A DNA stretch of 64,000 nt, from positions 49,095 to 113,094 of the IMG/VR virus record IMGVR_UViG_3300042896_000283, one strand, 5' to 3'. Below are positions 1-64,000 of the stretch, piece after piece (within the stretch, counting starts at the first letter, position 1; each line of letters begins with the position of its first letter). Source of the DNA: a virus. Under the pieces are notes generated by a model that worked only from the letters and a program-made list of their open reading frames with translations, was not told where the DNA came from and ran no database searches. The translations under genes and the position numbers were made by a program.

Positions 1-5
1 TTGTT

Positions 6-206
6 TTAGTTGCCATAGCGTTTAAATGTTATATTAGGTTTAATAATAAGATCCTTATGGGTATATTGCCATAATTCTCCTGTTTGATTAATTATTATTG
101 TATAGATGGTGTCTGTCTCATGACCATAATCAGTCACTAACCAAACAATCCCATCTCCCTTGGGTGTTATAACATCTATTCTATTCTTTGGTTCATATAT
201 TCTCAT
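6..206 (-). CDS. hypothetical protein
   Basis: 66-aa ORF co-oriented with all neighbours; no motif recognised. Confidence 0.6.
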   Translation of the reverse strand: MRIYEPKNRIDVITPKGDGIVWLVTDYGHETDTIYTIIINQTGELWQYTHKDLIIKPNITFKRYGN

Positions 207-262
207 AGAGAAGTGCTTTTGTTCGAGAACACCTGTTTTTCGTCACCCAACAGGTATGTTAC

Positions 263-493
263 TTATTCTGCTACTGGAGCTTCAACTTCTTTGATGATAT
301 CAGCTTCTACACCAGCTATCATTAATTTCTCAATCACTTCATTAGCTTTCATCATTAATTGGAAACGTGCTGCTTCTTCTGATGATAAATAAGCTCTAAC
401 TGTGTTAAGAATTAGACCAAAGTCTTGTCCTGAAATTTCAAATGTGTCTTCAGGAGTCCATGTGTACCTTTTAGCAGGATCATACTGTGCCAT
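263..493 (-). CDS. hypothetical protein
   Basis: 76-aa ORF; A-rich leader with AAACCAA and an upstream -7-like element. Confidence 0.7.
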   Translation of the reverse strand: MAQYDPAKRYTWTPEDTFEISGQDFGLILNTVRAYLSSEEAARFQLMMKANEVIEKLMIAGVEADIIKEVEAPVAE

Positions 494-523
494 AATTTAA
501 TTGGTTTTATTGTTTATAATCAG

Positions 524-531
524 TAAAAGTA
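524..531 (-). promoter_or_regulatory. Bacteroidota sigma-A-type -7 element (variant TACTTTTA)
   Basis: Intergenic, matches TAnnTTT(G/A) on the minus strand, upstream of ORF 263..493. Confidence 0.4.
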
Positions 532-539
532 AATAATGT

Positions 540-830
540 TTATGAATTATCCAAATTTATTTCAAATGTTATTACTGAACTTGTTTTAATTGATTTACTC
601 ATATCAACTCTTATTTTAAACATATTACAAAACTTAAGTATTTCTTCTATAACCATATTATTATACTTAGGAAGACTACAAGCTATTCTGAATCTATATG
701 ATTCTAAAGTTTTAGTTATCTCTAAGCTACATAATTCATCAACAGAAGATATAATACCCTCCAAATGAGCAAGAAATGTTTCATCATTATCTTGCATCAA
801 TTTTGGAAAGTATTTTCTGTTTATTTCCAT
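540..830 (-). CDS. hypothetical protein
   Basis: 96-aa ORF, start overlaps upstream stop (TAATG). Confidence 0.7.
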   Translation of the reverse strand: MEINRKYFPKLMQDNDETFLAHLEGIISSVDELCSLEITKTLESYRFRIACSLPKYNNMVIEEILKFCNMFKIRVDMSKSIKTSSVITFEINLDNS

Positions 831-1255
831 TATGACAATGTTAATCTGTATAATGTTTGAGCAGCTTCTCCACTTAGAGATTGCGCAATATTTTCAATGT
901 CTGGCATATTGTTAGCTTCTCCATATTCTTCAAGATCACTAGCAAATGTTACTAACTCTCTTACCACTTGATTAGGCATACCTGTAGAATAATCTTTTAA
1001 AGCATCAATTTTATATGCTCTAACTCTTTTTCCTGTATATCCCATAATCTTTTCTACAATCTCATCTTGTAAGTCTGCCACTTTATCATAAATGGTTCCT
1101 AAAGCTGAATGTTCAGCAAATGATGTAGTTTGAAAATGTAATAAGTGTAATTCTTCATGGAAGTATGAAAGCTTACCAGCTATTGTTTCTAATGTTAAAC
1201 TAGAACTTCCTTTTGATTCCATCATTTCTTCTGGAAATAGGGATTTTAATGCCAT
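830..1255 (-). CDS. ferritin/Dps-like four-helix protein
   Basis: HLLHFQTTSFAEHSALGTIYD..DEIVE resembles the Dps H-W...H...Y...D..AE iron-binding pattern; ends YRLTL. Confidence 0.65.
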   Translation of the reverse strand: MALKSLFPEEMMESKGSSSLTLETIAGKLSYFHEELHLLHFQTTSFAEHSALGTIYDKVADLQDEIVEKIMGYTGKRVRAYKIDALKDYSTGMPNQVVRELVTFASDLEEYGEANNMPDIENIAQSLSGEAAQTLYRLTLS

Positions 1256-1271
1256 GTTTTTAGTTTTTAAA

Positions 1272-1454
1272 TTAAGGAGCTACTGTAGTAGTAGTGGTAG
1301 TTGTATAATTACAACATTCTTTAGCATCTATTTCTTTCCAATTTCCAACCTTCGGTTTAAATGCTTGTACAATTAAACTACTTGATACTATACGCCCTGA
1401 ACCATCAAAACGTACATAAGCTTTAAGCTTATTATTATTATTACTTCTAGCCAT
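1272..1454 (-). CDS. small T7-tailed protein (paralogue A)
   Basis: 60 aa, LKAYVRFDGSGRIV...ECCNY-T7-VAP; tandem paralogue of 1457..1642. Confidence 0.85.
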   Translation of the reverse strand: MARSNNNNKLKAYVRFDGSGRIVSSSLIVQAFKPKVGNWKEIDAKECCNYTTTTTTTVAP

Positions 1455-1456
1455 GA

Positions 1457-1642
1457 TTATACAGGTAATGTAGTAGTGGTTGTAGTAGTAGGAACGTAGT
1501 TACAGCATTCATATGCTAAAATCTCACGCCATTTACCAACTTTTGGCTTATTTTTTCTAAGGATTAAGCTTCCTGCAACTATTCGGCCAGATCCATCGAA
1601 TCTGACAAAAGCCTTTAAAGGTCTTGAATCAATGCTTCCCAT
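1457..1642 (-). CDS. small T7-tailed protein (paralogue B)
   Basis: 61 aa, LKAFVRFDGSGRIV...ECCNYVP-T7-LPV. Confidence 0.85.
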   Translation of the reverse strand: MGSIDSRPLKAFVRFDGSGRIVAGSLILRKNKPKVGKWREILAYECCNYVPTTTTTTTLPV

Positions 1643-1659
1643 TTGTTTTAAATTTAGGG

Positions 1660-2676
1660 TTAATAGTTTAGGTTATATTTTTGTTTTAGTTCATTAAGTT
1701 TAGTTGCATAGAACCAGGTGCAATATTTTTTTGATCTTTCATCATTAAGAATAACATTTAAGTTAGCATCTTTTGTTGGATCAGTTCCCATATGATATTT
1801 ACCTTTGTAAAAGGCTGGGTAACCATTTCCTGTCTCAGAAACTATTCCTGCATTATGAAAGATTGTATGTGTATCTAATTTGATAATAGGATCTGTAGCC
1901 CAAGCAAATGCTAATTCAGGCACCACTCTTGTTTCTTGTTCTCTAAACCATAGGTTCCATAAAACTGCCCACATATCTGCACACCAACTTTGATATCCAG
2001 AATTCTCATCTTTAAAGAACTCTCTATTTATTTTTTGTAAATATGTTCTTATAAGGATACAATCATTCATCACCTTACTCCAGAAGTTTGCATCTACATT
2101 CTTTAATAAATATTGTGCTCCTCCTGAATGATCATTATTAGCTTCAGCTATTTCTCTACTTATTCCTATAATACTAGCAAGTTCTCCAAGGATATCTCTA
2201 CTCTTGTATTCTTCTAGCTTCTCTGGAATCACTTGATGTATCTTACTATCAAAATACTTAGCATTGATATAGCTATTTGTATCTGATAAGTAGTTAATAT
2301 CATCCTCTAAGAATTTATCTAGATTGAAATCCTTCATAAATAGAATATCACTATCACAATAGAAGATAGCTTTTTCATTCAGTTCTGGATGTTTTTTAAA
2401 ATGTTTCCAAAGAACATATGGTCTTAGTACAGGAATATAGATTCCTAATAACTGATTTAGATTATCTTCATCTGCATAGTAATGAAACTCTGCTTCTGGA
2501 TATAGATCTTCTATCTGTTTCCACTTATCTCTATTCTCTCTTCCTTTAGGAGTGAATATAACAGATATTGCTTTATCAGAATGTCCTATTTCCTTTAAGC
2601 TCTCAAGCCAAAGATTTACTTGCCATGTATAGTAAATATCACTAGGACACGCTTGTAAAAATTTTAAATCTTTCAT
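1660..2676 (-). CDS. GT-A fold glycosyltransferase resembling GT95 (HPAT)/GT96 (SGT1) peptide O-glycosyltransferases
   Basis: Ordered motifs YYTWQ, YIPVLRPY, IFYCDSDILF (DxD), GGAQYLL, SWCADMWA, IFHNAG parallel the HPAT/SGT1 motifs YxxWQ, N(R/K)P, DxD/EPD, GWxxEMY, IxHY. Confidence 0.7.
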   Translation of the reverse strand: MKDLKFLQACPSDIYYTWQVNLWLESLKEIGHSDKAISVIFTPKGRENRDKWKQIEDLYPEAEFHYYADEDNLNQLLGIYIPVLRPYVLWKHFKKHPELNEKAIFYCDSDILFMKDFNLDKFLEDDINYLSDTNSYINAKYFDSKIHQVIPEKLEEYKSRDILGELASIIGISREIAEANNDHSGGAQYLLKNVDANFWSKVMNDCILIRTYLQKINREFFKDENSGYQSWCADMWAVLWNLWFREQETRVVPELAFAWATDPIIKLDTHTIFHNAGIVSETGNGYPAFYKGKYHMGTDPTKDANLNVILNDERSKKYCTWFYATKLNELKQKYNLNY

Positions 2677-2704
2677 AATGTAGTTGGTTTTTTGTTTTTA
2701 TTCT

Positions 2705-2842
2705 TTATATAGGTGCAACTGTTGTAGTTGTAGTTGTCGTACATTTAGCTGTTACACATATTAATTTTTCTAATTCTTTAGATATTGTCCATAGGAGATT
2801 ACTTTGTGTACTCCAACCTATTTGTCTTGATGGTATAGCCAT
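2705..2842 (-). CDS. 45-aa fibre-anchor plus T7 mini-protein (not in ORF track)
   Basis: Translated by hand: MAIPSRQIGWSTQSNLLWTISKELEKLICVTAKCTTTTTTTVAPI*; N-terminus homologous to 2855..4330. Confidence 0.85.
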   Translation of the reverse strand: MAIPSRQIGWSTQSNLLWTISKELEKLICVTAKCTTTTTTTVAPI

Positions 2843-2854
2843 TTTTTATTTTTA

Positions 2855-4330
2855 TTAAACTATTGTTAATATTCCTAAATTTTTCCAAACAGCACCAGTT
2901 GGTAAACCAGCTGGACTTGTTGGAATATTCATAATTGATAAGTTGTTTACAAATGTAGTGCCACCCATATTAGCAGTTATATTACTACCAACAATAAAAG
3001 TATTAGCATAACTACTTGATATAGTATTATATCCACCACCTAAAATTGCTGAAACATATCCAGAATTATTATTATTTTTACCTCCTCCAACAAATGTATA
3101 AAAACCAGCTGAAACATTATTAAATCCTCCACTTACTGTTCCGTAATTTCCAGAAGCAGTATTGGTACTACCTCCACTAACTGACGAAACCGCTCCAGAA
3201 GCAATATTATTTTTACCGCCACTTACTACTGAACTATAATTTGAACTGGAATTTGCTTGTCCTCCACCAATAGAAGACCAACCGCCAGATGACACATTTC
3301 CAACTCCACCACTCACTGTGGCAAATCCAGCACTTACAGTATTAGATTTACCACCTCCAACAATAGAATATCCACTATAAGCGTGATTACCAACGCCTCC
3401 ACCAACTGTTGATCCAAAACCCGATGATAAATTACTTCTACCTCCACCAATTGTTCCAAAACTATAAGAAGCAGAGTTGCTACATCCACCTCCAATTGTA
3501 GATTTATCTCCAGAAGAAGTGTTTCCATATCCACCACCTACTGTTGAAGCATAAGAAGAAGCTAAATTGTGATAACCTCCACCTACTGTTGAAAATGTAC
3601 AAGAAGAAGTATTATTTTGACCACCCCCTATCATAGAATAATAACCAGAAGCATTATTAGAACTACCTCCAGAAATTACTGAACGAGTACCAGAAGCAAT
3701 ATTTGAAGCACCTCCACCAATAAAAGATTGATTACCAGAAGCAGTATTGAAAATACCACCACCAATTGTTGAATAATTATAAGAAGCAGTATTATTTTTA
3801 CCTCCAGATATTGTTGAAAGAATACCAGAAGCAATATTGTATAAACCACCTCCTAAAAAAGAACCATACGCACTTGATAAATTTGCTCTCCCTCCTACAA
3901 TTGTAGAAAGATAGCCAGTTGATTGATTGTTAGTTCCTCCAGAAATTATAGTTCCATAATTATAAGCAAGATTATTAAAACCACCACCTATTGTTGTACC
4001 CTGACTACAAGCAATATTACCAGCACCCCCGCCAATTGTAGCATAATAATTAGAAGATATATTATTTTTACCTCCTCCAATTACTGAAAAATTTGAAGTA
4101 GCATTATTATACGAACCTCCTCCAATAGTAGCATTTAACCCACTCGCATCATTAGTACCCAATACTGGTTGAATACCAGTAGCATTAGCATTATATTCAA
4201 ATGGACCTGATCCACCAGGAGTAGGAACAACAGAAGCTGTTACCTTTGTTAAATATTCTATTTGTTTAGCAATTTGCCATAATAGGTTTGATTCTGTTCC
4301 CCAACCTATTTGTTTACTTGGTATAGCCAT
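2855..4330 (-). CDS. fibre/adhesin with 14-residue GGxxNxAS beta-solenoid repeats
   Basis: About 27-28 repeats of (S/T)(I/V)GGGxxNxAS; C-terminus TFVNNLSI..IPTSxAGLP shared with 11623..12858. Confidence 0.8.
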   Translation of the reverse strand: MAIPSKQIGWGTESNLLWQIAKQIEYLTKVTASVVPTPGGSGPFEYNANATGIQPVLGTNDASGLNATIGGGSYNNATSNFSVIGGGKNNISSNYYATIGGGAGNIACSQGTTIGGGFNNLAYNYGTIISGGTNNQSTGYLSTIVGGRANLSSAYGSFLGGGLYNIASGILSTISGGKNNTASYNYSTIGGGIFNTASGNQSFIGGGASNIASGTRSVISGGSSNNASGYYSMIGGGQNNTSSCTFSTVGGGYHNLASSYASTVGGGYGNTSSGDKSTIGGGCSNSASYSFGTIGGGRSNLSSGFGSTVGGGVGNHAYSGYSIVGGGKSNTVSAGFATVSGGVGNVSSGGWSSIGGGQANSSSNYSSVVSGGKNNIASGAVSSVSGGSTNTASGNYGTVSGGFNNVSAGFYTFVGGGKNNNNSGYVSAILGGGYNTISSSYANTFIVGSNITANMGGTTFVNNLSIMNIPTSPAGLPTGAVWKNLGILTIV

Positions 4331-4344
4331 TATATATGTTTTTA

Positions 4345-5385
4345 TTAATAAATTTTTGTTAATGTAAAGTTTCTTGAAAATATTGAATTACCAGCAACAT
4401 TTGTATCCCATTCTGCTGTAATTAAAAGTGTATTACTAACAGTTGTGTCAAATGTTGTAGTATTGATATTAGTTAATACATATCCTTCAAATTGAGTTCC
4501 TCCATTTCTTATATAAGAAAATAATCCTCCTGATGAAATTGATGCCACTGTAGGTCCTCCTGTTGTTCTAATTGTAAAATACAAATTCATTATCCAAGAC
4601 TTACTAGTTGCAGCAGCCATATCAATTAATCCTGTATCAGCTAAAAGAATACCAGCCAATGTTCTCACTCTAATACGTAAGTTCGCAGAAGATCCACAAG
4701 TAACTAATCCATCTAATGCACATATAAAACTATCTCCACTAGTAAAAGAATTTGCAGGAACAGTTAATGAACCTACACCTGTTCCTATTATTGTTGTTTC
4801 TACTGCTGTACCTGTTACAGGTGCTCCATCAGCTGTTTGAGCATATAAACCTGGTAATCCTGCAGGACCTTGAGCACCTGTATCACCTTTAACTCCTTGT
4901 ATTCCCTGTGGACCTTGTTCTCCTTGAATACCTTGAGGACCAGCAGGTCCTTGATCTCCTTGAGGTCCTTTTATATCTCCAGCATCAAACCAGTTTGTTC
5001 CATTCCAACTCATTAATGATCCATCAGATAAAAGAATCCATGCATCACCAACATTAGCTCCAGGCATACTTCCTGCACCAGCTAAGAAAGCTGCATAATC
5101 TGCGTAGCTTCCTAATATAGTTACAGAGTTACCAGCAGTTCCTTGAGGACCCTGATCACCCTGTGTTCCTTGTATTCCTTGTATTCCTTGGTCTCCTTGC
5201 ATACCTTGCATACCTTGCTCACCCTGAATTCCTTGTGGACCTTCAGGACCTATTGGACCCTGTGGACCAGGAACACCTGGACCAGCAATATCTGATATAA
5301 GTTTATCAAGATTAAGCCACCCTTTGTATCCTGTACAAGGTTTGCAAAGTTGTTCCCAAAATCCTGCTTTAATAAATGTTGCCAT
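4345..5385 (-). CDS. collagen-like fibre protein
   Basis: Two Gly-X-Y tracts and a beta-rich C-terminal domain. Start moved to MATFIKAGFWE (5385) because of homology to 11623..12858 and a -7 element at 5404..5411. Confidence 0.85.
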   Translation of the reverse strand: MATFIKAGFWEQLCKPCTGYKGWLNLDKLISDIAGPGVPGPQGPIGPEGPQGIQGEQGMQGMQGDQGIQGIQGTQGDQGPQGTAGNSVTILGSYADYAAFLAGAGSMPGANVGDAWILLSDGSLMSWNGTNWFDAGDIKGPQGDQGPAGPQGIQGEQGPQGIQGVKGDTGAQGPAGLPGLYAQTADGAPVTGTAVETTIIGTGVGSLTVPANSFTSGDSFICALDGLVTCGSSANLRIRVRTLAGILLADTGLIDMAAATSKSWIMNLYFTIRTTGGPTVASISSGGLFSYIRNGGTQFEGYVLTNINTTTFDTTVSNTLLITAEWDTNVAGNSIFSRNFTLTKIY

Positions 5386-5403
5386 GATTAATGTTGTAAG
5401 TAT

Positions 5404-5411
5404 CAAAGGTA
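5404..5411 (-). promoter_or_regulatory. Bacteroidota -7 promoter element TACCTTTG
   Basis: Exact TAnnTTTG about 20 nt upstream of the ATG at 5385. Confidence 0.55.
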
Positions 5412-5465
5412 TAAGTTTTATACTTACATACAATGACTGTTGTTAAATTAAAATAACTAAAAAAA

Positions 5466-5690
5466 TTATCTTACATAATGTAAAATAATTGAAGGAGTTA
5501 TTGTTGCTATTATATCTTTATAATCAAATCCTTTGTAATCTATTTGATCTTTAATTTCTTTACCTAAAGCAACTAGAAATACAATTCCTATGCTATATAA
5601 ATCATTTAGAAAACATTGACTAATAATGAATATTACAAATCCATATATAAAATGGTTTGCTTTATCTAATGGTATCAAAGGTATTTTCAT
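5466..5690 (-). CDS. small membrane protein
   Basis: Hydrophobic segments with a DKxxHF...GKE..D pattern. Confidence 0.65.
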   Translation of the reverse strand: MKIPLIPLDKANHFIYGFVIFIISQCFLNDLYSIGIVFLVALGKEIKDQIDYKGFDYKDIIATITPSIILHYVR

Positions 5691-5824
5691 TATCCTTGTC
5701 CATTATAAATCTTCTTGTATTTCTTAGAAGATTTAAGTTTTGATGTTTGAGATTTAGCGTGCACACCTGGTCTGCTCACTTTAATCTTTACTGCTTTTTC
5801 TGATGTGTTGGTTGCTTTTGCCAT
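5690..5824 (-). CDS. 44-aa basic protein (not in ORF track)
   Basis: MAKATNTSEKAVKIKVSRPGVHAKSQTSKLKSSKKYKKIYNGQG*; fills the gap exactly, TAATG overlap with the next gene. Confidence 0.75.
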   Translation of the reverse strand: MAKATNTSEKAVKIKVSRPGVHAKSQTSKLKSSKKYKKIYNGQG

Positions 5825-5825
5825 G

Positions 5826-6305
5826 TTAAAATAAATTATATTCTAAAACTATACCATATCCACTAGGATTGTTTGGTTGTACGTAATAATTAATACCTGT
5901 ACTAAACTTAGTAAACTCAATCATTAAGTTTGTATATATAACAGGTTCTTTTAATGTAAATTTTATAGATTGTATACCAGCATATCCATGTATCTCAAAT
6001 GATTTCTTGCTTTTGATAATCTCTTTATTGATATCAATTACACTTTTTTGATAGAATATGATTGAATCTTTTATACCTAATTGATTCTTAAACTCAATTT
6101 CTTTATTCTGATAATTTTTGATTCTTACTTCTTGTTCCTTGATGATGTTCTTAGCAAAATCATAACGTACAAGATCAGTAGCAACCTTCCTAGCAACATT
6201 TTCACTAAGGGTGACAATAGAATCATTTTTCTGGGTATTTTGTCCAAATATACTATTTGTTAGTAACAATATAGTAATTACTATTATTAAATTTTTAAGA
6301 TACAT
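5826..6305 (-). CDS. secreted coiled-coil protein, putative outer spanin-like lysis component
   Basis: N-terminal signal peptide, coiled coil, beta-rich C-terminus ending in F; lies in lysis cassette. Confidence 0.5.
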   Translation of the reverse strand: MYLKNLIIVITILLLTNSIFGQNTQKNDSIVTLSENVARKVATDLVRYDFAKNIIKEQEVRIKNYQNKEIEFKNQLGIKDSIIFYQKSVIDINKEIIKSKKSFEIHGYAGIQSIKFTLKEPVIYTNLMIEFTKFSTGINYYVQPNNPSGYGIVLEYNLF

Positions 6306-6811
6306 CTTGCTTCTGTTATATTACGATTACCACTTATTTCTTTTAACTTAGAAGAAACACCTCCATTAGAAAGTTTATATTTTCTTTTTAAATAAATAAT
6401 ACTCTTATTACTTAATACATCTAATCTAAATTCATTTAAATCAATAACCTTGTATGTAGGATTTAAATTTCCTTTTTTAGAATTTGCTATTTTTAATAAT
6501 GCATATTCAGTATGTTTATATCCAGTTGTATCAGGACCTCTGTTACCACCAATAGATACATTATAGTTATCTTTTTTAGATATCCATTTTTTATCAACTA
6601 TAAATGATTCTTCTTCATAAGCTTCTTTTAAAGAATCAAAAAAACAAAGTATTTCAATTTTAAAATTTAACTTTCCATATTTTAAAATAGCTTTTTTTAA
6701 TTTATCTCCAGATCCTAAATATCCATCATTCAAGTTTTTAGTAGAATGTACTCCTATATAAGTTTTATCATTTACTAAATTTTTAGTTTGATATGTAAAA
6801 TGATGAATCAT
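6287..6811 (-). mobile_element. free-standing GIY-YIG homing endonuclease
   Basis: TYQTKNLVNDKTYIG, YLGSG..L..AI.KYG..NF..EIL, YN...GG, NUMOD3-like GYKHT; overlaps both neighbours. Confidence 0.85.
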
Positions 6812-7128
6812 TGTGAATATCTATCTGTGAAGTACTTTTGAAGCCCACTAACAGGCAAGCTATCAATAATCCTAATTTGTACATATTCTTTTTGTTTAAT
6901 GATTTTGATTCTATTAACAATCACTGTATCCACTTTTGATAAACTATCAATAATCTTACTAGATTCATGATCTTTCTCTTCAAGAATAAGAATTTTATTC
7001 TCTAGCTTTTTAGTTTGTTCTATTAGAATAGTATTTTTATCTTGGTTATATAGTGTAAAGAATATCCATATAATGATAATAATCACTGCCAAGTACTGAT
7101 CTTTTAAATAATCTAATACCTTATTCAT
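6808..7128 (-). CDS. putative inner spanin (N-terminal TM plus coiled coil)
   Basis: Single TM helix followed by a coiled coil, directly downstream of the putative endolysin. Confidence 0.55.
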   Translation of the reverse strand: MNKVLDYLKDQYLAVIIIIIWIFFTLYNQDKNTILIEQTKKLENKILILEEKDHESSKIIDSLSKVDTVIVNRIKIIKQKEYVQIRIIDSLPVSGLQKYFTDRYSQ

Positions 7129-7523
7129 TAGTTAGTAATGTTTATAAAGATCTTTTCTATCTTTGATGTTGCTTTTAATTTTGTAAACAATGTTTTATAT
7201 GTAGCTCTAGAGTTACCAATAAAGTTTAATGATTTACTACTACCTACAAGAATACATCCTTCTGTGTCAGTTGATTTGTTTCCACTGTGGATTCTTACGC
7301 CTTCATATCCAGGTACTGAAAGTAACAAAGGCATATATTGCTGAAAGTGATTAGAGAATGTAATTGCTATCTCATATTTTCCATAAGGAATAGCTGTAAC
7401 ATTTTGAATCTTCTTATCTCTAACTTTATCCTCTAACGTATAACACACAAATTTCCCATCAATAGAAAGTTCTCCTATTGTAGAATCATCTGTAAATATC
7501 TTTCTTTTAAGTTCTAGTATCAT
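7128..7523 (-). CDS. DUF5675-like putative endolysin
   Basis: TIGEL...CYTLE...AIPxGxY...RIHSGN...TEGCILVG; downstream of holin-like gene. Confidence 0.7.
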   Translation of the reverse strand: MILELKRKIFTDDSTIGELSIDGKFVCYTLEDKVRDKKIQNVTAIPYGKYEIAITFSNHFQQYMPLLLSVPGYEGVRIHSGNKSTDTEGCILVGSSKSLNFIGNSRATYKTLFTKLKATSKIEKIFINITN

Positions 7524-7531
7524 AGTTTATA

Positions 7532-7705
7532 TTAATTACCTGTTACATCATGATCTTTGGCAAAGTATCCAAATATTGCAATAGCGATAGCTAAACCAAA
7601 TTTAGGCCAATCTTTTTTTAAATCTATTTCATCTGAAGCCAATGGTTGTACAGCTAACATACATGCTAGTATAATACCCATTGAGGTTGTTTTCCAGTTT
7701 TTCAT
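7532..7705 (-). CDS. holin-like protein, 57 aa (not in ORF track)
   Basis: MKNWKTTSMGIILACMLAVQP...FGLAIAIAIFGYFAKDHDVTGN*; two TM segments directly upstream of the endolysin. Confidence 0.7.
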   Translation of the reverse strand: MKNWKTTSMGIILACMLAVQPLASDEIDLKKDWPKFGLAIAIAIFGYFAKDHDVTGN

Positions 7706-8025
7706 TATGGTTTAAGATTTTTATATACAATAGACAAATATTGAATAAGTGCACCAAGAGATAATACAATTGCTATTGTCCAAGTGAACCTTTTCTTAAA
7801 TTCTTCTTGTTTCTGTATCTTATCTTCTAATTGTTTAATTTTTTCTTTAAGGTCATGTATATCAGCAACAAATCCCCCTGTTTTTGTTAATGCATTTCCT
7901 AATATTGCGTCTACAACTTGTGTTAATTTTGTATCTATAGAAGTCATTTTCTCCTCTAGATCGTACAGGCGAGTATCCATGCTTTTAAGTTCTTTTTCTA
8001 CGTGTTTTTCAAATGCGTTTTCCAT
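7705..8025 (-). CDS. coiled-coil protein with C-terminal TM helix (XhlA-like lysis accessory)
   Basis: Heptad repeats then FTWTIAIVLSLGALIQYL; first gene of the lysis cassette. Confidence 0.55.
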   Translation of the reverse strand: MENAFEKHVEKELKSMDTRLYDLEEKMTSIDTKLTQVVDAILGNALTKTGGFVADIHDLKEKIKQLEDKIQKQEEFKKRFTWTIAIVLSLGALIQYLSIVYKNLKP

Positions 8026-8113
8026 AAGGGGAGAGAGTGGGTGTTATTATAACATATATACGATTTATGAGTGTGTTCGTAATATTGCAATGATTGTACC
8101 AATTTATATACAA

Positions 8114-8121
8114 CAAATATA
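8114..8121 (-). promoter_or_regulatory. Bacteroidota -7 element TATATTTG upstream of the lysis cassette
   Basis: TAnnTTTG in intergenic DNA; ATAATATAGC motif 53 nt away. Confidence 0.5.
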
Positions 8122-8146
8122 AATCTTAATTCTCATATAATAAAAT

Positions 8147-8182
8147 GGTTATGCTATATATTCTGCATAATATAGCATAACC
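8147..8182 (-). terminator. inverted repeat ending the sulfation island
   Basis: 12-bp arms GGTTATGCTATA / TATAGCATAACC just after the stop at 8189, followed by T-rich sequence on the minus strand. Confidence 0.55.
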
Positions 8183-8188
8183 TAAAAC

Positions 8189-8395
8189 TTATTTTAATCC
8201 ATATTTAATCCACCTATACCAAACTCTTTCATGGATGTAGTATTGTATAGGTTTGTAAAGTAATTCTGCTATTCCAAATGCTGCTCCTATCTTAACAGAT
8301 CCTGTTATAACCAGCATTATTGTAAAGCCAATTAGTGTACTTAGAAGTCTATAACTAATTGTTTTTGCTATGTGTCTTTTCTTTTCAACATTCAT
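8189..8395 (-). CDS. DUF2061-like small membrane protein
   Basis: RHIAKTISYR...YYIHERVW signature; family usually found beside sulfate-activation genes. Confidence 0.8.
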   Translation of the reverse strand: MNVEKKRHIAKTISYRLLSTLIGFTIMLVITGSVKIGAAFGIAELLYKPIQYYIHERVWYRWIKYGLK

Positions 8396-8628
8396 TAGTC
8401 TAAGATTACAACATCACCTTTCCAACTAATCTTATTTGGGTTACATGTTAAGTGATGTTTATTTACAAGTTCTTGTCTTGAGCTATCCCATACATCATCT
8501 CTTGTTGTATGAGTTGGAACATTAATAACTATATTAGCACATATATGTTCTACACCATCAATTAATATTCTCCAGAATGTATGATTATCATCACACAATG
8601 TATTATATCTAATTTGTACTAAACTCAT
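8395..8628 (-). CDS. hypothetical protein
   Basis: 77 aa, overlaps both neighbours within the island. Confidence 0.7.
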   Translation of the reverse strand: MSLVQIRYNTLCDDNHTFWRILIDGVEHICANIVINVPTHTTRDDVWDSSRQELVNKHHLTCNPNKISWKGDVVILD

Positions 8629-9026
8629 AGCTTTCCATCTTTACGCATTTGTTCTCTGATCTTTGTAGCAGATATATCTCCTATCTCTGTAGGTGGAATA
8701 TGTTCTATAATATCATAACCAACACCTCTTCCAAACTCTACAGAACATATATCTGGAACTATCATGATTTTGATTCTTCCTTCTTCTATAAGAGAATGAT
8801 AATGTGCATTTATGTTATCATATACTTCTTCTGCTGTAAAAGGATTCTTTTCATTCACTTGTCCATCACGAATGCATATAAGCACATTCTTTCCTTCATC
8901 TAGAGCTCCTTTAAACAAAGCTTGGTGCCCAAGGTGCAATGGTTGCCATCTTCCAATAAACATTGCAAACTGTCCTTCTTTAGAAGGAATTGATGATTCT
9001 ACGTGTATCTTTTTAGTCCAACTCAT
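8625..9026 (-). CDS. HxGH-family nucleotidyltransferase (candidate minimal ATP sulfurylase)
   Basis: FIGRWQPLHLGH, NPF and ISATKIRE motifs; overlaps the APS kinase gene. Confidence 0.75.
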   Translation of the reverse strand: MSWTKKIHVESSIPSKEGQFAMFIGRWQPLHLGHQALFKGALDEGKNVLICIRDGQVNEKNPFTAEEVYDNINAHYHSLIEEGRIKIMIVPDICSVEFGRGVGYDIIEHIPPTEIGDISATKIREQMRKDGKL

Positions 9027-9466
9027 TTTATTAGTTTTAAAATTTTAGCAATTGATTCTTCTGGTGTATCATCTGTAGTATCTACATCAATAAAGTTCTC
9101 TAATGGAGCTTCATAATTTGCTACTCTGAAATGATCTCTTTCTCTAGGTGAGTCTGTATGAACATATAGTTCTATAAGATCTGCACCAAGCATAGATTTA
9201 AGTTCTTCTCTTTGCCATCTGTAAGGAGCAATAAGAGAAACCACCACTGTGTAATCTTGGTTATATAAATAGTGTGCTATCTTCTGTGCACCTTTAACAT
9301 TATCTATTCTTCCTTGTTCAGAGAAATCTACATTTAATGTAAGGGCTCTTAGATCATCACCATCTATATGAAATACTTTTCCATATTTTTCTAGTTCTTC
9401 TTTTAGTAATTTAGCCAACACTGTTTTACCATGTGAAGGCTGTCCTGTAAACCAATATACTGCCAT
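9023..9466 (-). CDS. cysC: adenylyl-sulfate (APS) kinase
   Basis: WFTGQPSHGKT P-loop, IDGDDLR, DFSEQGRIDNV, VSLIAPY, YEAP. Confidence 0.85.
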   Translation of the reverse strand: MAVYWFTGQPSHGKTVLAKLLKEELEKYGKVFHIDGDDLRALTLNVDFSEQGRIDNVKGAQKIAHYLYNQDYTVVVSLIAPYRWQREELKSMLGADLIELYVHTDSPRERDHFRVANYEAPLENFIDVDTTDDTPEESIAKILKLIK

Positions 9467-10335
9467 TATTTCAATGCTTTAATTATATCCTCACTATTAA
9501 ATATATTTCCTAGCTCTGTGTATGGACATCTAGAGATATCTTCGAATAATGGAAGTTTCTGTAAATATGCATTATCAAAGTTTAATTCTTTATCTGGAGT
9601 GTTAGCATCTAAATTAGCATGCATATCATAACCAAACACTTTAGAACTTGTTCCTATCCAACATACAAGACTTGGTAATCCTAGAGCTGCAGCAATATGC
9701 ATAGCAGATGAATCAATAAGAAGTCTTCTTTGTGCTAATGATAATAAAACAGCTATACTTCTGAATGAATCAAGAGCTCCTACTGTATCTGCATACATTG
9801 GTTGATCCTCACGTTTGATATGTACAATTGTATAATCTTTTTTGTAATGTTGTATTACATCATTAATTACTGGAGCTGGAATATCTCTAACCCAACTATA
9901 GTTCAATGGTTGATCTATTGGCCCACCATTAGGCTGTATAGCCATAATAGGTTTTTCTAATTGGTAGAATGGAGCAAAGTATTCCACTTCTGCTTTAGAG
10001 ATAAACAATTCAGGTAGTTCATTATTATATGGTACCTCACATAACTTACACCAGATTTCAATTAAATGTTTTGATTCTGTTAAGTAGTCTGATGTTGTAT
10101 AAGGATCTGTAATAAATACCTTTGCATCCTTACCTCCTATGTAATCTTTATATAATCCTAATGTAGTTCCATGAACTATCACCTTATTTACATTTGGATT
10201 ACCAATAAATACATCTGGGTAAGATGTAAGAACAATTACATTTGCTTTAGGGTGTTCAGTTCTAATAGCTTTTAATACAGCTGTAGATAAGATATTCTTA
10301 CCTAAGCCTCCTGATATATCAAATATTATATTCAT
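9466..10335 (-). CDS. GT9-like (heptosyltransferase-like) glycosyltransferase
   Basis: GGLGKNI N-terminal motif, NPNV, IDSSAMHIAAALG..S; start set at MNIIF (10335) to avoid overlapping the sulfotransferase gene. Confidence 0.8.
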   Translation of the reverse strand: MNIIFDISGGLGKNILSTAVLKAIRTEHPKANVIVLTSYPDVFIGNPNVNKVIVHGTTLGLYKDYIGGKDAKVFITDPYTTSDYLTESKHLIEIWCKLCEVPYNNELPELFISKAEVEYFAPFYQLEKPIMAIQPNGGPIDQPLNYSWVRDIPAPVINDVIQHYKKDYTIVHIKREDQPMYADTVGALDSFRSIAVLLSLAQRRLLIDSSAMHIAAALGLPSLVCWIGTSSKVFGYDMHANLDANTPDKELNFDNAYLQKLPLFEDISRCPYTELGNIFNSEDIIKALK

Positions 10336-10345
10336 AGTTGTTGGT

Positions 10346-11167
10346 TTATACGTATCCAAATTTCTTAAAGAACCAAGGATATGTGTTTTTAATTGATTGA
10401 CAGTTTTCATATCCTAAGATTTCTTCAAAATCATCAGGCTTTCTTTCAAACTTAGATCTTAGTTTATGATCTCCATAGATACCATGTATAGCATCATTCT
10501 CATGTGTATGCTGTGTAACAGTTTCAAAATTGTGACCTTCATAATATGGAAGTTCCATATACTCATAAAAACGTCTCATTTCTTGTTCAGGGAAATCCAT
10601 TAAGTCTTCATAACGAATAAATAATACATTCTTATCTATTCCTTGATCAAACATATCTTTTAGTCTATCCATAGATATACCAACTGGTGGTCCATCTGCC
10701 CATAGATTAATTCTTTTTTGAAGAGTGGTACCTACTAATTGATTAGCATTTTGAATATGATTTTCTTGTGTAGGATTTTTACGAAAGTTTTTCTCCATAG
10801 AAGCATAGACAGCACGTACATCTCTAATCATACATACCACTTTAGGAGCTATCATAAACTCACTAGCAAGATTAAAATGTATTCCCCATCCTCTATTCTT
10901 ATCTAATACATAAGGTTTATCTGTAAGGGCATTAAAATATCCATGCATTGCATTATGACAAAATCCTATAAATGCATTTTTCATTAGTTCAGCATCTTGT
11001 GCTTTAACTTCTGATGAATGGTTATAGTTTGCTTTTGCTCCTAGAAGTAAATCTAAGAAACCTGATGTAGGTGTACAATGGAAATCTGGATTATCTGCTA
11101 CAATATTTTGCAGAAGAGTAGATCCTGCTCTAGGAAGAGAGGAGTTAAAAAAGATTCTTTTCTTCAT
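10346..11167 (-). CDS. PAPS-dependent sulfotransferase
   Basis: 5'-PSB loop SLPRAGSTLL, DKNR, 3'-PB RDVRAVYAS, IRYEDL. Confidence 0.9.
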   Translation of the reverse strand: MKKRIFFNSSLPRAGSTLLQNIVADNPDFHCTPTSGFLDLLLGAKANYNHSSEVKAQDAELMKNAFIGFCHNAMHGYFNALTDKPYVLDKNRGWGIHFNLASEFMIAPKVVCMIRDVRAVYASMEKNFRKNPTQENHIQNANQLVGTTLQKRINLWADGPPVGISMDRLKDMFDQGIDKNVLFIRYEDLMDFPEQEMRRFYEYMELPYYEGHNFETVTQHTHENDAIHGIYGDHKLRSKFERKPDDFEEILGYENCQSIKNTYPWFFKKFGYV

Positions 11168-11186
11168 AATTAATTGATTTTAGTTA

Positions 11187-11194
11187 CAAAGATA
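11187..11194 (-). promoter_or_regulatory. Bacteroidota -7 element TATCTTTG upstream of the sulfotransferase
   Basis: Exact TAnnTTTG 20 nt upstream of the ATG. Confidence 0.55.
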
Positions 11195-11197
11195 AAT

Positions 11198-11234
11198 AAA
11201 AAAAGGATAAGATTACTTAAAACCTTATCCTTTT
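11198..11234 (-). terminator. intrinsic terminator
   Basis: AAAAGGATAAG / CTTATCCTTTT stem with a U-tract on the minus strand after ORF 11257..11580. Confidence 0.65.
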
Positions 11235-11256
11235 AATAAATTTATTGAAAAAATAC

Positions 11257-11580
11257 TTATGCTACAGTAGTTGTAGTAGTTGTAGTATCTTTTGCAATTT
11301 GCAATTCAGCAATCAAAGCATCAATAAGAGGTTTTAAAGCTTCATCATCTTTTACAGTGAATGAATCTTTATTTACCCATCTTACATCCTTATAACCAAA
11401 AAGGTTAATAGCATGAAAAGGAGAAATTAATGCAGGATTTTCTGCAGGTTTTTTAGCAAAGATTGCCTCTACTAAAGGAGTAACAGTAGTTAATGTATCT
11501 GTAGATACTTTTACTGATAACTCTTTTGAATTGATTTGGGTTTCGCCATATCCAAAGATATGAATTGTGAAATTTTCCAT
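11257..11580 (-). CDS. hypothetical protein with C-terminal T7 tag (possible fibre partner)
   Basis: Ends KD-T7-VA; directly downstream of a fibre gene. Confidence 0.75.
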   Translation of the reverse strand: MENFTIHIFGYGETQINSKELSVKVSTDTLTTVTPLVEAIFAKKPAENPALISPFHAINLFGYKDVRWVNKDSFTVKDDEALKPLIDALIAELQIAKDTTTTTTTVA

Positions 11581-11622
11581 TGTTATAAATATTTATTGAA
11601 GTTAAAAAAAAAATTATTATTA

Positions 11623-12858
11623 TTAAGGAACTATTGTTAATGTAGTTCCATTTCTCCAAACTGAACCAGAGGGTAAACCAGCACTTGATGTTGGAATGTT
11701 TTTAATTGATAGATTATTTACAAATGTAGCACAATGTCTATCGGCAGTTATATAAGAACCAGAAATTACAACAAGTTCAAAAGAAGAAGTAGAATTATTA
11801 CGACCTCCTACAATAGATGAATGACTTGTAGAAACAGAGTTGTAATAACCTCCCCCAATAAATGAGCATTGACCAGAAGCGATATTACATTGACCACCTC
11901 CTACTGTTGCGTGATATGTAGAAGCAATGTTAGATTGACCACCTCCTACTGTTGTTGCAGTACAAGAAGCAGTATTAAGAAAACCACCCCCAACTGTTGA
12001 AAATTGATAAGAAGAAATATTATCAGAACCGCCACCTACTGTTGATTTGTTTCCAGAAGCAGTATTATATACACCGCCACTAATTGTTGCTCTACTATAA
12101 CTTGCACTGTTATAACCACCGCCCCCAACTGTTGAAGAACTATCACAAGTAGTATTTTTATAACCACCACTAATTGTTGAGAATTTACCAGAAGCAAAAT
12201 TTTGACTTCCACCACCTACTGTTGATAAATTAGAAGAAGCAGTATTTAGACAACCTCCAGATACTGTTGATAAACAACCAAGTGAAGTGTTAGATTGACC
12301 ACCGCCTACCGTAGATAGACAACCAAATGTAGCGTTATTTTGACCACCACCTACTATAGAAGCATATCCAGAAGCTGTATTGCTTCCACCGCCACCTACA
12401 AAAGCTATTCTATTAGATGCAGTATTACCTTCTCCTCCAACAATTGCCGAGTTAATACCAGAAGCTGTATTACCAACACCTCCACTTACAGTTGAAGCTT
12501 CATTAGAAGCAATATTAAAAATTCCACCTCCAATTGTTCCATAATTACCAGAACTTTCATTACAACAACCTCCTCCAATTACTGAATTAAGACCACAAGA
12601 AGTATTGCAACTTCCACCACCAATTGTAGAATAGTTACCATTTGCTTCATTAATAATACCACCACTAATTACAGCATTTAATCCACTTGCGTCATTACCA
12701 CCTAATACAGGTTCTATACCTGTACCATTAGCATTATATTTTAATGGACTAGATGCAGCTGGAGGAGATAATGATGTTATTAATTCATCAAGATTTAACC
12801 AATGATCATATCCTTTTTGTTTCTTTTCCCAGAATCCTGGTTTAATAAATGTAGGCAT
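11623..12858 (-). CDS. fibre/adhesin with GGxxNxAS beta-solenoid repeats
   Basis: About 22 14-aa repeats; start moved to MPTFIKPGFWE (12858); body paralogous to 2855..4330. Confidence 0.8.
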   Translation of the reverse strand: MPTFIKPGFWEKKQKGYDHWLNLDELITSLSPPAASSPLKYNANGTGIEPVLGGNDASGLNAVISGGIINEANGNYSTIGGGSCNTSCGLNSVIGGGCCNESSGNYGTIGGGIFNIASNEASTVSGGVGNTASGINSAIVGGEGNTASNRIAFVGGGGSNTASGYASIVGGGQNNATFGCLSTVGGGQSNTSLGCLSTVSGGCLNTASSNLSTVGGGSQNFASGKFSTISGGYKNTTCDSSSTVGGGGYNSASYSRATISGGVYNTASGNKSTVGGGSDNISSYQFSTVGGGFLNTASCTATTVGGGQSNIASTYHATVGGGQCNIASGQCSFIGGGYYNSVSTSHSSIVGGRNNSTSSFELVVISGSYITADRHCATFVNNLSIKNIPTSSAGLPSGSVWRNGTTLTIVP

Positions 12859-12897
12859 AATGTTTATATTTTTATTGAATAGCTTAACTAATGTAAG

Positions 12898-12905
12898 CAA
12901 AGTTA
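12898..12905 (-). promoter_or_regulatory. Bacteroidota -7 element TAACTTTG
   Basis: TAnnTTTG upstream of the fibre gene; ATAATATAGC motif at 12951..12960. Confidence 0.5.
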
Positions 12906-12966
12906 ATTATTAATTATTTAGTATGAAAGCATGTATATTAAATATCTGGTATAATATAGCTATTGA

Positions 12967-15900
12967 CTATCTTAGCCCATAATTAGATTGAACCTTTATA
13001 CCAAGATCTTTAGCAAGTGCTGGATAGAACATTGGTAAATATCCTTGCATTTGATTTGTAAAAGGAAATGTTTTCATTAGATATTTGATAACATGTGTTT
13101 TCTCAGCAGCTTCATCATCTCCTGTAAGCAATGCCCAATTCTCTTTACGGAAGTTATCCATTAATCTAGCAAAATTAGTTATTAATGCAGCCGATGGAAA
13201 GAACCCCTGAGATATAAGATCTAATCCACTAGTAGGATCATAGAAGTACATAAGCTCTCCTTTAAATTTATCTGTGGCTTTCATCATAAACTTATATTGA
13301 TTTATAACAAGTGGGTCTTCATCTTTATCTGGTGCAGCAGCTTTTAATGCAGCAATTGCTGTAAATACTATTGCTAAGAATACAACATCTACTAATTGAG
13401 ATTTAATATTTTGTCTAGCAAGATCTATGAATTCAGATTCTGTCATTTCAAGTGTCTTACCTGTTTCATTTTCATATTCATTTCTTTTCTTTTCAAACAT
13501 ATCTTTCATATATTCTACTCCCTTCTCATTACCAGTTAATGAATTATATAGTTTACCTAACCCTGATACAGGATTTGTAAGACTAAATTCATCTGTTAGC
13601 ACTTTCATCACCATTCTAGTTCTTCCCCATTCATAAGCATCAGAAGCAGAGTTGAATTTTAAACCACCTAAACGTACATCTACAAGTCTAGGAATCCAGT
13701 TCTTGAACACCATGAATGATTTTCCAACTACACTCATGTTAATCATTCTAAGATCATCTTCAGATAGATTACCTAATGCATCTTTAGATACTTGTTGTAC
13801 CTTTCTTCTAAGTTCTATTACAGAATCAGATTTTTGATCTATACCAGGAATAACAAACTTGTTATCAATAATCTCTCCAAGTTTTAACACTCCTTTTTCT
13901 TCAATAAGTCTTTTTACTTCTGCATCAAATTTTTCTTCATAAGCTTTTCTATCTGCTACAGATCCTTTATATTTATCTTGATACTCAGGTTGAGTTCTTA
14001 AATAATCTCTAACATTTATTACTTTACCATCTTCTACAATTGAATTATTAAGAAAGGCATAGAAGTTTGATGTCTGTACATTTAAATCTGTTTGCTTCAT
14101 TAATATCAATAAGAAATCTTGTATACCTTCTTGTGATAGTGTATTCAAAGATAACTTTTTAGCAATTTCTCTATTATAGTTTTCTGTTAATGGTAAGAAA
14201 TATTCTAATGCACCAAGCATTTTCTTTTGATCTGTACCACCAAACTTATTTGAGAAAATCATCATTTCTGCAGCTAGATAATCTTTCTTAGTAAAATATT
14301 TACCAGAGTTGATTAATGATTGAGCATTACCTCCAAAGAAGTTAGAAGAAGCAGAAAGAACATTAAATCCTAATGTTGTAATTTGAAATGTATTATTTAA
14401 TTGATTAATTAATTTATTTACACTTAATTGTCTATTAGATATATCTTTTGGAAATACATCTACACCAAGTTTATTGTTTAGTGTTTCTCCCCATGTTCCC
14501 ATTTTAGATAAAAGTTGATCAAATGCTTGACTATCTACAAACTTCTGTCCATAGATAATTGCTTTCATCATATCCTCTACAAGTTGAGAGTTTGCTCCTT
14601 TAGTTTCAGTATATTGTACTACACCATCTTTAATGTCAGTTTTACCAAACATAGATGTAGCTATAGACTTTTTATTTTTTTCAACAGCAACAATAGCCAT
14701 CACTTGATCTTCTATTTCACTTAAGTATTTATATCTAAGTGCAGCTTCATTATAAAATGCCATAGTTCTAAATAAATCAGTAGAAGTTTCTTGCTCTAAA
14801 GGTCTAGTAAAATATTTAGGTATCTTGTTTACAGGTTTTCCTGTATTAGGATCAATTTGTCCATATCCTATATCACCTTCATCTACAGATATATCAGTAA
14901 AGAATTGTTGACCAAGTTTAACTTGTCCACCAGTGATTAACTTCTCTACTAAGTTCTTTCTTATAAATGGAAGGAATGTTCTAGCAAATCTTTTATTAAT
15001 ATATCCAAGATCAGCATATTCATTATTCTTTTCAATTATATAATTATAAAATTCCTTAGCTGGAGCATTCTCTGGTTTATTTAATTCTATCCATTCTTTA
15101 GATGTCCATTTATCTTTCTTTGGAAACTTTCTAGTTTCATTATATATAAACCATCCAGAAGATGTAGTAGTAGAAGTATCATATAAATTTCTAGCTTTAT
15201 ATATTTCCATCACCACTTCATTAGGAAGTTTACCAGTATTAGCTAATGCATCAGATTCTTCTGATGTTAATAGTCTAGGTTTACTTTTAATCCTTTCTAT
15301 TTCCTCAGCAAGCTTTTCTTTTAAATGTTCATTGTATGCAGTAACATCTATATTTTCTCTAATCCATGAACTATCTCTATCGTCTGATACACTTTCTAAT
15401 TCTTTTTTAGTTTTAGCTTTTAAATCAGTATAGAATTCTGGATTGTATTCATCTATAAGTTCATTAGAATCTTTCTTCTTAAGAATATCAAAATAGTTTT
15501 TATATGATAATCCTTTTCCTTTTGCCCAATTTTCAAAATTAGTTTTTAAGTCCTCAAGTTTTTTACTTTCTGCTAATGTATCCATAGAAGAATAAGCAAA
15601 TGCTCTATTTGCTTTCTTATATAATAACTGAATAGCTTTACTTTGTAATGTAGCTGTAGAAGCAAATAGTTTTGTAAATCCTTTAATTATCTTTTCTGGA
15701 GCAAGAAAGTTATCTACTTCTTCTCTTTGAGCAATTATATTTGCTGTAAACTCTTCTAGAATTACTTCTAAGTCATCTTCTAATTCTTTTGCATTTTCTG
15801 ATGTTCTTCTTAAATCTTTTTTAAGATCTTCATCTTCTTTACTATCTCCTAGCAATCCTTTTAGTTCTGAATAAAGATCTGTATAAATACCAATTGCATA

Positions 15901-17691
15901 TTGTGCATCTGAAATCTCTTTAACAAAATCATTAACTTCTTTTTCACTAAATGACTTAGCATCTTTATCTACAAATTTATCATTATATCTTTCTATAAGT
16001 TTATCAATAGTCTTATTTAATAACTGAGCTTGTCTAACTAATGGTTGAATATTTTCTTTAACTTGTAATTGTCTTATAGAATGAAATAATGAATTAAGCA
16101 ATTCATCTTTATTCAACTTCTCAGATTCAGGAACTGATTTATCAGAAATCTTTGTGTACAATTTATTAAGTTCTCCCAATAACTCATCTATTTTTCTCTT
16201 ACCAGTTTTTTCATTCTTAATTGGAACAGGAAGTAAATAATCATCTTTAATGTTTTTAACATTAACATCTCCAATTTTAATACTTAGTAATGCTGGAAGA
16301 ATATTTTCTTTTGGATTTGCTTTTGAATATAAAGCCTTTATAGGAATCATTCTTGTTTGTTTGAACTTCTCACCTTTTACGCCATAAGCATTTTGTAAAA
16401 TAGCTCTATATTGCTCCATTTGTAGATTCCATGCAGTGTTCTTATACCAAGGAATATCTGTATACTTATCTACATCAAGATCCATAAACTTCCAGTCAAG
16501 AATACTTACATCACCTTCTTTAGTAACAGCTAAGAAATCTACAGTTCCTGCACGATTTGCTTTAGGATTATAGATAGTAACCTCAGCCATGAATCTTGTA
16601 CCTTTAGGAAAAGACTTAAGACGTGCTTCAAGATTTTCCTTTAATTTAGTATACATGTCTCTATTATTAGGATTGATTCTAGATATATATCCAGTATCAT
16701 CTAATTGTGTATCTCTTAAATATCCATCATCATCTACAAATAAAGTTTGTATATATTCAAGATCAGCATGTCCTGCTGTACCTTTCTCAGCTTTTAAATC
16801 ATTAACAGCATTTTGGAATTCTGTTTTATTTATATCACCATTTCTAAAAGTTCTTTCATACCATTCATCTACTAATGCAGAAACTCTAGGAATTACTTTA
16901 CCATTAATTTTATAACCACCTTCAGTAGGTTTCTCTATACTATTAGATACTTCTTTGATTCTATTAATGATAGCTTCTTGAGGATCTAATTGAAGAAAAG
17001 CTTTACCTTCTTCTTCTCTAATATCTTCTGCAGTACCAATAATCTTACCTGTCATAACATCCATAGACAATTGATCAAATCCTGATGTAGAGATTAGATT
17101 CTTAAACCAATCAACTATTTTATCCCATAAGCTTTGCATTTTAGCAATGTTCTCTGGTTTCTCTAAAGATCCTTCATTGTTCTTAATAATAATTTCAGCT
17201 AGCACCTTTGCAATAGCTTCTTCTTTAAGCATAATTACATCAGGCTTTCCATCTAATTGATACATAGGATTTTGTCCGTATGTAGCAAACACTTCTTTTA
17301 ACATAGCATAACCATTAATCTCACTCATCAACTTCTTGTATAAAGCTGGATTAGTTTGTTTAATGATAGCAACAGCAAAGTGCATAGCTTCTTCAGGAAG
17401 AGACTGTGCTTCTTTACCTTCTACTACTTGTATAAGTTTCTGTGTAAGTAGAGCAGCACCAGCAGCATCTTGTTTGACACCATCAACAATAACATTTTTC
17501 ATGGCTTTTGTATCTACACCAATACGTGTAAGAAAGTCATTAACCATTGCTATTGTTTTAGGAGAAGCTGTAGATGATATAACATCACTAATGTTATTTT
17601 GTTTATCAAATTCAATTTCAGCTAGAATAGGATTACCTACTCTAGCTAATATTTCTTGGTATGCTGGATCATTTGGATTTATACAAGCCAT
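12967..17691 (-). CDS. large virion cargo/ejection protein with PD-(D/E)XK nuclease-like domain
   Basis: 1574 aa, follows the vRNAP; GTAGH...AEVTI...AGTVD...ILDWK...QMEQY; degenerate zincin PEEAMH. Confidence 0.7.
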   Translation of the reverse strand: MACINPNDPAYQEILARVGNPILAEIEFDKQNNISDVISSTASPKTIAMVNDFLTRIGVDTKAMKNVIVDGVKQDAAGAALLTQKLIQVVEGKEAQSLPEEAMHFAVAIIKQTNPALYKKLMSEINGYAMLKEVFATYGQNPMYQLDGKPDVIMLKEEAIAKVLAEIIIKNNEGSLEKPENIAKMQSLWDKIVDWFKNLISTSGFDQLSMDVMTGKIIGTAEDIREEEGKAFLQLDPQEAIINRIKEVSNSIEKPTEGGYKINGKVIPRVSALVDEWYERTFRNGDINKTEFQNAVNDLKAEKGTAGHADLEYIQTLFVDDDGYLRDTQLDDTGYISRINPNNRDMYTKLKENLEARLKSFPKGTRFMAEVTIYNPKANRAGTVDFLAVTKEGDVSILDWKFMDLDVDKYTDIPWYKNTAWNLQMEQYRAILQNAYGVKGEKFKQTRMIPIKALYSKANPKENILPALLSIKIGDVNVKNIKDDYLLPVPIKNEKTGKRKIDELLGELNKLYTKISDKSVPESEKLNKDELLNSLFHSIRQLQVKENIQPLVRQAQLLNKTIDKLIERYNDKFVDKDAKSFSEKEVNDFVKEISDAQYAIGIYTDLYSELKGLLGDSKEDEDLKKDLRRTSENAKELEDDLEVILEEFTANIIAQREEVDNFLAPEKIIKGFTKLFASTATLQSKAIQLLYKKANRAFAYSSMDTLAESKKLEDLKTNFENWAKGKGLSYKNYFDILKKKDSNELIDEYNPEFYTDLKAKTKKELESVSDDRDSSWIRENIDVTAYNEHLKEKLAEEIERIKSKPRLLTSEESDALANTGKLPNEVVMEIYKARNLYDTSTTTSSGWFIYNETRKFPKKDKWTSKEWIELNKPENAPAKEFYNYIIEKNNEYADLGYINKRFARTFLPFIRKNLVEKLITGGQVKLGQQFFTDISVDEGDIGYGQIDPNTGKPVNKIPKYFTRPLEQETSTDLFRTMAFYNEAALRYKYLSEIEDQVMAIVAVEKNKKSIATSMFGKTDIKDGVVQYTETKGANSQLVEDMMKAIIYGQKFVDSQAFDQLLSKMGTWGETLNNKLGVDVFPKDISNRQLSVNKLINQLNNTFQITTLGFNVLSASSNFFGGNAQSLINSGKYFTKKDYLAAEMMIFSNKFGGTDQKKMLGALEYFLPLTENYNREIAKKLSLNTLSQEGIQDFLLILMKQTDLNVQTSNFYAFLNNSIVEDGKVINVRDYLRTQPEYQDKYKGSVADRKAYEEKFDAEVKRLIEEKGVLKLGEIIDNKFVIPGIDQKSDSVIELRRKVQQVSKDALGNLSEDDLRMINMSVVGKSFMVFKNWIPRLVDVRLGGLKFNSASDAYEWGRTRMVMKVLTDEFSLTNPVSGLGKLYNSLTGNEKGVEYMKDMFEKKRNEYENETGKTLEMTESEFIDLARQNIKSQLVDVVFLAIVFTAIAALKAAAPDKDEDPLVINQYKFMMKATDKFKGELMYFYDPTSGLDLISQGFFPSAALITNFARLMDNFRKENWALLTGDDEAAEKTHVIKYLMKTFPFTNQMQGYLPMFYPALAKDLGIKVQSNYGLR

Positions 17692-20600
17692 TAGTAACAG
17701 TCTTTTAGTTTATTAATTACTTCTTCTTTGTTTTCAGCTATAGCTTTATTAATATAATCTTTAGCTTCTTCAGTAGTCATTTTATGCTTGTCAGCAAAAT
17801 TCTGTAATATCTCTTCTTTTCTTTCAGGAGTGAAATCTTCTATCGTATCAAAAGTTTCAGTAGTTCTAAACAAATCTAATTGTTCTCCTGGTTTTATTTG
17901 TTCAACTTTAGTTTGTGTAGATGTAATAGCTGGTTTACTAGGCATACCTGGTTCAAGAGGCATCACTCTTCTCATTGTAACTGTTACTCTATATGAACCT
18001 GGTTCATAAGCTTTACCATCTAACTTAGTTGTTAATTCTGGCAAGAAACTATCTTGAGGTTTAGCAAAAGTTCTATGATAAACTTCTCTGTTTACACCAT
18101 CAACACCAAATACATATCCTGCACCTGCTTTAAGATTTAATTGTTTAGGAGCACCATCTCTTGATTCAATAGAGAAGTTTCCTGTACCACCAATGTTAAT
18201 TCCTATTACAGGATAACCAATTGCAGATCTACTTTCATCTACATCATTATGAGAACTAATAAAACTATTAGGTTCATAAAGATTAATAATGGCACCATCA
18301 TAGTTAGTCATATCTACACCTGTAGCCTTTTGCATTAACTCTCTAAAACGAGCAGTGATAGGTGCTAAAGGTTGATTATTAATAGAATTATCATAGTATC
18401 CATATTTAGTTTTGTTTCCTGGATTGATAACATCTGGAATATTCATAGCTTGTTTTCCAGGATTGTTTGACTTATAATCCCATCTCAATCCTAATCCAAT
18501 CATTTTACTAGCAGCTTCTCCTTTATTAGTTTTAGCAGCTTGTTCTTCTAAGAATGGTTTTAGATAATCAAATAGTTCAAGTTGTTCATCTTTAGATAAA
18601 GCTTCTTGGTTTACATATATTCCTTCTTTAATTTCTACTCCTTTCGGTTTTCCAATCATTTGTGTAGGTGCAACTATTTCTTCTTCTGTTTGTAAAGATA
18701 CAATTTCTTCTGTAATATCACCACCAAAATAATCAATAATAACTGAATCAGGAATCTCATTCTCAATCTTCACTGTACCATTATTAAGAACAGATTTTCT
18801 TCCATCTAAATAGTATTCAGAAACTAGGTTACCATCACCAAGTAAGTTAACTAGTTTGTACACATAATCACCTTTAATAGTTGTTACAGGAGTACCATTT
18901 GAGTATTTCACTTTTTGATATCCAAATACATCTGTTAATGATGTATCTCCACCTAATCTTACAGCTCTCATTGCTTGTGAACTAATAGTTTGTCCAGTAA
19001 CAATATTGATGTTTTCACCTATTTTATTTGTAATCACTTTAGGCACTTTTACAAAATCACTATTAGCACCATTACGAGCATCATATATTGGACTCAATGT
19101 TAACACTAGTCTTCTCTCTTGCATAGTTGGTCCATCAAATCCTTCTAAGAATGGTGATACTTTATATTTATATACATCATTACCATATGGATCTTCTCCA
19201 ACATATTCTACTATTGGATCAAAGTTTTCATCTCTTTCAAAATAGAATCTAGGAGTGGTAGTAGGAACTATTGTTTCATCTTTCCAATTGTTCTTTTGAA
19301 ACATTCCTTTAGTGAAATATTCTACATCTGCATCATCTACTAATGTATCTATAATAGGTTTGATCTTTTTAGCATAATCTTCTATTGGAACAATGTTATT
19401 AATAGATATAGAAGATTGATAAGTTCCTTGTAAAAGAGCCACCTTAACAATGTTATTGTACAACTCAGGATCTAACTCTCTTAGTTCTCTCATCATCTCT
19501 ACATATAAGTTCTCATCATATGCTTCTTTTAAATTCACTTTAAGTTTGATAGTTTGTGTACCATCATTCTTTTTAGATGCTTCAGGAACAAGATCTTGTA
19601 GCAATCTCATATTAGGATATTTCACCTTAGCTTTTGCTAATTGCTCAGCAATAGAATTATCTCCTGTAGTTAATGCTAATATCTCTGTATTAAGTCCAGA
19701 TTTAATTTGTACAATAAAGTCAAGGAATGAAGCCTTAGCTTTACTAGCAACTTTAGAGAAATCATCATCTTTCATAAACTCTTGTTCTTCAAATGATCTT
19801 AACACTTCATTAGTGATATCTACAAATTGCTCTTGTTCAAGTTTAATAAATGAACCAACACTTTTCATTGCAAAGTCTATCAATCTTTTTTGATTACCAA
19901 TTGAACTTGAATCCAAAAGTTTATCTACAGAAGAGAATATGTTTTTATTTCTTGCTATATCTGTTCTAGTTGTTTTCTTATGGAAAGTATCAGAGTTTTT
20001 AAACTTAGTTGTATCATAATTTGTAGCTTGTGTAAACTTGAAACTATATTCAGCCATTTTAGAATACTTTAAGAATTCTTTAAGAATAGCTCCTTGTTGT
20101 TCATTTTCTTGTTTAGTTGACATCTTATTCTTATTATTAGCATAAGTTTCAATATTAGCTTCTAAACTATCTACATCAAATGATTCTTTTTCTGTACCTC
20201 TAGCTCCTACTTTAAGAAGACCAAACTTAGCTCTCACCTCATTTATATTTGATGGATTGTATAAGAATGAAGTTCCTTTATTTTCAAGCATGTCTAAGTA
20301 TTCAGAAATAATTGGTTGGTTCATGAACCATATTGTATTTTGACCAACACCAATTCTTTCTAAGAACATAAATGTTCCAATAGCAGCATCAGATTTAATA
20401 ATCTTCATAATGAATGGATCTTTTGCAATATCTACTACAGCAGTAGCATATCCAGAAAGTCTATTGGATATCTTTTCTAATGACCCTTTAGCATTTGGTA
20501 TAGCTGTATTAGTTCCAGAAAGACTCACCTCACCATCAATTTCATTATGTGGAAGTTTAACTTTACGATCTCCTAATATTGCTCTTTCATCATAAGTTAA

Positions 20601-23600
20601 TTTATCTGCTACAGCATCAATGTCCATAACTAGTTTCATTCTTTGTGCAAGAGCATGTCCTGTAATATTTACAGCAACAATACCTACCCATCTTTTACCA
20701 GTAAGGAATGCATGTCTTAGAGTTGTAAGATAGTTTCTATTAACCATTCTATTTTTAATAGATGTCTCATCATCTTTTCTTATATCATCTAGTTCTTTAG
20801 ATATATCTTTTAATCCAGCATCTCCAATAGGAGTAATTAAGTTTTCATAGTTACCTTCTAACGTAATAAGTTTTTCAAATGCATCAAAATATCTATTTTC
20901 AAGAGCTTTCTTATACATGTTATTAACATATTTATCTCTCATCTCTTTGTTCAATAACTTAGAGTCAAGTTTTTTTGTTTTTTCAGAAAGAGATTCTATT
21001 TGAGAAGTCATATATTCTGAAGGTAACATTTCTAAATCATCAGCTTGATAAGTTATTTCATTAATTAAATCTTCATTTCTATTATAGAAATCTTGTTGCT
21101 GTAAAGCTACTGCTTTTGAAATAGGTTTTGTATTTTCAAAAAAGTCAAGTAAGTCTTTTCTAAATTGATCACTATTAGCTATTTTCTCAATACTATTTTT
21201 AATTGTATTATCATACACTCCACCATAAAATTCTTTTGTAGCTTTTTCAGATTCTTTATAATCAACTGCATGAAGTCTTCCACTCTCATCTACATATACA
21301 GATTTAAGATACATATTTAATTTATCAATATCAAAATCTGATCCAGCTTGAGATGTAATCTCTGAAGGAACAATAACAGTTTTACCCATGAAGTCTGGTA
21401 AAAAACCTGCCACTCTAATAGCAGCCATAGAAGACATAGCTTGAGCAGGAATACGAAAAGCAATACCTTTTAGAATTCCTTGGTTCTCAGGTTTGTTTAA
21501 TTCTCTAATAAGATCTGCATCATTAGCAAATTTACCTTTAAGAGATTTCTTAAACCAATTAGGAATTAATACTTCCATGTAAGGATCTTCTTTTGTAGGA
21601 AAATGTAGTCTATCACTAGTAAGTACCACTTTACTTTTTTGATCTGCTGGTAACGCTTCATATTCAGCTATAGATAGTTTTCTATATCCATCTTTCTCTT
21701 TAATTGCAATACCTCTACCTTGTTTAGAATTCTCCCATCCTGTAACAGGAGCTTGTACATATCCTCCTCCACTCATTTTTGGAGAAACTAATGATTTATT
21801 AACCATTGAATATACAACATCTTTAATCTGTTTATATGCAGGAGATGCTTCAAATGGAATTCTGAACTCACCATTCTCATCTAATAGAATAGTATCTTTA
21901 GCATTATTAGAAAGTTGTCTTCTAAATAATTCATGTTCAAGAGTTTTTGAAATGATTGATGGATCTATTAATTCAAATTGACCCATACCAAGATCTTCTA
22001 CACCAAAGCTAGAAAGAAGTTGTGTATATGCATTATCATCAAGATCTTTAAGAGCTTGGTTATAATTATCAAATGCTTCTTTTGCTCCTTCAATAGTTTC
22101 TTCACCATTGTCAAACATATCTAATGTAACAATTTTGGTAGGTTGAGAACCTCTTGTTTGTTCTCCTCCACCTTCATATGAAGTTTCTAATTGAATACCA
22201 TTTATACTCCATGGTACTAGTACTTTAGTATATCTATCAAATGGAGTATCATTAAATGTTCCATCTTGATTATAAAGACTATGAGTTTTCTCTATACCAA
22301 GTTTTCTACCTGATTCAAATATTGCATAATCAATTCTTTCTTTAAACATTTTAATATATAACTTCTCAAGATTAGTTCCTACAACTGCACTATAATATAT
22401 AGGCATTTGAGAAGTTTTATCTAATACAAGTTTTATCTCATTTTCACCAAACTGACTACCTGATACAATTGGTTTAATTATATCAATTACATGTTTAGGT
22501 TGTGGTTCTGTTAATGTTTTTTCATCATTAAGTTTTAATTCTTTACTAGAATATTTATATTCTCCTTTATCAGATAATGATTTTCTAGTGAAAGCCATTT
22601 CATATTGATGCCAAGCTTCAGCTTCTTCAGGCCACTGTCCATTTTTATTTTTAACTTCTCTATAAGCTACATCAGTTATTAAAGAAAAAGCATCTGCTTC
22701 ATTTATACCTTCATATCTAATTGTATCTAACTCAACATCTTTTAATGTTACTGTAGAAGCATATTCTTTATTACCATGATACCCATAATCATCTGGAGTT
22801 AGTTCTATATCACCAACTTTGTTTTGACTATCTAAAAATGCATTAAACTCAGGACTATCAAATGTTGTTCTTCTTGGAGATAAGAAAGATTTAACACGTT
22901 TAGGTTCATCTAATATACCATCTTTAATTTTAAATTGATATGGATCTCCAAATAGTATTTTATGAAACTCTATATTATTGATAAAGTTATTTGCATTTAC
23001 AAATGTTATTACATTATCAAGTTGTGTTTCAGTCATTTTTAATTTATTGATACCTGACTTCATAGCAAAGTTACTATCAAGACCAACATATTTATACATG
23101 TTCTCAGAATCAGTCTTAGTCTTAACAGCTGATACCACTTCACCTTGTTTAAGTAAAATATCTTTTGTACCTTTTGCAATATCTTGTATAGATTTAGCTA
23201 CAGCGTCATTGATAGCTTTACTATTCTTAGCAATATAATCTTTAAACTCATCAGCTGATGTAGCTTCATCATCGATCATTATATTAAGTTCTTTCAATTG
23301 ATCTGGAGCATAGTCTTCTAATATCTCTTTAAAGAAACGTAACTCTTTAGCTTTTGAACCAACGCTTTTAAGAGTTTCTCTATTTTTCCAATCACGAGCT
23401 AATGCAATATCATCATTTAAATATCCTTTAAATATATCAAATATTTCATCCCAAGCTCTACCACCTACTATTTCTTCATATGATATATGATTACCAAGAT
23501 TCATCATCCATTCTGTAGCTCCATCTGCAGGAATAAGAATGTAATAATCTCCATTGATATTTTGGTTAATCTCTTGTGTAAATCTTTGACCTTTAGTTAG

Positions 23601-26600
23601 TTTACTTGTAGAAGTTCCTTTGTTTGTATCAATTGATTTTTTACCATCAATATAAGAAACTTTAATCATCTTAAATCTATTTCCTTCTTCATTGAAAAAT
23701 AACCCACCTTCTTTAAATGTAATAGCATTTTTAGAAAATACATCATTAAGTTCTGGTCTTGATATTTTTAATTCTTCTAATGTTTCTGAATCATTAAATG
23801 AATTTTCAAAAAATGAAGGAGCATTATTATCAGAGTAAGATTGTTTCTTACTTCCTTCAACTCCCATTAATGTATTCTCCTGATTAGGATTAGTCACTTT
23901 AACTTGTAATTCTGCAAGCTTAGCTATTTGTTTATTAATCTTTAATGTCTTACCATCTAATGTACCTATATCTTTAGCTTGTGGAAGATAAGCATATATC
24001 TCACCAACAGTATCACCAAAATCATCTCGTTGAGTTGATTTTAGTTTCAGGTAATCATCCATATTAAATGTTACACCTAAGTTCTTTAAGAAATTAATCA
24101 TCTCTTCAGGATCTTTAGGAAGCTTCTCAGGCCATAACTCTGAGCTTGTATTAACTTGATATGTTTTAGTTTCACTATTGAATCTAACTAACCCATTACG
24201 AGTTTTAGCTAGTGCTCTCATTTGACTAAACCAATCTTGTTCTACTTGTTTAGTTATTGTAAATTGATTAGCAGGAGCAGTGTACACTTCATTTCCTATA
24301 ACATATTGTATAACTGCATTTGGTTTTTGTTTTGTAAATGTTTGATAGAAGTTAATAAACAATCTCCAGTCTTCAGTTTTAAATTTACCAAAGTCTATAT
24401 TTCTTGAAAGACCACCATTTGTATCAACAGAATAAGATCCACCAATACGTTGAAAGAATCTAACATACGTAGCATCATATCCAGCTAAATCAACTAACTT
24501 ATCAATAACTTTATCAATACTTGTTGTATTAGATATCTTATCTAATAATGTAGCAAACACTCTACTAAAATTCACTAACTTAAATCCTCCAACAGAAGAC
24601 TTTTCTCTTATAGGTAATTTTAAACTAGTAGAGTTTTGTTGATTAGTAGGAACTACTTGTGGTAATGTAGCAGCAACAAGTTTAATAGCAAATGGAGAAG
24701 TTTTTTTATGATCAACTGTAAATGCTTCTTGAGAATAACCAACACTAGTTACATTCTCATCATTAATATCTACAAGATCTTCTTCATTAAAGTTTACACC
24801 TATTGTACGTAATAATTGTTTACCTTGTGTAAATAAAGCATTGAAACGTTCTTCTCCTAATTGTTGATATACATTACCAGTGATATATGCTTGTTTAATA
24901 TAATTATATATTTCAGCTCCTGTAATTTGTTGTAAATCAAATATAGATTCTTTATTATCACCAAATATATAATTTGCTGCACGAGAAAATATATCCTCTG
25001 CATATTCAGCAGCTTGTGTTTCTGTTATACCAGGAATTCTACTGTAAGCAGGTGCTCCTTTCTTTTGTGATTCAGAGATGATAAATTCTTTATACTTACC
25101 AGCATCAATAGCTTTAAAAAGATCTTTAGCTAATGAAGGTTTAGCAGATTTAAAGAAGTTAATAATTCTTCTAAAGAATCTAAGTACTAATTCACTTAAT
25201 GATCTAGCAGGAAGTTTACCCACTTTGAATTCACCAAAATCATCAGCTATTTTTTCTTCTATTTGTTTATCTGTAGCACTAGCATAATCTATTTTCTTAC
25301 CAGAAGCTCTATCTGTAAATTGTCCAGGTTTGTTTCTAAACTCATTATTAATATCAATTCTTTCATCAGCTGTTAAGAAATGTTGATACACAGGATGGAA
25401 CAGTTCATGGTAACCTACTGTTCTTGGTCCAGCTTTGTAAAACTTAGCTACACCATCAACAAATACACCAAAAGCTTTTTCTCCATCATATGTATCTACA
25501 AGATCTTCTAACACTTCTAATGGTACACCAGAAAGTTTTTCAGCTTGGAAGTCTTTTAATATTTGAATATCATTCTCAGACATTACATCTTCTTGAGCTG
25601 TAACTCCCACTCTCATGTAGTTATCATCAGGTAGGTCAGTATCATTTATATCAATAGGATCTATTTTCTCTTCAGGAGTAATCTCTGGACTAACTTCTTC
25701 TACAGTGGTAGTAGGAGCTTCATCTGCAACTACAGGAGCTTCTTCTACTTGTTGTGTACTTTGTATTTGTTTTAATTCATAAATAAGTTTATCACCAACA
25801 AATCTTACAACACGTTGATCATCACTATCTTCTTCATTAAATTTATTTTCATTTACTAAATAAGGATCTATAGTATTTTTTAACAATTCTTTATTTGCTG
25901 CAGCTTTTGATATTGTATCATTCACTTTAACATCTACACTTTCTACATTACCATCAGCATCTACAGTTCCTGTAAACTCAACTGGACCATTTGCAAATGG
26001 ATATATATTAGATGTTGTTCCATCCATTGTATATTCTCCTATCTTACCAGGAGTTGTTGGTGCAATAGGAGCAGTTTTAGCAGCCTGTACAACAGGAGCA
26101 GGTTTTATAATAGGAAGATCAAAATCAATTAATGTAGCATACTTTTGAGAGAATGAATAAGGAACAGTTGGTGTAGGAGCAGCCACTTTAGTTGTAAGTG
26201 GTGTATTTACACTAGAACGAGATGTTGTACCATCAGGAAGTTTACTTGATAATAAATAAGATTGATAGTTTTTCCAATATCTAGCTACAAGTTGTCCTTC
26301 AGCATTCTTCTCTCCTGTATATTCATAGAACTTACTAGTAAGATCTTTGATAGTTTTACTATTAATATTATGATGCGTATCTGTAAGTTGTTTTACAATC
26401 TCAGCTTCTTTGTTTTCAATATCTATAATAGGATATTTTACACCGCCTAAATAGATACTTCTACTATTAGTATCAATATAGAATTGATTACCTGATGTAG
26501 ATGCACCTTTACGTAAATACAATACATTCTGTAAGTATGCTAAATAGTTTACATCTATATCTAATGGTTTACCAGATGTAGATTTCTCTCTTATATCAAG

Positions 26601-29600
26601 AGCCAATGCTTTAATTACTTGATATACAGCATTAGCTTTCTCTTTACCTAATATACTATTGTTCAAGATTTCTAATACATCTTCATATTGAAGAACAACT
26701 ACACCCTTTTCTTTAAATGTAATATTTCTTCCTTTATGAGATATAAATCCTGCAGTGTTTATTTGAAGAAGTTTTGGTTGAGAAGATATTTTATTCTCAG
26801 GTATTAATATACCTCCAATTTGATTTCTCTCGTATTTACCATCTGAAAGTTTATTAATAATAGCTATACCTCTAGATACATCAATATCATATACTTTATG
26901 TTCTACTGTATTGTTTGCAAATAATCCAGCTCTCACTTGTCTCCAACCATTAGCTGCAGATGCAAGATTTTCTTTTTCACCTTGTCTATATCTAGGAACT
27001 CTTTGCCCAGTTTTAGGATCTGTATATGTATAATACAATTCTGTTGTAGGCATAGCTTGGAATATAGCTTGACTTACATCAATTGGTTGTCCAACTTCTC
27101 CTAAACGTTTTCCTGTTTTATCTACAAAATAAGATTTACTTTTATCTTTTTCAACAAATACTTGTGCAACAAATCCTAAATCAATATCATTCACTTTATC
27201 AACTTCAGTGATTGGTCTACCAAACTGAAGTTCTGTAAGCCCTTTAAGTCCTAAAGCTTCTTCATTATTAGTTGTAACTAACATTGCACCTATTTTAGAT
27301 GCGTTCTTGAAGTTCTTTATGTTGTTTAAGAACTCTCTAGAGTTTTTAACATGCTGAGGTGCATTAACACGATTCTGAACATTCTCAGATTCACTAGTAC
27401 CAGATATAAAGAAGTTTCTCCATGTCTTTAAGAAACTCTCATCTTCTTTTACAACAGCTTCTGATGTTGTAGTTTCTGTAGGAATAGGTGTAGCAATTTC
27501 TCCAGAATTAAGCTCTGCTTTATCCTGTTGTCTATCCACCTCATTTTTAGTCACAAGCATTGCTTGCTCTTCTTTTTCTAGAGCAGCATTCTTTTCTTTT
27601 ACAGCTTTGTATGTTTCATCTATATTATTTGTTATAACAGCAATAGCTTCATTTAATAAGTTTTCATTAGTTGTACCAAATAATCTTCTAAAGAATGTTT
27701 TTAATGAATTAACAAATGCTTCCCATGTAGAAGCTTGTGTATTCTTATATGGAATAGTTTGTAAATATCTTTGAAACTCTCTATTAGATAATGCTTCTGT
27801 TGCAAACTCATATATATTTTTGAATGCATAGTATTCACCATTCTTAATCAATCCTGCTTCAGCATACTTATTAGGATCATTCTTAAATGTTTCTTGTACA
27901 AACTTGAATAATGGATCTAACTCTTTAAAGAATTGTCCATTAGTATCTGATAAAGCATATGTGGTTAAGTCATGTCCTATCTCATGTAATAATATAAATT
28001 CTACAGGAATACTTCCACTCTCATAATCATCAGCAGTATCTTCATAGTTAATTCTACTCAATGCTGAATTTGCATCTACACCTCTAGTAGATGTTCCAGG
28101 AGTACTTAGTGTTCTATCACCTAATATGATTTTACTATCTCTTGTAGTGTATTTTAAGAAACCTAATGCTAATTGTTTTTCAAGTGTAGTGGCATATGGT
28201 GATTCAGCAATCTTCTCTAACACTTCATATTTACTCTTCTCTCCTTCACCATATTGATTTACAATATCAGCATATTTTCTTTTATCTGATTTAAATTTAT
28301 TTCTACTTTTACCAAAATATTGTGAATCATCTGTTTTAGGAGCAGCAGTTCTTGTCTTCTTTCCTTCTGGTGTAACTTCTGCTTTCTCTCCAGTAAATGA
28401 ATAGTTTTGTGGGTTATCTTTTAAATCATTATATTCATTAACAAATTGTTGTCTTCTTTTAGAAAGTTCAACTACATCTTTTAATTCTTGTTTAACAAGA
28501 TCTGTATCAATTCTATCTGACTTTTGTTGATCTACATTATATAACACCTTAGCAAGGCTTACTGATGTATCACTACTTAATTCATCATTTATAACATCCT
28601 GTACAGGAATATCTGCTCTTAGAAGTCTTGCAGATACTTGAGGAATACGTATATCATAATCAGCTATCTTAGCAGCTGCATACACCATCTTATCAATAAT
28701 TAATGGAGAATACTTTCTAATTTGATTACCTGCTTCATTAACTAATGGTTCACCTTCTGCATTTTGCATTACTGTACCACTATACCTAAGATTTAAAGAT
28801 TTATATAATTCTTCTGTATTCTTTGCTGTATTTTCAAATGAGTTTAATCTTTTTTGAAATGATTCAACTGTATCATTAATATTAGCTAGTCCTTCTTCTT
28901 TTAAATCACTAAGTCCTTCTTTAGACATTCCAGCTTGTCTAAGATCTTTGACATCATCCATAATCATATCAAATCTTCCAAACTTAATACGTGGAGCAAG
29001 ATATGTATGTAACATATCTGTATTAAGATCTCTAGCTTCTAATTCATCTCCTTGAATAGTTGCATCTCTTTGTTGTTCTTGTAGAGTAGTAAATCTATCT
29101 ACAGCTTCAAGTTTTTCTTTAAATGCAGCTTGAAATGTAGGAGCATTGTTAAGTTCACCAATAAATCTTTCTGTATTAGATTTTGCAGCTTTACCTTTAG
29201 CAATTTCTCCTTGAGGTCCAAATGTTTGCATTAATCCTCCAGTAATACCACCAAGTATTCCACTTTCAATACCTCCTTTAGATACTAATGCACCAACATC
29301 TTTTCCAGCTTCATCTTTACCAACCATTCCATATAAGAACCCATCAGTCCAAGCACTTGCTTCTTTACCATTACGTCCTTTATTAAAATAGTTTTCTGTA
29401 CCTATTTGTAAAGCATACTGACCAATCTCTTGTCCAGCTTCTTTAGGATCAAATGCATACTTACTTACTTTAGCAGCTCTTTCATAAAGTTTACCAAATT
29501 TAGTAGCTGCACCTTCTGCTGCTACATATTTACCTTCTTTTAATAATACATCATCAGCATGTCCTAATAAACTATTAGCAGCTTGTTTCTCAGCAGCATA

Positions 29601-30722
29601 TGAACTTCCCATTAATTTAGGAAGCTGAGCATATTCTGTCACTCCTAATAATGCTAAATTTCCGAAGAAAGAAGTTTTACCTACACTTTCTGAAATTGTA
29701 TTTATATTATCTAATTCAGCACCTTCAGGACCATTACCAAAATGATCATCTTTATATTTTTGAATTAGATTATTTCTATATTCATTTGATGTTTGTAATG
29801 CTTCAAAAGAAGCTTCACCTGCAGATGAATATGCAGCTATTACTGTTCTTCTGAACTTATCTTGTAATCCAGCTATTTTGTTTGTTGTTTTTGCTATATC
29901 TAAAATAGCAGATTCTCTAGCTGTAAGATCAGCAATAGATGAAATATTCTTTTCAAGAATTGCTGCAGCTTCAATATTTTTACCAGCAGAGAAAGCTCTT
30001 GCTGTATTTTTTAATAGAGGAGTGAATAATTTAAATGATTGAGATGCTTCAGCAGCTATTGCACCTTCTGCTGCAAATCCACCTAATGCTGCACCTGTAG
30101 CACTTAATGCACCTTCAGCTATATTACCAGATACCATTGCTCCAACAGCAAATCCAGAATTCTTAATTAATTTATCAAATAAGAAATTTGTTTTCCACCA
30201 GTTGTCAGGAGAATACCAAGATGCATTTGTTTCTTTATCTGTATAATAGTTTGGTAGATAGTTTTGATCCACTTCATTATTATACTGATCTAGTTTTTGC
30301 ATTACAGGATTATCCCATATATCTGCAAGTCTTCCAGAGAATGGAGATTTTGCTAAACCATATAACATACCGAAACTTCCTGCAACAGTAGTAGCTGCAA
30401 GATTAACTCCTTTTAATATACCATTAGTAGCTTGTGATAGTGCAGACTGTGCATTAGCATTTTGATCTTCTATATCAATTGTATTACTAGAATACATATT
30501 GTATCTTCTATTCTCATACAATTCATTTGCACTAACAGTAGGAAGTAACCCTTTACCTACCATTGGACCTTTGCCAAATATTGGATCTCCATTATCTCTT
30601 CCTGATAAATCTGTATTCAAAGATGTATAATTATCTGGAGCAGGAGTTGATGGACTAGGCAGATTAGGAAGTTTCTGATCTGGGTTTATAAGAATTGGAT
30701 TAAGGTTTTTAAAATCTGGCAT
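17691..30722 (-). CDS. virion-packaged DNA-dependent RNA polymerase polyprotein (crAss-type)
   Basis: 4343 aa; RIPAQ and GSDFDIDKL catalytic motif (DFDID at 21324..21338); HEIGH and HELFH zincin motifs; C-terminal AlkB-like domain. Confidence 0.85.
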   Translation of the reverse strand: MPDFKNLNPILINPDQKLPNLPSPSTPAPDNYTSLNTDLSGRDNGDPIFGKGPMVGKGLLPTVSANELYENRRYNMYSSNTIDIEDQNANAQSALSQATNGILKGVNLAATTVAGSFGMLYGLAKSPFSGRLADIWDNPVMQKLDQYNNEVDQNYLPNYYTDKETNASWYSPDNWWKTNFLFDKLIKNSGFAVGAMVSGNIAEGALSATGAALGGFAAEGAIAAEASQSFKLFTPLLKNTARAFSAGKNIEAAAILEKNISSIADLTARESAILDIAKTTNKIAGLQDKFRRTVIAAYSSAGEASFEALQTSNEYRNNLIQKYKDDHFGNGPEGAELDNINTISESVGKTSFFGNLALLGVTEYAQLPKLMGSSYAAEKQAANSLLGHADDVLLKEGKYVAAEGAATKFGKLYERAAKVSKYAFDPKEAGQEIGQYALQIGTENYFNKGRNGKEASAWTDGFLYGMVGKDEAGKDVGALVSKGGIESGILGGITGGLMQTFGPQGEIAKGKAAKSNTERFIGELNNAPTFQAAFKEKLEAVDRFTTLQEQQRDATIQGDELEARDLNTDMLHTYLAPRIKFGRFDMIMDDVKDLRQAGMSKEGLSDLKEEGLANINDTVESFQKRLNSFENTAKNTEELYKSLNLRYSGTVMQNAEGEPLVNEAGNQIRKYSPLIIDKMVYAAAKIADYDIRIPQVSARLLRADIPVQDVINDELSSDTSVSLAKVLYNVDQQKSDRIDTDLVKQELKDVVELSKRRQQFVNEYNDLKDNPQNYSFTGEKAEVTPEGKKTRTAAPKTDDSQYFGKSRNKFKSDKRKYADIVNQYGEGEKSKYEVLEKIAESPYATTLEKQLALGFLKYTTRDSKIILGDRTLSTPGTSTRGVDANSALSRINYEDTADDYESGSIPVEFILLHEIGHDLTTYALSDTNGQFFKELDPLFKFVQETFKNDPNKYAEAGLIKNGEYYAFKNIYEFATEALSNREFQRYLQTIPYKNTQASTWEAFVNSLKTFFRRLFGTTNENLLNEAIAVITNNIDETYKAVKEKNAALEKEEQAMLVTKNEVDRQQDKAELNSGEIATPIPTETTTSEAVVKEDESFLKTWRNFFISGTSESENVQNRVNAPQHVKNSREFLNNIKNFKNASKIGAMLVTTNNEEALGLKGLTELQFGRPITEVDKVNDIDLGFVAQVFVEKDKSKSYFVDKTGKRLGEVGQPIDVSQAIFQAMPTTELYYTYTDPKTGQRVPRYRQGEKENLASAANGWRQVRAGLFANNTVEHKVYDIDVSRGIAIINKLSDGKYERNQIGGILIPENKISSQPKLLQINTAGFISHKGRNITFKEKGVVVLQYEDVLEILNNSILGKEKANAVYQVIKALALDIREKSTSGKPLDIDVNYLAYLQNVLYLRKGASTSGNQFYIDTNSRSIYLGGVKYPIIDIENKEAEIVKQLTDTHHNINSKTIKDLTSKFYEYTGEKNAEGQLVARYWKNYQSYLLSSKLPDGTTSRSSVNTPLTTKVAAPTPTVPYSFSQKYATLIDFDLPIIKPAPVVQAAKTAPIAPTTPGKIGEYTMDGTTSNIYPFANGPVEFTGTVDADGNVESVDVKVNDTISKAAANKELLKNTIDPYLVNENKFNEEDSDDQRVVRFVGDKLIYELKQIQSTQQVEEAPVVADEAPTTTVEEVSPEITPEEKIDPIDINDTDLPDDNYMRVGVTAQEDVMSENDIQILKDFQAEKLSGVPLEVLEDLVDTYDGEKAFGVFVDGVAKFYKAGPRTVGYHELFHPVYQHFLTADERIDINNEFRNKPGQFTDRASGKKIDYASATDKQIEEKIADDFGEFKVGKLPARSLSELVLRFFRRIINFFKSAKPSLAKDLFKAIDAGKYKEFIISESQKKGAPAYSRIPGITETQAAEYAEDIFSRAANYIFGDNKESIFDLQQITGAEIYNYIKQAYITGNVYQQLGEERFNALFTQGKQLLRTIGVNFNEEDLVDINDENVTSVGYSQEAFTVDHKKTSPFAIKLVAATLPQVVPTNQQNSTSLKLPIREKSSVGGFKLVNFSRVFATLLDKISNTTSIDKVIDKLVDLAGYDATYVRFFQRIGGSYSVDTNGGLSRNIDFGKFKTEDWRLFINFYQTFTKQKPNAVIQYVIGNEVYTAPANQFTITKQVEQDWFSQMRALAKTRNGLVRFNSETKTYQVNTSSELWPEKLPKDPEEMINFLKNLGVTFNMDDYLKLKSTQRDDFGDTVGEIYAYLPQAKDIGTLDGKTLKINKQIAKLAELQVKVTNPNQENTLMGVEGSKKQSYSDNNAPSFFENSFNDSETLEELKISRPELNDVFSKNAITFKEGGLFFNEEGNRFKMIKVSYIDGKKSIDTNKGTSTSKLTKGQRFTQEINQNINGDYYILIPADGATEWMMNLGNHISYEEIVGGRAWDEIFDIFKGYLNDDIALARDWKNRETLKSVGSKAKELRFFKEILEDYAPDQLKELNIMIDDEATSADEFKDYIAKNSKAINDAVAKSIQDIAKGTKDILLKQGEVVSAVKTKTDSENMYKYVGLDSNFAMKSGINKLKMTETQLDNVITFVNANNFINNIEFHKILFGDPYQFKIKDGILDEPKRVKSFLSPRRTTFDSPEFNAFLDSQNKVGDIELTPDDYGYHGNKEYASTVTLKDVELDTIRYEGINEADAFSLITDVAYREVKNKNGQWPEEAEAWHQYEMAFTRKSLSDKGEYKYSSKELKLNDEKTLTEPQPKHVIDIIKPIVSGSQFGENEIKLVLDKTSQMPIYYSAVVGTNLEKLYIKMFKERIDYAIFESGRKLGIEKTHSLYNQDGTFNDTPFDRYTKVLVPWSINGIQLETSYEGGGEQTRGSQPTKIVTLDMFDNGEETIEGAKEAFDNYNQALKDLDDNAYTQLLSSFGVEDLGMGQFELIDPSIISKTLEHELFRRQLSNNAKDTILLDENGEFRIPFEASPAYKQIKDVVYSMVNKSLVSPKMSGGGYVQAPVTGWENSKQGRGIAIKEKDGYRKLSIAEYEALPADQKSKVVLTSDRLHFPTKEDPYMEVLIPNWFKKSLKGKFANDADLIRELNKPENQGILKGIAFRIPAQAMSSMAAIRVAGFLPDFMGKTVIVPSEITSQAGSDFDIDKLNMYLKSVYVDESGRLHAVDYKESEKATKEFYGGVYDNTIKNSIEKIANSDQFRKDLLDFFENTKPISKAVALQQQDFYNRNEDLINEITYQADDLEMLPSEYMTSQIESLSEKTKKLDSKLLNKEMRDKYVNNMYKKALENRYFDAFEKLITLEGNYENLITPIGDAGLKDISKELDDIRKDDETSIKNRMVNRNYLTTLRHAFLTGKRWVGIVAVNITGHALAQRMKLVMDIDAVADKLTYDERAILGDRKVKLPHNEIDGEVSLSGTNTAIPNAKGSLEKISNRLSGYATAVVDIAKDPFIMKIIKSDAAIGTFMFLERIGVGQNTIWFMNQPIISEYLDMLENKGTSFLYNPSNINEVRAKFGLLKVGARGTEKESFDVDSLEANIETYANNKNKMSTKQENEQQGAILKEFLKYSKMAEYSFKFTQATNYDTTKFKNSDTFHKKTTRTDIARNKNIFSSVDKLLDSSSIGNQKRLIDFAMKSVGSFIKLEQEQFVDITNEVLRSFEEQEFMKDDDFSKVASKAKASFLDFIVQIKSGLNTEILALTTGDNSIAEQLAKAKVKYPNMRLLQDLVPEASKKNDGTQTIKLKVNLKEAYDENLYVEMMRELRELDPELYNNIVKVALLQGTYQSSISINNIVPIEDYAKKIKPIIDTLVDDADVEYFTKGMFQKNNWKDETIVPTTTPRFYFERDENFDPIVEYVGEDPYGNDVYKYKVSPFLEGFDGPTMQERRLVLTLSPIYDARNGANSDFVKVPKVITNKIGENINIVTGQTISSQAMRAVRLGGDTSLTDVFGYQKVKYSNGTPVTTIKGDYVYKLVNLLGDGNLVSEYYLDGRKSVLNNGTVKIENEIPDSVIIDYFGGDITEEIVSLQTEEEIVAPTQMIGKPKGVEIKEGIYVNQEALSKDEQLELFDYLKPFLEEQAAKTNKGEAASKMIGLGLRWDYKSNNPGKQAMNIPDVINPGNKTKYGYYDNSINNQPLAPITARFRELMQKATGVDMTNYDGAIINLYEPNSFISSHNDVDESRSAIGYPVIGINIGGTGNFSIESRDGAPKQLNLKAGAGYVFGVDGVNREVYHRTFAKPQDSFLPELTTKLDGKAYEPGSYRVTVTMRRVMPLEPGMPSKPAITSTQTKVEQIKPGEQLDLFRTTETFDTIEDFTPERKEEILQNFADKHKMTTEEAKDYINKAIAENKEEVINKLKDCY

Positions 30723-30737
30723 AATTATTTATTATAA

Positions 30738-33332
30738 TTAGTAGTCTAATGTAGAGAAATCAAATTTTGGGTAAGCTTGTTTAAGTGCTGTAAGTAACAC
30801 TTGATCATTTAAAGCATTTAAGTTTTGAACTCCTTGCTCATATCCAACTCTAGAAAGTTTATTACTTCCTGAAAGTTCGAAAGAAGTATACTTACCTTGT
30901 TTATTTTTAACAAATACTGTTGGAATATATAAATCAGGATTAGATCTATCTTGTTTTAAATTAGCAGTAACTTGTAAATGTTGTATTCCAGGAAAATCTC
31001 CAAACTGTTTTTGCATCACTGCTTCTTGAGCAACGTTACCTTTTGTTATATCAGTATTACCTCTTCCTATTGCTACTCTAGCAGATGCTTGAGCATTAGT
31101 ATTTACATATTTATCTCCTAAGTATCCAGCAACTTGAGCACCACTAACTTTTAATCTTTGTGGTTCACTTGGATTAGCTGAATTTCTTATTTCTATTTCA
31201 TAACTATCTCCATCTTGCTTAACAAGTACATTTGTATTCTTCATAAGTTTTTCATCTGTAACATAACTGGATGCTGTTTCAAAATCCCAATTTGAATCAG
31301 TCTTAAGTCCTTGTTCTTGTTCTGCAATAATTAATGCACTAAGTCCTTTCATTGCAATTGGTGGAACTTCTCCTTTAGAGTTAGCTACAGCTTTTATACG
31401 TGGAACAAATGCATTTGCAGATTTTCCTAACTTTTGCATATATATTTCATCTGCTTTACTGTAAGCTTCTTTTACTTTATTTGCAGCAGGTTTAAAACTA
31501 GTTAAAAATCCTCGTATTGTCTCTCTAGTTGCATTATCAGTTTTAGATAAATGACTCATTGCTTCACGAACAAATCTTCTTTGATTTTGATTTAATGATT
31601 TTTCATCAACATAAGATTGCTCTGTAGTTAATTCTCCTGATGGAACAGTTTGCGTTTTAATTGCATTATTTATTCCAACCATCTCTCTAGGAGTCAATGT
31701 TATTCTTTCTCCAGCTTTTGTTGAAAAAGATATATTACCTCTTCCTTTTGTAGCTGCATTAATTACTTCTTCTACACCTGCTTCTTTTTCTGAATCAGCT
31801 CTTGTTTTTGTTTCAAACCTATGTAGTTGATTAATATAGTTTTGATTCTTTGCAATGTTCATTACTGAATTAATGGCATCTGCAGGTATATTAGCTTTTG
31901 ATGGTACACCTTGTGCATTTTTCCAACTAGATAACATTCCATTAATTTCTTGTTCAGTATAACCTCCTGCAACTAATGTTGATCTATCTGATTTAATTGC
32001 ATTATCAACAGATGTAACATGATTAGAAAATAATTCAGCACCTCTATTTTCATTATCTGTTGGGTTTCCTAAATCAGTCCAAGGAGCATCTACACCATAA
32101 AGCTCAGCTTTCTTCATTGCATTCTCTTCAGCTTTTAATTGGATCTCTTGTTTCTTAAGTCCTAATTCAGTTTGTTTGAATTGTGTGTTAACACCGAACT
32201 CATATTTATCTTGTTGAAACTTAGCTTGATTAAGTTTCATAGTAGCTACCCAATTCTCTTGTTCTTTATATGGATTAGTAACTGCTTCTTCTTCTTTAGA
32301 ACTCCATTTAAAAGCATTTGCAAACTCTTTAACAAATCCATCTTTATATATGTTATACTTCACCTCATCAGGATTAGTCCTAGCTTGTTTAACATTATTA
32401 TAAAAGTTTTCATCAAGTTTACCCACTTTACCATCAACACCTAATAATTCTTTATATTGATCAATTTCATTTTCAATATCATTTAATTTAGTAGGATCTG
32501 TAGTGATAGCTTTTTGAACTTGTAATTTATCTAATTCACCAATTGCTTGTTGTCTATGTACATCATAATCTTGCTTAGCTTTTTGCGCAAGTTGTTCAGG
32601 TCCTGCTCCTCTAAATTCATATTTAGAATCAATTCTTAATTGATTTAAATCATCTGGAGTCATTGTTGCAGCTAAAGCTTCAGCAATTTTTGTTTCACTA
32701 ACTCCTTCAATTTTATATCTCTTCATTGCATCTGCATAAAATCTAGCATCCATTTTACCATTAGCATCCACTTTAAAAGGAATATCATATTTTTGAAGAT
32801 CTGGATGTAAAGCTTTGATTGTATCCATAGCTTTTTTCTTTACATCTGTATATGGTGTATATCTATCTCTGAAAGAATCCTCTAGCTTATTTGAGTTTAA
32901 CCATCTAGATGCTTTCTCATTAAAATCATATATATTAGATTGAGATGACTTTCCATCAGCTATAGACTTTTCCATCTCTGCAGCTTGTTTTCTATACCAA
33001 GCAGCAGATGATACAGCATTCTGCACATTAGGATCTCCTACAATTTGTTTAGTCATTCCATTAACAGAGTTAGTCAATTGGAAATCTGAAAAATCTCCAG
33101 CTGCTACAAATGTTAAGTCATCACCTAACGCATTAAGTTTAGATTGTAAATAGTTTTTATCTACCCCTCGCATAACATCAAGACCAGCAACATTATCAAT
33201 ACTTGCTTGTATCTTTTTGACACCTTCATCATACTGTTGTTGCTTTTGCATACCTACTTTAACCATTGCCTCTACAGGTAATTGTTGTACGTAAGGATTA
33301 AAAGTTGGGGTTTTATCTGTCCATGAGGCCAT
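30738..33332 (-). CDS. virion cargo/ejection protein
   Basis: 864 aa, helical; immediately upstream of the vRNAP as in crAss-like phages. Confidence 0.6.
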   Translation of the reverse strand: MASWTDKTPTFNPYVQQLPVEAMVKVGMQKQQQYDEGVKKIQASIDNVAGLDVMRGVDKNYLQSKLNALGDDLTFVAAGDFSDFQLTNSVNGMTKQIVGDPNVQNAVSSAAWYRKQAAEMEKSIADGKSSQSNIYDFNEKASRWLNSNKLEDSFRDRYTPYTDVKKKAMDTIKALHPDLQKYDIPFKVDANGKMDARFYADAMKRYKIEGVSETKIAEALAATMTPDDLNQLRIDSKYEFRGAGPEQLAQKAKQDYDVHRQQAIGELDKLQVQKAITTDPTKLNDIENEIDQYKELLGVDGKVGKLDENFYNNVKQARTNPDEVKYNIYKDGFVKEFANAFKWSSKEEEAVTNPYKEQENWVATMKLNQAKFQQDKYEFGVNTQFKQTELGLKKQEIQLKAEENAMKKAELYGVDAPWTDLGNPTDNENRGAELFSNHVTSVDNAIKSDRSTLVAGGYTEQEINGMLSSWKNAQGVPSKANIPADAINSVMNIAKNQNYINQLHRFETKTRADSEKEAGVEEVINAATKGRGNISFSTKAGERITLTPREMVGINNAIKTQTVPSGELTTEQSYVDEKSLNQNQRRFVREAMSHLSKTDNATRETIRGFLTSFKPAANKVKEAYSKADEIYMQKLGKSANAFVPRIKAVANSKGEVPPIAMKGLSALIIAEQEQGLKTDSNWDFETASSYVTDEKLMKNTNVLVKQDGDSYEIEIRNSANPSEPQRLKVSGAQVAGYLGDKYVNTNAQASARVAIGRGNTDITKGNVAQEAVMQKQFGDFPGIQHLQVTANLKQDRSNPDLYIPTVFVKNKQGKYTSFELSGSNKLSRVGYEQGVQNLNALNDQVLLTALKQAYPKFDFSTLDY

Positions 33333-33372
33333 AGTCTTTATTTTTATTTATGTACAGTGTACATAGGATTAA

Positions 33373-33451
33373 CAAATGTAATATGAATTATTAGAACTAC
33401 CAAAATTAATAATCAATTCTGGTAATTCTTTATAATTAAATTAGTTATAAA
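33373..33451 (-). promoter_or_regulatory. promoter (-7 TACATTTG, -33 TTTG) with upstream 30-bp palindromic box
   Basis: -7 at 33373..33380, CAAA at 33401..33404, box 33422..33451 is 28/30 identical to 48334..48363. Confidence 0.65.
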
Positions 33452-36400
33452 TTTTTAAATTCTTTAACTATTCCACCATTTCTTTCTACTGGAACATTTT
33501 TAATATCTTTTTTAACTTTTGATTCATAAGCATTTGAAATAGCTTTTGCTTTTTCATACTCAGATAGATCTGTAGACTTACCTGTAGGAGATCCAGCTCC
33601 TGTTACTGTTGTATCAAACTGTGCAAGAGGATTTTCATTAATAGCTTTGAAATCTTTATTGAATCTGTAGTTATACATATTCTCATATGTTTGTAATGTT
33701 CTATTCTCTAATTTGTTTTTAGCAAACTTATCTGATATAGAACTTAATGCAGCTTGTGTTGTAGCTTTAGTATTTGACTTAGCTTGTGCTTGTCTTTCAT
33801 ATTGCTTATCATAGATTGCTAAGTTTTGAAGTTTAGCTTGATTAAGGAGTTGTCTATTCTGATCATACACTTTATCTTTCTCAGCTTGGTTTAATCTAAA
33901 CTGTTCTCCTAGCACTTTTGAGTTAGCAGCATATTTCTGTGCAGCTAAGTTAGCTTGAGCAGCAGGATTGTATCCAGTCATTTTTTGTATAGATCTAAAG
34001 TCAGCTTGGTTAGCATTCAATTGATCCTGTAATGATATATCATATGGTGTACCAAGTTCAGGTTGAAATCCTTGTGCTTGTACAGGTTCTAATTGATTAT
34101 TAGCTAAAGCATAATATTCACCAGTTAATTGATTAGGATCTAGTTGTTCAGTATCCTTTGTTCTAAGATAAGGAATAGCTTGATTGACTATATCCATCCA
34201 TAATTTTCTTTTGTTTGGTTCTACAGGAGTTAATGGTGTAGCAGTAGTTGATATACCTGTTGTTGTATCAGCAGGAATTTCTGCAGCTTTTGGTAATAAT
34301 AATTCATTTGCTGCCCAACCATAACCAAAATGTTCTGGATCAATGAAAGGATCTTTACCATATAAGTTTTGATGTCTAGCTTTAATTAAAGGTGCACTCT
34401 CTTTATTCTGTAAAAGAAACTCTTGAAACTCTTTATTTCCTTTTCCTTTAAATCCTAATTTATCTGCAACCTCATCCCATTGTTTTGTGGAAAATCCAGA
34501 AGCAGTAGCTTTACCATATTTATTTCCTTTTTGTACATTACCTTGCCAAGGAGTGATACCATATTTACTTGAATAACCATCTTGTGCAATTGGAATCTTT
34601 GTTCCATTTTTAGCTTGCATAATACTTGCTCCTAGTCTTGCTTTTCTAGAACCATCTTTCTTAAGAGGTTTAACTTCACCTTTTTTAGCTAAGTGATCAG
34701 CATCTACACCTTGTTCTTCAGCTGTTTCATTTATAGTACTTTGTAATGCTACTAAGTTTTCTTTTTCTCCAGCATAATTTTTTAACTTATCAATACCTGA
34801 TTGTTTCATTAAGTTAAATGAATTGTCTTTAATTTTATCTATTTGTGTTTTTGGTTTAGATGTGTTTATATTTTTTATAGCACTCTCAACAACATTAGTT
34901 GCTTTAACTTCACCTTTAGATATTTTCTTAGCAATATTTTTAAACTTCTGTCCATTGTATTTATTTATAAGATCTGAAACTTCTTCATCCTCTATATGAC
35001 CAATACTATTTTTATTAAGTTCAAGATTACCTAGAATATTCAAATGTTTTTGTCCAGTTTTACGGTCAATTGATTCCCATCCTGGTTCACCTTGTTCTAC
35101 TTCAACATCTGTACTTCCAATATCTGCACCTTCTTCTGCATATTGATTTGCTTGACCACCATCACCATATTTAACACCAATTCCACTATTACCTTTACCA
35201 TCAGTTTCACTATGTTTTTGTCCATAGAAGTTTACTGTTTCTCCTGTACCATCCATAAATGGATTATATGAAATAGGTTTAGCTACTCCACCCCATGTTG
35301 TTTTCAATGAACCACCTAATGCCATTGTCTCTAAAGCTCTTGGACTTGGTTGTTCATAATCACCTACAAGATGGCCACCAGATCTAAACTCATCTTTATG
35401 TGCATAGTCAGCAAAGTCTTGTGCATTATGATCACCAAACATAGCAATTAATTGTGGATTATATTCTGGATTTAAATAACCACCCTCTTCATAAGAATAT
35501 ACATCTCCACCATTTTTTCTATTACCACCATACATTTGCCCTAATGATTTACCCATTATATTAGCTTGTATACCTGCCATTTTTTGTTGATTAGCTCTAT
35601 CATAATCTCTTCCAATTGATGTAGTCATGTCAAGTCCTGCTCCAATACCTGCACCAAGTATTGATCCAATTCCTGATTTATCACCTAATGCTTCACCAGT
35701 AAAACTTCCAATTCCAGCTCCAATTTTACCACCACCACTACTTGCACCACCACTTGCTATACCTTCTCCAGCACTAGTAAGATCAAATCCAAATTGTGCT
35801 CTAGAAACAAATCCTCCTGATCTATATTGTTTAACTATATCTTCGTCACTTATATCAGAGTCACCTAATGGTTCATATCCAAGATCATCATATAAAGAAT
35901 TACCATTACCATAAGTATTTTGAATCTCTGTAGCATTACCACCAATAGATGTTCCATTTTTAGCAGCAAGTACATTTGACCCAACACCTTGAGTTGGAAA
36001 ACGAGTATTAGCATCAGTTACATTTGCCCAAGGAGTATCATATTTATGTTCTTCTAAATTAGGTCTTTGTGTAAGTGCTATATTTTCTAAATCAAGAAGT
36101 CGTCCTGTTTGTTTTTTATATCTATTAGCTTCTGTAGCTGCATTAATATCTGCTATTCCCCCAATAACACTTCCTAATAAAGGAATACCTTTAACAGGAT
36201 TCATTTGAGGTGTAACATTTTTTTGTTGATTTGTACTATCTTGAATTCTTTGTAACTCACCTTCACCACTAATCTGTTTTTGATTAGCATATTCTTGTGT
36301 AGGAATACCAGGAGTTTTAAACATACTACCATTCCATGTAGGAGCTTGAGTAGTAGTAGGTGCAGTAGTCTTACCAAGTGTTTGTGGATTAATACCAAAT

Positions 36401-36642
36401 TTATTAATATCAAATGCTATTGGTGAAAGTGTTGTTGTATCTGTAGTAGTAGCTATAGCATCTTGATACCAATCAGGTGTATCTAATCCTTGTAAACTTT
36501 GTTCAAAAGGAATAGCTGCACCAATTTGAGCTTTTTTAAAAGCTTTGCGATGTTTACTCATAAATGCTTCCTCTGAAGGATATTTTTTATAAAACTCCTT
36601 TTCAGATTTTACTCCTGCTATTTTTAAAATTTGTGCTTTCAT
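33445..36642 (-). CDS. virion cargo protein with repeated xxxGG motifs
   Basis: 1065 aa; Gly-rich hydrophobic segments, EVEQGE motif, repeated AQxG/AKNG/xRSGG, Q/A-rich C-terminus. Confidence 0.6.
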   Translation of the reverse strand: MKAQILKIAGVKSEKEFYKKYPSEEAFMSKHRKAFKKAQIGAAIPFEQSLQGLDTPDWYQDAIATTTDTTTLSPIAFDINKFGINPQTLGKTTAPTTTQAPTWNGSMFKTPGIPTQEYANQKQISGEGELQRIQDSTNQQKNVTPQMNPVKGIPLLGSVIGGIADINAATEANRYKKQTGRLLDLENIALTQRPNLEEHKYDTPWANVTDANTRFPTQGVGSNVLAAKNGTSIGGNATEIQNTYGNGNSLYDDLGYEPLGDSDISDEDIVKQYRSGGFVSRAQFGFDLTSAGEGIASGGASSGGGKIGAGIGSFTGEALGDKSGIGSILGAGIGAGLDMTTSIGRDYDRANQQKMAGIQANIMGKSLGQMYGGNRKNGGDVYSYEEGGYLNPEYNPQLIAMFGDHNAQDFADYAHKDEFRSGGHLVGDYEQPSPRALETMALGGSLKTTWGGVAKPISYNPFMDGTGETVNFYGQKHSETDGKGNSGIGVKYGDGGQANQYAEEGADIGSTDVEVEQGEPGWESIDRKTGQKHLNILGNLELNKNSIGHIEDEEVSDLINKYNGQKFKNIAKKISKGEVKATNVVESAIKNINTSKPKTQIDKIKDNSFNLMKQSGIDKLKNYAGEKENLVALQSTINETAEEQGVDADHLAKKGEVKPLKKDGSRKARLGASIMQAKNGTKIPIAQDGYSSKYGITPWQGNVQKGNKYGKATASGFSTKQWDEVADKLGFKGKGNKEFQEFLLQNKESAPLIKARHQNLYGKDPFIDPEHFGYGWAANELLLPKAAEIPADTTTGISTTATPLTPVEPNKRKLWMDIVNQAIPYLRTKDTEQLDPNQLTGEYYALANNQLEPVQAQGFQPELGTPYDISLQDQLNANQADFRSIQKMTGYNPAAQANLAAQKYAANSKVLGEQFRLNQAEKDKVYDQNRQLLNQAKLQNLAIYDKQYERQAQAKSNTKATTQAALSSISDKFAKNKLENRTLQTYENMYNYRFNKDFKAINENPLAQFDTTVTGAGSPTGKSTDLSEYEKAKAISNAYESKVKKDIKNVPVERNGGIVKEFKNL

Positions 36643-36643
36643 A

Positions 36644-37441
36644 TTAATTGTATTTGTTTAGCCAGCCTCCTGGTTGTGGTTTATTGTAATTGGTAAAGTT
36701 AGTTAGATTATCTAGATTCTGCAAACTCTTCTGTTCTTGTCTTATTCCATTCTGAGCCATAGGATATTCAGTAAATTTTGTTGCTCCTGGAAATTCATGA
36801 TTTCCTGTATTAGCATAAACTACTCTAGGTTCTCCTACATCTGGAACTACATACAATGTATCTTTATATCCATCAGTACCCATAGTACTTCCTTTTATTT
36901 CTACAACTTTACCTCTATTATCAGGATTTCTATATCCATCTTGATCACCTTTAACTATTTCTCCATCTTCATATTTAGATAACCAAGATCCATTCTTACT
37001 AATACTCTTAGGTTGATAATCTAATCCATTCTGATAGTATTGCATCTCTTTACCATTCTGTGCACTAGCCATTGTTTTCTTTGCATACTTCCCATTACTA
37101 GGAGCAGCTCCTTGTGTACGTGCATATGAAAAACCTACAGCTCCTGGAATAGAACTACCCATCTGTGCTTGAGGAACATAATTAACTGGATAAACAGATC
37201 CACCCATTTGAAACTGTCCTCCCCATGCAGGAGAATAGTTTCTACCTACATTAGAGAATCCATCTCCTTCAAATCCTTCAGGAGCAGAAGCTTGTGAATC
37301 ATTATAATTATCTAACCAACCACCATTCTTCATGTTGTTGCTATTGTCTCTACCACACTCATGACATATGTACATATCCTTCTTACTAGAATCAGATTTG
37401 TCCCATGACCATCCACATGTGCATTTTACTTTACTATTCAT
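36644..37441 (-). CDS. low-complexity virion cargo protein
   Basis: N-terminal CxC...CxxC; repeated AQNG/FQMGG and G(G/S)WLxxY motifs. Confidence 0.55.
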   Translation of the reverse strand: MNSKVKCTCGWSWDKSDSSKKDMYICHECGRDNSNNMKNGGWLDNYNDSQASAPEGFEGDGFSNVGRNYSPAWGGQFQMGGSVYPVNYVPQAQMGSSIPGAVGFSYARTQGAAPSNGKYAKKTMASAQNGKEMQYYQNGLDYQPKSISKNGSWLSKYEDGEIVKGDQDGYRNPDNRGKVVEIKGSTMGTDGYKDTLYVVPDVGEPRVVYANTGNHEFPGATKFTEYPMAQNGIRQEQKSLQNLDNLTNFTNYNKPQPGGWLNKYN

Positions 37442-38307
37442 TACTTATAAGATATTTGTGCAGGAGCAATTAAGAATTGACTCACTAGATGTGTTGTTGA
37501 GCTATTATCAAGTATATGTCTAATCTTTAATTCTTTTGCTCTTAGAGTGGCTTTATTGAAGCTTCTAGAACCATAGTCCATGTTAGCTTGATTCACCACT
37601 TTATCAATAGATAAAGATTTACAAGATGTATTGAATAATGGAATCTGAGAACTTATCTCTGCAGCCCAGAATGTATTATACTGATAGAAGTTATCACTCT
37701 TAGTATATATGATAGTCTTACTTTCAGTATTAAGAATAGGATATTGCATATAAGCTTTTAAGTTATTTAAAGGCTTAGCTACAAGTTCTAGTATTCCTGA
37801 ACTTTGTTGTCCATTATATAGAATAGCTTTATTGAACCATTTATTATTTGTTTCTATTTTTGTATTATAATTAAATACACCATCTGGTATAGGAAGATAT
37901 TCATATGCTTTTGTATAGTCTTTTACATTCTGAAGAATTTCATCTTGGAATTGATATGCAAAAGGATACTCAATAATATATGGTTCTATATTTCCATAGA
38001 ACTCATTATATAATTGTATATTAGTCAAGTGTCTCCATAAACAAGCAGTTATAGATTGTGTATATACTGATTCAACATATTCTGTAGTAGTAAAACTATT
38101 TAAAGAAAATGTTTTTTTTATTTTACATTTTCCTGTAGATTCAATAGTCAACATATTAACTGCAGTATCTACTGGATAACTAACTCCTCTAATAAGAATT
38201 CTTTTAGGTACATCATTTGCTATAACATTACCAAGTTCATCAGTAATATTAAAAGGACCAGTTCCTGATCCTGATTGTGTTAACTTTATGGTTATAACTT
38301 TTGACAT
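37441..38307 (-). CDS. probable C-terminal part of the tail muzzle/stabilization protein with an added N-terminal domain
   Basis: LWRH...YNEFYG..EPYIIEY; N-terminal about 65 aa similar to 48425..48676. Confidence 0.55.
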   Translation of the reverse strand: MSKVITIKLTQSGSGTGPFNITDELGNVIANDVPKRILIRGVSYPVDTAVNMLTIESTGKCKIKKTFSLNSFTTTEYVESVYTQSITACLWRHLTNIQLYNEFYGNIEPYIIEYPFAYQFQDEILQNVKDYTKAYEYLPIPDGVFNYNTKIETNNKWFNKAILYNGQQSSGILELVAKPLNNLKAYMQYPILNTESKTIIYTKSDNFYQYNTFWAAEISSQIPLFNTSCKSLSIDKVVNQANMDYGSRSFNKATLRAKELKIRHILDNSSTTHLVSQFLIAPAQISYK

Positions 38308-38308
38308 A

Positions 38309-41300
38309 TTAAGGAGTGGTTGTTGTAGTGGTTGTTGTATTTTCTAACATAGAAACTGTTACACAACTACCTACTTGCGTTGATGAACTAACTGAAGAAA
38401 TATCTAAACTATCTATTTCAACTATCTCATAAGGATTTGCTTTATTTATTAAAAATATATTTCCTGTTGTATTTACAGCATATAAACTACAATCACATTC
38501 ATATAAAGAAACTAATTTACCAAGTGTAGGAATTGTAACATTAATATCTAATTCAAGTGTAGATGTAGAATAGTCATATTGTGTAATATAATAATCAGGA
38601 GTTATTGTATCTTGATTAATAATAATAAGTTTACCTTCTGTTGTATATAACATATTACCTTGTGCATTTCTATTTACCGGTAATGTAATGATACTTGTTG
38701 CAACTCCTGTAAGAGTTGTAATATCCATTTCAATAACTTCTTGTGGAGAAACAGAATCATCTATAGTTATAAGTGTTGTATCATTTAAAGCAACTATTCC
38801 TGATGATGTAATAAATCCACCTGGAAAAGAAATTGTTCTATTAAATGTAGCACTAAATGGACTTAAGTTAATGTCCCATTCTTTTATATTTGTATCAATA
38901 GACCAAAACTTTGTTGATGTCATAGCTATTCCTAGAGATGATACATATCCAGGTACTGTTAATTGACTAGTCATGTTATCACTTATATGTTTAAGATAGA
39001 TTAAATTGTCTGAACTAAATAATATTCCACAACATTCTGGTACATCTGGTACTGCAGTGGTGGTAGTAGTGGTAGTTCCACAATCACAATATGCTACTTC
39101 TTCAACAATTCCATCTATAATATGATAAGCTGCATTATATGCATAGGTAGTACTTTCTGAAATACTTTGTCCAGTAAAATACCAACCATCAGGAACTAAT
39201 GTACAATCATTTGAATAATAATTATAATATACAAATTCTCCAACATTAAGTATATTTCCTCCAGGTATAGGAGTTAATACACTTCCAGTAAATTTAGTTG
39301 TTGTAATAGAAGGACTATCAGATTTAGTAAATGCTATTGCATTACATACATCTTCTAGACTTCCAGTTGAATCAACTGCAGGATCAGCATCAACTTGATA
39401 TCCTGTATATAAAGAAACAATGTAATCAAAATCAGATGATCTTGCACATATAGTTGTTGTTGGTACTGGAGGAATTGTAATTACTGCATCACCTATTAAA
39501 TCACATGATGTACTAATTGCTAAACCTTCTAATGTACAATCTAAAGCTTCTGTTGTAGTAGTAGTAGTTGTAAATAAAGGAGGTGACATAGTTGTTGATG
39601 AGGTTGTTGTTATTGGTGATGATCTTTGTAGTTCTCCTACAAGTGCTGTAAAATCAGTAATGTTGAAATCATCACAACATCCATTTATTCCTGAATAGAA
39701 AAAGTTATTTTCTGCTATATACCAATTAGGTATATAACTATGAAAAGAAACCCAACTTTTAGTATTCATATTAAAAGAAAGTGTCCATGACTTATTGCAA
39801 AAATATTCAGGTTCAGTTACATAAACTTCTGTTTTGAATATAACATCATTAATTACATCTTCTATATAAAATGTTTTTGTTAAATAATCATATTTTATAT
39901 TAGGATCTAATGGTATATAATCAAGTTTACTAATTATAACTCTATCAAATTTACTATCATAGACACCATGTAATCCAATACCATTAAAATTATTATCTGT
40001 ATCAACTCCTGGTATAGTAATTAGTTCTCCATTTACTAAAATTTGTTTAGTTGGGAAATATCTAAGTATTTCAAAAGCCAAATGGTCTGTAAAGAATCTA
40101 TTCATACCAGAACCAAATGCAGATAAATCTACAGCTTGAGTACCAGAAATTAAGAATACTTGTCCTCTTTTAGCATCTACAGTAATTTGTCCTTGTGGGA
40201 TTTTTAATAAAAACTTATTTTGACTTCCTACATATCCAAGATCTGTTTCAGCAAAATCAATAGGAGGTGCTCCTGCAAATAAATTAGGATTACCTAAATA
40301 TGCAGCTTGTGGATTACTTGTATTAACTGTAAGCAAATTATTATACATTAAAGATTTGTTTTCAAATCTAGCAAGTACAGCCTTATTCTGAATACCATCT
40401 AATGATACAAGTGCTCCATAATTTTGAGGAAAATCATATGACGATAAAGCTTTATAACTTAACCAGTTATTAACTCTATTGTCAGCATTGATTTCTTGAA
40501 CATCTGAATAAATAGCTCTAAATGGATAATGTGTAAAACAAAACTGAGACTTCCAATCTGGAGGAAGATGAGAAAATGAATTCTCTTTATTTTGTTTTGA
40601 ATATGTTACATTATAATTATATGTATTATCTTGAGCAATAGTTACAAAACTTTCTTGAAACCAATCATCAGGAATACCTGTAGATACATGTGGCCAGAAA
40701 TCTCCTTCTCTATTATTAAATGCTTGTCTAAGATCTACATTATATGAACTTTCACAATAAAAGTTAGGAATCCCATATGCAAACAAATAGAAATATCCAT
40801 CATAGAAAGTTCTTAAAGATGATGCATTTGCTGAAACTTGACCTAATGGATCTGGTACAGGTGCAGGAATTAAAGAAGGGTCATTAGGACAATCAAAGTT
40901 ATGAGCTTTGAATGAAATAATGTTTGCCATTAATGTGGTTCCTGCTAAATAATTTTCTAGTATAGATCTTGCAGAATGCCAGTATTTAGGATAACCTACA
41001 TTACCAATCTCATCATAAAAGATATCACTATCATCAGGAGCTCCTACTCTATTATCAAAGAAGAAAGGTAGTTTTGTTTTAAATGCAAATTTAGAAATAA
41101 ATGTATCACCACCAAATACAACATCATGATATGAAGTGGTAGCACTTAGATCTACTTGATATCCTGTATCAATAGTTTCATATGAATACATTTGTCCCCA
41201 TTGATTAATAAATATATTTTTCAATGAAGCATAATATGACACAACACTAATATCTTGTTCTTTTGCAGGTGTATCACATACATTACTTCCACCAATAGTA

Positions 41301-44300
41301 AGTCTTGATTTATCTGTAACAATACTATTACCATTAACATCTAAAAGACTATTTGTCTTACTAGGATAAGGAAGTGGAATTAATGGATTATCAAAATTTG
41401 TTTCTTTTGTTTTTATGTATACAGAAGATTCTCTTTGATAATTATTAATACTAATTCCTCCAGCTTCTCCTACAGATTGTACAACAGGAATTAAATAATT
41501 AACTAAATCAATAGGTCGTTGTTTAATACCAAGTCCATTTTCTATTTCAGCACCATAATCATAATTAGCTCTTGAATTAAATGATTGAGCATAATTTTTT
41601 CTTGTAATACCATTAATATAAATAGATAGATATGCCTGGTATGCTGTAAACATAGCAGTGGCATTAAATGAAGATGTTATACCAGCTATATTGGCTGAAC
41701 TATTTAAAGCATCTATTTGGGCTTCTTTAGAAAGAAGTCTATACTTAGCATTCTTTTTTACTTCAACAAAATGTGCCTTACCTCTACCAAACATAACATT
41801 TTCTAACTTAAGAACTTGTCCTAAGAAAGGTTGTGCAAAAGATGTTTCAGGAGAATTAAAAACTTGTCTATATTGAGAAGCTTCTGTATCCATTCCTTTT
41901 AAAGGAAAAGATTGTCCACATGTTAATGTAGATCTTCTACCTTTATAGAAATTTATTCCAAATGCTAATTGACCATTTGCATCATGCTGATACCCACTTG
42001 AATCTTTTACTAAACAATATTGTACTGTATTAAGTGCTTGAACAGGAGACTCCATTCTTTCAGTATCAGGAAATAATGTTGGAAAGTGATCTGCTAAATA
42101 AACATCTGTTCCAGTATTAACTGTAGCATAAGTATTAGCTCCTCCATTTTGATAATCTGTACGTCCTTGAATCCATTGTGGAATTGTAGCTTCTACTACA
42201 TCATTACGATTATATAATAAACCTGTTACCCATTCTGCCATAAGTCCTCTAGCATTTGAATCTTGCCACCAAGGAATTCGAATAACATCAAAATTAGCAG
42301 GACCTATTGCTGCAGTACCAGTAATAGTATAAGGTTTACCAATAGCACAAAATTCATACCAACGTAAACCACAAACTGTAGTATTACTAATATTTGGTTC
42401 AATAGTTAATCTAACTTTTTTAAATGTATTACAGTCTGTATATTCTATTTCTCCTGCTTTATAACATCCAACTAACCATGCTGTGCATTCTTGATTATAT
42501 GAATTATTATCTCCATTTATAAAAGGATCTTCTTCAAGGTCATTATATGGATAATTTGGATAATAAAAGTCTTGATCTTCTCTTTTATATTTTCCAACAT
42601 TTCTTAATATACCTTTTCCTACAATAGATTTATTTGTACTTCTATTACCTCTTACAATTTTAAATCCAACAATTTCAGATTTCTGTTCTTTAGTAAGATC
42701 AGAATAATCAATTAATCCTTGAATTTGTTCTAAATCTAATTTAACTCCTATAGGAAAAACAGAATCATTCTGCATAACCATTGAAGCTGAATCAACAAAC
42801 ATTGCTGATTCATAATGTGGAGAAACTAATACATCAGGAAATTTATGATGTCTAATTGGTGTATTTGCAAGATCACCCCATACATCAACATTACAAGGAT
42901 AAAGTTCTGTAGACTCCCAATAAGCAAACTCACCATACTCATGTGGTGTAGCATTACCAATTGCATTTCCTGTAGCTTGTCCTATTACAGAAGCTGTATT
43001 ATATATTTTCCAATAAGGACTATATGTAGTACCTGGTTCAGGTTCACCAATAAAGTCTGGATCAGTTATTTGAATATTTGGTTGAGAAAGTTCATTAGAA
43101 CTTAATGTTCTTCCAGGAATATGAAAACCATCTGTTTGTTTTCCATTTTTTAATAAAAATACAATCTCAAATGCATACACCTCATCACGTAAATATCCAC
43201 GTAAGTTTGTAGCATTTAATTCATCTGCATAGTTTTCATCTGCAGGCATTTTATATGTTTCCCATAATAACTTTATACCTGAAGCTATTTTTTGGTAATT
43301 TAATCTATCTATAGATGTAAGATTATCCCATACAAGAATATCTTGAACAGCTGTTAAATCTTGTGCAATATCATAATATGGATATTTTTCAAATATATCA
43401 GCTACAACTAATCGTTCTTGTTCAACATTTTGACCTGTATAAGTTATTTGCATTACTCCATTATTAATAAAGTAAGTTCCTACTAATTCTACAGAAGTAA
43501 TATCATTAATTGTTTTAATTACAGCAAGATTATAATATTGGAATTGACCAGATATATCCAAATTACTAATATTAACTACAATAGATTTTCCAACTGGATA
43601 ATTAAAATTAACAGTCGTAAGATGTATATCTGCAATAGGTGTAGGATTAGTAACAGAGTAATAAGAAGTATAAGCATTTCCAGCTGGATCAGCATATTGA
43701 ATAGCAAATTGATATGTACCTGCAATTAATTCTCCTCCTGTTGTAACATCTATAATACTTAATTCAGGAATATTAAAATTAGGTTGCATCTTTAACTGAT
43801 TACAATCAATTTCATTTGTATATGTAGGAGAACAAACTTCAGATAGTGGAGCTAAAATAAATGGAATATTATTAAGATCTAAATATCTTCTTGGATTAAA
43901 TCCATCTGTCCAATATATTTCTGTACTACAATTTGTAATCTTATGTACAACTTTATGTATAGGATGTTGAATATTAAAATTAAGACAAGGAGCTTCTATG
44001 TATATATTATATATACAATCATTATTATCCATATATCCTATTTGACTATTTCCAAGTTCAGGATTAGTTATAAAAAATATATGTTTATTTTGTTCAGCAA
44101 TAAAGTGTGTTCCTATTAAATGATATCCTGAAGGAAACTGTACACAGAACTCATTACCTTGTTCATTCTGATAATTAACAGAACTAGCATCAAAGTTTTC
44201 TAAAGCAGCGTTTAGTGCATAGGTCAATGTACCTGGTTTAATCTGGTTCAAAGTTTGATCCATATTTAAACCAATATTGGCACTATTGTATTCTGGTCTA

Positions 44301-44329
44301 ATGTTACCTTGTTGTTGTTCTTCTGCCAT
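38309..44329 (-). CDS. tail muzzle/stabilization protein with Thr-linked C-terminal appendage domains
   Basis: GLNMD...YALNA, IYWTDGFNPRR, GYLRDEVYAF, FGGDTFI, WTLSF...WVSFHSY motifs of crAss-type stabilization proteins; two T7 runs and a terminal T8. Confidence 0.75.
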   Translation of the reverse strand: MAEEQQQGNIRPEYNSANIGLNMDQTLNQIKPGTLTYALNAALENFDASSVNYQNEQGNEFCVQFPSGYHLIGTHFIAEQNKHIFFITNPELGNSQIGYMDNNDCIYNIYIEAPCLNFNIQHPIHKVVHKITNCSTEIYWTDGFNPRRYLDLNNIPFILAPLSEVCSPTYTNEIDCNQLKMQPNFNIPELSIIDVTTGGELIAGTYQFAIQYADPAGNAYTSYYSVTNPTPIADIHLTTVNFNYPVGKSIVVNISNLDISGQFQYYNLAVIKTINDITSVELVGTYFINNGVMQITYTGQNVEQERLVVADIFEKYPYYDIAQDLTAVQDILVWDNLTSIDRLNYQKIASGIKLLWETYKMPADENYADELNATNLRGYLRDEVYAFEIVFLLKNGKQTDGFHIPGRTLSSNELSQPNIQITDPDFIGEPEPGTTYSPYWKIYNTASVIGQATGNAIGNATPHEYGEFAYWESTELYPCNVDVWGDLANTPIRHHKFPDVLVSPHYESAMFVDSASMVMQNDSVFPIGVKLDLEQIQGLIDYSDLTKEQKSEIVGFKIVRGNRSTNKSIVGKGILRNVGKYKREDQDFYYPNYPYNDLEEDPFINGDNNSYNQECTAWLVGCYKAGEIEYTDCNTFKKVRLTIEPNISNTTVCGLRWYEFCAIGKPYTITGTAAIGPANFDVIRIPWWQDSNARGLMAEWVTGLLYNRNDVVEATIPQWIQGRTDYQNGGANTYATVNTGTDVYLADHFPTLFPDTERMESPVQALNTVQYCLVKDSSGYQHDANGQLAFGINFYKGRRSTLTCGQSFPLKGMDTEASQYRQVFNSPETSFAQPFLGQVLKLENVMFGRGKAHFVEVKKNAKYRLLSKEAQIDALNSSANIAGITSSFNATAMFTAYQAYLSIYINGITRKNYAQSFNSRANYDYGAEIENGLGIKQRPIDLVNYLIPVVQSVGEAGGISINNYQRESSVYIKTKETNFDNPLIPLPYPSKTNSLLDVNGNSIVTDKSRLTIGGSNVCDTPAKEQDISVVSYYASLKNIFINQWGQMYSYETIDTGYQVDLSATTSYHDVVFGGDTFISKFAFKTKLPFFFDNRVGAPDDSDIFYDEIGNVGYPKYWHSARSILENYLAGTTLMANIISFKAHNFDCPNDPSLIPAPVPDPLGQVSANASSLRTFYDGYFYLFAYGIPNFYCESSYNVDLRQAFNNREGDFWPHVSTGIPDDWFQESFVTIAQDNTYNYNVTYSKQNKENSFSHLPPDWKSQFCFTHYPFRAIYSDVQEINADNRVNNWLSYKALSSYDFPQNYGALVSLDGIQNKAVLARFENKSLMYNNLLTVNTSNPQAAYLGNPNLFAGAPPIDFAETDLGYVGSQNKFLLKIPQGQITVDAKRGQVFLISGTQAVDLSAFGSGMNRFFTDHLAFEILRYFPTKQILVNGELITIPGVDTDNNFNGIGLHGVYDSKFDRVIISKLDYIPLDPNIKYDYLTKTFYIEDVINDVIFKTEVYVTEPEYFCNKSWTLSFNMNTKSWVSFHSYIPNWYIAENNFFYSGINGCCDDFNITDFTALVGELQRSSPITTTSSTTMSPPLFTTTTTTTEALDCTLEGLAISTSCDLIGDAVITIPPVPTTTICARSSDFDYIVSLYTGYQVDADPAVDSTGSLEDVCNAIAFTKSDSPSITTTKFTGSVLTPIPGGNILNVGEFVYYNYYSNDCTLVPDGWYFTGQSISESTTYAYNAAYHIIDGIVEEVAYCDCGTTTTTTTAVPDVPECCGILFSSDNLIYLKHISDNMTSQLTVPGYVSSLGIAMTSTKFWSIDTNIKEWDINLSPFSATFNRTISFPGGFITSSGIVALNDTTLITIDDSVSPQEVIEMDITTLTGVATSIITLPVNRNAQGNMLYTTEGKLIIINQDTITPDYYITQYDYSTSTLELDINVTIPTLGKLVSLYECDCSLYAVNTTGNIFLINKANPYEIVEIDSLDISSVSSSTQVGSCVTVSMLENTTTTTTTTP

Positions 44330-44334
44330 AATTA

Positions 44335-45309
44335 TTAATTGTTACGTCTTCTTCCAGCTCTATTAGTTCTGTTAGGAAGTTCATACATATTAAATCTATT
44401 AAGATCATTTTTGATTCTTCTCTGTTTCTCCCAAGGAGTTTGTTTCTTAATTTCAATACTAGCCATGATGAAAGCTTCTTCATAAGCTTGTTTATGATAA
44501 ACTAACTTTTGCTGTAACTGATTAAATGTTTCATCATTAGTTTGGTTAGTAAGCATCTCAAATATTTTGAACTTAAGGAATGCCTCTACATACTCTCTAA
44601 TACGATAGTTATCAGGAATCAATTGATTTCCTATTTCATCATACTCTGTAGCATAAAATATTAAATGTACTACACCATTTCTGAAGTTAGTTACAAATTT
44701 ATTATCTCGTATATCAAAACTATCATAACTTGCAGATCCAGGAGTGAACTCATGAATAGGAGGAGCTTCAGAATAGAATTCCCAATTGTTTGTATATTCT
44801 ACTCCACAGTTTTGTCTTGCAGAGATGTTTCCAGGCTTAAGTAAGTAGTCATGAGTAAATCCTCTAGCTACACTATTATTTGTCTTATATACAGCTTGTA
44901 CAAGTACAGGCATACATGTACCATCACATTGTGGAACTTGACATCCAGGTTTATTGCAAGGAGTTCCTCCAATAGTTAATGGTGCCACTTGTATAGTAGT
45001 TGCAGAAGCTGCTTGTGAATAGAATGAATTAGCTGATTGATATGGATATCCAGCTACTTCTGTAGTCATCCAAGCTTCTCTAACAGCATAAAAGTTATCA
45101 GGGAGTCTAGCTTGAAAGTCTTCAATAAATAAAACTTCATCAGTAATTACATAAGTAGTTCTTCCTAACTTCTTTAGAGCTTTGTCTAAGTAAGTAGGAA
45201 ATAAAAGATCATCCACAGCACCTGTATCAAAATAAGATTTTAATTCTTCTTTAACAGTTGAGTAGACAGGTTCTGGGCTTATGAAAGCATATTTATAGTA
45301 GTACGACAT
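44335..45309 (-). CDS. putative tail ring/tube protein
   Basis: Position before the muzzle gene; LP.NF and D..G..LIPD motifs. Confidence 0.55.
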   Translation of the reverse strand: MSYYYKYAFISPEPVYSTVKEELKSYFDTGAVDDLLFPTYLDKALKKLGRTTYVITDEVLFIEDFQARLPDNFYAVREAWMTTEVAGYPYQSANSFYSQAASATTIQVAPLTIGGTPCNKPGCQVPQCDGTCMPVLVQAVYKTNNSVARGFTHDYLLKPGNISARQNCGVEYTNNWEFYSEAPPIHEFTPGSASYDSFDIRDNKFVTNFRNGVVHLIFYATEYDEIGNQLIPDNYRIREYVEAFLKFKIFEMLTNQTNDETFNQLQQKLVYHKQAYEEAFIMASIEIKKQTPWEKQRRIKNDLNRFNMYELPNRTNRAGRRRNN

Positions 45310-45829
45310 AATTTATTTTTTCTATTTTATTTGATTTCATCAAATTATCTTTACACCACAATGGTTGTAAATTTGTATAATGACAAAGTTTAATTATTTC
45401 TTCCTCTGTTTTTGCAGATGATAGAGGTATAATGTGATCTATGTGATATTCATACATATTAAAGTTTTCTAAAGTTGTTCCTTCTGGACATTTACTAATA
45501 ATATAGTTTTGAAATTCTTTAATAGAACAACCTAATATCTGTTCTGTTTTAATAGGTTTTTTACAACCTCTTCTTCTAAAAGAACCTCCTATTAATGATC
45601 TCACATCACATGAAAACTTAAATAATAAATCTGATTTTCTTTTATTAATTCTATATTGATTACTTGTTTTTCTAATATTTTCTTTATTATCAATAATCCA
45701 ATTTTTAACATAATCAGGATTTATTTTTCTATATTTTTCCTGATATTTTCTTTTAGAAACTTTTATTGCTTCTAATCTTTCTTCTTCTGTATGATGTTTT
45801 TTACTTGCCATATTACTTTTTCCACTCAT
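45293..45829 (-). mobile_element. free-standing HNH homing endonuclease
   Basis: LGCS..EF..YI, HIDHIIPLS...HYTNLQPLW..DN..KSNK; overlaps both neighbours by 17 nt. Confidence 0.85.
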
Positions 45830-46292
45830 TGTAAATGTGTTGATACTTGTCGTTGGTCTTTAAGTAGTGTGATAGAAGTCTTGATGTTAACCTAGAAGGT
45901 TTGAAATACCAAAAGTCAGAATTTTTAAAACGTGCTGTGGGTTTAAACCACATCCAACCAAAAAAATAACCTTCCGTATGATAATTAAAGTTATAAATAA
46001 CTTTTCCTTTCTCTTTAGTCTTTTGCCAATCGATTGGTAGGTTGACAAATTCTTTACCATCTATATTATTTTTTAATCTTTTTCTTTTCTTTTTGTTGAT
46101 AGAGAATTCTCCAAATCCATATGGAAGTTTTGCTTTCTCACCAGTCTCTAAAATATATTCTTTGAATGATTCATTATAAGTATATAATATATTTCTCCAT
46201 TCATCAAAGGTTAATTTTATAGCTTGATGTTTTTTGCAAAACTGATTATAGTTATCTTTGCTAGAGCTTCTCCAATCAACCTTTGTCCTCAT
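45813..46292 (-). CDS. IHF/HU-like basic protein
   Basis: KLPYGFGEFSI and IDWQKT motifs; tail-module position as for crAss IHF-like genes. Confidence 0.6.
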   Translation of the reverse strand: MRTKVDWRSSSKDNYNQFCKKHQAIKLTFDEWRNILYTYNESFKEYILETGEKAKLPYGFGEFSINKKKRKRLKNNIDGKEFVNLPIDWQKTKEKGKVIYNFNYHTEGYFFGWMWFKPTARFKNSDFWYFKPSRLTSRLLSHYLKTNDKYQHIYNEWKK

Positions 46293-47020
46293 TAATTAGT
46301 TGGTTTTGAATTAGGTGCTTGACCATCTATTCCTTCTTCACTTGTATCTGTCTTAATATTAAAATAAGTAGACAATAGTTTTTGAGATGTAAGTTGTAGT
46401 ACTTGTTGTTCTAAGTATCCAGGAAGAGCAAATTCTTTATCTAAAGGATTCTTACATATCTCATCAGTAGTGTATTCTGGAGTTCCGCATCCACATTCAG
46501 GATACATAATATCATTAGTTACATCTTCTTCAAAGAATGCTACAAATCTAATTGCTTTAAGTAAAGGATTGTTTACATATAAATATCCATTAGATATCCA
46601 GAAGTATTCTTCTTTCTTAATTACAGGAAGTTTTAGTAAATTTATATATCTATTAATAGATATTTCTTTTAACTTCTTTCCTTGGCCACTCATAGCATTA
46701 ATAGAATAAACTCCTTGAATAACATATTGGTAATTACCTTCTGATATACGTGGGAGTTTAAATTTAGTTCTAGCTATAGAGCAAGGATCAACATAGTTAC
46801 AACATTCAGAAATAGATACTTCTATCATCTCTAAACAAGGAATAGTAGTAAATAAAGTATCAGTAGCCCAAAGCTTTCTAAGATTTGTTTCTCTCTTAAT
46901 TAATAATAAAGAGTTGTTTCTTATCTCGGAAGCAATTGCTCTATCTGTAATAAGACTATCTGTAGAAAGTATCTTGTGGACACTTCTAACATCTGATACT
47001 AATTTTCTTAATGTTGCCAT
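46292..47020 (-). CDS. putative tail ring protein
   Basis: Structural-module context; RTK..LP, Y....NGYLY, D.EF.LP pattern. Confidence 0.55.
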   Translation of the reverse strand: MATLRKLVSDVRSVHKILSTDSLITDRAIASEIRNNSLLLIKRETNLRKLWATDTLFTTIPCLEMIEVSISECCNYVDPCSIARTKFKLPRISEGNYQYVIQGVYSINAMSGQGKKLKEISINRYINLLKLPVIKKEEYFWISNGYLYVNNPLLKAIRFVAFFEEDVTNDIMYPECGCGTPEYTTDEICKNPLDKEFALPGYLEQQVLQLTSQKLLSTYFNIKTDTSEEGIDGQAPNSKPTN

Positions 47021-47022
47021 AA

Positions 47023-48255
47023 TTATATTCGAGTTTCAAACTCTGCTATTTTACCTAGCTTATTATCATAAACTAGAGCAAGAGCTGCACGTACTGAGTG
47101 TACGTAATTATTATCTAAGTGCCATCTATCTGTACCAGATAAACTAGGCATTTGTTGTATTCTCACACCTTTGACTTCTTTAGCCATATAGTGATGTTTA
47201 TCTCCTGTATGTATCTCTCTGTATTTAGCATTACCAAAGAAATGACTATATTCAGGATGTGTAGCAAATAATAAAGGAAGATCATCTAATTTACAATTAC
47301 CATGATGCCATCCAATAAATGTATTACCTAATACCTTTGCTTTAACTACACTATGTTCTCTTATAAAATCTACATCCATAGCATCTTGAAAGTATACATC
47401 TAATGCATGTGCTAGATAGAATGATTTAGTTCTATCATGATTACCTTGTACAAGTACAACAGTTACATCACTTGCATATTGTCTTAACATATTGATTGTA
47501 TCTACAAGAACAGAGAATCCTAATTCATATTCTGAATGGTAATCCATTATAGTATCTTGTGGTGTACCCTGTGTAGTTTGGTGTTGATAGTTATCAGTAT
47601 GAAAGAAATCATTTGATATAGGAAGTACAATAGTATTTATATTGTAATTAGCTTTTACTTTACAGATCAAAGATTGAGCCACATTGAAATATCTTAGAGC
47701 TCTTGTTTTTGGATCATTATCACCATCTACACATCTTTTAGCTAAATGGAAATCAGATAAAGATATTTCTACATCTACATAATCTTTATCAGTAGTACGA
47801 TCTTCTTTAATGATTGATACATTAGTTGGTTTGTAGTTTTCTAAAAACTTAACAAAGTCTTCAGCAGAGTAATCTTCTGCTTGTTTTCTTTTTGAGAAGA
47901 CTGAGGAAGTAAAGTTTCCACTTGGTAACATCTTAGACCAATAATTGGTAATAACATATTTATCTAAGTTTATCTTATGTAGCTTAGCTAACTCAATATC
48001 ATCTTTAGGTTCAAATGCACTAGTAATAGTACTTTCTATTGTTCCTTTCTCAACATTTACTTTTCTAGATTCTTCCATAAACTTAGTAGCAATTCCTACA
48101 AGCATATCATCAGTAGCATCTTTTTCTCTAAGCTCTTTCATAAGCTCATTAACCTCATATTCACTTATTCCTAATTTCTCAGCATAGAATTTTTTACTTT
48201 TCTTTTGCGTTAATAACTCTTCTAATCGATATAACAAGCTTTGATTTTCAGACAT
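47023..48255 (-). CDS. calcineurin-like metallophosphoesterase with N-terminal HTH
   Basis: SDFH, NDFFH, GNHD, HHG, GDKHH motifs; AEKLGISE HTH. Confidence 0.85.
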   Translation of the reverse strand: MSENQSLLYRLEELLTQKKSKKFYAEKLGISEYEVNELMKELREKDATDDMLVGIATKFMEESRKVNVEKGTIESTITSAFEPKDDIELAKLHKINLDKYVITNYWSKMLPSGNFTSSVFSKRKQAEDYSAEDFVKFLENYKPTNVSIIKEDRTTDKDYVDVEISLSDFHLAKRCVDGDNDPKTRALRYFNVAQSLICKVKANYNINTIVLPISNDFFHTDNYQHQTTQGTPQDTIMDYHSEYELGFSVLVDTINMLRQYASDVTVVLVQGNHDRTKSFYLAHALDVYFQDAMDVDFIREHSVVKAKVLGNTFIGWHHGNCKLDDLPLLFATHPEYSHFFGNAKYREIHTGDKHHYMAKEVKGVRIQQMPSLSGTDRWHLDNNYVHSVRAALALVYDNKLGKIAEFETRI

Positions 48256-48283
48256 ATGTATCTATATTAGTTAAAAAATATCG

Positions 48284-48363
48284 TAAAGATAAACAATAGT
48301 TTTTATATATTCCAAATAATTTTAGTTAGAGTTGTAATTCTTTATAACTAAAATAGTTATAAA
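48284..48363 (-). promoter_or_regulatory. promoter (-7 TATCTTTA, -33 TTTG) with upstream palindromic box
   Basis: -7 at 48284..48291, CAAA at 48313..48316, perfect inverted repeat TTTATAACTA-AAA-TAGTTATAAA. Confidence 0.65.
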
Positions 48364-48365
48364 AC

Positions 48366-48424
48366 AAAAACTCCCCAGACAAATGCCCAGGGAGAAACCT
48401 TGTAAAACCAACAAAACAAGGTTT
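48366..48424 (-). terminator. two tandem hairpins, probable terminator
   Basis: AAACCTTGT/ACAAGGTTT and CTCCC/GGGAG stems, then a U-tract on the minus strand, after ORF 48425..48676. Confidence 0.5.

Positions 48425-64000: not shown

Follow-up and report, generated by a model that had tools for sequence, protein, structure and literature searches.

A phage-encoded GT-A glycosyltransferase of PHROG 4417 beside poly-threonine-tailed virion-module proteins: a probable peptide threonine O-glycosyltransferase

The glycosyltransferase gene and the threonine runs of its genome

The DNA analysed here (the window, 64,000 nucleotides) forms the right-hand part of an IMG/VR phage genome that is complete at 113,094 bp and has direct terminal repeats. 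The window contains the late region of this genome, which lies wholly on the minus strand and encodes a terminase, a portal, a major head protein, ORFs of 4343, 2006 and 1574 amino acids (aa), and collagen-repeat and Gly-rich fibres. An ATG-to-stop ORF at 1660..2676 on the minus strand encodes a soluble GT-A glycosyltransferase (GT) of 338 aa that belongs to PHROG 4417 and to no Pfam family. Its position in the fibre cluster is given by a 362-aa collagen-repeat tail-fibre protein (4345..5433, minus strand), next to which lies a 491-aa Gly-rich, beta-roll-like fibre (2855..4330, minus strand) without a Thr run.

The glycosyltransferase gene is flanked on both sides by mini-proteins with tails of seven threonines (T7), three in all, each encoded on the minus strand and each a candidate acceptor. 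The 61-aa mini-protein that adjoins the gene downstream (1457..1642) consists of a conserved domain of about 47 aa ending in CC, followed by N-x-x-x-T7 and three further residues, and its 60-aa paralogue (1272..1454) has the same domain and a T7-VAP C-terminus. The 45-aa mini-protein adjoining the gene upstream (2705..2842) carries a MAIPS-QIGW N-terminal module and ends in T7-VAPI; an N-terminal module of about 33 aa is common to this protein and the 491-aa fibre. Complex prediction for the glycosyltransferase with the 61-aa mini-protein gave a score of 0.01, which speaks neither for nor against binding.

Counting over the whole genome showed 15 Thr runs of at least six residues, compared to 0.01 expected in residue shuffles. 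Every one of the 15 is encoded by a minus-strand ORF in the virion module, and the other 49 kb has none; roughly half form C-terminal tails, and the others are linkers, often beside cysteines. C-terminal runs are found in a 107-aa protein (11257..11580, T7-VA), an 83-aa protein (48425..48676, T7-LI) and a 120-aa protein (52460..52822, T7-A), and a 399-aa protein (53585..54784) has a Thr/Ser-rich C-terminal tail (T6SS ... ST5ST), all on the minus strand. Linkers are represented, on the same strand, by a 229-aa Cys-rich protein (48692..49381) with an internal CC-T7-C linker and by a 629-aa Cys-rich protein (49393..51282) with three Thr linkers (T7, T6S4T7 and T7). The 2006-aa protein (38309..44329, minus strand) contains four Thr-rich runs, at residues 1574, 1587, 1752 and 1998, the last being a C-terminal T8; the family to which this Thr-run carrier is assigned (phrog_37948, E 8e-104) has the annotation 'virion structural'. 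Most of the T7-bearing proteins of this phage have no assigned role, which tempers their reading as acceptors. The Thr runs are encoded by a mixture of ACA, ACT, ACC and ACG codons, indicating that selection acts on the protein. An origin of the T7 runs as a DNA-repeat artefact was also considered and was ruled out, because the codons differ between runs.

Other genes of this phage may take part in building glycans. A GT2 gene is located at G000:46878-47159, about 2 kb outside the window. Within the window, and on the minus strand, a 314-aa protein (9466..10410) is a possible second glycosyltransferase of GT9-like type, a tentative accessory proposed from language-model neighbours only, and a 273-aa sulfotransferase (10346..11167; PF13469 and PF00685) is a tentative glycan-modifying accessory. 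An APS-kinase ORF (9023-9466, minus strand; PF01583) may tentatively supply activated sulfate, and it is overlapped by a cytidylyltransferase-like ORF (8625-9026, minus strand).

Conserved residues, fold and family relationships

PHROG 4417, which carries no functional annotation, was the sole family match of the 338-aa protein (E 1.8e-55). Pfam gave no match to the protein at E<=10, and sequence searches of the PDB, with the single protein or with a 62-sequence profile, returned noise only. The family is large, with 2666 homologues at E<=0.001 (90% clusters) and 771 clusters at 50% identity, and for its stand-alone members every source name returned was 'hypothetical protein'. An earlier note on this DNA had singled out six motifs in the order found in plant enzymes of families GT95 (HPAT, the hydroxyproline O-arabinosyltransferases of plants and algae) and GT96 (SGT1, peptidyl-serine alpha-galactosyltransferase). 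All six are present (YYTWQ at residue 15, VLRPY at 83, CDSD at 107, GGAQY at 185, WCADMW at 231 and IFH at 272) and coincide with conserved blocks of this unannotated family. In an alignment of 62 diverse members Y80, D108, D110, Y136, Q229, F257, H274 and K291 are invariant, and R85, G185, G186, Q188 and D234 are near-invariant. The same invariant columns are kept in 58 bacterial homologues and in a third subfamily (n=102), which aligns to the first with an hhalign probability of 100%, indicating that the six motifs are true family blocks and not chance words.

The AlphaFold2 model of the 338-aa protein, built with the family alignment, reached a pLDDT of 96.6 and a pTM of 0.93. The model showed an alpha/beta/alpha sandwich of Rossmann-like type, and most of this domain is matched by solved GT-A enzymes. 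The DxD aspartates D108 and D110 directly follow the strand at residues 103-107, and H274 lies at the strand of residues 272-274, as is seen for the DxD and C-terminal His of GT-A enzymes; this arrangement fits the usual metal site, and the three residues are probably metal ligands. Relatives of the protein are fused to GT2, GT6, GT32, PF11397, O-FucT and SAM methyltransferase domains, and a Glyco_transf_7C domain was found in 20 of the 58 bacterial forms. The fold, the DxD and His residues and these fusion partners bear out the view that the gene encodes a phage glycosyltransferase.

Foldseek comparison with the PDB, a check proposed in the earlier note, returned glycogenin, xyloside xylosyltransferase 1 and WbbM at the top (E 1e-7 to 1e-5), with glycogenin as the best match. 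The comparison supported the GT-A fold and placed the nearest solved folds among retaining enzymes of GT8/GT24 type, several of which glycosylate proteins. The top neighbours are, as we take from CAZy, retaining GT-A enzymes. Since the nearest structural relatives are all retaining, an alpha-linked product is likelier, and the model suggests that the 338-aa enzyme may itself be retaining. Although the GT8-type fold is closest, the GT8 Pfam model PF01501 gave no match on the 338-aa protein or elsewhere in the genome. Sequence identity is 8-14% to glycogenin and 8-13% for the protein-acting GT8/GT24 enzymes as a group, and the AlphaFold2 model is about 60-90 residues longer than glycogenin or LgtC. 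With glycogenin at the top of the Foldseek matches, the enzyme might be thought of as a self-glycosylating primer, or a glycogenin-like enzyme whose oligosaccharide, free or primed on protein, has nothing to do with the Thr runs. This is extremely unlikely given the low identity and the silence of the GT8 model throughout the genome, and such a role would leave the conserved pairing with Thr tails described below without a reason.

The earlier note had also linked the protein by eye to GT95/GT96, and this part of its reading gained only partial support. GT95 is predicted to be GT-A-like (PMC8476585), and a relationship between GT96 and GT95 is stated in PMC8012813. The Pfam HPAT model PF23452 stayed below its gathering cut-off (23.9 bits) on the 338-aa protein and on all homologues tested. 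It gave no match at E<=10 on the 338-aa protein, and none in this genome, in five Firmicutes phages and five bacterial genomes that contain homologues, or in a set of 401 Bacteroidota genomes; the genome blanks are weak, since 14 control genomes were equally silent. None of the 58 bacterial homologues reached E<=0.01. Sub-threshold matches were seen on three of 164 members in two of the three scanned sets, at E 0.0024-0.012, a range that clearly spurious families also reach, and GT34 was seen once in the member scan. Among 102 relatives scanned in a walk through the Myxococcota-type subfamily, there was one sub-threshold HPAT match amid recurrent, clearly spurious ones. Plant HPAT enzymes are Golgi type II membrane proteins (PMC8012813), and the 338-aa protein has no hydrophobic segment that could serve as such an anchor. 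No 19-residue stretch has a Kyte-Doolittle mean above 0.77, and a beta strand is predicted at the N-terminus, in agreement with the earlier statement that signal peptide and transmembrane segment are absent. Of the 30 named clusters nearest to the protein in the ESM Atlas, 22 belong to a set in which the clusters shown have PF23452 on 10-58% of members, and this pattern can be taken as a lead towards HPAT. A distant relationship of the family to GT95 is thus plausible but unproven, and membership is not supported.

Pairing of the enzyme family with threonine tails in phages and bacteria

In 78 of 80 related IMG/VR loci, Thr runs were found on the strand of the glycosyltransferase gene. The length of the runs is sharply defined, with 214 of 311 being exactly T7, and the mini-proteins of these loci carry one to four T7-xAP units each. 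Two complete relatives that have the glycosyltransferase gene lack an exact T7, and in both the same neighbour genes keep T6 or TTSTTTT tails. The proposal that these two relatives break the pairing was rejected on this ground.

The pairing extends to seven other phage lineages, in which a homologue lies beside poly-Thr-tailed capsid, tail or neighbouring proteins. In Chryseobacterium phage MA9V-3, T4SST6 occurs in two genes upstream of the homologue, one of them directly adjacent, and in Enterococcus phage phiFL1A Thr runs form the C-termini of the annotated major tail protein, encoded directly upstream, and of a protein in the capsid position. Both genes upstream of the homologue in Lactobacillus phage Semele have terminal Thr runs; Staphylococcus phage vB_SpsS-DH5 has Thr runs in three upstream genes, and Enterococcus phage nattely in one upstream gene and in one gene about 2 kb downstream. 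Terminal Thr runs are also present in gp11 and gp18 of Clostridium phage phiCTP1, and TTVAP repeats in the neighbours of the homologue in Levilactobacillus phage ENFP1. In addition, stand-alone homologues (shorter than about 360 aa) were found near Thr runs in genome contigs of Lentibacillus, Oceanobacillus, Bacillus, Lactococcus and Flavobacteriales.

The reverse comparison started from the runs. The family was found in 8 of 91 IMG/VR records chosen only for ACN x7, compared to 0 of 45 chosen for GAN x7 (Fisher p = 0.036; binomial p = 8e-14 against an assumed base rate of 0.1%). Thr runs are not exclusive to the family, as 83 of the 91 T7-carrying viral records do not have it, including 10 of the 11 near-complete ones. 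Hence, presence of the glycosyltransferase is a far better predictor of Thr tags than the reverse.

Bacterial relatives gave an independent hint. In Sphingobacterium, Pedobacter, Chitinophaga and others, the family domain forms the N-terminal half of proteins of 450-830 aa, and these fused homologues lie near GG-leader precursor peptides in at least 12 loci (Sphingobacterium, Pedobacter, Olivibacter and Chitinophaga included). Most of the peptide cores start with a Thr/Ser-rich stretch and continue Cys-rich, and three of the loci contain ORFs with a C39-peptidase-like N-terminal motif and the size of an ABC transporter, as judged by eye from the sequences and not by profile search. The GG-leader neighbours hint that the family may act on peptides in the cytoplasm. 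In the chromosomal subfamily of Myxococcota type, no Thr-rich neighbour was seen, a point against the proposed role. Judging from the poly-Thr neighbours of eight phage lineages and from the GG-leader peptides of the bacterial loci, the enzyme is very probably cytoplasmic and peptide-acting, as the earlier note had proposed. The overall reading of that note is therefore upheld as to a glycosyltransferase of the peptide-acting, cytoplasmic kind but not supported as to GT95/GT96 membership, PF23452 having never reached threshold.

A GT-A fold by itself does not name the acceptor, and phage glycosyltransferases are reported to glucosylate phage DNA or to alter host serotypes (PMC12619734). The acceptor might accordingly be a non-protein one, such as phage DNA bases or a wall or surface polysaccharide of the host, and the poly-Thr runs unrelated flexible linkers. 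We regard this as very unlikely. The gene lies in the late fibre/virion cluster, beside Thr-tailed genes in eight phage lineages, the enzyme has no membrane segment for lipid-linked or wall substrates, and the bacterial homologues accompany exported peptides. Moreover, a thymidylate-synthase-like hydroxymethylase was not found in this genome or in three of the four other genomes tested (phiFL1A, phiCTP1 and vB_SpsS-DH5), which speaks against glycosylation of DNA bases.

Alternatively, the enzyme could be a second-step transferase that, like GlyE on serine-rich repeat proteins or Gat1 on Skp1, extends a glycan begun on the Thr tails by another enzyme of host or phage. Several of the top structural neighbours (GlyE, Gat1, XXYLT1 and UGGT) do extend glycans on glycoproteins, so that the closest solved structures count to this extent against a first-step role, and in the present phage the GT2 protein and the possible GT9-like protein could act first. 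However, glycogenin is just as close a neighbour and modifies a protein side chain directly, and we know of no host cytoplasmic enzyme that primes poly-Thr. In five complete Firmicutes phages with the family gene and Thr tails, no GT2 or GT1 Pfam match was found and the family enzyme is the only recognisable phage glycosyltransferase, which favours a first-step over an extending enzyme. An extending role is therefore unlikely.

Proposed role and relation to known glycosylation systems

From the fold, the conserved catalytic residues, the excess of Thr runs and the conserved gene neighbourhood, all of them results of computation, we infer the acceptor and the biological role of the enzyme. Gene neighbourhood and fold indicate that it probably works in the cytoplasm as a metal-dependent O-glycosyltransferase of peptide Thr and initiates a mucin-like coat of the virion proteins. 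The soluble, divalent-metal-dependent GT-A enzyme would transfer the first sugar from a nucleotide sugar to Thr hydroxyls in poly-Thr runs that are short, in most cases exactly T7, and as a rule followed by V/A/L-A/P-P. In structural-module proteins of the phage itself, these runs make up C-terminal tails or the linkers between domains. The modification would take place before or during assembly. The GT2 protein, the possible GT9-like protein, and the sulfotransferase with the APS kinase may later extend or modify the glycan, and the particle would end up with mucin-like tails that are stiff and hydrophilic. A more specific version is that this single soluble enzyme recognises exactly seven threonines as a portable, genetically encoded tag and starts O-glycans there on a dozen virion proteins, that the GT2 and GT9-like proteins extend them, and that the sulfotransferase and the APS kinase sulfate them to give a sulfated mucin-like coat; in this full form the proposal is doubtful.

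The closest published system is virion glycosylation in mycobacteriophages (Freeman et al., 2023, Cell Host Microbe, cited by PMC12619734 and PMC13313380); the description in PMC12619734 links glycosyltransferases encoded by these phages to C-terminal glycans on capsid and tail-tube subunits. As judged from the genes, the present system likewise combines a phage-encoded glycosyltransferase with tags at the C-termini of virion subunits. As in that description of the mycobacteriophages, the tags are C-terminal, on major tail proteins and proteins in the capsid position for the Firmicutes phages and on virion-module proteins for this phage. The present system differs from the mycobacteriophage system, to the extent that the latter is set out there, in its occurrence in phages of Bacteroidota type and of Firmicutes, in an enzyme family without a name, and in a sharply defined poly-Thr tag, mostly T7.

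Like the plant enzymes HPAT and SGT1, the phage enzyme is predicted to be peptide-directed and to add the first sugar to repetitive stretches of hydroxy-amino acids. In contrast to them it is soluble, and the candidate acceptors here are Thr runs and not Pro/Hyp, whereas the plant acceptors are Hyp and Ser and the donor of HPAT is UDP-L-arabinofuranose. From the protein-acting GT8/GT24 enzymes (glycogenin, Gat1/Skp1, GlyE/PsrP, XXYLT1 and UGGT) it is distinguished by low identity, the silence of PF01501 and its extra residues. Another virus-encoded cytoplasmic glycosyltransferase, A64R of Chlorovirus PBCV-1, acts on the major capsid protein and builds atypical N-linked glycans, but it belongs to a giant virus of eukaryotes and there is no poly-Thr tag. 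Glycocins such as sublancin (SunS) and glycocin F are bacteriocin peptides that are glycosylated in the cytoplasm before export, and the known glycocin transferases are GT2 enzymes that act on a single Ser, Thr or Cys. The bacterial fused homologues resemble these systems in their neighbourhood only, lying beside GG-leader peptides and the C39-like and ABC-transporter-size ORFs recognised by eye; they differ in that the enzyme belongs to a family other than GT2 and that the peptide cores start with Thr/Ser-rich stretches. A literature search found no paper in which glycosylation is tied to this family or to poly-Thr tails on proteins of phages.

If the proposed role is correct, it would give a function to PHROG 4417 and to a protein family with over 2,600 members, and virion O-glycosylation would be common, extending from the abundant Bacteroidota phages of fresh water to phages that infect Enterococcus, Staphylococcus, Lactobacillus, Lactococcus and Clostridium. 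Therapy candidates and fermentation pests are among these phages. A soluble transferase of 300-340 aa and a seven-residue tag would form a compact pair for cytoplasmic glycoengineering, and the family would provide a testable bridge from bacterial and viral enzymes to the plant enzymes that glycosylate extensins. Should the more doubtful reading with a sulfated coat also be true, T7 and the enzyme would constitute a minimal cytoplasmic O-glycosylation tag system common to Bacteroidota and Firmicutes phages, which bacteria would reuse for glycosylated bacteriocins.

Threonine runs and the shared N-terminal module

The length of the threonine runs was examined in the mini-proteins that flank the glycosyltransferase in the window (1272-1642 and 2705-2842, minus strand) and in 80 related IMG/VR loci. 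The results showed that run length is sharply quantised, with exactly seven threonines (T7) in 214 of the 311 runs. In the same set, the run is usually followed by V/A/L-A/P-P and an invariant Cys-Cys precedes it in the mini-proteins. Close relatives differ in how many T7-xAP units they carry, from one to four.

An N-terminal module of about 33 residues (MAIPS-QIGW ... LLWQI-KQ-E) was found to be common to the 491-aa Gly-rich fibre (2855-4330, minus strand) and the 45-aa T7 mini-protein (2705-2842, minus strand). In relatives, what comes after the module is either a fibre body or just a Thr tail, which is the pattern that a shared docking piece would give.

A possible sulfation cassette and other neighbouring genes

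A four-ORF cassette on the minus strand (8625-11167) encodes a cytidylyltransferase-like protein (8625-9026), whose ORF overlaps that of an APS kinase (9023-9466; PF01583, E 1e-18), a 314-aa, possibly GT9-like protein (9466-10410; its language-model neighbours carry GT9 on 46% of members) and a sulfotransferase (10346-11167; PF13469, E 1e-14). The phage may use the cassette to make activated sulfate and to sulfate some substrate. A T7-tailed gene adjoins the cassette. A gene for a glycosyltransferase of the GT2 family (46878-47159 of the whole phage record; PF00535, E 1.1e-13) has an open frame of 225 aa. It lies just outside the window, some 2 kb ahead of it, on the plus strand, opposite to the T7-flanked glycosyltransferase.

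Just downstream of the T7 mini-proteins, a 141-aa protein (830-1255, minus strand) matches phrog_858 (E 3.7e-15), annotated in PHROGs as a starvation-inducible transcriptional regulator. A GIY-YIG (SegE-like) endonuclease gene (6287-6811, minus strand), which may be a mobile homing endonuclease, is located inside the late region; G+C content is lower around it (0.267 for 6001-8000).

Virion module and phage affinity

The virion module includes three very large minus-strand ORFs, of 1574 aa (12967-17691), 4343 aa (17691-30722) and 2006 aa (38309-44329), the last of which matches virion structural protein families. The portal has at least 488 relatives in IMG/VR. At 54809-55540 (minus strand), PF25710 (crAss-like phage tail ring protein 3/4) gives a weak match below the cut-off (E 0.0044), a hint that this clade of ~113-kb phages is distantly crAss-like.

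Fused bacterial homologues and GG-leader peptides

In Sphingobacterium, Pedobacter and Olivibacter genomes, fused glycosyltransferase homologues are 450-830 aa long and carry a Glyco_transf_7C-like second domain. At one such locus, L334 of Sphingobacterium detergens, an 81-aa leader-type peptide that ends in 13 consecutive threonines (L334:247-492) lies 5 kb upstream of the fused homologue, with large ORFs of 868 and 352 aa between them. ORFs of ABC-transporter size with a C39-like N-terminal motif were recognised by eye at L334, L339 and L347. GG-leader precursor peptides were found near the fused homologues at L336, L339, L344, L346, L348, L360, L363, L381 and L388, and most have a core with a Thr/Ser-rich start followed by a Cys-rich part. 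The loci that combine fused homologues with GG-leader peptides may represent unrecognised glycocin-type bacteriocin clusters of Bacteroidota.
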